Origin: Cytophagaceae bacterium
GTDB taxonomy: Bacteria; Bacteroidota; Bacteroidia; Cytophagales; Cytophagaceae
Direction: 5' to 3'
Assembly: GCA_029237685.1 (NCBI GenBank)
Contig: JAQZBV010000002.1
Coordinates: 3,423 to 67,422, forward strand
Length of the DNA stretch: 64,000 nt
Part shown: piece after piece, positions 1 to 64,000 of the stretch
How the letters are laid out: each line of letters begins with the position of its first letter
Numbering within the stretch: the first letter of the stretch is position 1
The notes under the pieces: model-generated
Told to the model about the DNA's origin: nothing
The model's database searches: none
What the model saw: the letters and a program-made list of their open reading frames with translations, nothing else
Made by a program: the position numbers and the translations under genes

Positions 1-2
1 AA

Positions 3-97
3 AACTGAGAACTGAAAACGGAGAACTGAAAACAGAAGACAGAAGATAGAATGAATAATTATTGCGAATCTCAGTTCTCCGTTTTCAGTTCTCAGTT
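3..97. repeat. Terminator-like inverted repeat built from GAGAACTGAAAAC-type words (27-bp perfect stem 3-29 / 71-97, 41-nt loop), directly 3' of the CHAT gene
   Basis: Read directly: aactgagaactgaaaacggagaactga pairs with tcagttctccgttttcagttctcagtt. The same word family recurs at 29097-29180 and 43327-43398. Confidence 0.85.
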
Positions 98-108
98 CTC
101 TCTTCTCT

Positions 109-2799
109 CTATTTCCCAACTAATATAAACGGCGCCCAATAATACGGATCACTCATTTCTTTATTTTTTAATAATTCCAGTTTTGCTTTCTGAAGGGCTT
201 TGGCATAACTGATACAGCTTGTGTTATTGAGAATGTTGCTGTACAGGTTATTCATCAATTGTAAGGTTGCCTGATCAGAAACACTCCACAACGAAACAAT
301 GATGTTGTTGGCTCCTGCATACAGCAAGGCTCTGGACAAACCGATCAAGCCTTCTCCTTTGGTTACTTTTCCTAATCCTGTTTGACAAGCTGACAGTGTG
401 ATCAATTCGGATTTCAGGTTCAGCGTATAAATCTCCCCGGAATGCAAATCACCGTCTTCGTCTTTATTACTTTTTAAAATGATCTTTGATAGATCAGGGT
501 CATTCTCATTGACTAGTCCGTGTGTGGCCAGGTGAATATAACTCCATTCACTGGTGCTGGCTTTTTTTAGGGCCGCTTCACTGGCTTGTTCGTTTAAGAA
601 GGATTGCACGGCAAAGCCTTTACTTGTAAAAGAGTTTGACAAGCCTTCTATTTCTTGTTTTGTCCCTGGTAAGTCAGCCATTTTTCCTGTAAAAGAAACG
701 GGGGCACACAACAACACATTTCCTGTGGCACATTCATTTTTACTTTTCTTTAAACTTTCCAGGTAGAGTGAAGCACTGTAGTTATACGATATAGCGGCTT
801 GTTTAAGCAGTAAAGGCAATTCCTCCTCTGTGGTGGGTTCTTTGGTAAACAAGGCTTCAAAAGGCGTCGAGCTCAGACGTCCGTCCGGAATAATAACGAG
901 TGATGCTTGGGATGGAATTTTATTCGGAAGCAGTTGTTTGCTCAAGCTGTTTCCAAAATCAATATATTGCTCATGCATGCGGTAACGAATGCTGTTTCTC
1001 CAGGCGGTGAGTTGTTTGTCCATGTTCACATCCTTGTTCTTGCGTATCATTTTGAGTTTCCTGGAGTCTAAGACAAACAAGTAAACTTCTTCGTATTTGT
1101 CGGAAACAAAATAATGCAACAATACCGTGCTGTCCGGCAGCTGCGCTTGTAGTTCTTTTGCTGTTAACGTATTCTTTTTGTACTTCAAATTATAATAAGC
1201 AGGGAAATCGTTTTCCAGTTGTTCAATGTAATTTTCGTACAGTCTGTTTTCTTTAAGTACAAAAGAGCGCCATTGTGATTTTTCTGTTTCGTTTTCTGCT
1301 TTCTTGAGAAACTGTTCTCCATAGGCAATGCGCTTTTTAATTTCATTTTCTTTTTTCAGCAAAGAATCAGGCAATCCGGAAAACGATTTGGCTTTGGCAT
1401 CGGAGATGGCTTCCAATAAAACGGCTGCTTTGTTTTTTTCTGAAAACAAAAAACCTTGGGCGTGATAATCGTTTTTATGCCAAGTGATTTCAGACAACAT
1501 CAGGCATACATGTATCGCATGCTCGTAAATATCGTTGGTGAGTTTCCCTAATTCTACTTTGTCCTTTTTGTTGCTGCGGCGGTGACGAATGCTTTCAGAT
1601 AAAGTATCGGCGCTTTGAAGAGAGGAAAGTGCAAATTTCAGGTCATTAACTTTTAAATCTTTTTTAATGTGTTTTTCTTCCAGTGCCTGAGCTTTCAATA
1701 AAAAAGTATTGAGCATCAGGTCGGAGTGAATCACATCTTCTGTGGAAGGGTTGGAATAAATTTTATGGTTCTCAAACTTAAAAGAATTGGCGATCAACGA
1801 TGCCTGGTAATAGGCCAATGCTTTTTTGTATTTGCTTTTTCGAAGTTCAATAGCGGCCAATTCGTTGTAGCATTCGGCCACTTCCGGATGACGGTTTCCA
1901 AGGTTGGATTTAAAAATAGCCAGTGCTTCCAATTGGTATTTTTCAGCTTCAGCTACTTTGCCGGTCTGCAGGTAAACGTTACCAATATGAGAAAGTGTAA
2001 ACGCATAGTTGATGTGATCTTTACCGACAGAAGATTGAATGATCGTTAAGGCTTTCTCAAATTGCGAGAGGGAAGAATTGTACGTTTGCTCATTTTGATA
2101 CACAATGCCTTTGTTGATCAACGCACTGGCAATGAGTGGGTGGTTCGACTGAAAAACAGCGGTATAAATAGCAATGGCTTTATCGTAATAGGTGATGGCT
2201 TGTTCCGGATTATGGTGTTGGTCAATTAAACCCAGATTCATATAAGATCCGGCAGTGAAAGGAGATTGTTCTCCATAAATAGATTGTCGCAGCTGCAAGG
2301 CCTGCATGGCGTAGTCTGTGGCCTTTTCATTGTTGCCGGTGGTCCAGTATAAAATACCCAAATGATTATAACTTTCAGCCAGAGCGGATTTTAATGTTTT
2401 ATCATTTGCGCTTAGCGTGATACTTTGGTTCAATACTTCTTCCGCTTCGTCGTATTCTCCTTGTCCGATTTTTGAAAGACCGAGTGCATTGAGTAGCCCT
2501 GCTTTCTCTGCTGCAGCGGTGGACGGACATTCCGAAAGGGCGAGTTGTAGAATGGTTTCAGCTTCTTCAAAAAAACCAAGCCTGATCTTACATTCAGCCT
2601 GTTTTTGCACCATCGTATAATAGACCGGTACATTTGCTTTGCCCGCTTGTTTGGATGCGCTTAAATAATGTGATTCCGCCAGGAGGTAATCGCCTGACCA
2701 GAATAAAGAATCCGCTTTCTGAACATGGTTAGGCAGCGTTTGTGCTTGCGTCAATGTGGTGGCGAAACAAAAGAAAAATATGTAAAGGATGAATTTCAT
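109..2799 (-). CDS. Secreted TPR-repeat / CHAT-domain (caspase-like) protein
   Basis: 896-aa ORF with a signal-like N-terminus MKFILYIFFFCFATTLTQAQ. TPR-like repeats span aa ~30-340 (e.g. AESYNHLGILYWTTGNNEKATDYAMQAL). The C-terminus has the CHAT dyad context YIHLATHG and ITLSACQTG, followed by GLSRALLYAGANNIIVSLW. Confidence 0.85.
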   Translation of the reverse strand: MKFILYIFFFCFATTLTQAQTLPNHVQKADSLFWSGDYLLAESHYLSASKQAGKANVPVYYTMVQKQAECKIRLGFFEEAETILQLALSECPSTAAAEKAGLLNALGLSKIGQGEYDEAEEVLNQSITLSANDKTLKSALAESYNHLGILYWTTGNNEKATDYAMQALQLRQSIYGEQSPFTAGSYMNLGLIDQHHNPEQAITYYDKAIAIYTAVFQSNHPLIASALINKGIVYQNEQTYNSSLSQFEKALTIIQSSVGKDHINYAFTLSHIGNVYLQTGKVAEAEKYQLEALAIFKSNLGNRHPEVAECYNELAAIELRKSKYKKALAYYQASLIANSFKFENHKIYSNPSTEDVIHSDLMLNTFLLKAQALEEKHIKKDLKVNDLKFALSSLQSADTLSESIRHRRSNKKDKVELGKLTNDIYEHAIHVCLMLSEITWHKNDYHAQGFLFSEKNKAAVLLEAISDAKAKSFSGLPDSLLKKENEIKKRIAYGEQFLKKAENETEKSQWRSFVLKENRLYENYIEQLENDFPAYYNLKYKKNTLTAKELQAQLPDSTVLLHYFVSDKYEEVYLFVLDSRKLKMIRKNKDVNMDKQLTAWRNSIRYRMHEQYIDFGNSLSKQLLPNKIPSQASLVIIPDGRLSSTPFEALFTKEPTTEEELPLLLKQAAISYNYSASLYLESLKKSKNECATGNVLLCAPVSFTGKMADLPGTKQEIEGLSNSFTSKGFAVQSFLNEQASEAALKKASTSEWSYIHLATHGLVNENDPDLSKIILKSNKDEDGDLHSGEIYTLNLKSELITLSACQTGLGKVTKGEGLIGLSRALLYAGANNIIVSLWSVSDQATLQLMNNLYSNILNNTSCISYAKALQKAKLELLKNKEMSDPYYWAPFILVGK

Positions 2800-2810
2800 A
2801 AGGACGCGCT

Positions 2811-3782
2811 TTAGAATTTATATTCCACACCTATCGTTTGTACCCATTCCCTGGAAAGCCCGTCAGGATTGGTTTCGCGTTGTATTAAGGCATAACCGAA
2901 CATGCCTTTGATGCTCGTTTTTACAGTAAAGTTATAGCCAATGCCACCCAAAGCGGTCAAGGCAAGTCCGGTAGTCTTGTCTTTTGCACGCACTTCTTTA
3001 TGTGGAGGAGAGAAAACCTTGTCTTTGTTCAGGCGGTAAATACCGAGCAAACCAACATAGGCATTAAATTTAGAAGAGCGGAAGTTGCGCTCTATGCGTA
3101 GCATGATGTCCTTGCCGCGCAGTACATCTTTTGATACCGGATAAGCCAATGCTTCTTGTTGTTTGTCAGAGCCGGCCCATGCTCCCCATACAAATTCATT
3201 ACCGGACGAGTTGAGTGCCTGTTGGTAACCCGTAGCGAAAAGCCATTGCCTGGTGATTAAAGAAATACCGGCAATCGCATCGTAGGTGCCAAGACTGGTT
3301 TGGTAATAACTCGGTAATGGTCTGCCATCGTCTGACTTGAGGTTAGGAACCATGGTCGGTATTTTTGTACCGATACTGACGTTGACCTGATAACTGCTTT
3401 TGGCAATTACATTTCGTGTAAAGCTGAGGGAGATATCACCGGTACCATTGGTATTGGCAAGGCTGCCTCTGACCAGTTGGTAGGGTAGTTTGATTTGTAA
3501 GGTATTTCTTTTGCCAACGGAGAAGTTGGCATCCAGCGTATAATTCAGGATGAGGTCGTCGAATTTGGTATAACCTATATATTGGGAGAATTCAATGCTG
3601 CGTAATTTAACGTTTGTTTGTGTACTGTAATGTTGGTTGGGCCGCATGGCTCCCATGGTACAAAAACCGGCATCACTGCAACCCTGACCTTGACTGAGTA
3701 GGGGATAAAGAAAGACCTGGAGCAGAAAAAATGTCTTTTGCAACGTAGGCTTTTGAGTTAAAAAATAAATCTTGTTTAACAT
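2811..3782 (-). CDS. Outer-membrane beta-barrel protein (MetA/phenol-degradation-like 'transporter' family, tentative)
   Basis: Track ORF 2811-3836 trimmed to ATG 3782 (MLNKIYF...), which gives a signal peptide ending LLSQGQG followed by CSDAGFC. The sequence has an alternating amphipathic strand pattern and ends GVEYKF (terminal Phe, typical OMP beta-signal). It lies 11 nt upstream of the CHAT gene. Confidence 0.6.
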   Translation of the reverse strand: MLNKIYFLTQKPTLQKTFFLLQVFLYPLLSQGQGCSDAGFCTMGAMRPNQHYSTQTNVKLRSIEFSQYIGYTKFDDLILNYTLDANFSVGKRNTLQIKLPYQLVRGSLANTNGTGDISLSFTRNVIAKSSYQVNVSIGTKIPTMVPNLKSDDGRPLPSYYQTSLGTYDAIAGISLITRQWLFATGYQQALNSSGNEFVWGAWAGSDKQQEALAYPVSKDVLRGKDIMLRIERNFRSSKFNAYVGLLGIYRLNKDKVFSPPHKEVRAKDKTTGLALTALGGIGYNFTVKTSIKGMFGYALIQRETNPDGLSREWVQTIGVEYKF

Positions 3783-3850
3783 GTTCTTCAAGTCTATAAT
3801 ACCTATTTTTACTTTTAAATATAATATTAAAATCAATAAAAATATTCAAA

Positions 3851-4774
3851 ATGAGTTTGTTAGTAGTAGGATCAGTTGCTTTTGATGCCATCGAGACGCC
3901 CTTTGGCAAAACAGATAAAATTGTAGGAGGTGCAGCCACTTATATCGGGCTTTCTGCTTCTTATTTCCATAAACCCATCAATCTGGTAGCTGTAGTAGGC
4001 GGAGATTTTCCTCAAAAAGACATTGACCTGCTCGTTAAACATGGCGTGAATACTGCCGGTTTGCAGATCAAGAAGGAGGAGAAAACTTTTTTCTGGTCCG
4101 GGAAATACCACAACGACATGAATTCAAGGGATACGTTGGTAACGGAATTGAATGTTTTGGGTGATTTTGATCCTATTATTCCTGAGGCCTATCAAGATGC
4201 AGAATACCTGATGCTGGGCAATCTTTCTCCGCAGGTGCAACGTTCGGTGATCGAACGTTTGACAAACAGACCGAAGTTGATTGTCATGGATACCATGAAT
4301 TTCTGGATGGAAATTGCATTGGATGAATTGAAGAAAACCATCTCCATGGTGGATGTGTTGTCGATCAATGACGAGGAAGCCAGACAATTGTCCGGAGAAT
4401 ATTCTTTAGTGAAAGCAGCGAAAAAAATATTGGACATGGGTCCAAAATATTTAATTGTAAAAAAAGGAGAGCACGGTGCCTTGTTGTTCAATAAAGAACA
4501 AGTATTCTTCGCTCCGGCCTTGCCGTTAGAAGATGTGTTTGACCCCACAGGAGCCGGCGATACATTTGCAGGCGGCTTTATCGGTTACATTGCACAAACC
4601 AAAGACATCTCTTTCGCTAACATGAAAAGAGCCATTATCCATGGTTCTGCAATGGCTTCTTATTGTGTAGAAAAATTCGGAACAGAGCGTTTGCTTCACT
4701 TAACACCGGATGAAATCGAAGACCGTGTGCAGGATTTTGTGGAGCTGGTTCAGTTTGAAATTCCTTTGAAATAG
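3851..4774 (+). CDS. PfkB-family carbohydrate kinase
   Basis: 307-aa ORF with the ribokinase/PfkB signature DPTGAGDTFAGGFIGY near the C-terminus. The substrate cannot be inferred. Confidence 0.85.
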   Translation: MSLLVVGSVAFDAIETPFGKTDKIVGGAATYIGLSASYFHKPINLVAVVGGDFPQKDIDLLVKHGVNTAGLQIKKEEKTFFWSGKYHNDMNSRDTLVTELNVLGDFDPIIPEAYQDAEYLMLGNLSPQVQRSVIERLTNRPKLIVMDTMNFWMEIALDELKKTISMVDVLSINDEEARQLSGEYSLVKAAKKILDMGPKYLIVKKGEHGALLFNKEQVFFAPALPLEDVFDPTGAGDTFAGGFIGYIAQTKDISFANMKRAIIHGSAMASYCVEKFGTERLLHLTPDEIEDRVQDFVELVQFEIPLK

Positions 4775-4900
4775 TTGGATAGTTGTTAGTTGCTAGTTGT
4801 TAGTTCGACTATACCATCTGAATACTTAAAATAATTTAATAAAAGTTTAAAAATATTTTAAACTAACAACTAACAACTAACAACTAACAACTAACAACTA
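4775..4900. repeat. Long hairpin whose arms are tandem heptamers (GTTAGTT-type arm 4775-4806; AACTAAC x ~5.9 arm 4861-4900; AT-rich ~54-nt loop); terminator-like
   Basis: Read directly. The left arm starts 1 nt after the pfkB-family stop (TAG 4772-4774). Confidence 0.85.
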
Positions 4901-4908
4901 AATTCCCC

Positions 4909-6306
4909 ATGCCTCACCGGTTCTACATACTGTTCAGTATTATTGTCCTCTCATTAGGAGGATGCAAAACAGCTTTGCAAACCCTGGCACCTGAAGAGAA
5001 GTATGAGGAAGTAGATTTTTCTCCTCAAGTATCTTCTTTCAGTATTCCGCTTGATTTTTCTATTCCTGAAATGCAGGCTTTGGCGAATAAGTACACGGAG
5101 GGCGTGTTGTACGAAGACAAGAACATGGAAGACGATAATTTCATGGTTAAAGTCGAGAAGTACAGCCCCATTACCTTATCTCTCTACGGCAATGAAATTC
5201 AATACCGTGTACCCTTGAAAGTTTGGGTGAAAGGCGGTACATCGCTCAGTGCGCTGGGTTTCTCCTTGTCTGATGCAGAAGAAGCCGAAGGTTCACTGGC
5301 TTTGATCTTTCGTACCAAGGTTGACTTCGATGCGTTTTGGAACATACAGACCACCACTCGTTTCATCAGTTATGAATGGTTAGTGCAACCCAAATTTTCT
5401 ATTCCTTTACTAACAGTTCCATTCAAAATCGTAGCAGACCGGATGATCAAAAGTCAGCAAGCCAGCATTGCCGCGATCATTGATGAACAGGTAAGAAAAA
5501 ACGTAGACACACGTAAATACATCGAAACAGCCTGGGATTACATGCATCAACCCATTAACCTTTCTACTGATCCTCCTACCTGGTTAAAATTACAGCCGAA
5601 AGAATTATTCGTCTCTCCTTTTACTTCCGATGCGCAGCATTTATATGTCACCATAGGATTAAAAGCGATCACGGAAACCGTGATCGGCAAACAACCTGTA
5701 TTGGCTCGCTCTAATTTACCCAATTATAAAGTAGAGAAGCAGCAATCCCCGGCATACAACATTCAACTCGCTGTAAACATCAGTTACGAGGATGTGACAG
5801 AGATGTCTCGTAAATACCTGAAAGGACAAGTGTATACGTTCAGTAATGGCAAGAAAAAAATAGTCATCGAAGACGTAAGCTTTTACGGCAACGCGGAAAA
5901 GATGGTAGCGGAAGTCCTATTGTCCGGAAGCTTGAACGGTAAAGTTTATTTAAAAGGATTGCCTGTATATGATTCCCTTTCCAGAAAAGTGGTCTTCAGT
6001 CAATTGGATTTTGACTTGGATACCAAAAATAAGTTAACAAAATCAGCGAATTGGCTGGCGCATGATATCCTGGTAAAAAAGATGGCGCCGTATTTTTCTT
6101 ATTACATCGGAGATCAGCTGGACAGTGCCGCTGTAGAAGCAAGAGCCAATTTAAAGCGCAAGCAATTGCATCCTAATTTTATCGTAGACGGAACATTGGA
6201 GAAATTGCAACCGGCGGATATTGTATTGACCAAACAGGGCATTATAGCACTCGTGAATGCAAAGGGGGTGATACGCCTATTTGTTACCGGATTGGATAAG
6301 TATTGA
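4909..6306 (+). CDS. Lipoprotein of unknown function (DUF4403-like, assignment unverified)
   Basis: 465-aa ORF with a signal peptide and lipobox-like LSLGGC. Its length and composition resemble Bacteroidota DUF4403 proteins; this is from memory only. Confidence 0.6.
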   Translation: MPHRFYILFSIIVLSLGGCKTALQTLAPEEKYEEVDFSPQVSSFSIPLDFSIPEMQALANKYTEGVLYEDKNMEDDNFMVKVEKYSPITLSLYGNEIQYRVPLKVWVKGGTSLSALGFSLSDAEEAEGSLALIFRTKVDFDAFWNIQTTTRFISYEWLVQPKFSIPLLTVPFKIVADRMIKSQQASIAAIIDEQVRKNVDTRKYIETAWDYMHQPINLSTDPPTWLKLQPKELFVSPFTSDAQHLYVTIGLKAITETVIGKQPVLARSNLPNYKVEKQQSPAYNIQLAVNISYEDVTEMSRKYLKGQVYTFSNGKKKIVIEDVSFYGNAEKMVAEVLLSGSLNGKVYLKGLPVYDSLSRKVVFSQLDFDLDTKNKLTKSANWLAHDILVKKMAPYFSYYIGDQLDSAAVEARANLKRKQLHPNFIVDGTLEKLQPADIVLTKQGIIALVNAKGVIRLFVTGLDKY

Positions 6307-7200
6307 TTGCTTGTGAAGCAGAAGAAGTTTGTACAGATCAAATAAAACGAGTGGTCCAGAAAACCAAATCAAGATTTTTTTAATGAGAGGTTGAGCAGGA
6401 AAAAGTAAGCGCAGGATAAAATGCAACCGGTATTCCCCCAGTTTCTTATAAGCGGCAAGCGATTTGAAATTAAGAAGCAGTTCCTCTCGAGTCAACATAT
6501 TGCCTTGCACAATCGTAGCGAGGGATTGAATGCTCTGTTCGGCTTTGTTTAAAAACTCTGTATTGTTTTCAAGTCCGGTATGAATGACCGCATTGTCAAT
6601 GCATTCAATTTTAATTTTTTGTTTCGTTGCAATGATCCCGAACAAGGTGTCTTCATGGCCGTATTGCGTGAGCCCCTCATTGAATAGAATGGTATTGAAA
6701 ACAGATTTATAGAGGCAGAAATTATTGGATTTGAATCCTTCTCCCTCTTTGTCCAGGGAAGAAGAGACTTCTCTGGTAGAGCCATACTTCCAATGCAGTT
6801 GCGTTTGTCGAGTTCTGTAGGCTGGACTGTAATGTGTGCCTCCGCATAAGATGGTATCGCTTTTTACAAGGCTCAAATAATAGGTAATGAAATCTACACG
6901 GATGGGTAAAGAATCTGCATCGATGAACAATAAAATTTCTCCCTTGGCTTGTGCCGCTAAGAAATTCCGGGCTGCAGAACGGCCTTTGTTGGCTTCAAAA
7001 TAGAATAAACAAATCTCCGGTTCATGGAGTAAATCCACATTCAGTTGTTTACCGGCTTCATTTGAACCGTCTTCTACCAGAAGGATTTCTATGGCAAGAT
7101 TTTTATTCCTTATTTCCACCAACAACGATTCTACCAGCGGATGAACGTCAAAGTCCTTCACAGGTATGCAGATGCTTAAAATGGGTGTAGCGGTGGTCAT
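6277..7200 (-). CDS. Family-2 glycosyltransferase (GT-A fold)
   Basis: 307-aa ORF with motifs LSICIPVKD, LLVEDGS and LLFIDADS. Its 3' end overlaps the convergent upstream gene by 30 nt. Confidence 0.8.
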   Translation of the reverse strand: MTTATPILSICIPVKDFDVHPLVESLLVEIRNKNLAIEILLVEDGSNEAGKQLNVDLLHEPEICLFYFEANKGRSAARNFLAAQAKGEILLFIDADSLPIRVDFITYYLSLVKSDTILCGGTHYSPAYRTRQTQLHWKYGSTREVSSSLDKEGEGFKSNNFCLYKSVFNTILFNEGLTQYGHEDTLFGIIATKQKIKIECIDNAVIHTGLENNTEFLNKAEQSIQSLATIVQGNMLTREELLLNFKSLAAYKKLGEYRLHFILRLLFPAQPLIKKILIWFSGPLVLFDLYKLLLLHKQSILIQSGNK

Positions 7201-7274
7201 GGAGCTAATGTGTTGTAAGATGAAAAAAAAAGCCTATTAAGACAATTATTCATTCTGCTTTCCTCTCCAATTGG

Positions 7275-7282
7275 TATATTTG
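7275..7282 (+). promoter_or_regulatory. Candidate Bacteroidota -7 promoter box TATATTTG (TAnnTTTG consensus) upstream of the helicase gene
   Basis: Exact match to the published TAnnTTTG consensus, 17 nt before the TTG start. No clear -33 TTG element is present. Confidence 0.35.
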
Positions 7283-7298
7283 TTAAAATCATCGATGC

Positions 7299-10200
7299 TT
7301 GAAAGATCTCCTCAATATATTCCGAAACAGACTGTTAGACCTTTCCTCTGCCAATAGATCCGTTTTTTTGCCCAAGGTTTACAAGGGTAAATTTTCTGAT
7401 TTAAAATCTTGGGATTATTTATCGGCTCTTTCTTCGTTGGATATTGTAAAGGCCATGCTGGCCGGTAAAACGGTGATAAAAATAGCGGATGTCAAACACA
7501 TTCGACCAGATGATTTGGAAGTGGTATTGGAAGAAGCTAAAAAACTGATCCGTACCCGTCAATTGATTTTTGATGAAACAGGCAGTGCGGATTTTTACAT
7601 CGGCTGGCCATTTGTAGAAGGAGTATTAAAAAACGGAATGCCTTTACGTGCGCCATTGATTTTTTTTCCTTATCAATTGAAACAGGTAGGTCGGGAAGTA
7701 TTTTTGGAAAAAGGGGCATTGGATGAACCGTTTTGGAATCGGTCCTTGTTTTTGTCCTTGTCTTATTTTGAAGAGTATGCCTTTGATTCCGCCTGGTTAG
7801 AAACTCTTGTCAGTGGCTTGGAGGATAAACCGGATCAGGATTTTAGATTGGGCTTGTTGGAAGAATTAAAAAAACAAGGCTGGCATGCCGCGTTTGACCG
7901 GGAGTTTTTATCGGAAAATTTAATTCATTGCCTACCGGTTAACAAAGCCGACTTAGAATCACGCTATCCGGCAGGTACTTATAAGCTAAAATCTTATGCG
8001 GTGATGGGTTTGTTCCCTCAATCCGCTTCTTATATACATTCCGATTATGATTTCCTAAAAGAAAGCACTTCGGAACATACTTTAGAATCATTGTTTGCTG
8101 CGCAGTATCATCGCAATGAAGTAGGAAATAAGAATGCCACGATAGAGTTTACACCCTTGGCTGTAGACGGGTCTCAGGAAAATATCATAGCTCAGGTTTC
8201 TTCTGGTCAATCGCTGGTAGTACAGGGGCCTCCGGGAAGCGGGAAGACGCAATTGATCTGTAATCTTATTGCACAGTTTTTGGGCAAAGGGAAAAAAGTA
8301 TTGGTGATCTGTCAAAAGAAAGCCGCATTGGATGTGATCTATGAGCGTCTTCAATCGATCGAACTGGAGCGTTTTGTTTCCTTGTTGCACGACGCAGGTA
8401 CAGAGAAGAAGTTGCTGTTTGATAAAATTGCCGATCAGATTCAATCTTCTGAACAGTATAAAAATCAAAACATTCATCCCGATACCATTGTACTGGAAAA
8501 AGAATTCTCCAGGGTACAGTCTTCTATTGCGAGGCTGGTTGAGTTTTTTTCTAAATACAAACAAGCGCTATACGATACACAGATAGGAGGGGAAACGGCG
8601 CATGCCTTATACTTGTTGTCCAATAAACAACAGGCTGTCGTGAACCTGGACCTGGAATTTCAAAGCATACCTGCCAATGAAGTTCCCAATAAAAGCCTGG
8701 ATCTTGAACAGTTTTTATTTTACCATGCGGCTATTGAAAGCGATTTCGAATTGATTCATGCGGCGGTAAATCAGCATTTATCCATTGACGACAAGGAAAC
8801 CATGATCCGTTTATTGGATCAAATTCCATCGGTTCTTCATCAACTACAGGAATGGAACGAAAGAGAAAATTTACTCACGGCCATTGATCTCTCTTTTGCT
8901 TCATCCTGGATGCAGAAGATCAGAGTTTGGAAAAATGAAGCACTGGTTTTTCAACACCACATCAATGCTTCTGCGGTAGAAGAATTTTCAAAAGAACATA
9001 TTGTTCAATGGAGGTTAACCGTTAAAAAGGGTTTTATCCTTTTAAATCGTTTGGTGTCTCAGCCACCGGTAGAATTAACAGAACAGTGGAAGCTTCGCGT
9101 ACAGAAAGCTTCTCGAGGCGGATGGAATCGTTTGCTGTTTCAGGTTCATGTAGCCGTGGCTAATGCGCCATTGAAATTGTGGTTGCGCAGTAATAAGCTC
9201 GATACAAGCAAAGAAAACCTTGCTTTTTTAGTAGAGTTGTTTTCTACTATCGATGAATTGGATCAATTAAGAAGCAATTGGTCCACGCATTCTTTTCTTC
9301 AAACGAATCATGGGTTGACCGAGCGTTTTTTTGCAGAGCATTTGAAAGTCTTCGATCGCATCCATCAGGAATTGGAACGTGCATCGGATATACCCGCACT
9401 AAAGGCCTTATGGAGAACGACTCCGTTGTTTAAAGAGCGGTTAGAGAACATGCTGTCGATCGTTCAGGAAAGACACCAAACTTTGTCTCCTTATTTCGAG
9501 CATTGGAAACCGAAGACGGTAGACCGCTTGTTCTCAGAGGAAGCGTACAGGTTACAATGGCGTAATTTTGTGACGCAGCGTTTCGAACGATGGTTGGGTT
9601 ACGAGCAATTGAAACGAAACCTTGATTTGTCTTTGTTCACTTCGTTTCATAAAGTGATTCGCGAAGTAACGGGAGATAAGACTTTAATTGTTGACACCTG
9701 GAAACAATCTGTATACCGTGCCTGGATTGAAGAAAAAGAAAAAGTATATCCTATTCTGAAAACGGTTTCCACCCCCGAGTGGGAAATGAAAGAGCAGGAA
9801 TTGCAAACCTTGGTAGACAGACGCTACAGCCTTTCGTTAGAATTTTTGAAAATAAAATTACGAGAATGGGTGTATGCGGACATTCAGTACAACCGATTGA
9901 ATCGCCAGGTTACTTACAGAGACCTGAATCACCAGGTCACGAAAAAAAGAAATGTGTGGCCGGTACGCAAATTGATTGCCGAGCATCAGGAAGAAATATT
10001 GGATCTTATTCCGTGTTGGCTGGTTTCGCCGGAAACGGCATCGACCATTTTCCCTATGCAAGATCTTTTCGATCTGGTGATCTTCGATGAAGCCTCTCAG
10101 TGTTTTGTAGAAAAAGCATTTCCTTCTTTGTTCCGCGCCAAACAAGCGGTAGTCATTGGCGACGACAAGCAATTGAGACCAAGCGATCTGTACCGTGTCC

Positions 10201-11207
10201 GTTATAAAAGTGAAGACGAAGAAGAAGAGATTGATTACGATGTAGAATCGTTGCTGGATTTTTCTTCTCGTTATTTCCCTTCCAACATGCTCACCGGACA
10301 TTACCGCAGCAAGTCAGAAGACTTGATCCGTTTCTCGAATGAACATTTTTACAATGACCGTTTACGCATCATTCCTGACATCACCTCTGCCGGTGAGCAA
10401 GCGTTGCAGTATATAAAAGTAGAAGGGCGATGGATCAACAATACCAATACAGAAGAGGCACTGAAAGTGGCCGAGTTAGTACAAGATTTGTTGTTCACTC
10501 ATCCCGGTAAAAGTATAGGGATCATTACCTTCAACTATCCACAAGCGTTTTTGATCAGAGATACATTAGATTCGGCAGACTTTGTATTACCGGATGATTT
10601 GCTCATCAAGAACATAGAAAACGTACAAGGCGATGAACGGGACATCATTATTTTCTCTTTGGCCTATGCCAGAAATAAAGAGGGGAAGATCGTAATGCAG
10701 TTCGGTAGTTTAAGCCAGGACGGAGGAGAGAATCGTTTGAATGTCGCCATTACCCGAGCGAGAGAAAAAGTCATTGTCGTGTCCAGTATTTTACCGGAAG
10801 ATCTTCGCGTAGAGAATAGCAAGAACAAAGGACCTGAACTATTGAAGCGTTATATGCAATTGGTTTATGAAACAAGTGCTAAAAAGGAAAACAGAAACTT
10901 GTTTGTTCAACCCAACATTCGATTTGAAAAAAACAATACATTAAGCGAAGTCATCCTTCATACAAAAGATGATCAGTATGCGGCGGCTTATTTTTCAGAT
11001 TTGCAGGAAAAGCGTTTTCCCGAGCATTTGGTCTTTACAGATGATCAGCGTTATTTTTATTCCCCTTCCGTCACCGATTGGCATGCTTACAGTCCTAAGT
11101 TGTTTATTCAAAAAGGATGGAGAGCAGATCGTGTCTATGCGAGAAATTATTGGTTTGACCGAGAAAGATTTTTTGATCAGGTGCAGAGGGTAACTGAAAA
11201 ACCGTAA
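7299..11207 (+). CDS. Upf1-like SF1 helicase with DUF4011-like N-terminus and REase-like C-terminal tail
   Basis: 1302-aa ORF with a TTG start. The N-terminus has RLLDLSSANRSVFL. Helicase motifs are Walker A VVQGPPGSGKTQ (nt ~8220), motif II VIFDEASQC (nt ~10080), GDDKQLRP, VQGDERDIIIFS and RLNVAITRAREKV. The C-terminus has KGWRADRVYARNYW, resembling DUF559/DUF3320-type tails. Confidence 0.85.
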   Translation: MKDLLNIFRNRLLDLSSANRSVFLPKVYKGKFSDLKSWDYLSALSSLDIVKAMLAGKTVIKIADVKHIRPDDLEVVLEEAKKLIRTRQLIFDETGSADFYIGWPFVEGVLKNGMPLRAPLIFFPYQLKQVGREVFLEKGALDEPFWNRSLFLSLSYFEEYAFDSAWLETLVSGLEDKPDQDFRLGLLEELKKQGWHAAFDREFLSENLIHCLPVNKADLESRYPAGTYKLKSYAVMGLFPQSASYIHSDYDFLKESTSEHTLESLFAAQYHRNEVGNKNATIEFTPLAVDGSQENIIAQVSSGQSLVVQGPPGSGKTQLICNLIAQFLGKGKKVLVICQKKAALDVIYERLQSIELERFVSLLHDAGTEKKLLFDKIADQIQSSEQYKNQNIHPDTIVLEKEFSRVQSSIARLVEFFSKYKQALYDTQIGGETAHALYLLSNKQQAVVNLDLEFQSIPANEVPNKSLDLEQFLFYHAAIESDFELIHAAVNQHLSIDDKETMIRLLDQIPSVLHQLQEWNERENLLTAIDLSFASSWMQKIRVWKNEALVFQHHINASAVEEFSKEHIVQWRLTVKKGFILLNRLVSQPPVELTEQWKLRVQKASRGGWNRLLFQVHVAVANAPLKLWLRSNKLDTSKENLAFLVELFSTIDELDQLRSNWSTHSFLQTNHGLTERFFAEHLKVFDRIHQELERASDIPALKALWRTTPLFKERLENMLSIVQERHQTLSPYFEHWKPKTVDRLFSEEAYRLQWRNFVTQRFERWLGYEQLKRNLDLSLFTSFHKVIREVTGDKTLIVDTWKQSVYRAWIEEKEKVYPILKTVSTPEWEMKEQELQTLVDRRYSLSLEFLKIKLREWVYADIQYNRLNRQVTYRDLNHQVTKKRNVWPVRKLIAEHQEEILDLIPCWLVSPETASTIFPMQDLFDLVIFDEASQCFVEKAFPSLFRAKQAVVIGDDKQLRPSDLYRVRYKSEDEEEEIDYDVESLLDFSSRYFPSNMLTGHYRSKSEDLIRFSNEHFYNDRLRIIPDITSAGEQALQYIKVEGRWINNTNTEEALKVAELVQDLLFTHPGKSIGIITFNYPQAFLIRDTLDSADFVLPDDLLIKNIENVQGDERDIIIFSLAYARNKEGKIVMQFGSLSQDGGENRLNVAITRAREKVIVVSSILPEDLRVENSKNKGPELLKRYMQLVYETSAKKENRNLFVQPNIRFEKNNTLSEVILHTKDDQYAAAYFSDLQEKRFPEHLVFTDDQRYFYSPSVTDWHAYSPKLFIQKGWRADRVYARNYWFDRERFFDQVQRVTEKP

Positions 11208-11305
11208 AAAAAGGGTTTAGATATAAATCTTTAATTCAATAATCTATTTAATCGCTTGGTTATTAGTTGCTAAAGCTCGTTTTGATTATATTCGTATTGA
11301 TCAAG

Positions 11306-13525
11306 ATGTTATTCTGCACCATGACCTTACTCCTCGCACGACTCACTATTTTTTTATTGCTCATCCTAGGAATCGCTCCACTCAGCAAAGCGCAAACTAT
11401 TGCACCTTGTGGTACAGTTCCTCCCTCCGAAGAAAAATTGGCCCAATTGGAACGGCAGATGAGAGAAGTTTTGACCAAGCAATACAGAACCTCCAATAGC
11501 GGAATGACCTGTGTGCCTATCAAGGTGCACGACATACGCGATGATGCTGGTAATGGAGCTTTGAACATGACCATGTTGAACAGAGGCATTGCCAACCTCA
11601 ACTACCACTATGCGGCTGCTGGTATTGAATTTTTTTTGTGCGGCAGCATCAACACGGTGAACAATTCCATTTACTATGATTTTGACAGTCCGGAAGAGAA
11701 TACCTTAACGACTGTTATTTCTCCCAGAGTCACGAATGCGTTTAACTTGTACCTTACGAATACCGCTGCCAGCGGAGGAAGCGCCGTAGCCGGTTATGCT
11801 TACTTCCCAGCCAACAATGCGGTGACTACGGTATGTGTGATGGATAAATCGTACCTCGCGAATTCGCATAACGGTACATTGATTCACGAATACGGACATC
11901 ATTTCAATTTGCAACATACACACCGTGGTACAGAAAATGGCAATGCGGATGCCAATGCTGAGAATGTACCGCGTGCGGGCGCTGGCACCAATTGCACGAC
12001 TCAGGGAGATTTTCTGTGTGATACCCATGCTGATCCACGGGGTGCTACAACAAATTGTGTTTATACAGGAGGCGGAACAGATATCTTAGGGAATGCCTAT
12101 ACCCCTCCACTCGATAACATCATGTCTTATTATCCCGATAACTGCGGAGGACTTTTTACAGCGGGACAGTACAGTCGAATCGTTGCCGCACTTACGGTAA
12201 GACAAGGACACAGCGCTTACAATTTGTCCTGTGCGCCGACTGCGGTTACTGCACCGAGCGGTGTTACTTCTACTCAAGTGAGCAACGCTGTTATTGTCAA
12301 CTGGACAGACAATGCCGCCAACGAAAGCGGATACCTGATTGAACGTTCGACTACATCAGCCTCTGCTGGATTCGCTGCCATCATCATGGGTGGCGTGGCA
12401 CCTAATGTGACTACCTTCTCTGATAATTCTATTGCATCGAATACCACTTATTGGTACCGTGTCAAATCATCCAATGGCAATTGCAATACCTACAGCAATG
12501 TGGCTACTGTGACAACGGGTTTGATTTATTGTCTGCCGACTTACAATACTACTACTTATTGCTTAAATGCAACCATCAGCAATGTGACCATGGCTGGTTC
12601 TCCGGGATTCAATAATAGCTCTACCTGCAGTGGTGTAGCATATGCCGATTACACGAATAGCATTTCGGCAACTGTAGTAGCTGGTAGCTCTTATGCTTTT
12701 TCTATTACACGTTCAGCGAGCTATAACCGTTACTTGCAAGTCTATATTGATTTCAATCAGGATGGAGATTTCAATGATGCCAACGAAAAAATTCTTCCTG
12801 ATAATACCGCGGCGACTGCTGTATATTCCAGTTCTGTTACTATTCCGGCGACGGCACTCAATGGCAACACACGCATGCGTGTCATCATGAGAAACTTATT
12901 TACAATAACGAGTGCTTGCGAAACCAACATGGACTATGGCGAAGCGGAGGATTATAGATTAACCGTTACCGGTGGGGCTTTACCGGTGGGATTATTGTAT
13001 TTTACAGGAGTCTCTTTGCATGGCGATGTGCAATTGAATTGGGCCACTTCCTTTGAGCAGAACAATAAGTCATTCATCGTTGAAAAATCAATCAATGGTA
13101 CGGTCTTTTCTGTTTTGGATACAGTGGAAGGGAAAGGACATTCAGTGAGTGTAGAAAAATACATCTTGACTGACGCTCATCCTTTTGCTGCGGGTACTTA
13201 CTATAGAATCAAACAAGTGAATGATGATGGCTCTTACCAATATTATTCTACCATCTTAGTGAATAGTAAAGAGGAGGGTAACATCGTCGTTTATCCGAAT
13301 CCTGCACAGCATACGTTGAACTTAACGGTGCATGCTGTAGCGCCTTCTTTAATTCAGTACGATGTATTAGATTTTATCGGTAATATTCTATGGTCGGGTT
13401 CATTGACTGTTAATGCAGGTGGAAATAGTCATCCGATAAATATCGCGGCACTCGCGCCTGGTATGTATTACCTGCATGTGAAAACGGAGAGTAAGTCTTC
13501 TTTGCATAGAATTATAAAGCAGTAA
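11306..13525 (+). CDS. Secreted metzincin-like zinc metalloprotease with Fn3-like and GEVED-like modules and a T9SS C-terminal sorting domain
   Basis: Track ORF 11267-13525; start set at the first ATG (11306; 11321 is also possible), just before the hydrophobic signal. Zinc motif LIHEYGHHFNLQHTH. Fn3-like segment VIVNWTDNAANESGYLIERS...YWYRVKS. GEVED-like segment GEAEDYRLTV. C-terminal sorting domain VVYPNPAQHTLNL...GMYYLHVKTE. Confidence 0.8.
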   Translation: MLFCTMTLLLARLTIFLLLILGIAPLSKAQTIAPCGTVPPSEEKLAQLERQMREVLTKQYRTSNSGMTCVPIKVHDIRDDAGNGALNMTMLNRGIANLNYHYAAAGIEFFLCGSINTVNNSIYYDFDSPEENTLTTVISPRVTNAFNLYLTNTAASGGSAVAGYAYFPANNAVTTVCVMDKSYLANSHNGTLIHEYGHHFNLQHTHRGTENGNADANAENVPRAGAGTNCTTQGDFLCDTHADPRGATTNCVYTGGGTDILGNAYTPPLDNIMSYYPDNCGGLFTAGQYSRIVAALTVRQGHSAYNLSCAPTAVTAPSGVTSTQVSNAVIVNWTDNAANESGYLIERSTTSASAGFAAIIMGGVAPNVTTFSDNSIASNTTYWYRVKSSNGNCNTYSNVATVTTGLIYCLPTYNTTTYCLNATISNVTMAGSPGFNNSSTCSGVAYADYTNSISATVVAGSSYAFSITRSASYNRYLQVYIDFNQDGDFNDANEKILPDNTAATAVYSSSVTIPATALNGNTRMRVIMRNLFTITSACETNMDYGEAEDYRLTVTGGALPVGLLYFTGVSLHGDVQLNWATSFEQNNKSFIVEKSINGTVFSVLDTVEGKGHSVSVEKYILTDAHPFAAGTYYRIKQVNDDGSYQYYSTILVNSKEEGNIVVYPNPAQHTLNLTVHAVAPSLIQYDVLDFIGNILWSGSLTVNAGGNSHPINIAALAPGMYYLHVKTESKSSLHRIIKQ

Positions 13526-13543
13526 GATTTTATTCCACTCCTC

Positions 13544-13627
13544 GGCCTGTCCCCTGACAGGCCGAAAGGTTTCGGTCTCAATTGCTGTACTTGTTATACA
13601 AACAGATGGTCTGTCAGGGGACAGACC
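13544..13627. repeat. Pair of inverted 20-nt hairpins (ggcctgtcccctgacaggcc at 13544-13563; ggtctgtcaggggacagacc at 13608-13627) between convergent genes; bidirectional terminator-like
   Basis: Read directly. Each unit is an 8-bp stem with a 4-nt loop. The two units are near-reverse complements of each other and belong to the TGTCAGG word family. Confidence 0.8.
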
Positions 13628-13649
13628 ATGGAGTAGTCAAAAAGTATTT

Positions 13650-15782
13650 TTATAAAAAAATGACTCCCATACTCGTGAAAAAATACACGATGCAAATCGC
13701 GTAACTCATTTTCCGGACATCCAATTTTTTCAATTCTTCCGGTTCGTAGATCGCATTGACGGCGATCACAATGCCAAAATTGACCAGTACAATAATGAAG
13801 GTGATCCAGAATAAAATATCCGCACGCGTCAGGCTGTCTGAAGATGGAGTAGAGGCGGAGAACGAAATGGAAAAGGCAACGATGGACATGAATACGCCAA
13901 TGCTGACTTCTCCCAAATTTTCAAAGGAGATATCTCTTATAAAAAGTAGCGTACAACTGATCAGACCAATCAGTATAAGGGGCAATACAATTTCCAGCAT
14001 GGGTTTAAGAACCTTGCGTCCGATTTCCAATCTGAAATAAATGTTCTTGAATTCGCTCAACTTGTCTTCGTCAATATCCGGATCGCCGTGCATGCCTCGG
14101 TTGATTTCGTTGTCTACGGTCACATAAAATTTCTCTTTGTTCCATTCCGTAATTTTAAAAGACTCTATTTTTTTATCGTCTTTGGCAAAACTCTTCTGGT
14201 CAAAAGAAATTTTTATTTTATCCGAAGGGTTTAAAATTTCTGCGCGGATGTAGATCTCCTGTTTGTCAAAAGGATATTTATCCAGGTTGTAGTTGACGTA
14301 GAAAATGCCCGATACCTTATACAACTTATAAACCGTAGAGCCATGGACTTTTTCAAAGATCAGTTCTTTGGAACTCTCACTTTGTTTCATGTTCTGAAAG
14401 ATGATGTGTTTCTCCGCATCCAAATTCGCTGAATCCAATTTCACCCAATAGTAAAAATCTGACGTAAACGAATTGCTGTTCATGTTGATGTCATAGATGT
14501 CGGCGATTTCCATTCCAAAAAATAAATTAGGAATGACTTCACGCCTTTCATTTAATTGCAATGGATAAGAATGCAGTTTCCCTGACGCATATTCTGTGAA
14601 ATACAATTCAGGCAATACGGTGAGTGTGCTGTCGTAGATGTAGAGTTCGTCTGTTTCTACAATAGTTTTTTCCGGTAAACTTCTGAAGTATTGAATGAAA
14701 TCTTGTTTGCGTAAGAAAGAAGTGTCCGGTTGGTATTCAAATTTATTTTTTATCATTTCCACCGCATCGTAGCAACGCTCCACAAACATACTGTGGTTTG
14801 GGTTTTCGAAATACAACGGATACTTTCGTTTGAATTTGTCGATGTCAAGTGTCATCTGTTTGGTCAGCGCATCGGTAGGATTACTGCAGATGATCAAGCG
14901 GTTGTTATTCTTATCTCCGAAGGTTTTGATCTCATCGTGATTCACAATATAGGAATGCCCGATGAGTTGGATGCTGTCAGATGTTGTATCAAGGTATGCG
15001 AGCAAATTGTTCCCGATTGCCGCATGCGTATTGAGGAGCGTCCAGGTGTTTTTCTCTGCGGGGTTTTTAGCATAGAAATCCGCCAGTTCATTGTATAGCA
15101 TACTGGAATCCTGCGCCTGAAATGCTTTGCCTTTTAGGGAAAATATTTTGTTTACCGTGATATTTTCTTTCTTTAATGCTTCCAGGTATAACTCGTGCAG
15201 CGGATAGTCTGTTTCAGATACCATGTTCACTTTTTTTACTTTGAGCACCTGCTTTAAGAAGGCCACCATGTCGAGTGGTGTATGGTCATGGCTTCCGGTA
15301 AAAACAACATTGTTGCCAAAGTCTTCCTTGTTCCTGTCGGCATTAATTGAGATGACGGGAATGTTCAGCGCTTTGATCGTTTGGCTGCACTCTTTCAAAT
15401 GCACACCCCAGGTATTGTCGATTACCAAAACGATAGAGGTATCTTGAGCAATGACTTTATAAATGGAGTCGCTGATTGCACCGGATTTTTCGCAGTCGAA
15501 TTTTTTTAGTTTTAAGGTGTGATGCGGCAAATCTACACGTTTGAGGTATTCGGATAATACCGCGTCATGAAGCAGATCAAAACGATTGAGGTCTTGTTTG
15601 TCTTTGGGTATGCCTTTGGAGGCATCCGTATAGCGACCAATGTAGGCGACGTATTTCGTTTCTTTTCCAATGTCATGTGAGTCATTGGCTTTTATTTTTT
15701 GATAGGTGTAGATGCTCGCTAGTGTGGCAAGGCACGCAAACGTGGTGAGTAATAAAAAGCGGTACTTTTTGAAAAAAATCAT
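13650..15782 (-). CDS. Pentameric ligand-gated ion channel (prokaryotic Cys-loop receptor homologue) with N-terminal type-I periplasmic-binding-protein-like domain
   Basis: 710-aa ORF. It contains FTSDFYYWVKLDS, the Cys-loop-equivalent NLDKYPFDKQEIYIRAE, pre-M1 FRLEIGRK, M1 EIVLPLILIGLIS, M2 VSIGVFMSIVAFSISFS, M3 ILFWITFIIVLVNFGIVIAV and M4 MSYAICIVYFFTSMGVIFL. The N-terminal ~330 aa show a PBP1/LIVBP-like beta-alpha alternation (LKLKKFDCEKSG...IVLVIDNTWG...IPVISINA). Confidence 0.8.
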   Translation of the reverse strand: MIFFKKYRFLLLTTFACLATLASIYTYQKIKANDSHDIGKETKYVAYIGRYTDASKGIPKDKQDLNRFDLLHDAVLSEYLKRVDLPHHTLKLKKFDCEKSGAISDSIYKVIAQDTSIVLVIDNTWGVHLKECSQTIKALNIPVISINADRNKEDFGNNVVFTGSHDHTPLDMVAFLKQVLKVKKVNMVSETDYPLHELYLEALKKENITVNKIFSLKGKAFQAQDSSMLYNELADFYAKNPAEKNTWTLLNTHAAIGNNLLAYLDTTSDSIQLIGHSYIVNHDEIKTFGDKNNNRLIICSNPTDALTKQMTLDIDKFKRKYPLYFENPNHSMFVERCYDAVEMIKNKFEYQPDTSFLRKQDFIQYFRSLPEKTIVETDELYIYDSTLTVLPELYFTEYASGKLHSYPLQLNERREVIPNLFFGMEIADIYDINMNSNSFTSDFYYWVKLDSANLDAEKHIIFQNMKQSESSKELIFEKVHGSTVYKLYKVSGIFYVNYNLDKYPFDKQEIYIRAEILNPSDKIKISFDQKSFAKDDKKIESFKITEWNKEKFYVTVDNEINRGMHGDPDIDEDKLSEFKNIYFRLEIGRKVLKPMLEIVLPLILIGLISCTLLFIRDISFENLGEVSIGVFMSIVAFSISFSASTPSSDSLTRADILFWITFIIVLVNFGIVIAVNAIYEPEELKKLDVRKMSYAICIVYFFTSMGVIFL

Positions 15783-15798
15783 AGGCTTTAAGTTTTAC

Positions 15799-16965
15799 TC
15801 AAATCAGTTTAGTGAAAAGGTTGTCGTGCGTTTTCTTATAAACACCGTATCGTTTGCAAAGGAAGTAAAATAAAACACAAGAGGTACTCCATATCAGATA
15901 CACGACAAGCAACGAATAGCCGATGCTGATGCGGTGTCCGAAGGGCATCCATTGTTCACTGCTTTCAGGATTGGTAAGGGTAAATAGGATAACAGAAAGA
16001 ATGTGGAAGAAATATAAATGCAGAATATAATAAAACATCGGTACTTGTCCGAAGGTTGCCAATACCGATGAAATACGTCCCTGTATTTTCTCTGCGAAGG
16101 CGAGCAATACAAACCCAATGCCTAGGGTGGCTAAACAATAATGAAGCGAGAAAGGATATTTGGAAACGTTGAAGAAAGAGATGATGCTTTGAGCGCTTGT
16201 TTCCTGCGGAGCGAATTGTTTCATGTCGCCATAACTATCCGTGAAGCGTAAGAGCACAAACAAGCTCAGACACAAAATGCCTGCAAGCAATAAACGTTTT
16301 AATCTTTTCTGAGCGGAGAAATTTTTTGAATACCAAGAGCCCATGAAATAACCCAATAGCATCACGGCAAATGCCGGCAGCAAGGGGTAGAGGATGAATA
16401 CAAAGAATTGATCGTTGATGGTTGTTTTGGAGGCCACATGCAGAAAGGACCAGCCCAACTTCGATGCGACCGATTGGTCAAAGGCAAGGTTGTCCAGTGT
16501 ATTGTGCAACACTAAAATAAGCAAAGCTATTACTCCTGACAGCCGTTTCGGCAAGTAAACAAATGCAGCCATCAATACCATGCTCCATCCGATCACCCAG
16601 ATCACGGCACCTAAAATGTGATTGGTGTGAATGGTAAATTGCCAGGCAAACTGTACGATGGTCAGTTCCAGGAATACCATCCACAGTCCTCTAAAGAACA
16701 CATAAGAAGAGGTCGCTGCCGCATCTTTCTTTTCCTGGTAGAGGGAAATAGAAATTCCAGCCAGCAATAAGAAGAGAGGAGCACAGAGGTGTGTGATCCA
16801 GCGCGTGAAGAACAAGGGTAAATTACTTTGCTGAAGGTCTTCCGGTGCAAATCGAAAAGCATCGATATGAAAAAAATCACGGGCATGATCCAATGCCATG
16901 AGTACCATGATGAGTCCTCTCACCACGTCTAAACTTGCAATGCGTGGAGAGCTTATAGGTTTCAT
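15799..16965 (-). CDS. DUF1624 / HGSNAT-like polytopic membrane acyltransferase
   Basis: 388-aa multi-TM ORF. The N-terminal RIASLDVVRGLIMVLMALDHARDFF is typical of this family. Confidence 0.75.
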   Translation of the reverse strand: MKPISSPRIASLDVVRGLIMVLMALDHARDFFHIDAFRFAPEDLQQSNLPLFFTRWITHLCAPLFLLLAGISISLYQEKKDAAATSSYVFFRGLWMVFLELTIVQFAWQFTIHTNHILGAVIWVIGWSMVLMAAFVYLPKRLSGVIALLILVLHNTLDNLAFDQSVASKLGWSFLHVASKTTINDQFFVFILYPLLPAFAVMLLGYFMGSWYSKNFSAQKRLKRLLLAGILCLSLFVLLRFTDSYGDMKQFAPQETSAQSIISFFNVSKYPFSLHYCLATLGIGFVLLAFAEKIQGRISSVLATFGQVPMFYYILHLYFFHILSVILFTLTNPESSEQWMPFGHRISIGYSLLVVYLIWSTSCVLFYFLCKRYGVYKKTHDNLFTKLI

Positions 16966-17594
16966 GGACGGGGAACAGGCAATCGGAAATACAGTTGATC
17001 AGAACCCTGACGTTTTTTATTCAACGTGGCAACGATCTGATGGTTTTCCTGTTCTTCCAGGGTTTTGTATTTCACCTGCAGGTATTTCAATACTTCAATG
17101 GCATCGTTATAACTAACGACCACAAACGGTGCTTCCGATGAGCCATCACCCGAACTCAATACACACTTTATAAAGAGGCTGTACTTTTGTTTGTTGATGG
17201 ATTCTTCGTCTGTTCTTTTGAGCGCGTAACAGGAAAAACTTTTTTCAAAATAAGCCGTGATGCTTACCGGATGAAAGGCCAATAAGGTATCAGCCAATTC
17301 ATAGGCTTGTATAAATTCCTGTAAGAGGTTATGGTCTTTGATGCGTACTTCCAGGCTGTCTATTAAATCAATTTGATAAGCCGGCTGATAAATGGAGCCA
17401 TAGTATAGGGCCAGGAAATCACTGCGCTGCAAGGTGCTGTCTGATTGCCTGAGTTTTTCAGCCAGCTCGCGGTAGTGTATTCTTCCGGCAGAGGAGGATG
17501 TTGTTGAGCCAATAGAGTCCGTGTTGATTTGTGCTTGCGCCGCAGAGAGGTGCAGGAAAAAAAATAAACAAACACAGACTAACGCTCTATTCAT
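16962..17594 (-). CDS. Secreted hypothetical protein (possibly DUF4919-like, unverified)
   Basis: 210-aa ORF with signal peptide LFFFLHLSAAQAQ. It has a 4-nt ATGA overlap with the downstream gene and an 8-nt overlap with gldH. Confidence 0.6.
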   Translation of the reverse strand: MNRALVCVCLFFFLHLSAAQAQINTDSIGSTTSSSAGRIHYRELAEKLRQSDSTLQRSDFLALYYGSIYQPAYQIDLIDSLEVRIKDHNLLQEFIQAYELADTLLAFHPVSITAYFEKSFSCYALKRTDEESINKQKYSLFIKCVLSSGDGSSEAPFVVVSYNDAIEVLKYLQVKYKTLEEQENHQIVATLNKKRQGSDQLYFRLPVPRP

Positions 17595-18063
17595 GTTTCA
17601 AAACACTGATGCCTACATCGCTGATGCCCGGTATGGTATCTTGACGCATGTACTGTTGGAGTTGTATGGTATACTTTCCTTTGTAAGGGAAAGTCATGTT
17701 GCTGTCCGATAAAATAGTATGGTCGTATTTATTCCCCCAGCCGCTGCCTTTCGGTTGGCCGCTTTTTTCATCAAACAAATACATGCCTTGTAATTTCGAC
17801 GATAGTGGTTTTCCTGCAGAGTCTAATAGGGTGCGCTTCACATACAAGTTGTAGTAAGGATAGTCCTTGGTATAACGCGCCAGGTACTGCAAGGTGTAAG
17901 TGCTTTTATTGTCCTCTATTTCTAAAGGAAATAAAAGCTTGTTTGATGAAAGCCATTCTTCATCCTCCACTTCTTTGTAATCATGAAATACTTTTCCTTT
18001 CTCACTGCATGAAAAAAGAAGTGCAACTATAGAAAAAAGAAACAGTTTATTTTTCATTCTCAT
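17587..18063 (-). CDS. gldH: Gliding-motility / T9SS lipoprotein GldH
   Basis: Track ORF 17587-18672 trimmed to ATG 18063 (MRMKNKLFLFSIVALLFSCSE: lipoprotein signal plus Cys). The product is ~158 aa. Its size, lipobox and position directly after the PSP1 gene match GldH. Confidence 0.8.
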   Translation of the reverse strand: MRMKNKLFLFSIVALLFSCSEKGKVFHDYKEVEDEEWLSSNKLLFPLEIEDNKSTYTLQYLARYTKDYPYYNLYVKRTLLDSAGKPLSSKLQGMYLFDEKSGQPKGSGWGNKYDHTILSDSNMTFPYKGKYTIQLQQYMRQDTIPGISDVGISVLKHE

Positions 18064-19726
18064 TTGACGATGAAGTATTGTCAGTAGGTTTGTTCGGATT
18101 AGGCTGCTGCGGTCTATTGTTGTTTGGCTGCCCATCCGGTTTATTACCTTGTTGGGGTCTTGGCCCCTTACCCTGGTTACCTTGCGGCCTGTTCGGATTT
18201 TGATTTTGCGGACGAGGCTGGTTTGGACGATTTTGCTGAGGCGGTCTTTGTTGACCTTCGGGTTTCGGCTGTCCCTGCACGTTTTCACGCTGTGCATTAC
18301 CTTCTCTCGGAGGTCTGTTTTGATTGGGATTTTGTGGACGAGGGGCTTGGCCTTCGCGGTTTTGTTGCGGAGGTCTTTGCTGTCCCTCACGATTTTGCTG
18401 CTGTGGCCTTGGCTGTCCTTCTCTATTTTGTTGTGGTCTTGGACCGCCTTCACGATTTTGATTTTGTGGTCGCGGCTTAGTTTGCTGTCCTTCTCTTGGC
18501 TGGTGTTCGGAACGATCCGGACCTGCAGGTCTTGTAGAGTTTGGATTTTGTGGTCTTGGTTGTCCGCCTTCCGCAACAGCCGCTGGAGCAGAACCGTCAG
18601 ACGGTTTCTTTTTCTTCTTTTTGCGTTTGTTTTTGTTGGCCTGAAATTTATCATCAAAACGAGCCAGTTCACTTTTTTCTTTGATGAACTCTGTGGTGAT
18701 TTTACTTTTCTCCTCGTCGTTGATCAAGTCAGAGGGTTTATTGCCGTCTGCATTCATCGCCTGAATATGGTTCACACGATCTACAGGGATAGCGATCCAG
18801 TTTGTCGGTTCGTCTTCGTACGAAAACCACATGATTTTTTTGAAGATGTCCGTTTTCTGTATGCTGGCTCTTCCTCTTTCTGTCATCAAAGGTTTTTCCA
18901 CTTCAGGAATGCCTTTCAAGGCATCCAAATAGGTATCCAGTTCATAGTTCAGGCAACATTTCAATCTGCCGCATTGACCGGAAAGTTTAGAAGGGTTCAG
19001 GGACAGGTTTTGGTAACGAGCCGCTGAGGTATTGACATTTTTAAAATCACTGATCCAGGTGGAGCAACACAATTCTCTTCCGCAAGAACCGATCCCGCCT
19101 AAGCGAGCGGCTTCATGGCGAAGACTGATTTGCTTCATCTCTACACGTACCTTAAATTCAGAAGCGAGCAATTTGATCAGTTCCCTGAAATCAACGCGTT
19201 CGTCTGCAGAATAGTAAAAGGTAGCTTTAGAGTTATCGGCCTGGTATTCTACATCCGTCAGTTTCATCTCCAGCTTTTGCTCGAGGATGATGTTGCGGGT
19301 ACGGAATACCGTCGTTTCTTCTCTGTTTTTGCTCAGGATGTATTTTTCAATATCCTTTTGCGATGCTTTGCGCGTGATGGTTTTTAACTGATCGTCGTTA
19401 TTGACCATTTTACGCTTCAGCTGCAAGCGCACAATTTCGCCTTGCAGGGCCACGTGACCCATGTGATAGCCGGAAGCCATTTCCACGACGACAGGATCGC
19501 CGGTATACAACTCAAGGGATTGAGTGTTTCTGTAAAATTCTTTGCGACCGTTTTTGAAACGAACTTCAACTACATCAAAATCTTTGGCAAGACCGATGCC
19601 CATGTTACTGAGCCAGTCAAAGGAGTTCAGTTTATTGCAACCACCTGTTGCACATCCTCCTGTTTTGCCACATCCTCCTGTCGTTCCGCAACTGCCACCG
19701 CCTGTTCCGCAAGATGAACAACCCAT
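18047..19726 (-). CDS. PSP1-domain protein (RicT/YaaT homologue) with long P/Q/N/R/G-rich C-terminal repeat tail
   Basis: 559-aa ORF. The N-terminus is Cys/Gly-rich (MGCSSCGTGGGSCG...CNKLNSFDWL). The PSP1 core includes CGRELCCSTW and CGRLKCCLNYE. A Lys run (KNKRKKKKKK) is followed by degenerate PRPQQNREGQ-type repeats to the stop. Confidence 0.85.
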   Translation of the reverse strand: MGCSSCGTGGGSCGTTGGCGKTGGCATGGCNKLNSFDWLSNMGIGLAKDFDVVEVRFKNGRKEFYRNTQSLELYTGDPVVVEMASGYHMGHVALQGEIVRLQLKRKMVNNDDQLKTITRKASQKDIEKYILSKNREETTVFRTRNIILEQKLEMKLTDVEYQADNSKATFYYSADERVDFRELIKLLASEFKVRVEMKQISLRHEAARLGGIGSCGRELCCSTWISDFKNVNTSAARYQNLSLNPSKLSGQCGRLKCCLNYELDTYLDALKGIPEVEKPLMTERGRASIQKTDIFKKIMWFSYEDEPTNWIAIPVDRVNHIQAMNADGNKPSDLINDEEKSKITTEFIKEKSELARFDDKFQANKNKRKKKKKKPSDGSAPAAVAEGGQPRPQNPNSTRPAGPDRSEHQPREGQQTKPRPQNQNREGGPRPQQNREGQPRPQQQNREGQQRPPQQNREGQAPRPQNPNQNRPPREGNAQRENVQGQPKPEGQQRPPQQNRPNQPRPQNQNPNRPQGNQGKGPRPQQGNKPDGQPNNNRPQQPNPNKPTDNTSSSNENEK

Positions 19727-19793
19727 TATGTCTTAATTTTATATCTAAATGAATAGGACCGAATAATAAATAGGCGGTAAAAACCACCTTAGA

Positions 19794-19801
19794 CAAATAT
19801 A
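19794..19801 (-). promoter_or_regulatory. Candidate -7 box TATATTTG for the PSP1-gldH gene string
   Basis: The reverse complement of caaatata matches TAnnTTTG, ~68 nt upstream of the ATG at 19726. The -33 position reads TTTC rather than TTTG. Confidence 0.35.
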
Positions 19802-19927
19802 AGGATTTAAATGGGAAAGTTGGTAGGTATTTGGATTGGGTTTTTAGGTAAAAATGGGAGTATTGGGATGTGTTTTAGGAGATTTTTTGAAGGTTTTGCA
19901 GGGTAAGGGAAAAGTTTAGGGTAAGAG

Positions 19928-20042
19928 TTTGGGCGTGCCCCTACGGGTCGGGCTATCCGCTACAAGTCCTCGCTCGGATCGGTCTGCCATTTTTATCCAG
20001 CGTCGAGGCTCGCTGTGGGCTTTCCGCTTCTATCCCTCACGC
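19928..20042. repeat. GC-rich bipartite intergenic repeat (conserved arms, variable core); inverted copy at 35651-35766
   Basis: The arms tttgggcgtgcccctacgggtcgggctatccgctacaagtcctcgctcg and ctcgctgtgggctttccgcttctatccctcacgc recur, reverse-complemented with a few substitutions, at 35651-35766. Confidence 0.85.
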
Positions 20043-20081
20043 AAAATACAGAAACAGAAACAGAGCGGAGAAACAGTATAA

Positions 20082-20126
20082 AAGAAGAAGGTCCGGCTTA
20101 TTGAGCCGGACCTTCTTCTTTTTTTA
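20082..20126. terminator. Intrinsic terminator hairpin downstream of purD (17-bp stem, 5-nt loop, U-rich on both strands)
   Basis: aagaagaaggtccggct / tattg / agccggaccttcttctt followed by tttttt. Confidence 0.8.
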
Positions 20127-20139
20127 TATTGACCAATGA

Positions 20140-21447
20140 CTACTGACCACTGACCACTTTATTGGTATAAGCGAGTAGGTCCAATCCCACATCCCTTCTA
20201 TAATACTTATTCTTCCACTGGATCGTCTGCGCTCCTTTATTTGATTTTTCGATGGCTTCTTCGATGCTGTTACCGAAAGCGGTTACGGTGATCACCCTTC
20301 CTCCGTTAGTCACCAATTGCTTTTGATCGTTCAGTTTTGTTCCGGCATGAAAAACCAATACATCTGAGGTTTGATCAATTGCAGTGATCACATCACCTTT
20401 GGCATAGTCTTCGGGATAACCGCCGGCTACCAATACTACTGTGGTAGCCGTTTGAGGGTTCAAAGTAACTTTCGCTTCGTTGAGTTTTTTCTTTCCGGCC
20501 AGCTCAAGTAGATCCACCAGGTCACTTGAGATGCGTGGGATGATGACTTCCGTTTCCGGATCTCCTAAACGGGCGTTGTATTCAATCACATACGGATCTC
20601 CGTCTACATTCATCAAACCGATGAATACGAAACCTACATAAGGAATATTGTCTTTTTCTAAACCGTTGATGGTAGGGAGTACCACACGCTGTTCTACTTT
20701 GCGCATGAAGTCTCCTTGTGCAAAGGGAACGGGAGATACGGCACCCATACCACCGGTATTGAGACCGGTATCTTTTTCTCCGATGCGTTTGTAATCTTTC
20801 GCATCCGGAAGCATGACGTAATTTTTGCCGTCTGTCAAAACGAAAGAAGACATCTCGATGCCTCTTAGGAATTGTTCGATCACTACTTTGGCACCTGCCG
20901 CACCGAATTTTTTGTCGGCTAAAATATCGTCCAAGGCTTTCTCCGCTTCGGCTAAAGACTCTGCAATGATCACACCTTTACCGGCGGCAAGTCCATCGGC
21001 TTTCAATACGATCGGTAAAGAATGGTGTTTGATGTAGGCTTTGGCGGCTTCGATCTCGTGATCGGTGAAGGTTTCAGAAGAAGCGGTAGGGATACCGTGT
21101 CTTTCCATGAATTGCTTGGAAAAATCTTTGCTGCCTTCCAGTTGAGCGCCTTTTTTACCAGGACCTACAAACAGAATGTGTTGTAAAGCAGAATCCGTTT
21201 CAAAGTAATCGCGGATACCTTCCACCAGAGGAGCTTCTGGGCCTACCAATACCAGGTCTATGTTATTGTCGATACAAAATTTTCCCAATCCCGGGAAGTC
21301 ATTGATCTGGATGTTTACGTTTTGTCCTACTTCAGCGGTACCGGCATTTCCGGGTGCGATGAAAAGACTTTGGCAGCGGGGACTTTGTTTTAATTTCCAT
21401 GCCAAGGCATGCTCTCTCCCTCCGGAGCCAATCAATAGAATATTCAT
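20140..21447 (-). CDS. purD: Phosphoribosylamine-glycine ligase
   Basis: 435-aa ORF. It starts MNILLIGSGGREHALAWKL and has the ATP-grasp core and GNAGTA motifs typical of PurD. Confidence 0.97.
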   Translation of the reverse strand: MNILLIGSGGREHALAWKLKQSPRCQSLFIAPGNAGTAEVGQNVNIQINDFPGLGKFCIDNNIDLVLVGPEAPLVEGIRDYFETDSALQHILFVGPGKKGAQLEGSKDFSKQFMERHGIPTASSETFTDHEIEAAKAYIKHHSLPIVLKADGLAAGKGVIIAESLAEAEKALDDILADKKFGAAGAKVVIEQFLRGIEMSSFVLTDGKNYVMLPDAKDYKRIGEKDTGLNTGGMGAVSPVPFAQGDFMRKVEQRVVLPTINGLEKDNIPYVGFVFIGLMNVDGDPYVIEYNARLGDPETEVIIPRISSDLVDLLELAGKKKLNEAKVTLNPQTATTVVLVAGGYPEDYAKGDVITAIDQTSDVLVFHAGTKLNDQKQLVTNGGRVITVTAFGNSIEEAIEKSNKGAQTIQWKNKYYRRDVGLDLLAYTNKVVSGQ

Positions 21448-21454
21448 GTTTTAA

Positions 21455-21530
21455 TAGTTGTTGGTTGTTAGTTATTAGTTGTTAGTTATTGGTCTGTTCT
21501 TAACTACAACTAATAACTAACAACTAATAA
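21455..21530. repeat. Heptamer-word hairpin (19-bp perfect stem 21472-21490 / 21512-21530) 3' of recQ; terminator-like
   Basis: ttattagttgttagttatt pairs with aataactaacaactaataa. It belongs to the AACTAAC/GTTAGTT word family. Confidence 0.8.
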
Positions 21531-21533
21531 AAT

Positions 21534-23711
21534 TTAATTCGCTAATTCAGATAAAAACTTAATCCGCATTAACCTTAATTCCTCTTCTGTATAATCAGAC
21601 CCCAGTTCATTCATGGCATGACTGATGCTGTCATTTTCCGCGGACATGAAATACTCGTAGATTTCATCTTGCTTATCTCCATCGATGACCTGGTCGATGT
21701 AGTAATCAAGATTTAATTTGGTACCGGAGTAGCAAATGTGCTCTACCTCCGCCATTAATTCCTGCAATGCAATATTCTTACTTTCCGCGATCTCTTCCAA
21801 ATCAATTTTGCGATCCACCTGTTGAATGATGAATACTTTGATCTTGGATTTATTCACAGAAGATTTGATCACTATTTCATTGGAAGGGGTGATGTCATTT
21901 TCATCTACGTATTGCTTGATCACATCCAAAAAGGCTTTGCCGAATTTTTGTGCTTTGCCCATGCCTACACCATTGATCCGGCTCAGTTCATCCAGGGTAG
22001 TAGGGTAGAAGGTCGCCATCTCAATCAGCGAAGGTTCCTGAAACACCACATAAGGTGGTACATTCTTTTCCTTTGCTACTTTTTTGCGCAAGCCTTTCAA
22101 CATTTCGATCAACACTTCGTCGCAACCGATTTTTGCTCCGGCTTCGGTACTGTCTGTTGTATTTTCAGTTTTGCTGTAGTCGTGGTCTTTGGAGAGCATA
22201 ATGGAATATGGTTTTTTCAAAAACGTTTTTCCTTTAGCTGTCACTTTGATGATGCCGTAGTTGTCAATGTCCTTATCCAGCAGCCCTTCCAGTATCGCCT
22301 GACGGAATACCGATCCCCAGAAGGCCACAGATTCTTCACGGCCTTTGCCGAATACCGGCAATTGATTGTGCTGATAACTGATTGCGTATTCGTTGTCGAT
22401 ACCGGCTACGACCTGGCTCATGTGGAATACACCGAATTTTTCTTCGGTAAGTATGGCTGTTTGCACCGCCAATTCAAGGTGTCCTTTACCTTCAAATTGT
22501 TCTTTAGGATTTTTGCAGTTGTCGCAAAAACCACAATTTTCTTCCAGACGTTCACCGAAATAATTCAGGATGACTTTTCTACGGCACACGGAGGATTCTG
22601 CGTAGGCCGCCATCTCCATTAACAACTGCTTGGCGTTGTCGCGTTCGGTGACGTTTTTATCTTTGTTGAATTTGTCGAGTTTGATGATGTCGTTGTAACT
22701 GTAGAACATCAAGCAGTCTGCATCCATCCCGTCTCTTCCCGCTCTACCTGTTTCCTGGTAGTAGCCCTCTAATGATTTAGGAGTATCGTAATGGACTACA
22801 AAACGGACATCCGGTTTGTCAATGCCCATTCCGAAAGCGATCGTTGCTACGATGACATCGGCGTCTTCATTCAGAAAGGCATCCTGGTTATGTATACGCA
22901 CAGAAGCATCCAGGCCGGCATGGTAGGGCAGGGCATTGATGTCATTGACACGCAGCAGCTCCGCAATTTCTTCTACCTTTTTGCGGCTTAAACAATAAAT
23001 GATGCCGCTTTTACCTTTGTGTTTTTTGATGAAGGTAATGAGCGCTTTTTTTGTGCCGCCTTTCGGGCGTATGGTATAGAATAAATTTTTACGGTTAAAA
23101 GAAGACTTGAACAAAGAAGCTTCTTCCATGTGCAGGTTTTTCTGAATGTCCAGCTGTACTTTAGGAGTAGCAGTAGCCGTCAATGCAATGACAGGAATGT
23201 TGCTCCCCAATTGCTCGATGATGGTGCGTATCTTGCGGTACTCCGGCCGGAAGTCATGTCCCCATTCAGAGATGCAATGGGCTTCGTCAATGGCGACAAA
23301 AGAAATGTTGGCTTGGCGAAGGAATTCAATGTTCTCTTCCTTCGTCAACGTTTCAGGAGCCACATACAGCAAACGAACGTTGCCTTTTAGTGTTTCTTTT
23401 TTTACCGTATTGATTTCACCCTTGGTCAGGGTAGAGTTCAAAAATTGGGCGTTGACACCGTGACCCAATAATTGATCCACCTGATTTTTCATCAGGGCAA
23501 TCAAAGGCGAAATGACAATGGCAGTACCTGGCATGATCAGAGCCGGCAATTGGTAGCACAATGACTTACCGGCACCGGTAGGCATGATGACAAATGTATT
23601 TTTACCTGCAAGGAGGTTGTTGATTATCTTTTCTTGATTACCTCTGAATTGACTATAGCCAAAAACCTCTTTGAGAGTACTGTAGATCTCTAGTTCATTT
23701 TCAATTATCAT
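21534..23711 (-). CDS. recQ: ATP-dependent DNA helicase RecQ
   Basis: 725-aa ORF with MPTGAGKSLCYQLPA, DEAHCISEWGHDFRPEY, the zinc-binding CRRK...CDNC and a C-terminal HRDC-like region. Confidence 0.97.
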   Translation of the reverse strand: MIIENELEIYSTLKEVFGYSQFRGNQEKIINNLLAGKNTFVIMPTGAGKSLCYQLPALIMPGTAIVISPLIALMKNQVDQLLGHGVNAQFLNSTLTKGEINTVKKETLKGNVRLLYVAPETLTKEENIEFLRQANISFVAIDEAHCISEWGHDFRPEYRKIRTIIEQLGSNIPVIALTATATPKVQLDIQKNLHMEEASLFKSSFNRKNLFYTIRPKGGTKKALITFIKKHKGKSGIIYCLSRKKVEEIAELLRVNDINALPYHAGLDASVRIHNQDAFLNEDADVIVATIAFGMGIDKPDVRFVVHYDTPKSLEGYYQETGRAGRDGMDADCLMFYSYNDIIKLDKFNKDKNVTERDNAKQLLMEMAAYAESSVCRRKVILNYFGERLEENCGFCDNCKNPKEQFEGKGHLELAVQTAILTEEKFGVFHMSQVVAGIDNEYAISYQHNQLPVFGKGREESVAFWGSVFRQAILEGLLDKDIDNYGIIKVTAKGKTFLKKPYSIMLSKDHDYSKTENTTDSTEAGAKIGCDEVLIEMLKGLRKKVAKEKNVPPYVVFQEPSLIEMATFYPTTLDELSRINGVGMGKAQKFGKAFLDVIKQYVDENDITPSNEIVIKSSVNKSKIKVFIIQQVDRKIDLEEIAESKNIALQELMAEVEHICYSGTKLNLDYYIDQVIDGDKQDEIYEYFMSAENDSISHAMNELGSDYTEEELRLMRIKFLSELAN

Positions 23712-23996
23712 GATAGGACCTTTTGCTTAAAAGTGTAATTCTTTGATTCTAAACGCTAATTGAAGTTAACAAAATTTCGATAGGATGAAAGAGGGTATGT
23801 AGTATAATATGAATTTATGATCTAAAATAGAAGAACCTTGCGAAGGTAGAGATTTCGGGCTTTCCCAAATACCGCTCACTGTGCAAATAAGGCACTACTT
23901 TCAGGGAAAGGCTGGTGTAAGTTCTCTGGGAATAATTGTATATCTTTCTTTATTAGCTTAAATTCGCCTTTGTTCGTTTGTTAAACCCATCGATTA

Positions 23997-25073
23997 ATGC
24001 AGAAGAGTCAATATGCAGTTATAATGGCTGGTGGAATTGGAAGTAGATTTTGGCCTTTCAGCAGAACTAAATATCCAAAGCAATTTCATGATGTACTAGG
24101 TACAGGCAAAAGCTTGCTGCAACAAACCGCTAAGCGTCTGGAGTCGCTGGTTCCACATGAGAATATCTTGGTGGTAACAAATCAGGATTATATTTCATTG
24201 GTAAAAGAGCAACTGCCTTTTTTAACCGATCATCAAATATTGGCGGAGCCTGTAGGTCGCAATACCGCGCCCTGCATAGCCTATGCCTGTTATAAAATTT
24301 ATCAAAAGAATAAGCAAGCGAATGTGGTGGTGCTTCCTTCTGATCATATCATCAAAGAGGAAGACAAATTTGCCGACACGTTGAAAATCGCGTTGGAATC
24401 CACCGCTGCTTCAGATCTCCTGGTTACGCTGGGTATTCAGCCTACCAGACCGGATACCGGTTATGGTTACATTCAATTTATTGAAGATAAAAAACAAAAA
24501 ATAAAAAAAGTAAAAACGTTCACAGAAAAACCGGCGTTGGATTTAGCGAAGGTTTTTTTGGACAGCGGTGACTTTTTATGGAATTCCGGAATATTTGTGT
24601 GGAACGTGTCTTCTATACTGAAAGCGTTTGCTGAGTATATGCCGGATATGGCGGAAACATTTTCAGAGGGCAAGGATGCGTATTGGACAGATGCAGAAAA
24701 AGATTTTATCCTGAAGGCTTATTCTCAATGCCGCAACATCTCTATTGATTATGGTATTCTGGAAAAAGCACCCAACGTGTATGTTGTACCGAGTGATTTC
24801 GGCTGGTCCGATTTGGGCACCTGGAAATCTTTATACGACAACTCAGAGAAAAACGAAAACGGAAACGTGATCGATGCCAATGCCATGACCTATGATACCA
24901 ACAACTGCATCATCAAGATGCCGAAAGATAAATTGGTAGTCGTAGAAGGATTGGAAGATTACATCATTGCAGAATACGACGGTGTATTGATGATCTGCCG
25001 TAAGGATCAGGAGCAGCGTGTGAAGGATTTTGTCGCGGACGCGAAAGCGAATAAGGGGGCGAAGTTTATATAA
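23997..25073 (+). CDS. manC: Mannose-1-phosphate guanylyltransferase (nucleotidyltransferase only, no isomerase domain)
   Basis: 358-aa ORF with IMAGGIGSRFWPFSR and the EKP...FLWNSGIFVW pattern. Confidence 0.85.
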   Translation: MQKSQYAVIMAGGIGSRFWPFSRTKYPKQFHDVLGTGKSLLQQTAKRLESLVPHENILVVTNQDYISLVKEQLPFLTDHQILAEPVGRNTAPCIAYACYKIYQKNKQANVVVLPSDHIIKEEDKFADTLKIALESTAASDLLVTLGIQPTRPDTGYGYIQFIEDKKQKIKKVKTFTEKPALDLAKVFLDSGDFLWNSGIFVWNVSSILKAFAEYMPDMAETFSEGKDAYWTDAEKDFILKAYSQCRNISIDYGILEKAPNVYVVPSDFGWSDLGTWKSLYDNSEKNENGNVIDANAMTYDTNNCIIKMPKDKLVVVEGLEDYIIAEYDGVLMICRKDQEQRVKDFVADAKANKGAKFI

Positions 25074-25074
25074 A

Positions 25075-25231
25075 CTAGTTAACTAGTTGTTAGTTGTTAG
25101 TTCGGTTATTAGGGCGAAGAAATAACGAAGCACTATAAAAAGGAAGAGCCTTCTAAATATTAGAAGGCTCTTCCTTTTATATATGAATTACTTATAAAAC
25201 TAACAACTAACAACTAACAACTAACACTAAC
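25075..25231. repeat. Nested hairpin between convergent genes: outer heptamer-word arms (25075-25111 GTTAGTT-type; 25198-25231 AACTAAC x4+) enclosing a classical terminator
   Basis: Read directly. The rlmB stop (CTA at 25227-25229, i.e. TAG on the minus strand) lies inside the right arm. Confidence 0.85.
25138..25178. terminator. Bidirectional intrinsic terminator (19-bp stem aaaaggaagagccttctaa / ttagaaggctcttcctttt)
   Basis: Perfect palindrome with a 3-nt loop, flanked by an A-run and a T-run. Confidence 0.9.
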
Positions 25232-26003
25232 CTTTTCTTTGTCTGGAAACTTCGTAAAGTACCACCCCCGTCGCCACTGACACATTCAACGAGTTGATCT
25301 TGCCTTGCATAGGTATTTGCACCAAATGATCGCATATACGGATGATGTCGTCGGAGATACCATCTTCTTCAGATCCCATCACGATAGCCAACGGACCTTT
25401 AAGATCGGTGCTATACGGAGTTTCTACTCCTTTTTCTGTGACACCGGCAATCGCTAAACCAAAGTTTCTCAACTTCAATACCGTGGCTTTTAGATTCTCT
25501 TCTCTGCACAAAGGAATGTGAAGCAGCGCTCCTGCGGAAGATTTCATGGCTTCGTGGTTGATGCGCGCGGCATTTTTTTCAGGGATGACGATGGCATGAA
25601 CCCCCATGCACTCGCAGGAACGCGCGATGGCTCCCATGTTGCGGACATCAGTGATTCTATCCAACACGACGATCAACGGGTCTTCGCCTTTTTCGAAAGC
25701 ATCCATCACCAGGTTGTCCAGATTGCAGAAAGGTACCGGTGACAATAAGGCAATGATGCCTTGGTGTGTTTTATGCGTAATGCGTTTTAATTTTTCAGGA
25801 GGGACGGTTTGAACCGGAATATTATTTTCACTGCACAAGGCTAAAATATCTTTCGTAGCCGCGCCGGTTTCCAATCGATCGATTAAAATTTTATCGATTG
25901 TTTTTCCAGAAAGGATCGCTTCTTTCACAGGATGCATACCGATAATGAAATCATCTGCCGGTGGCATGGGCCTGCGTGGTCTGTTGTTGTAGGGAGGTTT
26001 CAT
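25227..26003 (-). CDS. rlmB: 23S rRNA 2'-O-methyltransferase RlmB-like (SpoU/TrmH family)
   Basis: 258-aa ORF with an N-terminal substrate-binding domain (IGMHPVKEAI) and SpoU motifs VLDRITDVRNMGAIARS, IVMGSEEDGIS and LNVSVATGVVLYE. Confidence 0.85.
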   Translation of the reverse strand: MKPPYNNRPRRPMPPADDFIIGMHPVKEAILSGKTIDKILIDRLETGAATKDILALCSENNIPVQTVPPEKLKRITHKTHQGIIALLSPVPFCNLDNLVMDAFEKGEDPLIVVLDRITDVRNMGAIARSCECMGVHAIVIPEKNAARINHEAMKSSAGALLHIPLCREENLKATVLKLRNFGLAIAGVTEKGVETPYSTDLKGPLAIVMGSEEDGISDDIIRICDHLVQIPMQGKINSLNVSVATGVVLYEVSRQRKG

Positions 26004-26015
26004 AAGGAATGGGTT

Positions 26016-26060
26016 AAAAAAACTCCCGTCCCGATAGCTATCGGGACGGGAGTTTTTTTT
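26016..26060. terminator. Bidirectional intrinsic terminator downstream of the DUF2723 gene
   Basis: aaaaaaactcccgtcccgatagctatcgggacgggagtttttttt: a perfect palindrome with A/T runs on both sides. Confidence 0.9.
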
Positions 26061-26065
26061 ATGGT

Positions 26066-29047
26066 TTATTCTTGTTCTTTGCTTAAGCGACTATTTCGGT
26101 ATCGCTTGTTCAGCATGTCGTCGTATTTCAACGCCAGGGTATTGTTCCCCGCTGTGCGCATGCTACGGGAAAGGATGTCTAGAATATTCAAAGCTTGCAT
26201 TTCTCTGCTGGAATAACGGATGTGGTGGTTTTGGAAATAACCCAATAGCTCATCCGCCTTCATGGCCATGTCTTCTGCCAACGCAACGGCTTTTTGATTG
26301 TCACCGAGTTCAAGCAATAAAGGCACAAACATCGCCGAGTTGTAATCGTAAGGAATAGCAGAAGCCGGTATTTTTTCAAGAGCAAACTCTACTACTTTTT
26401 TCGCTTTGTCTTTTTGACCTTCTCTTAGCAATTGGCTCGCCAGATTGTAGAGCTCGCTGCGGTGGTTGCTTGTGAAGCGGTAGTAGTCTTCGTTATAGAA
26501 GATGGTGGAGTCATCCAATCCTTTATAAGAGAATTTATTGATCATGTTGTCGTACATGATGTCTGTATCGATCCAGCCGGACTTAACACCCGGAATGCTT
26601 AAAGGAAGCAGGCGGTAAGCCAAACCTTCCAATTGCATGTAGGGTTTAAGGTCGAGGAATTCATCTCCTGAAAGAGTAGTAGAGAAGTAAATCGGACGCT
26701 TCCAGTTGTTGGCAGCAATCATATCCAGCATGATCAGTGATTTTTTATCCAGGTTATTTTTATTGATTTTCCACTTCAGGGTTTTCAATACAAAAGGCTG
26801 GAATTTAGGATTCACCAAAGGTGCTACGACACTGGTGTCAATAGGTAGTGTAAAGGTTTGAGAAGGATAAGTCGTGATCAAATCGCCTTCGTTCATACGG
26901 CTTACACGTTCGTCTCTTTTATTGACGAGTTTTAAATAACCGGGTAAAGAAACACCATCAGTATAACGATTTTGTTTGTCGAAATAGATCATATCGTTCA
27001 CGCCGGCCGTGTAGTTTTCACTCTTGATGTCGATAGGCAGGGAGTCTGATAAATAAGACTGTCGTTTCATTTGATTGATGTACCAATCGGTGTTCAATAA
27101 GCTCAGGTTGCATACTCTGACATCGGTACGGAAGCCTTCTACTTCCTGTGCATACCACAGTGGATAGGTATCGTTGTCTCCACCGGTAAATAAAATGGCA
27201 TTCGGTGCACAGGAGTTCAAAATGTTTTTGGCTCCGTCTACCTGGAAGTAGCGCTTGGAACGATCGTGGTCGTCCCATCCTTCCGCAATCATAAGTGCAG
27301 GGATAAACAACAAGGCAAGCGTAATAATGGCTGGTCTTAAGGTTTCACTTTTAATTATTTTACGCAAGATGTCATCCAGGAAGAGCACTGACAGACCGAT
27401 CCAGAACGCGAATGCATAGAAAGATCCGGCAAACACATAATCTCTTTCTCTAGGTTCTACAGGTTGCGGGTTGGCATATAAGATAATGGCCAGACCGGTA
27501 AAGAACCAAAGCATAGCGATCACACTACCGTCTTTTTTGTTTTTACTGAAGTGAAACACCATACCCAATAATCCGGCGATCAAAGGAAGCATGTAAAAGT
27601 TGTTGCGGGCTTTGTTCTCCCTAATTTCTGCAGGAATCGAATCATCAAACCATTCACTCGGCATCAACCAGTTGGAGTTTTGTTCATCTCCTTCACGACC
27701 GGCAAAGTTCCACATGAAGTACCTCCAGTACATGTGTCCCATTTGATAGGTAAACATAAAACCTACGTTTTGGAAGAAGGTAGGTTTTTGTCCTTCTTTC
27801 AAACCTGACCAATCGCGATAAGCGCGAATGTGATGTGGTTGCGTGCTGTACATGCGCGGGAACAACATCATGTGTTCTTTTTTGTAGATGTATTCACTCT
27901 TGTAATCCGTGATTACATATTTGTCCTCTCCCTTTTCATCTTTGCCGGGCGCATATACGGCGGATGTCTTTTTTACATCAATCGGATATCCGGCAGTGTA
28001 TACTGGTCCCCAAACTAAAGGACGATCTCCGTATTGCTCTCTTTTTAAATAAGAGATGAAAGACATTACGTTTTCAGGATCGTTCATGTCGATGGTAGGA
28101 TTGAACTGAGAACGGATCAGAATAACACCATAAGAAGCGAATCCTAACAGGATGAACGTGAAAGACAATAAGGAAAGGTTCAGCCAGCGCTTTTGATTTT
28201 TAATGGAATAGCGAATGCCATAGATCAATGCGGCGATCAACAGAAGAACAAAAATGATTGCACCTGTACCAAATGATAAGTGCAAGACATTGACAAAGAA
28301 GATTTCAAACTTAGCGGCTAATGTCGGCAAGCCCGGGATGATACCTACCATGATGATACCGACACCCAATAAACTCAGCAATAGCGTAGCGATGATACCG
28401 CCTGCTGTGGGTTCTTTGTATTTTTTGAAATAATACACCAAAGCCAATGCTGGAATAGCGGTCAGGTTCAATAAATGGACGCCAATCGATAAACCCATGC
28501 CGTAGGCGATGATCAGGAACCAACGGTCAGAGCCTTCTTCTTCAGAATGCGCTTCCCATTTCAGGATGGCCCAGAAAATGAAAGCCGTAAGGAAAGAAGA
28601 CATGGCGTATACTTCGGCTTCTTCTGAAGAAAACCAGAAGGTATCAGAGAAAGCATAAGCCAAACTTCCGATTAAACCACTGCCGATGATAGCGATGATG
28701 TTGCCAGTAGAGAGTACCGGGTTTTCACGGGAGACTAATTTTTTAGCCACCAACGTGATGGACCAGAATAAGAAAAGAATGGTTAAGCTGCTTGAAATAG
28801 CTGCGGTCATGTTGATCCAGTAGGCCACCTGTGTCACATCACCCATGGCGAAGAAAGAGAACAAGCGTCCGATCAGCAAGAATATAGGCGCTCCCGGAGG
28901 ATGGGGCACCATTAGTTTATAAGAAGTTGAAATGAACTCTCCGCAATCCCAGAAACTGGATGTCGGTTCTAGCGTTAAAACATAAACAAGAGTGGCAATA
29001 GCGAAGACAAGCCAGCCGGTAATGTTATTGATTCTCTGATAATTCAT
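26066..29047 (-). CDS. DUF2723 / TMEM260-like GT-C membrane glycosyltransferase
   Basis: 993-aa polytopic ORF. The N-terminal LEPTSSFWDCGEFISTSYKLMVPHPPGAPIF is the family signature. The C-terminal region is soluble and helical-repeat. Confidence 0.85.
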   Translation of the reverse strand: MNYQRINNITGWLVFAIATLVYVLTLEPTSSFWDCGEFISTSYKLMVPHPPGAPIFLLIGRLFSFFAMGDVTQVAYWINMTAAISSSLTILFLFWSITLVAKKLVSRENPVLSTGNIIAIIGSGLIGSLAYAFSDTFWFSSEEAEVYAMSSFLTAFIFWAILKWEAHSEEEGSDRWFLIIAYGMGLSIGVHLLNLTAIPALALVYYFKKYKEPTAGGIIATLLLSLLGVGIIMVGIIPGLPTLAAKFEIFFVNVLHLSFGTGAIIFVLLLIAALIYGIRYSIKNQKRWLNLSLLSFTFILLGFASYGVILIRSQFNPTIDMNDPENVMSFISYLKREQYGDRPLVWGPVYTAGYPIDVKKTSAVYAPGKDEKGEDKYVITDYKSEYIYKKEHMMLFPRMYSTQPHHIRAYRDWSGLKEGQKPTFFQNVGFMFTYQMGHMYWRYFMWNFAGREGDEQNSNWLMPSEWFDDSIPAEIRENKARNNFYMLPLIAGLLGMVFHFSKNKKDGSVIAMLWFFTGLAIILYANPQPVEPRERDYVFAGSFYAFAFWIGLSVLFLDDILRKIIKSETLRPAIITLALLFIPALMIAEGWDDHDRSKRYFQVDGAKNILNSCAPNAILFTGGDNDTYPLWYAQEVEGFRTDVRVCNLSLLNTDWYINQMKRQSYLSDSLPIDIKSENYTAGVNDMIYFDKQNRYTDGVSLPGYLKLVNKRDERVSRMNEGDLITTYPSQTFTLPIDTSVVAPLVNPKFQPFVLKTLKWKINKNNLDKKSLIMLDMIAANNWKRPIYFSTTLSGDEFLDLKPYMQLEGLAYRLLPLSIPGVKSGWIDTDIMYDNMINKFSYKGLDDSTIFYNEDYYRFTSNHRSELYNLASQLLREGQKDKAKKVVEFALEKIPASAIPYDYNSAMFVPLLLELGDNQKAVALAEDMAMKADELLGYFQNHHIRYSSREMQALNILDILSRSMRTAGNNTLALKYDDMLNKRYRNSRLSKEQE

Positions 29048-29096
29048 AATAAAATGTATTGTTAGCGCAAAAAGCGAAGTTAGAAAAATAAACGCT

Positions 29097-29180
29097 AAAA
29101 ACTGTGAAAACTGATAACGGAAAACTGAAAACAGGTAAAAATCTTTTTATCAGTTCTCAGTTTTCCGTTCTCAGTTTTCT
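29097..29180. repeat. GAAAACTGA-word hairpin overlapping the 3' end of the ABC exporter gene
   Basis: Left arm gaaaactgataacggaaaactga, right arm tcagttttccgttctcagttttc (1 mismatch). The exporter's last codons gaa aac TGA are part of the right arm. Confidence 0.8.
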
Positions 29181-30937
29181 ACTTTAAACTGCACCGTCGC
29201 CATCTTGCTATAAATCCCTCCAAGACGCACCAATTCCTTATGGCTGCCTCGTTCCTTGATCTCTCCTTTTTCTATAACTAAAATAGTGTCAGCGTGTTGT
29301 ACGGTAGAAAGGCGATGAGCAATCACGATGGCGGTACGTCCTTTCATCAATTTCAGAATCGCTTCCTGAATCAATTCCTCTGTTTCACCATCAATAGAAG
29401 AGGTAGCTTCATCCAGAATGATGATTTTAGGATCATAAACCAGGGTGCGGATGAAGGAGATCAATTGACGTTGTCCCACCGATAAGGTACCGCCCCGTTC
29501 CATGACCGGATAGTCCAATTGCCCGTGCAATTGGCGGATAAAAGGAGCCGCACCCACTAATTCCGCTGCTTCCCAAATCCGCTCATCGCTGATGTCGGGA
29601 TTGTGCAGGGTAATGTTGTTGCGTATGCTATCGGAAAACAAAAAGACATCTTGCAATACGGTACCAATCTGTGAGCGGAGATTGCTCAATTCATAGTCGC
29701 GCACATCGACCCCATCAATAAGAATAGCTCCTTTTTGTATATCATACAAGCGTGAAATGAGATTGATGACAGATGATTTTCCTGCTCCCGTAGGCCCCAC
29801 GAGGGCGAAGGTTTGTCCTTCCTTTACCGTAAAACTGATGTCTTTCAGTACAAAATGTTCTGCATCGTAGCCAAACGATACGTGATCGAAAGTCACTTCT
29901 CCGGCAATGTTTTTTTGAACCGTTCCATTCTCAGCGATTTCTTCTTTGTCTTCCAGTAATTTGAAAATACGGTCTGCGCTGACTGCAGCCAATTGCAAGG
30001 TATTGAAGCGATCGGCAATCATGCGGATAGGGCGGAAAAACATCGAAATGTACATGATGAAAGAAATCAAGGTTCCCGCGGTGGTATAACCGGCCAGCAC
30101 TTCTTTCGAACCCATCCATACCAATAAACCGGCTGCTGAAGCACCAATGATTTCAGCGATGGGGAAATAAATGGAGTAGTAGAGCACCGATTTTAAATTG
30201 GCGTCGCGGTGTTCTTTGTTGATGGATTCAAATTTTTTGTACTCACGCTCTTCACTGTTGAAGATCTGAACCACCGCCATGCCCGTGATGTGCTCCTGCA
30301 CAAACGTATTGAGGTTGGAAACCGCGGTTCGCACCAAGTTGAATGAATGTTTGATGCTTTCCTTAAAGACATAGGTGCTGATCAATAAAATAGGGAGTAC
30401 CGATAAACTGATGAGCGTCAATTTCCAGTTCATGTACAGCATGAATGACAAAATGAAAGCGAGCTGTAACACATCGCCCAAAATGCCGGCGAGTCCTTCA
30501 CTCGTGAAGTTGGACAAGGTTTCAATGTCCGAAATGTTGCGGGTAACGAGGCGGCCAATGGGAGTCTTGTCAAAAAAACTCAGCCGAAAACGCATCAGGT
30601 GGGCATAGAGCTTGATGCGTATGTCGCGAATGATGCTCTGCCCCAGCCAGTCTGCGAGGTAAGTATTGGCATAAGACAGCAAGGTATGCAGAACGAGAAT
30701 AGCCAATAATAAGGCCACCATGTAGTACAAGCCCATCATATCACCTACTGCAATCTGGTGATCAATGGTGTACTGAACAATGTAAGGTTTTACTGTTGCC
30801 AACGCGGCAACCACAACGGTCAGTAAAAGTTCGAGTATGAATAAGCCACGGTAAGGTTTGATGTAACGGGCCAGTTTGGAAGTGACCTCGATGTCAAATA
30901 AGTTACCGCTTACTTTGGCTGCTGTTTCTTTTTTCAA
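29171..30937 (-). CDS. ABC exporter, fused permease/ATPase (MsbA/multidrug-type)
   Basis: 588 aa with a six-TM N-terminal half, Walker A GPTGAGKSS, signature LSVGQRQ and Walker B IIILDEATS. Confidence 0.9.
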   Translation of the reverse strand: MKKETAAKVSGNLFDIEVTSKLARYIKPYRGLFILELLLTVVVAALATVKPYIVQYTIDHQIAVGDMMGLYYMVALLLAILVLHTLLSYANTYLADWLGQSIIRDIRIKLYAHLMRFRLSFFDKTPIGRLVTRNISDIETLSNFTSEGLAGILGDVLQLAFILSFMLYMNWKLTLISLSVLPILLISTYVFKESIKHSFNLVRTAVSNLNTFVQEHITGMAVVQIFNSEEREYKKFESINKEHRDANLKSVLYYSIYFPIAEIIGASAAGLLVWMGSKEVLAGYTTAGTLISFIMYISMFFRPIRMIADRFNTLQLAAVSADRIFKLLEDKEEIAENGTVQKNIAGEVTFDHVSFGYDAEHFVLKDISFTVKEGQTFALVGPTGAGKSSVINLISRLYDIQKGAILIDGVDVRDYELSNLRSQIGTVLQDVFLFSDSIRNNITLHNPDISDERIWEAAELVGAAPFIRQLHGQLDYPVMERGGTLSVGQRQLISFIRTLVYDPKIIILDEATSSIDGETEELIQEAILKLMKGRTAIVIAHRLSTVQHADTILVIEKGEIKERGSHKELVRLGGIYSKMATVQFKVEN

Positions 30938-30972
30938 CGATGCTATGCTTTTGAAAGGTGGATGTTTTACTC

Positions 30973-31059
30973 GTTGTTGGTACGATAGCTATCGGTACCA
31001 ACAACTGGAATGTTTAACACGTTTTCATTCCATCAACTTGTTGGCGGGACGCCAACAAG
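30973..31059. repeat. Cluster of three hairpins built on GTTGTTGG / CCAACAAC words (30973-31005, 31007-31031, 31037-31059)
   Basis: gttgttggtacgatagctatcggtaccaacaac; ggaatg...cattcc; cttgttggcgggacgccaacaag. Confidence 0.75.
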
Positions 31060-31080
31060 AGTAAATTTCTATTCAAAACA

Positions 31081-31602
31081 CTAAACGTTCTGTATACGTT
31101 CCTTTTTTTTCAGGATCATGTACAATTGCCAGGCGCAGGCCATCGCTGTTCCTATCAAAGCTCCTGCCTGGGTGAAATTGTTCATGTTCACTATAATCTC
31201 TACTGTGCGTTGCAAGGCTTTGTCGGTACCGATGAATATGTTTTCAGACAACTGCCCTTTCATCAATACCAAGCCTATCGTAGCAAACGCAATGGCTGTT
31301 ACAATAGCGATGAGGTAAGAAATGATCATGTAGGTGTAGGTCTTCTGAATGCTGCGGTGCATATAGGCAAGCGCGCCGAGAATAATTCCGATAGGGATAC
31401 CTAAGCCCCAGCTTTTGGAAAAACCGATAATAGCGGCACCTACAATGGGTGTCATTTTACCTGAGATTTCATATTGCGGGAAACGGTACTCCGTAAAGAA
31501 CTCCGGTGCCAGCGTGAATACAATCATATCGTAAATGGCTCCGAAACATCCGGAGATGACCGGAGCGATGACGATAAAGAATAGAATAAGAGCGAAGTGC
31601 AT
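31081..31602 (-). CDS. Hypothetical integral membrane protein (about 5 predicted TM segments)
   Basis: 173-aa hydrophobic ORF, 3 nt downstream of the M42 peptidase gene. No family was recognised. Confidence 0.6.
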   Translation of the reverse strand: MHFALILFFIVIAPVISGCFGAIYDMIVFTLAPEFFTEYRFPQYEISGKMTPIVGAAIIGFSKSWGLGIPIGIILGALAYMHRSIQKTYTYMIISYLIAIVTAIAFATIGLVLMKGQLSENIFIGTDKALQRTVEIIVNMNNFTQAGALIGTAMACAWQLYMILKKKERIQNV

Positions 31603-31605
31603 GGA

Positions 31606-32679
31606 TTAAGGTTTTAAGTAGCGGAAATCATGTCCTGATTGCAATTGTGTCACAAATTCATACATGAGTTTGATCACGTCTTCTACATCTTTTTGAGAAA
31701 CCGTTTCTACCGTAGTATGCATGTATTTTAAAGGCAGAGAAATCAAGGCAGAAGCTACGCCTGCATTCGAGTAGGCAAATGAATCGGTGTCTGTTCCGGT
31801 AGAACGTGTAGCAGAAGCGCGTTGAAACGGTATCTCTTTTTGCTGTGCCACGTCAATGATCATTTTCAATAAATTGTTTTGTACGGCTGGTCCGTAAGTC
31901 AATACAGGGCCTTTGCCACATGACAAATCGCCGCTCACCACTTTGCTGTACATCGGTGATTGTGTATCGTGGCATACGTCTGTGATCACCGCTACATCCG
32001 GCTTGATGTGGTGAGCGATCATTTCCGCACCGCGCAAACCGATTTCTTCCTGCACGGCATTCACTACATAAAGGCCGAAGGGTAATTTGATGTTGTTTTC
32101 TTTCAAGAGACGCAAGACTTCAGCGATCATGTAACCACCGATGCGGTTGTCCAACGCGCGGCCCACATAATATTTTCCATTGAGTTCGGTCAGTTCGTCT
32201 ACAAACGTAATCACACAGCCCACATGGATCCCTAAGGCTTCGGCTTCGTCTTTGCTGTCGCAGCCTACATCGATGGTCAGGTTTTTAAGCGTGGGTTGGT
32301 CCTTGTCGTTTTCACGCACGTGGATGGCCGGCCATCCGAATACGCCTTTGACGATTCCTTTATCGGTATGGATGTTGACGCGCATGGACGGAGCGATCAT
32401 GTGATCGGAACCACCGTTTTTGCGAACATAAATATAACCGTCTTTGGTGATGTAATTGACAAACCAGGAGATCTCGTCGGCATGCGCTTCGATCACTACT
32501 TTGTATTCGGCTTTGGGATTTAATACACCGACGGCTGTACCGTAGGTGTCTACAATGAATTCATCTACAAAGGGACGTACATAATCCATCCATATTTGTT
32601 GACCCGAAGATTCGAAGCCGGTAGGTGAAGGATTATTTAAGTATTTGTATAAGAATTCTTTGCTTTGTTCCGTAGCCAT
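31606..32679 (-). CDS. M42-family metallo-aminopeptidase (FrvX/glutamyl aminopeptidase-like)
   Basis: 357 aa with HADEISWFV, GRALDNRIGG and VQEEIGLRGA patterns. Confidence 0.9.
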   Translation of the reverse strand: MATEQSKEFLYKYLNNPSPTGFESSGQQIWMDYVRPFVDEFIVDTYGTAVGVLNPKAEYKVVIEAHADEISWFVNYITKDGYIYVRKNGGSDHMIAPSMRVNIHTDKGIVKGVFGWPAIHVRENDKDQPTLKNLTIDVGCDSKDEAEALGIHVGCVITFVDELTELNGKYYVGRALDNRIGGYMIAEVLRLLKENNIKLPFGLYVVNAVQEEIGLRGAEMIAHHIKPDVAVITDVCHDTQSPMYSKVVSGDLSCGKGPVLTYGPAVQNNLLKMIIDVAQQKEIPFQRASATRSTGTDTDSFAYSNAGVASALISLPLKYMHTTVETVSQKDVEDVIKLMYEFVTQLQSGHDFRYLKP

Positions 32680-32813
32680 AGATTTTTTTGATTTGAACCT
32701 AAAAGTACGGATAGATGGGGTGAAAAAGAAATAATTTTTTATGGAGTAGAGGGTGTATGAAAGAGAGGGACGGAGGATTAAAAATGTACGATACAGCTAT
32801 CATCAGAAGTATT

Positions 32814-32865
32814 GGGGCGTTTCCCTCCCGATAATTATCGGGAGGGCCGGGCTTTCGCCACTCGC
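32814..32865. repeat. GC-rich repeat with internal hairpin (ccctcccgataattatcgggaggg); shares a 22-nt arm with 62529-62563
   Basis: The reverse complement begins gcgagtggcgaaagcccggccc, identical to 62529-62550. Confidence 0.8.
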
Positions 32866-32963
32866 TTTTTTCTTTGAATCAAGCTTTCAGTGCTTTACGA
32901 CGGGATGTCAAAGAAAAAGAGCTCAGACAATGGCTCAATCCCTCACGCGCATTATATTTAGCC

Positions 32964-33899
32964 ATGCAAAAAATAGCGGTCATCGACATGGGCACCAATA
33001 CCTTTCATTTGCTCATTGCGAAAGTTAATCTTACTGGTTACGAAGTTGTATTGGATCATAAACAAGCCGTCAGTCTGGGCCGTGGCGGCATCAATAAACA
33101 CCTTATCATGCCGGATGCGATGGAGAGGGCTTTGTCGGCCTTGCGCAAGTTTAAGGAAACATGCATACTGCATGCGGTAGATCGGGTCTTACTGACCGGT
33201 ACCAGCGCTGTAAGGTCTTCTGATAACCAAGAAGAATTTTTATCGGCCATCAAAAAAGAAACCGGCTGGGATACCTACATCATCAGCGGTGAACAGGAGG
33301 CCGCCTGGATCTTTGAAGGGGTGAAACAAACGGGAATGATTCCTTCCGGTCATTCTTCGTTGCTGGTAGATATCGGCGGCGGCAGTGTGGAGTTTGTACT
33401 GTGCAATGCCAAAGAAGTGCTGTGGAAACAAAGTTTTGAAATCGGAGGACAACGTCTGATGGATAAATTTCAACACGCCGATCCTATTACTGTTCCAGAG
33501 ATCAAAGACATTTCCTATTACCTGCAAGGTATGCTGGAGCCATTGTGGGATAATATAAAGAGCAGAGGCGGTGTGAAAACATTGATCGGATCTTCCGGTT
33601 CGTTTGATACCTTATGCGATATTCATTGCAGACAGCAGGGAATTGTGTTGGATGCGGAGATGAAAGGCTGTCCATTACCGCTAGCGTCTTTTCAAGCGAT
33701 TGCTAAAGACTTGTTGGCTAAGAACCGAGAGGAGCGTCTAGCTACTCCGGGAATGATTGAATTAAGAGTAGATATGATTGTAGTTTCGCTTGTGCTCATC
33801 GAAACACTGATCGCTCAATTAGAAATTGAAGAGATCAATGTTTCGTTTTATGCACTGAAGGAAGGGTTGATGAGTTTGGTGGTGAACGGTAAGCTGTAA
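32964..33899 (+). CDS. Ppx/GppA-family phosphatase (single ASKHA-fold catalytic module)
   Basis: Track ORF 32874-33899 trimmed to ATG 32964 (MQKIAVIDMGTNTFHLLIA is the phosphate-1 motif). DIGGGSVEF is the phosphate-2 motif. Confidence 0.8.
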   Translation: MQKIAVIDMGTNTFHLLIAKVNLTGYEVVLDHKQAVSLGRGGINKHLIMPDAMERALSALRKFKETCILHAVDRVLLTGTSAVRSSDNQEEFLSAIKKETGWDTYIISGEQEAAWIFEGVKQTGMIPSGHSSLLVDIGGGSVEFVLCNAKEVLWKQSFEIGGQRLMDKFQHADPITVPEIKDISYYLQGMLEPLWDNIKSRGGVKTLIGSSGSFDTLCDIHCRQQGIVLDAEMKGCPLPLASFQAIAKDLLAKNREERLATPGMIELRVDMIVVSLVLIETLIAQLEIEEINVSFYALKEGLMSLVVNGKL

Positions 33900-33905
33900 T
33901 GAAAA

Positions 33906-33966
33906 GGGACGAGCTAGGAGCTAGGAGGGACGAATATTCCGTCCCTCCTAGCTCCTAGCTCGTCCC
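33906..33966. repeat. Perfect 27-bp-stem palindrome made of GCTAGGAG words between convergent genes; bidirectional terminator-like
   Basis: gggacgagctaggagctaggagggacg (33906-33932) pairs perfectly with cgtccctcctagctcctagctcgtccc (33940-33966). The loop is 7 nt. Confidence 0.95.
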
Positions 33967-33971
33967 TAATT

Positions 33972-35606
33972 TTAAAGTCCCTGCACCGTCTTACCTTTTG
34001 GATACTTCACAGAATACTTCAATAAAATTTCTTTTGTTTCGTTCGGTGCTACTGTCAGGTCCCAAGTAATCTTGCCGGTTTCGGTTTCTACTTTACCACC
34101 GTTGGCATCGATCAGTTCTACTTCTATCTGGCTGTTGCTACTGACCGGGATTTGATCTTCGATGCGAATACTCACGTTTTCTTTTTTCGTGTTTCTGATT
34201 TTGATGCGGTAAGCATATTCTTCTTTCTTATTGGAGCCGATCAGTTTTTTACTGCTGAAGTCTTTGACCTGTTCGCGCTCGATCAACACTTTGGGATCTG
34301 CACCCAGTGACAAACTCAAGGTGTCTTTGAAATTGAGGGGATCTAAATAAGATTCGCCTACAAAATTGTTTTGGTAATAGAGTTGTGCTGTGCCCGGCAA
34401 TAGGGCTAAACTTTCCCAACCGGTGATGTCTGCCAATAAGTAAGCGGAAGTGCTCAGCTTAGGCACGGCACCGTGTCTGAAAGATACAGGCAGGTTGTAG
34501 TTTTGTACGTCCACCAATTGTCCCGTAGCATTGGATTCAATAGTATAAGGTAGTGCGATATCAAATTCTGCGAAGAGAGAAGTTTCAACGACGGTGGTAT
34601 AATCGGCGGACGATTCCGATTCATCAATGAAAGCGCTGTCTCCATTAGATAGCATGATGTTTTTTTCTTCCGCAGAAATAATTCCTTCTGGTGCATAGTA
34701 GCGACCACTTTTTTTCTTAGATGCTTTGTTATAGATCGGCTCATAAAATGCCAAATCCCACTTGTTCAATGTCGGTTTCGTTCCGTCAATAGAAGGATTA
34801 GTCGTACTCAATTTTAATTTTACATTGTCCCAGTTCAAGCCTGTTTCCTGTACCACTTGTGCTTTGTAAGCCAATTGCACTTCCTTGCCCTGATCTTTGG
34901 TACGAAGGTCATATAGCGGATACCAGCGCGCATTGCCGGTGATGTATTCTAAATTCAACTGCACGTTTTGTGCTACTTTAGAAGATAGTTTGATGATGAC
35001 ATCAGAGGAAGGCCTGTTGATTTCTTTACGAACAATATTTAATTGTTGATTGTACTTGTTCAGTTCCTTTTGCAGTTTATTCATGAGGATGCTATTGGTC
35101 AATTGCGTCTTGCGTATATCGGTCAATCGTTCTCTGTAAAAGTCTGCCATGTCTTCCAGCTCTAAAGCTTTCAGATTAGCATCGTTGCCTTTCATGCTTT
35201 GATTGGCCAATATCATTTTTTCTTCTTCTATAAATACTTGTCTCATTTCAGAGAGTACGTTAATTTGGTTGGTCAGCGAAAAGATAGAATCCTCCAAGGC
35301 TTTCGTTTCTTCACCAGTTTTGTGGGGATTGAGGTAATTGATTTTATGTTGTACACCCAACAAAATGTAATCGCCTTTGCCGGTCACTTGAATACTTTTC
35401 GGGAATAAACCTGCCGGAAGATTTTTGATTTCTACTTCTGTTACTCCTGCATTAAGCGAACAGTTCACGCGGTTACCCACTTGCGCTTTGTCTAAAAAAA
35501 CGGTGACGGTTTTAATTTCTGCTTTGGCTTGTATGCGGTTGGTGGTTTGTGCCTTTGCTGCAAAAACAGAAAGAGTTAGGATGAAGAGTAAAGAAATTTT
35601 TTTCAT
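33972..35606 (-). CDS. DUF4139/DUF4140-like secreted protein (MuiA-like family, unverified)
   Basis: Track ORF trimmed to ATG 35606 (MKKISLLFILTLSVFAAKAQ signal). The protein has a beta-rich N-terminus, a central coiled-coil segment and a beta-rich C-terminus. Confidence 0.65.
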   Translation of the reverse strand: MKKISLLFILTLSVFAAKAQTTNRIQAKAEIKTVTVFLDKAQVGNRVNCSLNAGVTEVEIKNLPAGLFPKSIQVTGKGDYILLGVQHKINYLNPHKTGEETKALEDSIFSLTNQINVLSEMRQVFIEEEKMILANQSMKGNDANLKALELEDMADFYRERLTDIRKTQLTNSILMNKLQKELNKYNQQLNIVRKEINRPSSDVIIKLSSKVAQNVQLNLEYITGNARWYPLYDLRTKDQGKEVQLAYKAQVVQETGLNWDNVKLKLSTTNPSIDGTKPTLNKWDLAFYEPIYNKASKKKSGRYYAPEGIISAEEKNIMLSNGDSAFIDESESSADYTTVVETSLFAEFDIALPYTIESNATGQLVDVQNYNLPVSFRHGAVPKLSTSAYLLADITGWESLALLPGTAQLYYQNNFVGESYLDPLNFKDTLSLSLGADPKVLIEREQVKDFSSKKLIGSNKKEEYAYRIKIRNTKKENVSIRIEDQIPVSSNSQIEVELIDANGGKVETETGKITWDLTVAPNETKEILLKYSVKYPKGKTVQGL

Positions 35607-35650
35607 AGCTGGAATGATAGAAGGTTTATGCAATCAGTTTTATTTAGGCT

Positions 35651-35766
35651 GCGTGAGGGATAGCAGCGGAAAGCCCACAGCGAGCAGCAACGTATGTTTT
35701 GAAACTAGAGGTTATTGCGAGCGAGGACTTGCAGCGGATAGCCCGACCCATAGGGGCACGCCCAAA
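35651..35766. repeat. Inverted copy of the GC-rich bipartite repeat seen at 19928-20042
   Basis: gcgtgagggatagcagcggaaagcccacagcgag ... cgagcgaggacttgcagcggatagcccgacccataggggcacgcccaaa. Confidence 0.85.
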
Positions 35767-35901
35767 TTCATTAAATGCTAAGCTCAAAACTAAACCTCAG
35801 ATTTATATTCTTTAGCAATAAACTTAATCAAAATCATATAATTATCATTTTCCCCACATAATCTATTGAAAATTTTCACCGATTATATCTAATTTGCGTG
35901 A

Positions 35902-36984
35902 ATGAACGAGTCACTGATCGCTTATTCCTCCCTTAACGATTTTTGCAAAGAATTATTTCTAAAAATCGGATGTTCTGAAAAAGATGCCCAACTGGCAACT
36001 AAAGTGCTCATCTCCGCAGATGCAAGAGGTGTAGACTCCCACGGCGTGGCGCGCTTGTCGGGCTACGTGCGGTTATGGGAAAGTAAACGCATCAATGCCA
36101 CACCGAATATACAGGTAGTGCATGAAACACCTTCTACTGCAGTAGTAGACGGAGACGGCGGTTTAGGATTGGTTGTTGCACCACAAGCCATGGAAATCGC
36201 GATACGCAAAGCGGAAGTCGCAGGTACGGGATGGGTAGCGGTACGCAATTCCAATCATTACGGCATTGCTGGTTACCATGCCATGATGGCTTTGGAAAAA
36301 GACATGATCGGTATTTCCATGACCAATGCCAGTCCATTGGTTTCTCCTACTTTTTCATTGGACCGTTTGTTGGGTACAAACCCTATAGCAGTCGCCGTTC
36401 CGGCCGATAAGCAGCCGCCTTTTGTTGCGGACTTTGCCACCACTACGGCAGCCAATGGCAAATTGGAGATTTTGCAACGGGTCGGGAAAGAAGCGCCGGA
36501 AGGTTGGATACAGGATGCAAAAGGTGGAGTCTCTACCAATCCTCATGAATTAAAAGACGGCGGGGCACTGTTGCCATTGGGCAGTGACCGCGAGCATGGC
36601 AGTCACAAAGGATATTGCTTGGGATCTGTAGTCGATATATTTTCCGCGGTGTTATCGGGCGCCAATTACGGGCCATGGGTACCGCCCTTTGTTGCTTTTT
36701 TGCCCTTGCCAGAAAATCCGGTCGGACAAGGAATTGGACATTTCTTCGGTGCGATGCGTGTGGATGCTTTTCGTCCGGCGGATGAATTTAAAGCGCATAT
36801 GGACAATTGGATTACTACTTTCAGAAATTCCAGGTCAATAGAAGGGGAGAAAGTATTAATTCCCGGCGATCCTGAGCGTTGGATGGAAGAAGAACGCATG
36901 ACCAATGGAATTCCAATACAAATTAAAGTCAAAGAAGATTTGATTCAACTGGCGGCGAAGTTTGGTTTGCAGCATCCATTTTAG
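35902..36984 (+). CDS. Ldh_2-family (type-2 malate/L-lactate dehydrogenase-like) oxidoreductase
   Basis: 360 aa with ADARGVDSHGVARL, NHYGIAGY and SHKGYCLG patterns. Confidence 0.85.
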   Translation: MNESLIAYSSLNDFCKELFLKIGCSEKDAQLATKVLISADARGVDSHGVARLSGYVRLWESKRINATPNIQVVHETPSTAVVDGDGGLGLVVAPQAMEIAIRKAEVAGTGWVAVRNSNHYGIAGYHAMMALEKDMIGISMTNASPLVSPTFSLDRLLGTNPIAVAVPADKQPPFVADFATTTAANGKLEILQRVGKEAPEGWIQDAKGGVSTNPHELKDGGALLPLGSDREHGSHKGYCLGSVVDIFSAVLSGANYGPWVPPFVAFLPLPENPVGQGIGHFFGAMRVDAFRPADEFKAHMDNWITTFRNSRSIEGEKVLIPGDPERWMEEERMTNGIPIQIKVKEDLIQLAAKFGLQHPF

Positions 36985-36997
36985 TAACTTCTTTGAT

Positions 36998-39091
36998 ATG
37001 GGTTATGGTTGTACAATCCGCTTGTTATCTCTTACGGTAGGACTTCTGCTGAGCTGCGTTTGTGTGGCTCAGGAACGTGTGGTAGTCAATGAAGATTTTT
37101 CTACCAATGACCGTTTTTGGTTTGTAGGTGACAAAGGTTACATCGCAGTGACCATGAAAAAAGGGAGCTATGCCATTGATCGCCGTGTGGTATCCGGTGA
37201 AGACATTTTTATCATCGATAATTTTATTGACCCTGCAAAGGACTTTTCTATAGAGACCACATTGCTTATGGAAGAAGCGATGCTGTCCAGTTCTGCCGGA
37301 TTGGTATGGAACTATGCTGACATGAATAACTTCGATGCTTTTGTGCTTTCAGGGGAAGGATCGTTTAAAGTAATTGCTGTGCGGTATGGGGAGATGTTTG
37401 ATGTTTCGGAAAGTTTTATCACACACGATGCCATAAAAAAAGTAGGTAAGAAAAACACGTTGAAGGTTCAGCGAAAAGGGGATTCTTGTTTATTCTTTAT
37501 AAACGAACAGCACGTATTTACCTCGCAATTTCCTGGCTTATCCTACACGGCACATGGTGTATACGTATTAAAAAAAACGAAGTGTAACTATTCTTCATTT
37601 GTTGTCCGTCAAACGCAACAAATAAATGTGTTGGAAGAATTTCAATCAAAAAAGAAATCATTAGGTCCCAACGTCAACTCTCCGATCAATGACAGTGCTC
37701 CTTTGATTTCGCCGGATGGTTCTAAATTGTTTTTTTCAAGGGAAATTCAAGGCGCACACAATTCTGATATCTGGGTTGCGACAAGGACAAAAGAAGGAGA
37801 GTGGTCCAAGGCCGTATCCATCGGTGCTCCGCTGAACAATAAAGTTTTCAATTCGGTCATCTCTTGTTCGCCCGATAATAAATCGGTGCTGCTGCTGAAT
37901 ACTTATGCTGCGGATGGAAGTTATAAGGGTTGCTGTTTTTCGATCAGTGATTTCAACGGCAGTACCTGGTCCGTACCGCGCGACGCGGTGATTGAAAATC
38001 TCAACGGTTATGGCAAATGGTTGGATGCGTCGTTATCTGTAGACAACAGCACCATGCTGCTGTCTATACAACGCCCCGGTTCATTGGGTTATAACGACCT
38101 CTACGTTTCTTTTTATAATGACTTGGGTCGTTGGCAAGAACCAATTAATTTGGGGCCGAGCATCAATACAATTTTTAACGAAGCAGCGCCTTTCCTGGCG
38201 GCAGACAATAAGACCCTGTATTTTTGTTCTACCGGTTATCCCGGTTATGGGAATCAGGATATTTTCATGTCCAGGCGCTTAGACGATAGCTGGACAAACT
38301 GGAGTACACCTGTTAATTTAGGGCCGACTGTAAACTCCGTAGGATTCGACGCTTTCTTTTCTATTGCAGCCAATGATGCGACGGCTTATCTGGTTTCAAA
38401 CGCCCAATCCATAGGCGGCACAGATCTTTTTAGCATTGACTTGCCTGAAGCGCTGACTCCACAGAAGGTTTGCCTACTCACAGGAAAAGTAGTAGACAAC
38501 AAAACAAATGAGCCATTAGAGGCGCAGATTATTTATTGTTCGCTTCGCAGTGATAAAGTAAAAGGAACTGTTTTTTCGGATACAAAGACAGGAAATTTTC
38601 AACTGATTCTTCAGGATATAGATTCGTATTACATCTCGGCGGAAAAGAAAGGATATTACGCGCAAGCAGACAGCATCGCGTTTTCAGAAGACGGCAAACA
38701 ATCATTGAAGCAGCAATTGGTGATCAGACTTGATCCGTTGGTTGTCGGAAAAGCATTACCCATACGTCAATTGTATTTTGAAAAAACAAAGGCAGTATTT
38801 TTACCGACCTCATTTCCTGCTTTAGAGAATTTGTGTCGTTTGATGAAACAAAATCCAAAAATGAAAATAGAGATTGTAGGGCACACAGACAACGTAGGTG
38901 ATCCGGCACTCAATCAGGAATTATCTGTACAGCGTGCAGAAGCTGTGGCAATGTATTTACAGCAAAGAGGAATAAATAGGGAAAGAATGGCTGTTCATGG
39001 ATACGGCGGCACGAAGCCTGTAGCGGATAATAGTAAAGAAGAGACGAGAAGATTGAATAGAAGGGTTGAGTTTACTGTGATTGAGTTTTAA
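36998..39091 (+). CDS. OmpA-family envelope protein with jelly-roll-like N-domain, TolB/PD40-like propeller repeats and CarboxypepD_reg-like domain
   Basis: Track ORF trimmed to ATG 36998 (MGYGCTIRLLSLTVGLLLSCVCVAQ). PD40-like repeats include APLISPDGSKLFFS and AAPFLAADNKTLYFCS. The C-terminal OmpA module is IEIVGHTDNVGDPALNQELSVQRAEAV...NRRVEF. Confidence 0.85.
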   Translation: MGYGCTIRLLSLTVGLLLSCVCVAQERVVVNEDFSTNDRFWFVGDKGYIAVTMKKGSYAIDRRVVSGEDIFIIDNFIDPAKDFSIETTLLMEEAMLSSSAGLVWNYADMNNFDAFVLSGEGSFKVIAVRYGEMFDVSESFITHDAIKKVGKKNTLKVQRKGDSCLFFINEQHVFTSQFPGLSYTAHGVYVLKKTKCNYSSFVVRQTQQINVLEEFQSKKKSLGPNVNSPINDSAPLISPDGSKLFFSREIQGAHNSDIWVATRTKEGEWSKAVSIGAPLNNKVFNSVISCSPDNKSVLLLNTYAADGSYKGCCFSISDFNGSTWSVPRDAVIENLNGYGKWLDASLSVDNSTMLLSIQRPGSLGYNDLYVSFYNDLGRWQEPINLGPSINTIFNEAAPFLAADNKTLYFCSTGYPGYGNQDIFMSRRLDDSWTNWSTPVNLGPTVNSVGFDAFFSIAANDATAYLVSNAQSIGGTDLFSIDLPEALTPQKVCLLTGKVVDNKTNEPLEAQIIYCSLRSDKVKGTVFSDTKTGNFQLILQDIDSYYISAEKKGYYAQADSIAFSEDGKQSLKQQLVIRLDPLVVGKALPIRQLYFEKTKAVFLPTSFPALENLCRLMKQNPKMKIEIVGHTDNVGDPALNQELSVQRAEAVAMYLQQRGINRERMAVHGYGGTKPVADNSKEETRRLNRRVEFTVIEF

Positions 39092-39126
39092 AGAAACGCT
39101 CTTGCCCCAGTACAGTGTGGAGTTTG

Positions 39127-39332
39127 AGTATGGAGTATGGAGAATGATCTTCTATACTCGCGCTCCATACTTAGACTGGGGTGTCAGGTCTTTCGACCTG
39201 ACACGGATGGAGTTAACGCTGCCTGCCTGCTATTGTCCAACAGTGTCAGGTTTGAAAACCTGACACCCAAAAAATTAAAAAAGTTACACGACTGTAATTG
39301 CTGGGAAGTCCCCTTCGGAGGATTTAGGGGCA
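39127..39332. repeat. Cluster of word hairpins: GTATGGAG/CTCCATAC, GTGTCAGGTC (39181-39204), GTGTCAGGTTT (39243-39266), ccccttcggaggatttagggg (39311-39331)
   Basis: Read directly. The 24-mer gtgtcaggtctttcgacctgacac is identical to 46329-46352. Confidence 0.85.
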
Positions 39333-39356
39333 AGACAGCTCGTTAAAGAAAGTATA

Positions 39357-40436
39357 ATGGCAAAAAGACTCCCTGGAAAATCCACCAAACCACCCGTTAG
39401 AAAGTCTAAGAAAAGAGGACTGCACTACCGTTGGTGGATTATCGGCGCGTTGTTTTTCGTGACGCTATTTGGTGCGGTCTTTTGGGCATTTTCGGGCATT
39501 ACTCATTTCCGCTCCTCCAAAGTGTATTATTACAATCCTTTTCCTGCTACCGCTGAAGCCTTTGCGGATAGCCTGAAGTCAAAGGGGTATATCCGCTCTG
39601 CCCTGCCTTTGCAATGGGGTTTTAAATACCAGGACATTGCCGAACTGAAACCGGGATTGTATGTCATTGAACATGGAAGAAGCGGATTTGGTCTGGCAGC
39701 CTCCATTCAGCGAAAAGGCGTGAAAGATTATGTGGAGGTCGAAATTGACATTTTTAGAAACAGAAATAATGTATTGCTGAGCTTAGAAAAACAAACCGGT
39801 GTATCGTATCGAAAATTGAGAGATCTCATGCGTGACAAAGAGTTTTTGGATAGTCTGGGCGAGTACAACAGAGAAAATGCATGGGCGATGTTTGTACCGG
39901 GGATGTATCGTTTTCCAAGAAATTTTACCGAAAGGGAATTACTGGAGAATATTTACGATGCGCATCTGTTTTATTGGAACGATGAAAAAAGGAGAATGGC
40001 CAAGGAAGCCGGTTTAACGCCGGATGAAGTAATGATACTGGCTTCTATTGTATATGCGGAAACAAAAGATGTGAGTGAAATGCCGCTGATTTCAGGCGTT
40101 TACATTAACCGGTTGAGAAAGAAAATGCGCTTGCAGGCAGATCCGACGGTATTGTATGCGGCGAACGCTCTGCAGGCTAATCGAGTGAGAGAAAAACATT
40201 TGAAGGTGCGGTCAAGATACAATACCTATATCTACAAAGGCTTACCTCCTGGACCTATCGGTATCCCTTCTCAAGAAGCGATGCACGCGGTTTTGCATTA
40301 TAACGATCACAACTACATTTATTTTTGCGCCAAAGATGATTTCTCCGGATGCCACAATTTTGCAGAAGATTTTGAGGGACATAAATCCAATGCGGACAAA
40401 TTGAGGAAAGCGTTGGACAAGCGGAAAGTGAGATGA
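39357..40436 (+). CDS. mltG: Endolytic murein transglycosylase MltG (YceG-like)
   Basis: 359 aa with an N-terminal TM segment and motifs ASIVYAETK, LQADPTVLY and YNTYIYKGLPPGPIG. Confidence 0.9.
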   Translation: MAKRLPGKSTKPPVRKSKKRGLHYRWWIIGALFFVTLFGAVFWAFSGITHFRSSKVYYYNPFPATAEAFADSLKSKGYIRSALPLQWGFKYQDIAELKPGLYVIEHGRSGFGLAASIQRKGVKDYVEVEIDIFRNRNNVLLSLEKQTGVSYRKLRDLMRDKEFLDSLGEYNRENAWAMFVPGMYRFPRNFTERELLENIYDAHLFYWNDEKRRMAKEAGLTPDEVMILASIVYAETKDVSEMPLISGVYINRLRKKMRLQADPTVLYAANALQANRVREKHLKVRSRYNTYIYKGLPPGPIGIPSQEAMHAVLHYNDHNYIYFCAKDDFSGCHNFAEDFEGHKSNADKLRKALDKRKVR

Positions 40437-40441
40437 GAAAT

Positions 40442-40496
40442 GAGCTAGGAGCCAGGAGGTACGAGCTAGGATTTCGTACCTCCTGGCTCCTAGCTC
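40442..40496. repeat. Perfect 23-bp-stem hairpin of GCTAGGAG words 3' of mltG; terminator-like
   Basis: gagctaggagccaggaggtacga (40442-40464) pairs with tcgtacctcctggctcctagctc (40474-40496). The left arm differs from 33911-33933 at only 2 positions. Confidence 0.95.
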
Positions 40497-40561
40497 CTAG
40501 CTTACATTTTAGCAGTTCGCCCTTGCATTTTATCTCTGTAAAATCGTTATCTTGTCAGTCT

Positions 40562-41218
40562 ATGAACCGCTTGTCTATTCTCCTTCTTCTTTTTATCGGA
40601 ATAAGTGTCATCACGAACGGCACGCCTGTTTTTGCTGATAACAAAGATTCATTAGTTGCAGCTTTGAATGTCAAAGCCATTGCTTTGTGTCAGAGTAAGC
40701 AGTACGCGGAATCAGAAAAAACATTCAAGCAATTGTTTAGAATCAAGGGAGCTGTACTTCCTGATGAAAGTGCCTATTACTATGGTGTTGCTTCTTTTTA
40801 TTTAAGGAAATACACACAAGCCAGAACAGCTTTGTCTCGTTTCGAAACCTTAAAGCTAGCTCCGGATTCTTTGAAAAAGGAAGCGGTAGAGTTTCGATAC
40901 GATATGGACTGTTATGAAAAAGGCTACTTCGAATATCCGGAGACCTGTATGCATTGCGACGGGGAAGGACATTTGGATGAACCTTGCGCTACATGTAAAG
41001 GAAACGGAAGGCAATATTGTCCGGTTTGCTCCGGTACAGGAGTTGCCGTGTCGAAAGGAGGCTTAGGAGGAGATAGTTATTCAACCTGCAATCGCTGCGC
41101 GGGGAAAGGCGTCATCGATTGTTTGACTTGTAAAGGCAAGGGACATTTAAACCAGGCTTGTTCTGTCTGCAAAGGGAAAGGGACTGTATTAATGAGGGGG
41201 ATTTGTAAAGATGAGTAA
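40562..41218 (+). CDS. Exported protein with TPR-like N-domain and six DnaJ-type CxxCxGxG zinc-finger motifs
   Basis: Track ORF 40433-41218 trimmed to ATG 40562 (MNRLSILLLLFIGISVITNGTPVFA signal). The motifs are CMHCDGEG, CATCKGNG, CPVCSGTG, CNRCAGKG, CLTCKGKG and CSVCKGKG. Confidence 0.75.
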   Translation: MNRLSILLLLFIGISVITNGTPVFADNKDSLVAALNVKAIALCQSKQYAESEKTFKQLFRIKGAVLPDESAYYYGVASFYLRKYTQARTALSRFETLKLAPDSLKKEAVEFRYDMDCYEKGYFEYPETCMHCDGEGHLDEPCATCKGNGRQYCPVCSGTGVAVSKGGLGGDSYSTCNRCAGKGVIDCLTCKGKGHLNQACSVCKGKGTVLMRGICKDE

Positions 41219-42428
41219 TCAACTGGAAGCAGCACCTGCGCATGCTGATGAAAAATGGATTGTCTTTTTATTAGCGATCATTAACTTCACACATATCGTT
41301 GATTTTGTAGTGATGGCACCGCTGAATCCTTTTTTGAAAGAGGCACTTTCAATCAACTCTTCAGAATTTGGCCTCTTGGTTTCTTCTTATACATTCAGTG
41401 CTGCAATAGCGGGTTTAATTGCCTTCTTTAAATTTGATGCGTACGACAGGCGCAGCGCCTTGCTGTTTTTGTATGCCGGTTTTATTTTAGGTAATTTATT
41501 ATGTGCAGTAGCTCCAGGCTATAAGTTTTTTCTGATGTCAAGAGTATTGGCAGGAGCATTTGGAGGTGTTTTGGGCGTATTGGTGTTTTCCGTCATTGGA
41601 GATATTATTCCTCCTGCGAGAAGAGGAAAAACGACGGGCATTGTCATGGCAGCCTTCTCGGCGGCATCTGTATTAGGTATCCCTATCGGTTTGATATTGG
41701 CGAAGTCTTTCGATTTCCATGCACCTTTTACGTTCCTGACGGTATTGAGTTTGATTGTCTATGTGTTGATCTGGATTAAATTTCCTTCACTTACCGCACA
41801 TAAAACGCATGCTTCCAAAGAAAATGATCGCAAACAATTGTTGCACTCTTTTGCTACGAATGCGAATGTGAGGTATGCGTTGTTGCTTACGTTTTGTTTG
41901 ATGGTAGCAGGGTTTACAGTAGTGCCTTTTATCAGTGATTACCTGGTGTTTAATGTAGGGCTGAATAAGGAGGATTTGCTTTATACCTATTTCTTTGGCG
42001 GATTGGCAACGGCAGTATCCGGACCATTGGTAGGTAAACTAGCCGATGTGTATGGAAAGCAAAAAGTATTTGTCACAGCCGCTTTAATTTCAATAGTACC
42101 TATTTATTTGATTACCGTGTTGCCGCCATTGAGTTTATGGTTTGTGGTTCCATGTACCACCGTATTCTTTATTTGTTTTGGTTCCCGTTTTGTACCGGCC
42201 ATGACATTGGTAACTTCTGCCGTGAACCCAAGAGAAAGAGGAAGTTTCATGAGCATTAACTCTACGGTTCAGCAGTTTGCTTCTTCTGTAGCCGTGATGT
42301 CGTCGGGTTTAATTATCTTCAATGCACCGGACGGCAGAATGGAATATTTCTGGGTGTGTGGTGCAATTGCCGTTTGCTTTACATTTTTGAGTATAGCCAT
42401 TTCCTATAAAGTAAAAGAAGTGTCGTGA
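41211..42428 (+). CDS. MFS transporter
   Basis: 405 aa with ~12 TM segments. It overlaps the upstream gene by 8 nt and menA by 4 nt (GTGA). Confidence 0.85.
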   Translation: MSNQLEAAPAHADEKWIVFLLAIINFTHIVDFVVMAPLNPFLKEALSINSSEFGLLVSSYTFSAAIAGLIAFFKFDAYDRRSALLFLYAGFILGNLLCAVAPGYKFFLMSRVLAGAFGGVLGVLVFSVIGDIIPPARRGKTTGIVMAAFSAASVLGIPIGLILAKSFDFHAPFTFLTVLSLIVYVLIWIKFPSLTAHKTHASKENDRKQLLHSFATNANVRYALLLTFCLMVAGFTVVPFISDYLVFNVGLNKEDLLYTYFFGGLATAVSGPLVGKLADVYGKQKVFVTAALISIVPIYLITVLPPLSLWFVVPCTTVFFICFGSRFVPAMTLVTSAVNPRERGSFMSINSTVQQFASSVAVMSSGLIIFNAPDGRMEYFWVCGAIAVCFTFLSIAISYKVKEVS

Positions 42429-43324
42429 AAATTAAACTTTGGCTTCAAGCCTTCCGCTTAAGAACATTGCCTTTGGCTCTTACCAGTATTGGTATGGGAG
42501 CCACGCTGGCCTGGTATGAGACCTTGTTCTCATGGCCCATACTCATGGGTGCTGCGTTGACTACATTATTTCTTCAAATCCTGTCCAATCTGGCGAACGA
42601 CTACGGTGATTTCCATAACGGTGCAGATAATGATCAGCGTGTAGGACCTCAGCGTGCCATGCAGTCCGGAAGCATTACAGAGAAAGAGATGAAGACAGCG
42701 ATCGTTATTTTTATTCTCCTTTCTTTGATCAGTGGATGCGGTTTGTTGTATGTGGTATTTAAGGAACAATCTTTTTCATGGCTGCCTGTAGGATTCTTTT
42801 TATTAGGAATTGCTTCTATTGCCGCCGCAGTAAAATATACGGCGGGCAAAAATCCCTACGGTTACAAAGGGTTGGGTGATGTATTTGTGTTTTTGTTTTT
42901 TGGTTGGGTAGGGGTATGCGGTACTTATTTCCTTATGACCAGGCAGTGGGATTGGACTGTATTGTTGCCGGCAACAACAATTGGTTTGTTTGCTGCAGCG
43001 GTATTAAATGTCAATAACATTCGAGACATCGAGGCTGATCGAAGTGCAGGGAAGAAAACATTGGCCATGCGACTGGGACCGATCTATGCACGTTGGTATC
43101 ATGTCTTACTGATCATGACCGGAATTACATGCACTGCATTATTCGCCGGTATCGAAAGCATAGAGTACAGCTGGTTACTGTGTTTTGCTTTTCTGCCGGT
43201 GTTGTGGAATGCATTCAAAGTATACAGCACAAAAGAGTCGGAGCGTGTTGATCCGTTTCTCAAGCAGATGGTGTTTTCATCCTTAACCTTTTTGCTGATA
43301 TTTATTTTGGTAGTAAGCCTTTAA
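42425..43324 (+). CDS. menA: 1,4-dihydroxy-2-naphthoate polyprenyltransferase (UbiA family)
   Basis: 299 aa with a GTG start. Motifs are NLANDYGDFHNGADN and NNIRDIEADRSAGKKT. Confidence 0.88.
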   Translation: MKIKLWLQAFRLRTLPLALTSIGMGATLAWYETLFSWPILMGAALTTLFLQILSNLANDYGDFHNGADNDQRVGPQRAMQSGSITEKEMKTAIVIFILLSLISGCGLLYVVFKEQSFSWLPVGFFLLGIASIAAAVKYTAGKNPYGYKGLGDVFVFLFFGWVGVCGTYFLMTRQWDWTVLLPATTIGLFAAAVLNVNNIRDIEADRSAGKKTLAMRLGPIYARWYHVLLIMTGITCTALFAGIESIEYSWLLCFAFLPVLWNAFKVYSTKESERVDPFLKQMVFSSLTFLLIFILVVSL

Positions 43325-43326
43325 TA

Positions 43327-43398
43327 GAGAACCGAGAACTGAAAACTGAGAACTGATATTTGTTTCAGTTTTCAGTTTTCGGTTCTCAGTTTTCAGTT
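43327..43398. repeat. GAGAACTGAAAAC-word hairpin 3' of menA; terminator-like
   Basis: gagaaccgagaactgaaaactga pairs with tcagttttcagttttcggttctc (1 mismatch). Confidence 0.8.
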
Positions 43399-43411
43399 AT
43401 CCTCTTTGGTT

Positions 43412-44098
43412 ATGAAAACAAAAACAATCTTCTTTAACGCCTTATCCAATGAAGATGAACTTCATTTGATCAAACGATTTCGTGAAGAAGGATGGGAATG
43501 TTACGCCGGTGCGACAAAAGATATTGCTTTAAAGGTCATGTCTGTATTGGGTAGAGACAAAGTATCTATATTCCCATCTAGTCAAGACACCCCCATTGTG
43601 GCTGACAAAGGAGTATTGTTTGATGCCTTGATTCATTTGTCTCCTGATACCACGTTGCGCAAGGGAAGTTCTATCTCCATGCAGGAATGGTCTCAAATTG
43701 TAGATGCGTATGTGCTTTCTTACCAGCAGTTCATTGCTTCTTTTTTACCTTTACTTAAGCCTAAAAATTCTTCCATCGCATTAGTCGGTCCTTACTTATT
43801 GCCGGAAGATTCTTTAACAGACGATCAGTTCGAAGTCATTGTACAAGGCCTGGACGGTATTGTCAGATTGTGGGCGCGTCAATTAGGCCCGCAAGGTACG
43901 CGCATCAATACGTTGTTTCCCGGTTACATGAGTTTTCATTTGTCACCACAACTCCAACCGAATTTTATCAATAAAATTCCCATGCGCAGATTAGGGACAT
44001 TTGAAGACTTGTACAACAGTTTGAGTTTTATATGCGGAGATAAGTCAAGCTATTTGACGGGCAATGCGATTAAATTGAACGGTGGATTTACGAGCTAA
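43412..44098 (+). CDS. SDR-fold protein lacking the cofactor-binding Gly motif and the catalytic Tyr/Lys (probable pseudoenzyme)
   Basis: 228 aa from ATG 43412. The C-terminus YLTGNAIKLNGGFTS and RINTLFPGYM are SDR-like. TGxxxGxG is replaced by FNALSNEDE, and the YxxxK position reads FEVIVQG. Confidence 0.65.
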   Translation: MKTKTIFFNALSNEDELHLIKRFREEGWECYAGATKDIALKVMSVLGRDKVSIFPSSQDTPIVADKGVLFDALIHLSPDTTLRKGSSISMQEWSQIVDAYVLSYQQFIASFLPLLKPKNSSIALVGPYLLPEDSLTDDQFEVIVQGLDGIVRLWARQLGPQGTRINTLFPGYMSFHLSPQLQPNFINKIPMRRLGTFEDLYNSLSFICGDKSSYLTGNAIKLNGGFTS

Positions 44099-44107
44099 TA
44101 AAAAGGT

Positions 44108-44256
44108 GCGTGGAGAATATTTCTTCTTCTACTCCATACCGTCTAACCCCTAAATCATCAGTTTAGAGCAAGAGTATGGAGCAACAGAACTAAGCTCTTG
44201 CTGTTGCTATTTACTCCATACTGTTATTCCCCTTCAGGGGATTTAGGGGTTAGACA
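44108..44256. repeat. Complex structured intergenic element closed by a perfect 16-bp stem (44141-44156 / 44240-44255)
   Basis: gtctaacccctaaatc pairs with gatttaggggttagac. Inner pairs are agcaagag/ctcttgct and tatggag/ctccata. It shares the ccccttc-ggg-gatttagggg module with 39311-39331. Confidence 0.75.
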
Positions 44257-44289
44257 GACAGAATAAAAAATATCGTTTTTGTTTATTTC

Positions 44290-44323
44290 AACTAACAACT
44301 AACAACTAACAACTAACAACTAA
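44290..44323. repeat. Orphan AACTAAC tandem heptamer array (4.9 copies) with no partner arm nearby; contains the stop codon of the WG-repeat gene
   Basis: Read directly. CTA at 44320-44322 is TAG on the minus strand. Confidence 0.85.
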
Positions 44324-46302
44324 TTCACTTTTAATACCTCCCAACCTTTTACCATACTCCCGCTGTAAAGCTTCAATAAAGGATCATAGAACAAAGTGTG
44401 GTACTTAATCGATATCACAATTTTTCCTGTGCCATCAATGGCTCCTGTATATTCATCATCCGTTACGAGAAAGATGCCGCCTGCACAGGCTTTGATCGCT
44501 TTATATTTAGGAGGAAAAATTTCTTTCCCGAAGGCATTGGCGAGGCCGTACAGGCCGGCTTTGTTTTGTATGATGTAGAAACCTTCTCCCGTGCGCTCGA
44601 TATGAAGCAGTGGATATTCAATGGTCAGTTTCCCTTTTGTATTAATCAAGTGGTATTCTTTGTTTTCTTTAAGGATGCCTGCCTCTCCATAAAAAGTGGC
44701 CGGCTCATCGTAGTAGGGTTGTAAAACCAACCGTTCATCCCGATCGATATAGCCCCATTTGCCGCGAAGTTTGACTGCGCAGATGCCATTTTTAAATAAT
44801 CCGGTGGCATCGTATTGCGTAGAAATTACGATTTGGTCTTCGTAATCACAAAAGCCAAGACCTCCTTTGTATTTTATTTTAACCAGACCTTCAGACGCAT
44901 CGATCATTCGCTCAAAGCGTTTGTGTGGCACACCCATCAACTGTCCGGAAGTAGTGTAAAGGTAATAGACTTTCTTTTTTTGAGCGATCAATAGTTGCTC
45001 ATCGGTACTTAATACAATACTGCTGTATTCACAAGGCAGTATCAAATTTCCATTATCATTCAAAATGCCATAACCGGTCTTAGATTTAATTCGGTAGTAG
45101 TTGTCAGATAAGATTTTTAATTCTTCGTATTCATGCATGCCTTTGATCCAGGACTTGCGGAAAGTGGTTCGATTCACTTTTAAAAAACCGGATTCATAAT
45201 AAGAACATTCGGAAGGCGTAATGATTTGTTCTTCGTATACATTGATGTAATACGAAATGCCATCCAATGTTACTTTAGCCAATCCATTTTTAAAGGGTTC
45301 TACTTTGCTGTAGCGGCAAGGTATTTTCAGTTCCCCTTTCGCATTCAGGTATCCCCAGAGGTCAATGTTGTTTTGTACGGCCCACATGCCTCCGGAAGAG
45401 TCGGCTATGTTTAAGTAAGAGTCTAATGTGAGTGGCTTTAGGTTCCAGGTATAAATTTTTCTTTCGCGGTATTTGAGTGTAGCGATAAAATAATTAGGAT
45501 AAGCTTTTACTTGTTCAAATTTTGGTTCAGTCAGGTAATTGCCATTCGCAGTAGCAACACCCCAATAGCCATGTTTTTGTACAAAATATAAACTATCGTG
45601 TGCATGCAGAATGTTTTCGAATTGAGCCGGACATAATTCCTTTGTTAAATTTCGAATTCCTTTTCTTCCTTGAATGGTGAAGCAAGCCGTTGTCTTGGTC
45701 ATCATGCGTAACGTATCCACATCGGTTGCACCGATGACCGAACCATTGTCCTGAATAACTTGCCAGCTTGCAAAGGGAAGCGCACGGTAGGATTTGTGGC
45801 TGATGTAATTGATTTGCTTGTAGACAGGAGGAATCAACTCTTTATTGTAAATTGAATATATTCCCCATCGCAAATCTTTTTGCAATAACAGATGTTTGTC
45901 TTTGTAGGTTAACCTGAAGTTGTCGTACATGTTTGGAAACAAAGTTTTTCCTTCGGTAGAAAGAAAGCCCCATTTTCCTTTTTCTGATTGTACAGGAAAA
46001 AGATGTTTGACTTGCGGGAGAATTTCCAGGTAAGAAAACGGAATAATGATTTTGTTTTTAGCATCGATGACTCCATATTTTTTATCCTTTCCTACAATGG
46101 CTTTACCATATTCGAAGTAATGGTAAACGCTATCAAATTGAGGTTTGATTTCCCATTTCCCTTTTTTGTTTTTAAAACCCCAAAGTGTCTTATTATTAGC
46201 GGTGGTTTTATCTGCATACAAACCTTCGTGCAACACGTCTTGAGCGTGCATCATAAAGGGCATTGAAAAAATGAGAAGGAAAATTTTGAGAGTATAGGAC
46301 AT
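44320..46302 (-). CDS. Secreted WG-repeat (KWG-type) protein
   Basis: Track ORF trimmed to ATG 46302 (MSYTLKIFLLIFSMPFMMHAQ signal). It has more than 10 repeats with a conserved aromatic-Gly core (KWGFLS, RWGIYS, YWGVAT, LWGYLN, KWGYID, LYGLAN). Confidence 0.8.
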   Translation of the reverse strand: MSYTLKIFLLIFSMPFMMHAQDVLHEGLYADKTTANNKTLWGFKNKKGKWEIKPQFDSVYHYFEYGKAIVGKDKKYGVIDAKNKIIIPFSYLEILPQVKHLFPVQSEKGKWGFLSTEGKTLFPNMYDNFRLTYKDKHLLLQKDLRWGIYSIYNKELIPPVYKQINYISHKSYRALPFASWQVIQDNGSVIGATDVDTLRMMTKTTACFTIQGRKGIRNLTKELCPAQFENILHAHDSLYFVQKHGYWGVATANGNYLTEPKFEQVKAYPNYFIATLKYRERKIYTWNLKPLTLDSYLNIADSSGGMWAVQNNIDLWGYLNAKGELKIPCRYSKVEPFKNGLAKVTLDGISYYINVYEEQIITPSECSYYESGFLKVNRTTFRKSWIKGMHEYEELKILSDNYYRIKSKTGYGILNDNGNLILPCEYSSIVLSTDEQLLIAQKKKVYYLYTTSGQLMGVPHKRFERMIDASEGLVKIKYKGGLGFCDYEDQIVISTQYDATGLFKNGICAVKLRGKWGYIDRDERLVLQPYYDEPATFYGEAGILKENKEYHLINTKGKLTIEYPLLHIERTGEGFYIIQNKAGLYGLANAFGKEIFPPKYKAIKACAGGIFLVTDDEYTGAIDGTGKIVISIKYHTLFYDPLLKLYSGSMVKGWEVLKVN

Positions 46303-46328
46303 TCTATTAATTCTTTCGACCTTTCTGG

Positions 46329-46412
46329 GTGTCAGGTCTTTCGACCTGACACTGATGGTCATTCGCAAATAGGTTTGAGTTTCATCCCATTGTCAGGTTG
46401 AAAGACCTGACA
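46329..46412. repeat. Two GTGTCAGG-word hairpins in the spacer between the two WG-repeat genes
   Basis: gtgtcaggtctttcgacctgacac (46329-46352) is identical to 39181-39204. The second hairpin is tgtcaggttgaaagacctgaca (46391-46412). Confidence 0.9.
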
Positions 46413-46443
46413 CCCAATAAAATTATGAGCAGAGGAATTTTAA

Positions 46444-47862
46444 TTACTTCTTCAACACATATACCTTGCTTTGAGGCAAGTATTGAACACTGGTGTAAGG
46501 ATCGTTAGAAATTCTGTATTCGGCATAGTTCATCAAAAACCATTTGCCGTCTTCTGTTTGTGTTAAACAAGATCCTCCGCCGAAATCCAATACTTGCAGG
46601 TATCGTGTACTGATGATTTCCCGTCCTTCTTTGCTGACTAAACCTGTTTTGCCTTTCAGTTGTACCAGGTAGTTGTTGCCTGCAGTGAGTGTGATGTTGT
46701 CATACCAATTGGTATTTAACAGTTTTCCATTCAGCCCTACGAAATTGTATTTTTTGCCTTGACGCACCCAGGTGCCTTCATCAATAAAATCTCCCACTTC
46801 ATCGTAGTAAGGTTGCACGATGATGTTTTCTCGATGATCCAAAAATCCCCATTTGCCTTTGTACTTGACGGCCAAACGGTTGTTGTGTTTGTAACGCAAA
46901 GCTTCGTAGGTGGCACCGATACCGATGTTCCCCAGTGTATCGCCGTAACCCCACATGTTGTTGCGACGGTATAAATACCAGTCATTCACCAATACAATAC
47001 TGTCGGCTTTCGAACGTGTTTTTATTTTTATTAAAGTACTGTCAAGCAAAGTACTCAAAGGAGAAGGATGTATAGCATCGGCCTCGTGCAAAGAATGTTC
47101 CTGTATACGGTAGAGATGAAAAGGTACTTTACTGTTGTTGCGGTATAAAATAATTTCATCCGCGTGAGCAGAGGATGTGATCGAGTCTGCAAGTAAAGGG
47201 ATAAGTTTGTTGGCTCCGTTGCGGTATATGTATGACGTATCGTAGTAGCCAGGATAGGTTTTATTATTATCGTTGGTGTACCATTCACGATAAGGACCTT
47301 GATTGATCTTCTGAGCCGTGCTGTCCAGACGGTGACAGAAACCTTCTGTATACAACGAAATGTATTTAGGTGTTGTAAGGATACTATCGTAAAGCAGAGG
47401 AGAAATAAAACCTTTGCCTGCTTTCCAAAGCTGAAAACCTCTGCCCGTGTCCACGGTATAATAAGTGCCGGCTATTACTCGGATGGAGCGATAAGAAAGA
47501 GGCAAGCTGTTTTTTTGTTGGAAAGAAATAAGACCAGCTTTCAACGGTGCTTTTTTACGTTGGGGAACGTATTGGAAAATTTCGGCCAGTCCGTTCGATA
47601 CATTTCCGATAGAATCCCAGAATGGTTTTACTATAAGTTTACCTGCGGCATCGGCAACGCCCCATTTGTAGGTAACTGGTAAGTTGCCCACTTGCAAAGG
47701 ACATTTAAAAACGATGGTTTTCTTTTGATCCAGATGCAAAGCAGAAATTTCTTGAAGCAGTAGGGCAGGTTCACAAGAACGGCAGCTTACTACAGACTGA
47801 GCAAAGCCTTGAATAGGATAGAGAAATGGGATAAGAAATATGAAGCGAATAAAAAAAGCCAT
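46444..47862 (-). CDS. Secreted WG-repeat (KWG-type) protein, paralogue of the downstream gene
   Basis: Track ORF trimmed to ATG 47862 (MAFFIRFIFLIPFLYPIQGFAQS), which removes the overlap with hemA. Repeats include YKWGVAD, MWGYGD, KWGFLD and KTGLVS. Confidence 0.8.
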   Translation of the reverse strand: MAFFIRFIFLIPFLYPIQGFAQSVVSCRSCEPALLLQEISALHLDQKKTIVFKCPLQVGNLPVTYKWGVADAAGKLIVKPFWDSIGNVSNGLAEIFQYVPQRKKAPLKAGLISFQQKNSLPLSYRSIRVIAGTYYTVDTGRGFQLWKAGKGFISPLLYDSILTTPKYISLYTEGFCHRLDSTAQKINQGPYREWYTNDNNKTYPGYYDTSYIYRNGANKLIPLLADSITSSAHADEIILYRNNSKVPFHLYRIQEHSLHEADAIHPSPLSTLLDSTLIKIKTRSKADSIVLVNDWYLYRRNNMWGYGDTLGNIGIGATYEALRYKHNNRLAVKYKGKWGFLDHRENIIVQPYYDEVGDFIDEGTWVRQGKKYNFVGLNGKLLNTNWYDNITLTAGNNYLVQLKGKTGLVSKEGREIISTRYLQVLDFGGGSCLTQTEDGKWFLMNYAEYRISNDPYTSVQYLPQSKVYVLKK

Positions 47863-47872
47863 ACCAGGCAGA

Positions 47873-49147
47873 TTATGCAGAGTGATCTTCAGTCTCTTTT
47901 TCGAGATTGAATAAATCATTCAATACATCGATCAATGTTTCCGCTTCACCGCGTTTACAAGCTGCTTTCAATTGAAGCACCGGTAACTTTATGATTTTTT
48001 GCATCATGTTGCGTGTGATTTCCTCAACACGCTTCGCTTCTTCGGTGTTCAATGATTTCAAATGCCTGGATACTTCTTCCTTGCGGATTTGCTCCAGTGC
48101 ATTCTTTAATTTTTGTATCGTAGGAGACACCACCATTTCTTTAGACCATTCTCTCAATTCTTCGACCGCAGTGTAAATAATGCTTTCTACCTGCGGTATA
48201 GAACGGTGTCTTTTTTCAATGGCTTCCTGAGAACGGTTTTGCAACGTATCGATGCCGTATAGAATCACACCCGGTATTTGTTCTACATCTGCTGCGATAG
48301 AACGCGGTACAGAAATGTCGACAAAATATTTATAGGTAATGACATTCAAATGTTCAAGGTCAGTTTTCTTGATCAAGGGTTCTGGCAGTGCGACAGAACT
48401 GATCACCAGGTCCGCTTTGGTAATACCGGATTGCAATTGATCAAAGGGAAGAAACTGGAATCCGCATTCCTCTGCCAATGCTTGCGCTTTGGCTTCTGTA
48501 CGGTTGGTAATGAATACATTTTTCAAAGGTGTATTCATCATGTTGCGTACGACGTCTGCGCCCATTTCTCCAACACCTACAATCAATACGTTCGGGTTGT
48601 TATAGTTTTCCAAAAGTTCTTCCGCCAATTCTACGGTAGCATAAGAAACCGAAGCCGCTCCGTCACGGAACTGTGTTTCCTGTACTACTTTTTTATTGGT
48701 AAAGAAAATGGTGTGCAATAAACGATGGATGAAAGGTCCTGCCATGTTTTGATCGGCAGACCATTGGTAAGCGTGCTTAACCTGGTTGGTAATCTGCGCG
48801 TCGCCTACTACTTGCGACTCCAGGCCGATGGCCACACGGAATAAGTGTACGATAGCGTCTTCGTGATCGTTGAACACTTCAAACAAAGGAATCATCAGTT
48901 CACTGTTGGCCAATCCTTTTTGCGACACCATCAGTTTGATGATGCCTTCAGAAAGATCCTCGGCTGCCGAATAATATATTTCCGTACGGTTACAGGTTGA
49001 CAAGACCAACAGTTCATGGGCATCGAATGCATCCTTTATGCGCAGCATAAGGTCTTTGCATTCCTGCTCATTCAAAGCCATTTGTTCCCGTATGGCTACA
49101 GGGGCTTTTTTATAAGATAAACTGATGAGTTTGAAATTCGAGATCAT
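47873..49147 (-). CDS. hemA: Glutamyl-tRNA reductase
   Basis: 424 aa with the active-site motif LSTCNRTEIY and the NADPH loop IVGVGEMG. Confidence 0.95.
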   Translation of the reverse strand: MISNFKLISLSYKKAPVAIREQMALNEQECKDLMLRIKDAFDAHELLVLSTCNRTEIYYSAAEDLSEGIIKLMVSQKGLANSELMIPLFEVFNDHEDAIVHLFRVAIGLESQVVGDAQITNQVKHAYQWSADQNMAGPFIHRLLHTIFFTNKKVVQETQFRDGAASVSYATVELAEELLENYNNPNVLIVGVGEMGADVVRNMMNTPLKNVFITNRTEAKAQALAEECGFQFLPFDQLQSGITKADLVISSVALPEPLIKKTDLEHLNVITYKYFVDISVPRSIAADVEQIPGVILYGIDTLQNRSQEAIEKRHRSIPQVESIIYTAVEELREWSKEMVVSPTIQKLKNALEQIRKEEVSRHLKSLNTEEAKRVEEITRNMMQKIIKLPVLQLKAACKRGEAETLIDVLNDLFNLEKETEDHSA

Positions 49148-49162
49148 GGGCTATTGTGACAC

Positions 49163-49170
49163 CAAAAATA
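49163..49170 (-). promoter_or_regulatory. Candidate -7 box TATTTTTG upstream of hemA
   Basis: The reverse complement of caaaaata matches TAnnTTTG, 16 nt before the ATG. No clear -33 element is present. Confidence 0.3.
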
Positions 49171-49245
49171 CAACCTAATCGTTAAATAATGGAATAAAAA
49201 GTAATAAATTCATCAATTTATAATGGTTTCAGTTTAGCAGGTATA

Positions 49246-50421
49246 ATGAACATTTACGAAAACAAGTCGGTTTGGAAGATCATTTTGGTGGTGTCAGCGT
49301 TGATTATAGCCCTGGGCTCCTTGTGGTATACCAACCGTTTGGTGAAGGTGCTGGCAGATGGGGAAAAACGTCAGATCGGCTTATACGCCAAAGGATTGCA
49401 GGCCATTACTGATTCGGAAACCGGAGGTAATATGACCTTCCTTTTTCGCGAAATCATCGCGGCGAACCATACCATTCCTGTCATACTGACAGACGATCAA
49501 AGCAACCCGATCAGCTTTAAAAACATCGACATCGACAGCACTTGGTCTGAAGGGAAAAAGGAGCTTTTCCTCAAAAAACAGATCGTAGAGATGGAAGAAG
49601 TTTATCCACGGATAGAAATCAGTTATTTGGGCGTAGTGACAAACTATATTTACTATAAGAATTCCTGGGTATTGGCTCAATTACAGTATTATCCTTTTCT
49701 GCAATTGTCGGTCATCGCCATTTTTATGCTGATCGCTTACCTGGCCTTTAGTTCCTCGCGTCGGGCGGAGCAAAATAGAGTATGGGTAGGTTTGGCCAAA
49801 GAAACCGCTCATCAACTGGGTACACCGCTTTCTTCTTTAATGGCCTGGACAGAAATTATCAAAAGCGATCCCCGTTTGCAAGGAGATCCTATGGGCGCTG
49901 AGCTGACGAAGGATGTGGACCGTTTGGAAACCATTACCGCTCGATTTTCCAACATTGGATCAAAGCCGGCATTGAAGGAGGAACGCATTGCGGCTGTCAT
50001 AGAAGGATTGATCGATTACCTGAGAAAGAGGATTTCTGCCAAAGTAAAAATTGAGGTCATCACCGACGACATTTTATTAAAATCAAACATCAATACCTCT
50101 TTGTTTGGCTGGGCGATTGAAAACCTGGTCAAAAATGCCGTAGATGCGATGGAAGGAGAAGGAGAACTATCGCTTACGATTCACGAGATTCATAAAAAAA
50201 TTGTCATTGACATCAAAGATAGCGGAAAGGGGATGAGCCGTTCAGAGTATAAACGGATTTTTAAACCGGGTTACACCACAAAATCCAGGGGTTGGGGCTT
50301 GGGATTAACCCTGGTGAAACGCATCATCGAAGAATACCACGGCGGTAAAATCTCCGTTTTGCATTCCGCACCCGGCAAAGGGACTACTTTTAGGATAGAA
50401 ATGGAAAATAGTGGTCAGTAA
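49246..50421 (+). CDS. Orphan two-TM sensor histidine kinase
   Basis: 391 aa with TM1 at aa ~10-30 and TM2 at aa ~150-170. H-box ETAHQLGTPLSSL, N-box LVKNAVDA, G-boxes DSGKGM and GWGLGL. No response regulator is adjacent. Confidence 0.85.
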   Translation: MNIYENKSVWKIILVVSALIIALGSLWYTNRLVKVLADGEKRQIGLYAKGLQAITDSETGGNMTFLFREIIAANHTIPVILTDDQSNPISFKNIDIDSTWSEGKKELFLKKQIVEMEEVYPRIEISYLGVVTNYIYYKNSWVLAQLQYYPFLQLSVIAIFMLIAYLAFSSSRRAEQNRVWVGLAKETAHQLGTPLSSLMAWTEIIKSDPRLQGDPMGAELTKDVDRLETITARFSNIGSKPALKEERIAAVIEGLIDYLRKRISAKVKIEVITDDILLKSNINTSLFGWAIENLVKNAVDAMEGEGELSLTIHEIHKKIVIDIKDSGKGMSRSEYKRIFKPGYTTKSRGWGLGLTLVKRIIEEYHGGKISVLHSAPGKGTTFRIEMENSGQ

Positions 50422-50575
50422 TCAGTGGCCAGTTGTCAGTGGCATTATGAGTTTTCCACATCTCGATTACAATAATAATTTTCATACCTCATTCAAGGTA
50501 ATTTTTAGTGGTAACGTTTTATCTAATAGTGTCTTATCGCTGAAAACTAACTGCTCACCACTGATCACTGACAAC
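50410..50575. repeat. Imperfect long-range inverted repeat of GTGGTCAGT-type words (left 50410-50443 overlapping the kinase stop; right 50551-50575)
   Basis: Left arm agtggtcagtaatcagtggccagttgtcagtggc, right arm ctgctcaccactgatcactgacaac. Pairing is partial. Confidence 0.6.
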
Positions 50576-50587
50576 TATTCTTATTTT

Positions 50588-50619
50588 TTTGGTTAACAAA
50601 GAATAATACCCTAACTTTG
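50588..50619 (+). promoter_or_regulatory. Candidate Bacteroidota promoter for atpD: TTTG (-33) at 50588-50591 and TAACTTTG (-7) at 50612-50619
   Basis: Both elements match the TTTG / TAnnTTTG consensus with 20-nt spacing, ~50 nt upstream of the atpD ATG. Confidence 0.5.
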
Positions 50620-50627
50620 CAGTCTGA

Positions 50628-52172
<1,545 letters not shown>

Positions 52173-52182
52173 GTTAATTATA

Positions 52183-52208
52183 GCACAAGGGTTATCCCTT
52201 GTGCTTTT
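52183..52208 (+). terminator. Terminator-like hairpin between atpD and atpC (9-bp GC-rich stem, 4-nt loop, TTTT)
   Basis: gcacaaggg ttat cccttgtgc tttt, 11 nt after the atpD stop and 22 nt before atpC. Confidence 0.55.
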
Positions 52209-52229
52209 ATCATTTTATAAAAGGGTAAC

Positions 52230-52481
52230 ATGTTACAGTTAGATATCTTAACACCCGATAAAAAAGTATACAGCGGAGAAGTGAAATGGGTCAATCTTCC
52301 CGGAGCTGCCGGAGCTTTTGAAGTGCATCAAAACCACGCCGCTATCATTTCTACTCTTGGAAAAGGAGATTTGAAATTGGTAGAAGCAAACAACATCGAA
52401 AAACATTTTTCTGTTGATGGTGGTGTAGTGGAAGTATTGAATAATAAAGTAGTGGTATTGGCGGAAGCGGTGACTGCTTAA
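52230..52481 (+). CDS. atpC: F1 ATP synthase epsilon subunit (short form, beta-sandwich only)
   Basis: 83 aa beginning MLQLDILTPDKKVYSGEV. It follows atpD directly. Confidence 0.9.
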   Translation: MLQLDILTPDKKVYSGEVKWVNLPGAAGAFEVHQNHAAIISTLGKGDLKLVEANNIEKHFSVDGGVVEVLNNKVVVLAEAVTA

Positions 52482-52505
52482 TTTATAACTTTTCAAATTG
52501 GATGA

Positions 52506-52535
52506 AATTACCGGTAACACCGGTAATTTTTTTTG
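52506..52535 (+). terminator. Intrinsic terminator after atpC
   Basis: aaattaccgg taaca ccggtaattt followed by a T-run. Confidence 0.85.
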
Positions 52536-52718
52536 CCTGCAAGTCCTATTTTAGTCGTTTTTAGGTTTTTGAAAAAAAAATCCTTTTTACGGAAGCGAAG
52601 TGTTTAAGGTTGCAGTCTTATAATTGAATTTTAATCTTTTTCATTTTTTGATAGATCTGTACGAGACTTATCAATAAGTGAACTCTACCAAGTAATTGTT
52701 TTTATAACTATTTTATCT

Positions 52719-55700
52719 ATGAACACGCTAAGAAAGTTTTTTCTTTTTGTGCTTGCGTTGTTAGTATGGGAATGCCAGACTTTATATGCGCAGGTTAATC
52801 CAGTCAATGTAAACGGTGTATCTGTTACCGTTTCTTCCAAACAAACAAATAGTATTAATCCTTCAAAGTTTGATTTAAATACCTGCGAAGAGAACTTTGT
52901 TCAGTTTGATTTTAACAATACAGGAAGTGCTGCAGTTGAGAATTTTGTCATTACTACCCAGCCGAATGCAGATGTATTGATGCTGTATAGTCAATTGACA
53001 GATCCTAATCTGCTGGTTGATGTCGCAAATAGAAGTGTTACGGTTGCAGCGCTACCCGTTGGTTTAAGCAGTCTGCATATTCCCATCAAGGCATCTTGTG
53101 AAAATTTCAAATCGACTACACACAGCTCTACTTCTACATTAACTTTTGATTATCAAAACGCATCTGTTGCACAATCACAGAGCATAGATTTTGTGATCAC
53201 ATCAGGGGTGCTTGGTTATGTGGCATCTGACGATACTCATCCTGGTGAAAATATCAGTTATACAGGGCATAAAGGAGATGTTTTTACCCGACGATATAAT
53301 TTCCAAATTACTGAGCATGCGTTTCATGGAATTCTTCACATGGAAGAAATTATTCCTGCTGCACCATCCGCCCAACTTCAGATTCAGTCGCTGGAATTAA
53401 GAATTAACGGACAAAGTAAGTGGATTGAAACTACTGGCCTTATCGATCCATTGACAAATAATTTGAGTAGAGATATTATCCTTGATAATGTTCCTTTAAA
53501 TGCAACGGTAGAAATTTTTGAAACTGTAAAAATAATCGGTTGTCCTGCGGGAACGGGCAAACTAACATTTACTTATGGTTGTGAAGCTTCTAGTTGCATT
53601 CCTTTGAGACAAATGGATCTGGCAACTAATCTTGGTGCTGAGAAGCCAAACTTAACGGTTACCGATATGAACCTGTATGATTTTGGTACTTGTTTAGCTT
53701 CTTCAGACAATATAGTACGAAGAAAATTCCGTGTGCAAAACACTGGAAATGCAAGAGCAAATAATGTGTATACTAGTTTGAGAGGTGGGGGATCCACTAT
53801 TTTCCCAGTCAATATTGTACCGCTTAGCTCAATCACAATTACGGGTAGTAATGCGCAAGTTCAGTCTGCGATAATTCATGATCCTGAATACTCAAGTACG
53901 CTCTCTGATAAACGAGGGTTTACCAGCAATGCTTCTGGTAGTGGCGTTTGTTTTCAGGATGATTTGATCATTTATGAGCAAGGGAGTATAAAAGTCCTGG
54001 CACTTGAACCTGGTGAATACATTGACATAGAATGGGAAGAGCGTACGTGTTGTGTCTCTAATGATAAGACCAACAATTATACATTGAATGCCTATGGTTT
54101 AATGGACACAAAATGTGATAACGAATGTGGTGGTTACTATGCTGCCCCATATTGGGTGAGTACAGATGATCATGCGAATATGACCGCAGCCAGCATGATT
54201 GAGTTGACCGGGATAAATAATATGTTTGGTTGCTTTACTTGTACTGGCGGCTGTGGTAGCAATCCTGCCGGAACTTGTGACGATTTAACATTAAACAATC
54301 CTTCGGCTTCGACAGATTACACCGAAACGCTGAAGTTTAAGAACAATGGGTTTAAATTATTTACTCCCAATGCATACGATTTTTTCCCAATTGACTATAA
54401 GAAGTTTAAGCTGGTAATAGATTTTGCGGTAGATGGGAAATTGCTTTTAGCTCCACAGTCTGCCTCGAATAGAGGTAATATAAGTTTGAAAGATGGTAAC
54501 GGCATGATATATCATCCGGTAAGTCAGACTGCTTTATCAAAAAACGAAATATTTACTCTGTTTGGAGCAACAGATATTCCACTAAATGCTACAGACGCTG
54601 GTGCGCGTGCAGTTTTTGAATTTGATCCGGAAGTGATATTTGGTATAGGAGCCAATGAATTTATTACAACTTATCAATCACATGATTTGCAAATAAGAAT
54701 GCAGTCGTTTATTAATTCCTTAGAAACCAGTTTTGAAGTTTCAGGAGTATGCAGCAGACCTGTTAATAGTGAGGGCTTATCCAATTATTTTGAAAGAATA
54801 TATTTGGTGCCTGATGGTGACGATTGTCCTGAATGTAAGTTGGCAATCGGAAGCTACTCTGATTATATCATTGTCAATTGTCCTGGCTGCGTGTTCCCTG
54901 GTGTACTGGTTAAAGGATATGAAGTAGAAAGAATAACTATAGGGGAGGTAGATGCAGACAACAATGGTTTACGTGATGCGGGTGGAGTGACAGCTACAGG
55001 TAGTCCTAATTTAAAAATGATGACGGACAATGACATTTTCAAGGCAACAACAGTGACCACATTGTGGTCGGGTACTACCAAAACATATGGTAGTGGTGCT
55101 AATACCGGTACATTAGAACAAGAGCCAGGTTTCTCTAGTAGATTTCTGACGAACTTCGCCAGATTAGATTTGATCGGACCTTATGGTAATTTTATTGATG
55201 TAGTTGTTTCCACTGATCATCCGATTGTCGTCAATTATACACAAGCTGGCACTTCTTATCATTTTGTTTTTAGTAACAACTCTGATAATATATGGACATC
55301 CAATGGCACTGGACATTTCTTATTTCAATTTCCGATTTCTTTGATCAGGCAAAAGCTGCAAACTGCTTATGGATTCAATGCTTCGCAAGCCGCACAGTTT
55401 AATTATGAAGCAGACGATCAAGCAGAAATAACTGCTTATTATAAAGTGAAACCAGATTTTGATTTGGGCAGTAAGTATTATGAATCAGTGGATGTTGCTA
55501 CACGATGTTTTTATTCAGACAGGTTTAAAGATATTACAATTATAGATGAAGCTGATCCCGCCAGTCCATACGGTATTTCAGGATCATTGAAGTCCACAGA
55601 AGTTTCATCGCTCAGGCCTTATCTAAATTATGTCTGCGAAGCTTATGGCTCGGGATTTATTTTAGCAGATCTAAAACAAACATTTTCTTTTTATGGTGCG

Positions 55701-58700
55701 GGTCCGGGCAACGGCTCTGCTTGTGTTAAAGGATTAGCTTCTGTTCAAACTATTTCTGGAAATTATGAATCCAATGATCAGCTAGATGTTTTTCCTTATG
55801 AAATAAGAACCTTTAGCCGTACTGAAAAGATGAGATTTGTATTGGCAAAAGGTTATAAACTAAATAAGGCTTCGTCTTATTTGCAATCCGTGATGTCATT
55901 TAGGGAAAATGGAAGCTTCGATTATACTACCTACAATGAGCTTAAATCGTTCGATAAATTATTAGCTTCTCAAATTGTAAGTAAAGGACCAGCTATAGAA
56001 GTTTACAATGGAAATTCTTATGTAGTAGGAGAAATCTTTGAGGTCGATATTAATTACAACAGCTTATTGACTTACAGGGATGCTGCTTTTGTGACGCAAT
56101 ACCCTATTCCTGTTGGAGGTACTTTCTCTGATTATAATGAATTTATCAGACAATATATGTATTTAGATTTTAGTCCGGATTGTGCAACAAATATCTTAGA
56201 CTATTTTGAATATACGGATGATCCGGCATACCGGGCAGGTGCAAATTGGGTAGACTATAATAAGTACTTCCATATACAAGGACCCAAAGCCATCGTGAAA
56301 ACATACGATAGCGATAAACATATCTTTTCCAACACTCCAATAACAACTGCAAGTTTGGTAGGAAGAGCCTGGTACAGTAAACCAAGCGCTGACTTGTGGG
56401 GAGGATCATCCTCCCCGATTGTAATGTTGACGAAAACCGTAGCGAATGTTGACATATTTAAGAAGGTAAGTAAAATACCTTTTAAACTCACAGCTGTGGA
56501 TCAATCAGCGAATGTTTTCATGTATTTTACAACTAAAAATGGCAAAGTTATATTAGGAAACCTTATAAGGACTAATCCTGATAATTCCACACAAGTGTTT
56601 TCAAAAGTACAAGGCGTATATCAATTAGGGAATCTAACCTATGGCCAAATATTTGATTTTAACCTGGAAGTGCAGTTTCAATGCAATGAAATAAAAGACG
56701 ATGAACTGTATTTGCATGTTGGTTATACCTGCGACAATAGCTACCCGACATTTATTGATGGTGTTTTAGATAAAGTCCCTTGCGGCATCATGAATGAAGC
56801 GATTCGTATCATTGAATCGAATGCTGACATGTCTGTGAGTTATAACAGCAATGAGGTAACTTGCAGTAATATCAGTCATGAAATAAAAATGACTTCTTTG
56901 CTGGACGGAGGATTGTATGATTTTAAACCTGCCGTGCAATTGCCAGCTACGATGACTTATAAAACTGGATCTGCAAAACTACAGGTTTATGAAATAGTGA
57001 ACAATACCCCTGTGTTGATGAAAGATCAATATGGGGCAGACATTCTGTTCACTTTAACTGATCCGATAATTTCATCTTCTAATTTATTATCATGGGATTT
57101 GACAGATCTGGCGGGGTTAGATGATCTTTATATACATGGAGGCGGCTATGCTTTGTTGACGTTCGATTCAGCGCCTGCTTGTGGAATAACAAGTGATGTG
57201 GTAAACGCAAGTGCAACGGCTACTACTTATTGCAACCTTTCTGTTTCTAAGGGCTTGCTAAATCCCTCTACAGTTACTTTTGCTACACCTTGTTCAGCTA
57301 TCGTAACGTTAATAGGCTCAGATCATATTTGTCCTGAGTCATCAGGTACATTGACCGCTCAACTATCAGGATTTGCTATCAGCGATGCAAATTACACTTG
57401 GTATAAAGTAGTCAATGGCAATCGTGAATTATTGAGAGGTCCAGATCATACCAATACTTACACGCATTACGGCTTAGCGGAAACGACCACTTTCGAAGTG
57501 GTCGTGAGTTCAGAGAATAGTGCCTGCACTATTTCTGATTCTAAAACGGTTTCCTTGTATCCTTTAGCACCAATTGAGATTCAGGCACCTGCTGAATTTT
57601 GTATAGGATCAGCACCTGTTGGAATAATAGGATTACCTGCCGGTGGTTATTTTGACGGCCCCGGAGTGACGCTTATATCTTCAGGAGTTTACACCTTCTC
57701 TGCAACAGCAGCTGGTACTTATGACATTTACTATCATTATCCTGATCCGGTAACGGGTTGTACTGGTTCTAAGAAGCACACCATCATTGCTAGCGCTTGT
57801 TGTAAATATGCGTTGGCTTCGACGGAAGTCATGTGTGGCGAAGATGCCATCAGATGCATTACCTTGAAAGCAGTAAAACCGGTCGATGACGGGATCAAAG
57901 GAATGGACTTTACCCTGCGTTACGATAGAACACTGATGAGACCGACCGGTATACCGGGAAGAGGCAATGCTACGTTGGGTCCTGTGGTATTGAACGGCCC
58001 CATGAGTAATGGAATGGGAAGTTATGCGATGACGGAACGCACGGTTTCTAATTCAAACTTAAATGAATTACATGTGAGTATCTTTTACACCGGTCAGGCA
58101 CCTGCCACTGCCGACTTTGATGGCATAGGCGATGTGATTTGTATAGAATTTAAGATTTTAGGAACAGCGACTGCGGGATTATATGGCACCACGAAATATA
58201 TAACCATCGGTGATATCTATGGCGGGGCCTTTTCACAAGGCGTGGTTGACGATGAACATAAATTGTTTATCATCAGATCTTGTGTGGAAAACAATGGTGA
58301 GGGGATTATTTCTATTACTAAAAATAATTTCTTAAAGGGTAAGATCATGTATCATAACGATGGGAATGCACCGTTGCGCTACGATGTTAGCAGTACTCCA
58401 AGCCCATACCTGATCACTACGATTCAACCGGTTACTACAGATTATGGATCTCCATTGTGTAATCCTACTTCTGTTAATACTACAACAACCGATATCAACG
58501 GTTTGTATACGATTGACTTGACTGGAGGAAACGGATTGAAACTGGACAGAGACATCAACGGAGATTATTATAATTCTTGTACCAGTACAGAAGATGTGAT
58601 AGATCAAAACGGGAATGTATACAAGCCTGCTAGTCCTGCATCTATTTTAGTTTCGCTTAATGGTTACGATGCCTACTTAATGGAATCCATCACGACTATG

Positions 58701-59912
58701 AGAAATCCATCGGACGTAGTTTATGTGATTGACCGAAAGGTTCCTGGCGTTATAGTGAATACTACAGCGAATACTTTATTCCCAACTCCATTCCAAATGA
58801 TTGCTTCCGATGTGAACATGGATAGAAAAGTAAGAGCAGTAGATATCACATTAGTTCAGCAAAGAGCGGTTTCTAAATTATGTGAATATCCTCAGGTGTG
58901 GAATTATAATTTAGGACTGGATCCGGCAGTATATCCTGCAAACACAACAGATCAACGTTCCTTGGATTGGAGATTTGTAGATAAAAACCAGATTTCAACT
59001 AATTTGAGCTATAGAAAATCAACAAGCTATCCTTTCCCGGCTGGGACGACGGGTACCGCTGCCGGATATTATTGGAGAGACAATGTTCCGTCTCCTCCAA
59101 GATGCCTCATGGGACCTGGGGCCAATACGAATGCTTGTAAGTCTTATGCCAACAACTTTGATATTCATGCGATCATGCTGGGAGATATTGACGGAAGCTG
59201 GAGAGCAAACTTGAATGGCGCGCAACAGAATCTAAGAACGGAATCAGAGCATAAGGTTGTGATCAAAGCTGGAAACAAACAACAGATCGGAGTCAATACG
59301 TATAGAATACCTGTGACTTTCGTTTCTCAGGATGCCGCCACAGTCTCTTTAGATTTTGCCTTGAATTATGATGAAGAACAAATAGGTATTCAAGATGTAG
59401 GTAATTTCGAGGCGGCAAATATTGCTTCAGCCAATGTGGTTTATAATGACTTCGAAAATAAGGAACTGCTTTTCACATCGTACACGATGACTGGGTTTAA
59501 CTCCTCTTCACCTATTTATTATCTGGATGTCTTAGCAAAGAATGGTGAGTTTAATGCGAACATGTTAGGAAGCGGTGATGGATACTTGAACGGTCAAAGG
59601 GTAGAGTTGGTGGTGGAAGGATCAACCATAACAGGTATCGACGATCTTGTGTCGGGATCTCAATACGGCTTTGAGCTTGTCCCAAATCCTACATCTGATC
59701 AGGGCGAGATTGTTTACAATATCAAATCAGGTACTCAAGCCAAAATAGCAGTATACAATACTTTGGGTCAAGTAGTGACCGAGTATACAAATTTAGAAGG
59801 TCAAGGTAATATACAGGTAGGCACTTCGACCTGGAGTTCCGGTATGTACCAAGTGATTTTGTTTACTGAAAATTCTCAGAAGTTGATTAAGAAATGGGTG
59901 ATACAAAACTAA
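52719..59912 (+). CDS. Giant (2397-aa) T9SS-secreted surface protein with CARDB/Ig-like modules, cohesin-like and dockerin-like segments and a C-terminal sorting domain
   Basis: Signal peptide MNTLRKFFLFVLALLVWECQTLYAQ. CARDB-like segment NLTVTDMNLYDFG...FRVQNTGNARANNVY. Cohesin-like segments near nt 57798-58240 and 59250-59630. Dockerin-like segment ASDVNMDRKVRAVDITLVQQRAV. C-terminal domain LVPNPTSDQGEIVYNI...GMYQVILFTE. Confidence 0.85.
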   Translation: MNTLRKFFLFVLALLVWECQTLYAQVNPVNVNGVSVTVSSKQTNSINPSKFDLNTCEENFVQFDFNNTGSAAVENFVITTQPNADVLMLYSQLTDPNLLVDVANRSVTVAALPVGLSSLHIPIKASCENFKSTTHSSTSTLTFDYQNASVAQSQSIDFVITSGVLGYVASDDTHPGENISYTGHKGDVFTRRYNFQITEHAFHGILHMEEIIPAAPSAQLQIQSLELRINGQSKWIETTGLIDPLTNNLSRDIILDNVPLNATVEIFETVKIIGCPAGTGKLTFTYGCEASSCIPLRQMDLATNLGAEKPNLTVTDMNLYDFGTCLASSDNIVRRKFRVQNTGNARANNVYTSLRGGGSTIFPVNIVPLSSITITGSNAQVQSAIIHDPEYSSTLSDKRGFTSNASGSGVCFQDDLIIYEQGSIKVLALEPGEYIDIEWEERTCCVSNDKTNNYTLNAYGLMDTKCDNECGGYYAAPYWVSTDDHANMTAASMIELTGINNMFGCFTCTGGCGSNPAGTCDDLTLNNPSASTDYTETLKFKNNGFKLFTPNAYDFFPIDYKKFKLVIDFAVDGKLLLAPQSASNRGNISLKDGNGMIYHPVSQTALSKNEIFTLFGATDIPLNATDAGARAVFEFDPEVIFGIGANEFITTYQSHDLQIRMQSFINSLETSFEVSGVCSRPVNSEGLSNYFERIYLVPDGDDCPECKLAIGSYSDYIIVNCPGCVFPGVLVKGYEVERITIGEVDADNNGLRDAGGVTATGSPNLKMMTDNDIFKATTVTTLWSGTTKTYGSGANTGTLEQEPGFSSRFLTNFARLDLIGPYGNFIDVVVSTDHPIVVNYTQAGTSYHFVFSNNSDNIWTSNGTGHFLFQFPISLIRQKLQTAYGFNASQAAQFNYEADDQAEITAYYKVKPDFDLGSKYYESVDVATRCFYSDRFKDITIIDEADPASPYGISGSLKSTEVSSLRPYLNYVCEAYGSGFILADLKQTFSFYGAGPGNGSACVKGLASVQTISGNYESNDQLDVFPYEIRTFSRTEKMRFVLAKGYKLNKASSYLQSVMSFRENGSFDYTTYNELKSFDKLLASQIVSKGPAIEVYNGNSYVVGEIFEVDINYNSLLTYRDAAFVTQYPIPVGGTFSDYNEFIRQYMYLDFSPDCATNILDYFEYTDDPAYRAGANWVDYNKYFHIQGPKAIVKTYDSDKHIFSNTPITTASLVGRAWYSKPSADLWGGSSSPIVMLTKTVANVDIFKKVSKIPFKLTAVDQSANVFMYFTTKNGKVILGNLIRTNPDNSTQVFSKVQGVYQLGNLTYGQIFDFNLEVQFQCNEIKDDELYLHVGYTCDNSYPTFIDGVLDKVPCGIMNEAIRIIESNADMSVSYNSNEVTCSNISHEIKMTSLLDGGLYDFKPAVQLPATMTYKTGSAKLQVYEIVNNTPVLMKDQYGADILFTLTDPIISSSNLLSWDLTDLAGLDDLYIHGGGYALLTFDSAPACGITSDVVNASATATTYCNLSVSKGLLNPSTVTFATPCSAIVTLIGSDHICPESSGTLTAQLSGFAISDANYTWYKVVNGNRELLRGPDHTNTYTHYGLAETTTFEVVVSSENSACTISDSKTVSLYPLAPIEIQAPAEFCIGSAPVGIIGLPAGGYFDGPGVTLISSGVYTFSATAAGTYDIYYHYPDPVTGCTGSKKHTIIASACCKYALASTEVMCGEDAIRCITLKAVKPVDDGIKGMDFTLRYDRTLMRPTGIPGRGNATLGPVVLNGPMSNGMGSYAMTERTVSNSNLNELHVSIFYTGQAPATADFDGIGDVICIEFKILGTATAGLYGTTKYITIGDIYGGAFSQGVVDDEHKLFIIRSCVENNGEGIISITKNNFLKGKIMYHNDGNAPLRYDVSSTPSPYLITTIQPVTTDYGSPLCNPTSVNTTTTDINGLYTIDLTGGNGLKLDRDINGDYYNSCTSTEDVIDQNGNVYKPASPASILVSLNGYDAYLMESITTMRNPSDVVYVIDRKVPGVIVNTTANTLFPTPFQMIASDVNMDRKVRAVDITLVQQRAVSKLCEYPQVWNYNLGLDPAVYPANTTDQRSLDWRFVDKNQISTNLSYRKSTSYPFPAGTTGTAAGYYWRDNVPSPPRCLMGPGANTNACKSYANNFDIHAIMLGDIDGSWRANLNGAQQNLRTESEHKVVIKAGNKQQIGVNTYRIPVTFVSQDAATVSLDFALNYDEEQIGIQDVGNFEAANIASANVVYNDFENKELLFTSYTMTGFNSSSPIYYLDVLAKNGEFNANMLGSGDGYLNGQRVELVVEGSTITGIDDLVSGSQYGFELVPNPTSDQGEIVYNIKSGTQAKIAVYNTLGQVVTEYTNLEGQGNIQVGTSTWSSGMYQVILFTENSQKLIKKWVIQN

Positions 59913-59934
59913 TTTCAAATAAATAATTCTTTAA

Positions 59935-59975
59935 AACGCCATCAGCAAATAACTTGCTGATGGCGTTATTTATTT
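59935..59975 (+). terminator. Intrinsic terminator after the giant gene
   Basis: aacgccatcagcaa ataac ttgctgatggcgtt followed by atttattt. Confidence 0.85.
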
Positions 59976-60007
59976 AAGTAATTAGTCCTTAAACTATATT
60001 TTACATT

Positions 60008-60664
60008 ATGAAAGAAATATTTTTTTGCTTGCTGATTGTTCTTTCAGCATCTAGTAGCAACGCTCAGGTTCTTACAACCAAGAAAAATGGAGGAGATAAG
60101 CAAGCAAGCAATCTTTTTGCAAGCGCAGGTGTTTCATTACCACAGGGCTATCAGACACATGATAATATTAGTGGTGTAAGAGCTTCTGCAGGGCCTATTG
60201 TTTCAATGGGATATCATTATTTTTTCAGCAAAAGATGGGGAATGGGTTTGGTAGGTAGTGGTGGTGTATATAAAAGCGAAGAGGTTCATAGAATCAATTT
60301 TGATCGATATACTTCTCGCTCAAATGAGAACTGGCAGAAAGCACAGCTATATATAAGCGGTTCTTTCACGCCTCTTTTAGGAAAGAAATTGGCCATCGAT
60401 ATTGTTCAAGGTATAGGAGTATACTATATGAGAGAACCCGCATATGAATATTCAATATACGGTAGTGCTTACCAAGGAGTGCCGGCAAAAAAGGATTGGC
60501 AAAATGCCTACAATATAGGACTCAAGGGTAGAGTATTGATGAAAGACAACATTGCTTTATTACTGGGTGCCAATTATTTCTATAATTTGAATAACAGGAA
60601 AAATGTTCGAATAGGATTTGAAGCCGGTGATTTTCAATTAGGAGTTATTGTGAATCTAAAATAA
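60008..60664 (+). CDS. Hypothetical secreted protein, small outer-membrane beta-barrel-like
   Basis: 218 aa with signal peptide ...LSASSSNAQ and alternating Gly/Tyr-rich strand-like segments. No family was recognised. Confidence 0.5.
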   Translation: MKEIFFCLLIVLSASSSNAQVLTTKKNGGDKQASNLFASAGVSLPQGYQTHDNISGVRASAGPIVSMGYHYFFSKRWGMGLVGSGGVYKSEEVHRINFDRYTSRSNENWQKAQLYISGSFTPLLGKKLAIDIVQGIGVYYMREPAYEYSIYGSAYQGVPAKKDWQNAYNIGLKGRVLMKDNIALLLGANYFYNLNNRKNVRIGFEAGDFQLGVIVNLK

Positions 60665-60765
60665 GATAATATTGACTCAAAATGGTTTATCCATAAATAG
60701 TACCGGTTAAAAGGTAATTGGCAATGTTAACCGTGCTTTATTTAGATTAACTTTCCATAAATAAA

Positions 60766-62253
60766 GTGGCATTGATCGAAGTTCAAAACATCACGTTACT
60801 TACAGAGGATAAAATCATCCTCGATAACATTTCCTTCTCTCTTCAAAAAGGACAGGCTTTAGCTATTGTTGGTCCTTCTGGCAGCGGTAAAACCACCTTA
60901 GGCAAAATCATTGCAGGGCAATGGTCCGCTACAAGCGGAGAGTTGATTTTCCCACTGGGAATCAAACGAATCTTTATTCCGCAGCAACACGACTTTCGTT
61001 ATTTATCTTCCACTCGTTCTTATTACCAGCAGCGTTACGACAGCAATGTAGAAGATGATACGCCTACCGTAGCGCAACTGTTTCAAAAAATATCGTCGGA
61101 AGATTTTTCTGAATGGGCCAAGCTCTTAAAGTTAGATCATCTCTTAAATAGCCGCTTGACGCTCTTGTCTAACGGCGAAGGCAAGCGGGTACAGTTGACT
61201 CAAGCTTTATTACAAAAAACAGAGTTGCTGGTATTGGATAATCCATTCATTGGTTTGGATACAGCATCCAGGGCATTGTTGCATGAGATCATCCGACAAT
61301 TTATCGCACGTGGAATCCTTGTTGTCCTCATCACGACATATAATGAAATCCCTGCATCAATGACTCATGTGCTTGAGTTAGCGGATGGTCATGTCAAACA
61401 ATTTATTTCAAGATCGTCTTTTGTGTCACCTCTAGAAGAAAAGTCAGAGCAAGAGGTGATCAATGCAGATGCATTGGATCTTTTAGGAGTTCCTGAAGAA
61501 GAATATTTTGAAGCAGCCGTACGAATGCAGCATGTGACGGTGAGTTACGGTGATAAACTCATACTTGATAACATAAACTGGGAAGTCAAACGAGGAGAGC
61601 AATGGGCAATCATCGGTCCTAACGGTGCGGGCAAGTCCACACTATTGAGTCTGATCAACGGGGATAATCCTCAAGCTTACAGCAATGAAATTTATTTGTT
61701 TGATCAACGAAGAGGTTCCGGCGAAAGTATCTGGGACATCAAACGAAAGATAGGATTCATCTCGCCGGAGTTGCATATTTATTTTCAAAGAGACGTCAGT
61801 CATACCGAAGCGGTGGCGATTTCTTCGGGAGAACCTTCTCCCATAAAATTTTCACAAGCAAAAATAACCTGCGAAGATGTGGTGACCTCAGGATTCAATG
61901 ATCAGGTGGGTTCTTCTCAAGGTGTTACAGCACTGCAACGCAAACAAGCCTTGCGTTGGATGAATCTTTTGCAGATCAAACACCTCAGTGATCAGAACAT
62001 GTACGATGCTTCTTTAGGAGAGCAGCGATTGGTTTTGTTGGCCAGAGCCCTGGTTAAGAATCCTGCGCTATTGATCTTAGATGAACCTTGTCAGGGTTTG
62101 GATGCGGAACAAACGAAACGATTTACGGAAGTGGTAGATGCCGTGTGCAGACACTTTAATAAAACGTTGATTTATATTTCACACTATAAACAGGATATTC
62201 CAATGTGTGTGACTAAAGTATTGACATTGGAGAAGGGGAAGGTTATTAATTAG
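60766..62253 (+). CDS. modF: ModF-like double-ABC ATPase (no membrane domain)
   Basis: 495 aa with a GTG start. There are two ABC halves (GPSGSGKTT / LSNGEGKR; GPNGAGKST / LSLGEQR). NGDNPQAYSNEIYLFDQRRGSGESIWDIKRKIGFISPELH closely resembles E. coli ModF. Confidence 0.8.
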   Translation: MALIEVQNITLLTEDKIILDNISFSLQKGQALAIVGPSGSGKTTLGKIIAGQWSATSGELIFPLGIKRIFIPQQHDFRYLSSTRSYYQQRYDSNVEDDTPTVAQLFQKISSEDFSEWAKLLKLDHLLNSRLTLLSNGEGKRVQLTQALLQKTELLVLDNPFIGLDTASRALLHEIIRQFIARGILVVLITTYNEIPASMTHVLELADGHVKQFISRSSFVSPLEEKSEQEVINADALDLLGVPEEEYFEAAVRMQHVTVSYGDKLILDNINWEVKRGEQWAIIGPNGAGKSTLLSLINGDNPQAYSNEIYLFDQRRGSGESIWDIKRKIGFISPELHIYFQRDVSHTEAVAISSGEPSPIKFSQAKITCEDVVTSGFNDQVGSSQGVTALQRKQALRWMNLLQIKHLSDQNMYDASLGEQRLVLLARALVKNPALLILDEPCQGLDAEQTKRFTEVVDAVCRHFNKTLIYISHYKQDIPMCVTKVLTLEKGKVIN

Positions 62254-62528
62254 TTTGTCATATTGATGAGTTCGGTTTTCGCTCGATCCTCTTACTTTTC
62301 TTTGGCGCTGCCCAAAGAAAAGTAACAAAATAAAAAGGCGCCAAGAAAACCAATTAAAGAAGACATCTGCGGTTCCTTTAAACGACACGTTGTTAATTCC
62401 TGACAATGTCTTCTTTAATTCGCTCTTTTCGTGGACGCCCACCGCACCTATTTTCACTATAAAACTCAAAAGCTTCGCGTTAGGGATTGAGCCATTGTCT
62501 GAGCTCTTCCCGCTTTTTCAGCGGGAAA

Positions 62529-62563
62529 GCGAGTGGCGAAAGCCCGGCCCGAAGGGAACGCCC
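62529..62563. repeat. GC-rich repeat related to 32814-32865 (shares gcgagtggcgaaagcccggccc, lacks the internal hairpin)
   Basis: Direct comparison of the two loci. Confidence 0.8.
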
Positions 62564-62712
62564 AAGAACATCTTAGTACCTCTCTATTCTACTTTCACAT
62601 TTCATTCTTCAAGGCTAATCTGTCAACATTTTAACTATACCTTAAAAAAGGTAATGTAATTGACCTTATTTGTTATTAAACTGCTTATCTTAATTTTAAA
62701 ATACAATCTCCT

Positions 62713-63228
62713 ATGCTAACCAAAGAAATGGAAAAACTGATCAACGATCAGTTCAACAAAGAATTATACTCCGTGAACTTATACTTGTCGATGAGTTCTT
62801 ATTTCAAGTCCCGCGACCTGGACGGCTTCGCGCATTTCTTCCGCATTCAGGCGAAAGAGGAAAACATGCATGCCATGAAACAGTTTGATTACATTCATCA
62901 GGTAGATGGTGTCATAGCGATGCAGGAAGTGGCCGCTCCGCCAAACACTTTTGAGTCCATCAAACAGGTGTTTGAATTGTCATTGACTCATGAGCGATTG
63001 GTAACAAAAAGCATTTACAACATAGTTGAACAAGCTTTGAACGATAAAGATTTTGCTACGCATGCTTTTTTCCAGTGGTTCATCACCGAACAGGTAGAAG
63101 AAGAGGCTACTGTGAAGACCTTAATCAAAAAAATCGAGATGATTGGTGACAACAGCAGTTCCCTGTATTTATTGAACGATGAACTGTTGAAACGTCCATC
63201 TGTTGTACCGGATGTTGAACTTAAATAA
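62713..63228 (+). CDS. Non-haem ferritin
   Basis: 171 aa beginning LINDQFNKELYSVNLYLSMSSYF, with EENMHAMK and further ferroxidase-centre context in a four-helix-bundle pattern. Confidence 0.92.
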   Translation: MLTKEMEKLINDQFNKELYSVNLYLSMSSYFKSRDLDGFAHFFRIQAKEENMHAMKQFDYIHQVDGVIAMQEVAAPPNTFESIKQVFELSLTHERLVTKSIYNIVEQALNDKDFATHAFFQWFITEQVEEEATVKTLIKKIEMIGDNSSSLYLLNDELLKRPSVVPDVELK

Positions 63229-63237
63229 ATATAAACA

Positions 63238-63268
63238 CCCTTTCCAACTCAGAAAGGGCGGTTTTTTT
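63238..63268 (+). terminator. Probable intrinsic terminator after the ferritin gene
   Basis: ccctttc caactca gaaaggg cgg ttttttt (7-bp stem, T7). Confidence 0.6.
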
Positions 63269-63341
63269 GTCCCATATTAAGTAGTTTTTATTTGGATTTA
63301 TTCTAAATAAGCCATAAGTTTGTGGCTGCTAAATAGGAACT

Positions 63342-63500
63342 ATGGAACAAATTCAGCCTGTGAACAACGTAAATGAAGACTGTGGATTCTGTCCGCTAGT
63401 GAGTTTGTTTGATAAAGAAGGATGTGATTTGATTCGGAAAAAGTGTTGCAAAAAATATAAGACGAAAGGCAAGCATTGCAAGAAATGCCCCAAAGTATAA
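63342..63500 (+). CDS. Small (52-aa) Cys/Lys-rich protein missing from the ORF track
   Basis: ATG 63342 to TAA 63498-63500: MEQIQPVNNVNEDCGFCPLVSLFDKEGCDLIRKKCCKKYKTKGKHCKKCPKV. It has 7 Cys, including CGFC and CKKC pairs. A strong plus-strand terminator follows 18 nt downstream. Confidence 0.55.
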   Translation: MEQIQPVNNVNEDCGFCPLVSLFDKEGCDLIRKKCCKKYKTKGKHCKKCPKV

Positions 63501-63517
63501 TCTGATGATACTCATCT

Positions 63518-63553
63518 AGAAGACCCCGGTTCAAAAGACCGGGGTCTTTTTTT
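63518..63553 (+). terminator. Strong intrinsic terminator (agaccccggt tcaaaag accggggtct + T7)
   Basis: 10-13-bp GC-rich stem followed by a T-run on the plus strand only. Confidence 0.85.
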
Positions 63554-63905
63554 ATTTTATATTTTAGTGATAAACGTCATGAGGCTTAATTGCTTAAATG
63601 CATTTTTTATGGAAGGCTATTTCAGTTTCAATAGTACTGTTAAACTATCGCCTTACATTCTCATCCAACACGCGTCACGAGAAGAACTATTTTGTTCTGA
63701 GAATAAATTTACCCATTCAATTCTTGTGATTTAAAATGTAGAGTACTACATCCTCAATACTTTACGATCAATAAAAATTGTATACGCTTAAAATGTATTA
63801 TATTTGAACTTGGATAAAACTGGCATAACAAATTTTAGTGATTCCAGGTTGTCTTCTCATCATTCGCTACCCATTGAATTCTTTAGTACCCTGTATTTAT
63901 AATTT

Positions 63906-64000
63906 ATGAAAAGAAGCTTACGATTTTTAAAATCAAGCCATGCACTGCTGTGCCTATTCCTTAGCACTTTATTATTTAGTACTCAAGCCCACGCTAACAC
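63906..64000 (+). CDS. 5' end of a secreted protein gene (truncated by the window edge)
   Basis: ATG 63906 gives MKRSLRFLKSSHALLCLFLSTLLFSTQAHAN..., a signal-peptide-like sequence that runs off the window. Confidence 0.5.
   Translation, partial: MKRSLRFLKSSHALLCLFLSTLLFSTQAHAN

Follow-up and report, generated by a model that had tools for sequence, protein, structure and literature searches.

A periplasmic flytrap domain fused to a Pro-loop channel body in a Cytophagaceae bacterium: a candidate chemosensory receptor clade

A gene in the window, by which we mean the whole 64,000-nucleotide stretch of Cytophagaceae DNA that was analysed, encodes a 710-residue protein in which a type-I periplasmic binding-protein domain (PBP-I, or Venus flytrap) is fused to the body of a pentameric ligand-gated ion channel (pLGIC). 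The protein is a real, well-preserved example of a kind of fusion that was predicted in 2005, and not an unprecedented one. The best explanation of the whole, which we consider somewhat probable, is that the periplasmic flytrap acts as the gating sensor of a cation-conducting pentameric Pro-loop channel.

The gene is one intact ATG-initiated open reading frame (ORF), and the coordinates given in the initial annotation matched it exactly, stop codon included. All of the peptides quoted there were present in the translation (FTSDFYYWVKLDS, NLDKYPFDKQEIYIRAE, FRLEIGRK, EIVLPLILIGLIS, VSIGVFMSIVAFSISFS and TPSSDSLTRAD), and the equivalent of the Cys-loop, YNLDKYPFDKQEIYI, was indeed free of cysteines. 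The features of the gene are as follows:

13650..15782, minus strand: complete PBP-I/pLGIC fusion gene, 710 aa (ORF, 114 homologous protein clusters, AF2 model; stop codon 13650-13652)
15681..15761, minus strand: N-terminal hydrophobic helix, residues 8-34 (AF2 helix; N-termini of 55 members)
14553..15665, minus strand: type-I periplasmic binding-protein (Venus flytrap, LIVBP/ANF-like) domain, residues 40-410 (Foldseek, Peripla_BP_6 E=9e-4, translation)
15405..15419, minus strand: DNTWG loop, residues 122-126, after strand beta3 (family conservation, mapping to LivJ L77/C78/S79, translation)
14013..14552, minus strand: pLGIC extracellular beta-sandwich domain, residues 411-590 (AF2 strands 416-589; HHalign to GLIC residues 20-192)
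14247..14291, minus strand: Pro-loop, the cysteine-free Cys-loop equivalent YNLDKYPFDKQEIYI (P504 and D506 invariant; HHalign to GLIC)
13653..14012, minus strand: four-helix transmembrane channel domain M1-M4, residues 591-710 (AF2; alignments to nAChR beta and ELIC/GLIC)
13851..13925, minus strand: pore-lining M2, residues 620-644 (GLIC register from HHalign, column frequencies, translation)

The AF2 model of the full-length monomer had a pLDDT of 88.1 and a pTM of 0.81. It contains a helix at residues 8-34, an alternation of beta-strands and alpha-helices from residue 41 to ~410, a beta-sandwich at 416-589 and transmembrane helices at 592-612, 620-644, 653-678 and 690-709, with an M3-M4 loop of ~5-11 residues. 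This fits the layout first proposed for the protein, namely an N-terminal transmembrane or signal segment, a beta-alpha region, a beta-sandwich and helices M1-M4 with a short M3-M4 loop. The presence of an N-terminal PBP-like domain therefore stood, but not its proposed size of ~330 residues, as AF2 gives ~370 (residues ~40-410). The helix at residues 8-34 is either a signal anchor or a SPase-I signal peptide. When 55 N-termini were compared, many homologues proved to have a lipoprotein-type signal, including a Cys, in its place, and the N-terminus of the proteins of this clade, hereafter the DNTWG clade, is probably membrane-tethered.

Homologues formed 114 clusters at 90% identity, nearly all of them full-length and with 29-95% identity, and the reality of the ORF is far beyond chance. 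Relatives were present in 80 species-representative genomes, with 78 of the matches spanning both halves. Most of the genomes that carry the clade belong to Bacteroidota (Cytophagales, Saprospiraceae, Lewinellaceae), and some to Chlorobiota/Ignavibacteria; the clade covers at least 80 species and includes the cultured strain Cytophaga aurantiaca DSM 3654. Every member carrying a source name is annotated as 'hypothetical'. The remote relatives bear a wrong label, that of ABC-transporter binding proteins. Apart from one new fragment, a second word-indexed search with the family profile added essentially nothing to the 114-protein set; an exhaustive HMMER search reached the distant relatives, with ~900-2,900 profile matches. 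Ten remote full-length relatives were tested against Pfam: all ten matched Peripla_BP_6 and ANF_receptor above threshold (95-162 bits), and eight matched Neur_chan_memb, four of these above threshold. The fusion is probably common by descent to the DNTWG clade and the clade with canonical domains, because the family profile recovers canonical-domain relatives as one continuous full-length match. The DNTWG clade itself is divergent, and has diverged too far for Pfam.

The assignment of the C-terminal half to the pLGICs was borne out by the family profile, HHalign and Foldseek. The family profile matched ELIC at E=7e-11 and GLIC at E=4e-9, and HHalign aligned the family to GLIC over 236 columns (95.8% probability, E=6.8e-9), while single-sequence matches to pLGICs were marginal (E~1e-3). 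In Foldseek, the full model matched GLIC (E=3e-16, TM 0.72-0.75) and the channel half matched GLIC, ELIC, sTeLIC, DeCLIC and GABA-A (E~1e-16 to 1e-15, target TM 0.63-0.75). The beta-sandwich and the four-helix bundle are both present in the predicted fold, which superposes on GLIC in its open and closed forms. The curated libraries, on the other hand, do not recognise the protein. Pfam Neur_chan models matched neither it nor any of the 55 family members, and its scores of 24.8 bits for NCBIfam LGIC_1 and 18.1 for TIGR00860 fell below the respective cut-offs of 500 and 280. It had been suggested at the outset that the lack of a significant pLGIC profile match would speak against a channel; this lack was found for the curated libraries but not for the family profile, the fold or the transitive links, and the curated-model miss is a sensitivity failure of the models rather than evidence against homology.

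Residues associated with gating are conserved throughout the family. Across 55 sequences, P504 and D506 of the Pro-loop (motif Y503-P504-F505-D506), the pre-M1 R589, the M1 P601 and the M2-M3 P646 are invariant, as are F631, S638 and I639, which together with P646, P601 and R589 are the best-conserved residues of the membrane domain. Judged by residue conservation, the gating hardware is intact. The M2 helix presents E621 (-2'), E625 (2'), G629 (6'), M632 (9'), A636 (13') and I639 (16'). The 2' residue is E in 49 members, D in four and Q in two, and is thus acidic in 53/55; -2' is E in 35/55 and -1' in 6/55, position 9' is L, M, I or F, and the Ile at 16' is invariant. M2 thereby shows the pLGIC pattern of hydrophobic gate positions (9' and 16') and a charged ring for selectivity at the cytoplasmic end. 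Cation conduction is predicted because acidic rings occupy -2' and 2' and an anion-type P-A-R motif is absent, under selectivity rules that are taken from animal channels and GLIC and are approximate only. An anion-selective pore for the DNTWG clade was rejected on the same two grounds. Selectivity may be different in those canonical-clade relatives that have Arg at 0'.

The type-I periplasmic binding fold proposed for the N-terminal half was supported by Foldseek, weak Pfam matches and the remote relatives. Modelled alone (pLDDT 89.1), this domain forms two alpha/beta lobes with 12 helices. Foldseek matched it to Leu-bound SBPs, LivJ/LivK, 4q6b, 1z15, 3td9, 4gnr, mGluR1/5, T1R, GABA-B and CaSR (E 1e-14 to 1e-12, query TM 0.57-0.68), and matched the full model to the LIVBP 1z15 at E=2.5e-15. 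Peripla_BP_6 scored 19.4 bits on the 710-residue protein, below its gathering threshold of 31.7 (E=9e-4), and gave weak matches in 35 of the 55 members (best E=1.3e-6). When the profile of the N-terminal domain was compared with the PDB, the only significant sequence-level match was 4gnr (E=0.002).

The ligand-contact positions of this domain were compared with those of LivJ. The LivJ reference sequence agrees with 11 published residue numbers. The mapping is a MAFFT alignment bridged through canonical-clade relatives, which replaced a direct HHalign of the N-terminal-domain profile against the single LivJ sequence (0.2% probability). In the family alignment, D122 and W125 are invariant and N123, T124 and G126 near-invariant; the DNTWG loop that they form is, on this alignment evidence, a clade-specific replacement of the LivJ 'GHLCSS' ligand-contact loop (L77/C78/S79; contacts from PMC6983066). 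The invariant NAD loop (N147-D149) is a second clade-specific loop that replaces LivJ-type amino-acid contacts. The equivalents of LivJ Ser79, Thr102 and Glu226 in the bridged alignment are G126, D149 and S277, and the LivJ-type alpha-amino-acid contacts at these positions are not kept in the 710-residue protein. In the DNTWG clade, the three positions are G (17/17), D (17/17) and variable; in the canonical clade, they are S (10/10), S/T (9/10) and D/E (10/10). The N-terminal domain is LIVBP-like in fold, with the LivJ-type amino-acid contact residues lost.

Forty positions of the N-terminal domain are at least 90% conserved. The invariant or near-invariant flytrap residues (G49, D122-G126, N147-D149, E190/D192/Y193, N251/H253, G275 and D304/A305) lie together where the beta-strands have their C-terminal ends and coincide with the LivJ ligand-contact positions; their place in the cleft is read from the alignment and not from model coordinates, and an inter-domain or inter-subunit interface is also possible. 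The pattern indicates that the flytrap cleft is under selection. The linker between the flytrap and the beta-sandwich is conserved as well (S405, Q409, N411 and I417-P418-N419) and is modelled at a pLDDT of ~87-90. Since the three polar contacts of LivJ have been replaced, a standard alpha-amino acid held as in LivJ is improbable as the ligand. Asp, Asn, His, Trp and Tyr are abundant in the predicted pocket, a composition that would suit a ligand of polar or cationic character, for instance an amine, a sugar or an amino sugar.

The surroundings of the channel gene in the window were also analysed, and the following features were identified:

13606..13629, minus strand: terminator-like hairpin, 21 nt past the stop codon, where the transcription unit probably ends
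15799..16965, minus strand: HGSNAT_cat/NagX-like polytopic membrane protein, 388 aa, immediately upstream of the channel gene with a 16-nt gap (PF07786 E=3.8e-17)
16962..17594, minus strand: DUF4919 gene, sharing 4-8 nt with its neighbours and part of the same putative operon (PF16266 E=1.8e-21; synteny in 9 loci)
17587..18057, minus strand: gldH gliding-motility lipoprotein gene, same putative operon (GldH_lipo E=8.8e-34)
18047..19726, minus strand: PSP1-domain gene, first of the putative operon (PF04468 E=4.6e-29)
20080-20122: strong bidirectional terminator, upstream of the PSP1-domain gene

In Cytophagales, the channel gene always comes immediately after a NagX-like gene (13 loci). A phmmer comparison of the NagX-like product with HGSNAT in the PDB gave no match, and the label denotes membership of the PF07786 family only. 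NagX has a role in glucosamine use (PMC9007349), and the neighbour is a weak hint at amino sugars as the ligand class. Across 80 loci, no neighbour is universally conserved; gene order is shared within the Cytophagales clade and, differently, within the Saprospiraceae clade, and the other lineages share nothing. ABC-transporter genes were not found beside the channel gene in any of the 80 loci, and therefore the PBP domain does not serve an importer. Both an obligate partner protein and an ABC importer were rejected, given that the neighbourhoods share no universal gene and contain no importer genes. The PADLOC search for defence systems gave no match for the channel or its operon neighbours.

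A more elaborate reading, speculative and in our judgement highly unlikely, is that the DNTWG clade forms a distinct receptor class. Its flytrap would have been re-specified to an amino sugar or a cationic product of carbohydrate breakdown (e.g. glucosamine or chitosan oligomers) and would open a cation pore, possibly for Ca2+, coupling nutrient sensing to membrane potential and then to gliding driven by the proton-motive force and type-IX secretion. It draws on the context of the Cytophagales operon PSP1-gldH-(DUF4919)-NagX-like-channel and on the NagX role given above. If true, it would constitute an ionotropic chemosensory pathway in a gliding bacterium.

Under the explanation that we prefer, the gene product would be one subunit of a presumably homo-pentameric Pro-loop ligand-gated channel in the inner membrane, with the flytrap of each subunit joined to the top of the beta-sandwich by a conserved, non-flexible linker. 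A small periplasmic molecule would bind in the cleft between the flytrap lobes and cause them to close, and this closure would pass through the linker and the beta-sandwich to the interface of the M2-M3 loop and the Pro-loop, where the pore would be opened or its opening biased. The resulting cation flux would change the membrane potential, possibly with Ca2+ entry, and could act as a fast chemosensory signal. The analysis establishes the ORF and its conservation, the two folds, homology to both families and the residue patterns of pore and pocket; assembly into a pentamer, conduction, selectivity for cations, the sensor role of the flytrap in gating and the class of ligand are inferred. Flytrap domains usually act as dimers, which counts against a sensor model with five of them on a pentamer. 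The high conservation of the beta-sandwich was also counted against it, as a classical orthosteric site there could gate the channel with the flytrap modulating.

A less likely possibility is a real channel whose flytrap has a structural, assembly or modulatory role, in the manner of the amino-terminal domain of AMPA receptors or the N-terminal domain of DeCLIC; a ligand, protons or Ca2+ would then gate via the classical beta-sandwich. This possibility fits the mean column conservation, which is highest of the three domains in the beta-sandwich (0.62, against 0.50 for the N-terminal domain), the loss of the canonical amino-acid contacts, the fact that in known prokaryotic pLGICs the extracellular domain is the site of gating (protons for GLIC, amines for ELIC) and the finding that the N-terminal domain of DeCLIC alters kinetics only. 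It is made doubtful by the substituted residues themselves: G126, D149, W125 and H253 are (near-)invariant across proteins that are 29-40% identical overall, and this cleft pattern, with the 40 highly conserved positions of the domain, is what a retained and re-specified pocket would show, not decay. For fusions and operon partners of the PBP-I/II and Cache types, a capture-and-hand-over scheme has been put forward (Tasneem et al., 2005; PMC549065), in which the flytrap concentrates a ligand near the channel and this ligand then gates via the orthosteric site of the beta-sandwich. The conservation of both domains in the DNTWG family agrees with such a scheme, but a PBP holds its ligand tightly and closes around it, and the linker, being conserved and modelled with confidence, is more in keeping with mechanical coupling than with a loose tether. 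We know of no ligand hand-over from a covalently fused flytrap, and we regard the scheme as quite unlikely here. We give very little credence to a third view, in which the protein is not a channel at all but a membrane-anchored binding protein or scaffold, with a degenerate pLGIC body as its anchor, acting in partner signalling, envelope or gliding functions. The failure of the curated pLGIC HMMs and the putative Cytophagales operon with gldH and the NagX-like membrane protein might be read in this way; however, conservation within the membrane domain is highest at the pore-lining and gating positions, with 2' almost always acidic, the fold superposes on both states of GLIC, and no neighbour is conserved family-wide.

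pLGICs are archetypal fast chemo-electrical transducers, and their roles in bacteria are largely unexplained. N-terminal sensor domains of prokaryotic pLGICs have been flagged since 2005, and only that of DeCLIC, which has a different fold, has been examined. A flytrap-pLGIC receptor would show how a clamshell sensor, normally dimeric as in mGluR and iGluR, can drive a five-fold symmetric channel, and would unite, as a natural chimera, the two great families of sensor modules known from neurotransmitter receptors. The clade looks tractable, with proteins of ~700 residues that are confidently modelled, at least 80 species, a cultured strain, and clear targets for point mutation in both pocket and pore. 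It also marks a systematic annotation gap, given its 'hypothetical' members and mislabelled remote relatives.

Compared with known systems, the channel half shares with GLIC and ELIC the beta-sandwich and four helices, the Y/F-P-F-D Pro-loop, the pre-M1 Arg, the M1 Pro and a short M3-M4 loop, and with GLIC the Glu at -2'. GLIC and ELIC, however, lack an N-terminal domain, are ~15% identical to the 710-residue protein, have Thr (GLIC) or Gln (ELIC) at the aligned 2' position where Glu is found here, and have a shorter loop C. DeCLIC from Desulfofustis (PDB 6v4a, 7q3g, 9ftg) is the only pLGIC with a studied N-terminal domain, a flexible jelly-roll that only tunes kinetics (PMC12664993). It resembles our protein in having a large periplasmic N-terminal domain of about half its mass, and the Foldseek match between the two runs through the channel body (E=4.7e-16). 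Its N-terminal domain consists of two highly mobile, Ca2+-binding jelly-roll lobes, whereas jelly-roll lobes of this type are absent from the present N-terminal domain, a single two-lobed alpha/beta flytrap on a conserved linker that matches PBPs (AF2, Foldseek). The flytraps of class-C GPCRs and iGluR/NMDA receptors (mGluR, T1R, GABA-B, CaSR) are likewise LIVBP-like sensors joined to a signalling module in the membrane (Foldseek E~1e-13), but they are 10-12% identical, work as dimers, and have as their output a 7-TM GPCR or a tetrameric P-loop channel instead of a pentameric Pro-loop one. LivJ/LivK, the SBPs of ABC transporters, have the same fold but are soluble and feed an importer, while the channel gene has no importer genes nearby and its product differs in the ligand contacts.

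The closest precedent is the set of PBP-I and ART-LGIC fusions predicted in alpha-proteobacteria (Magnetospirillum magnetotacticum and Bradyrhizobium japonicum) by Tasneem, Iyer, Jakobsson and Aravind (Tasneem et al., 2005; PMC549065). That study named PBP-I fusions specifically and not just extra sensor domains, so the novelty claimed in the initial annotation was overstated. No experimentally characterised PBP-type pLGIC was found in the literature, and terminal domains were deliberately trimmed from the pLGICs of Jaiteh et al. (2016). The predicted fusions and the present protein have an N-terminal PBP-I domain, a pLGIC beta-sandwich and a four-helix channel in the same order on one polypeptide. 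In the comparison of residues, which used profile-recovered relatives and left out the two named alpha-proteobacterial proteins, the canonical clade keeps the LivJ S79/T102/E226 set that is replaced here, and has Arg at 0', whereas the DNTWG clade carries acidic rings at -2' and 2'.

The channel is encoded by a single ATG-initiated ORF of 710 residues, identified in the ORF listing of the window at 13650..15782 (-), exactly where the initial annotation had placed it. The peptides quoted there were all found in the translation, and the Cys-loop equivalent YNLDKYPFDKQEIYI lacks cysteines, as claimed. Selection is clearly acting on the gene. Among 5.8 billion protein clusters searched, 114 were homologous, with 29–95% identity, and nearly all of these are full-length at ~700 residues. 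Each source-named cluster in this set is labelled 'hypothetical protein'. The phyletic survey proposed in the initial annotation was performed on one genome per GTDB species; relatives were found in 80 species, and matches spanned both protein halves in 78 of them. The main hosts were Cytophagaceae/Cytophagales, Saprospiraceae, Lewinellaceae and Chitinophagales, together with some Chlorobiota/Ignavibacteria. The nearest genome match among the species representatives was a MAG (88% identity), while the sole cultured strain among the 80 species was Cytophaga aurantiaca DSM 3654 (64% identity). Homologues of 32–55% identity at five loci (L016, L020, L024, L034, L077) lie on contigs binned as Bifidobacteriaceae, Alphaproteobacteria, Armatimonadota and Thermoanaerobaculia MAGs; these seem more likely to be mis-binned Bacteroidota contigs than true occurrences in those phyla, and lateral transfer is the less likely alternative. 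In a Saprospirales MAG (L053), the homologue is split into two ORFs (5939-6196 and 6239-8143), which could reflect a frameshift, a pseudogene or misassembly.

Single-sequence searches gave marginal indications of pLGIC kinship: NCBIfam LGIC_1 matched at E=1.3e-5, far under its cut-off, and phmmer against the PDB returned nAChR beta (E=8.6e-4) and an ELIC-GLIC chimera (E=2.8e-3). A profile built from 55 family members (A1) matched ELIC (E=7e-11) and GLIC (E=4e-9) from the mid beta-sandwich to M4, which settles, at the sequence level, that the channel half is a pLGIC homologue. HHalign of the family against GLIC aligned residues 422-676 to GLIC 20-274 (236 columns, 95.8% probability). The AlphaFold2 model, obtained with the family alignment as input (pLDDT 88.1, pTM 0.81), placed strands at 416-589 and helices at 592-612, 620-644, 653-678 and 690-709. 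Foldseek of this model against the PDB recovered GLIC (E=3e-16, target TM 0.72-0.75), as well as DeCLIC, ELIC, sTeLIC and GABA-A receptors. The pLGIC claim of the initial annotation is thus upheld by the profile, the alignment and the fold, but not by the Pfam Neur_chan models, which gave no match to the window protein. Pro-loop P504 and D506, pre-M1 R589, M1 P601 and M2-M3 P646 are invariant across the family and correspond to the mechanical hallmarks of pLGIC gating.

The N-terminal domain (residues ~40-410) showed strands and helices in alternation in the AlphaFold2 model, and Foldseek aligned the full model with E. coli LIVBP 1z15 (E=2.5e-15, 385 aligned columns). Modelled separately (pLDDT 89.1), the domain matched the Leu-bound ABC binding proteins 4q6b and 4n0q, LivJ/LivK (1z15, 3td9, 4gnr), mGluR1/5, fish T1r2a/T1r3, GABA-B, CaSR and a urea-binding protein, all at E 1e-14 to 1e-12. 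As modelled, this flytrap belongs to the LIVBP/ANF cluster of type-I PBPs. The sequence evidence for PBP identity is weak but consistent, with Peripla_BP_6 at E=9e-4 in the window protein, weak matches in 35 of the 55 family members, and the N-terminal-domain profile matching pneumococcal LivJ 4gnr at E=0.002. Together with both Foldseek results, the Peripla_BP_6 match corroborates the PBP1-type region proposed upstream of the channel.

When 1.84 billion representative proteins were searched exhaustively by HMMER with the full-length profile, 136 hits reached E<=1e-30, 934 reached E<=1e-10 and 2,877 reached E<=1e-3. Continuous single matches over both halves, in proteins of 700–800 residues, were still seen at ~110 bits. 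Ten remote full-length relatives were sampled for a Pfam scan; all ten passed the thresholds of Peripla_BP_6 (E 1e-27 to 1e-47) and ANF_receptor (E 1e-15 to 1e-27), and eight matched Neur_chan_memb, four above threshold. Because the full-length profile matches carry these domains, the window protein is placed by sequence as a divergent offshoot within a wide PBP-I+pLGIC fusion superfamily, and its fusion was probably inherited, not reinvented. The channel half of such canonical fusions is systematically missed by annotation pipelines. One remote relative, from a cyanobacterium, has 'ABC transporter substrate-binding protein' as its sole annotation, and another is named a branched-chain amino-acid binding protein. 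Such labels stand in the public records of the canonical fusions P0244 and P0257 ('ABC transporter substrate-binding protein', 'branched-chain amino acid transport SBP').

The ligand pocket was analysed in a joint alignment of clade members, intermediate hits, canonical relatives and E. coli LivJ, whose sequence as used agrees with 11/11 published contact-residue numbers (PMC6983066). The canonical relatives are plausible amino-acid sensors because the LivJ polar contacts are kept: the Ser79 position is S, Glu226 is D or E and Tyr150 is Y or F in 10/10, and Thr102 is S or T in 9/10. Relative to LivJ, the DNTWG clade, the mostly Bacteroidota branch that includes the window protein, carries Gly126 for Ser79 and Asp149 for Thr102 (17/17 each), Trp125 for Cys78, His253 for Tyr202, and a variable residue for Glu226. 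Since the loops around these positions are near-invariant (DNTWG, (I/L)NAD, SExDY, LNxH, GH(A/S)Y, NPTDA), the pocket appears to have been re-specified and then frozen, not decayed. Of the 109 full-length proteins in the first set, 106 carry the DNxWG motif, as do 72 of the 97 new representatives that are full-length. The clade pocket is rich in Asp, Asn, His, Trp and Tyr, as is usual for PBPs that bind sugars, amino sugars or amines, and the clade ligand may belong to one of these classes.

The genomic neighbourhood was then considered. The channel gene is the last of five minus-strand genes:

19726-18047 (-), PSP1-domain protein
18057-17587 (-), gldH (GldH_lipo E=8.8e-34)
17594-16962 (-), DUF4919 protein
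16965-15799 (-), HGSNAT_cat/NagX-like membrane protein (PF07786 E=3.8e-17)
15782-13650 (-), channel gene

Junctions within the run are overlaps of 4-11 nt and a single 16-nt gap, terminator-like hairpins lie at both ends (20080-20122 and 13629-13606), and the set is probably one operon. A NagX-like gene immediately precedes the channel gene at 13 loci, in three of which the channel is only 43% identical. In five bacteria, among them Echinicola of the Cytophagales, glucosamine cannot be used without NagX-family proteins, for which a role as periplasm-facing transacetylases has been proposed (PMC9007349). In Saprospiraceae/Lewinellaceae (e.g. L032, L035, L039, L053, L070), the channel gene has an S15 X-Pro dipeptidyl peptidase upstream at 18 loci, a GWxTD-domain protein downstream at 25 and a POT/PTR2 peptide transporter nearby at 13, a setting that hints less at amino sugars than at the metabolism of peptides or amino acids. 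Gene context therefore gives weak, conflicting hints on the ligand, with amino sugars suggested by the NagX-like neighbour and peptides by the Saprospiraceae/Lewinellaceae neighbours. No common neighbours were seen in lineages besides these two groups, and the channel gene does not co-travel with genes for ABC import, chemotaxis or defence. Because its neighbours are lineage-specific and such genes do not accompany it, the channel looks like a self-contained unit.

Other features of the region were observed. The PSP1-domain protein (18047-19726, -) has a C-terminal tail of ~200 residues with Q/P/N/R/G-rich low-complexity repeats (PRPQNQNREGG...), from which several long but spurious ORFs arise on both strands (e.g. 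17587-18672, 18149-19027). A 1302-residue superfamily-1 helicase (AAA_11/AAA_12; 7299-11207, +) has PADLOC matches to the candidate defence protein PDC-S37 (E=2e-136) and to Hhe (E=5e-70); the gene may serve in anti-phage defence and is syntenic in the closest relatives only (L001, L002, L007, L009, L013). Convergent with the channel gene, a 752-residue secreted protein (11267-13525, +) combines Peptidase_M43 and GEVED domains with a C-terminal sorting domain for type-IX secretion; its gene lacks synteny elsewhere (1 of 80 loci).

Many family members (P0016, P0025, P0030, P0050-52, P0062, P0063, P0068, P0070, P0077, P0080, P0093, P0108-P0113) bear a lipoprotein-type signal, in which a hydrophobic stretch closes with a Cys that lies 8-12 residues ahead of the flytrap's first strand; such a lipid-anchored N-terminus would be unusual on a polytopic channel subunit. 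In the window protein and its nearest relatives, the signal is replaced by a long hydrophobic helix, which looks uncleaved in the window protein. With either signal type the membrane probably holds the N-terminus of the flytrap, and the domain is therefore predicted to lie alongside the beta-sandwich and not to float above it. The junction residues S405, Q409, N411 and I417-P418-N419 are conserved and confidently modelled, suggesting rigid coupling between the two domains.

In the GLIC register, M2 places E621 at -2', E625 at 2', G629 at 6', M632 at 9', A636 at 13' and I639 at 16'. Across the 55 family members, 2' is Glu in 49, Asp in four and Gln in two; -2' is Glu in 35, with Glu at -1' in six more; 9' is hydrophobic throughout, the 16' Ile is invariant, and the Pro-Ala-Arg anion motif is absent. 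In this superfamily, an acidic ring at the cytoplasmic mouth makes a channel cationic and P-A-R makes it anionic. Because the ring is present and the motif absent, we infer that the window channel is cation-selective.

We favour, with some reserve, a putative homopentameric cation-selective channel in which the flytrap would close on a periplasmic small molecule, and this closure would gate or bias the pore via the conserved linker. The main rival, which we regard as unlikely, is that the flytrap is modulatory or assembly-aiding only and that a classical extracellular-domain site or ions gate the pore; in its favour, the beta-sandwich is the most conserved domain, and the N-terminal domain of DeCLIC only tunes kinetics. 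The capture-and-hand-over idea of Tasneem et al. is possible at rather long odds, and a non-conducting scaffold is less likely still.

The novelty suggested for a pLGIC with a PBP1 module is limited, as this architecture has been in the literature since it was described from the genomes of Magnetospirillum and Bradyrhizobium (Tasneem et al., 2005; PMC549065). A phylogenomic survey of 2016 deliberately trimmed the terminal domains and called for work on them (PMC4795631). No experimental study of a PBP-type pLGIC was found in the literature searched, of which coverage was partial, and as of 2025 DeCLIC was described as the sole pLGIC whose N-terminal domain has been characterised in part (PMC12664993). 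What is new here is a divergent, unannotated, mostly Bacteroidota clade of a known but uncharacterised PBP-I+pLGIC kind, and the window protein, though no surprise, would make a good target for experiments. Its pore also differs from those of known systems: 2' is Thr in GLIC and Gln in ELIC, whereas canonical PBP-I+pLGIC relatives carry Arg at 0' without -2' or 2' acids, and the extra 2' acidic ring is a feature of the clade.
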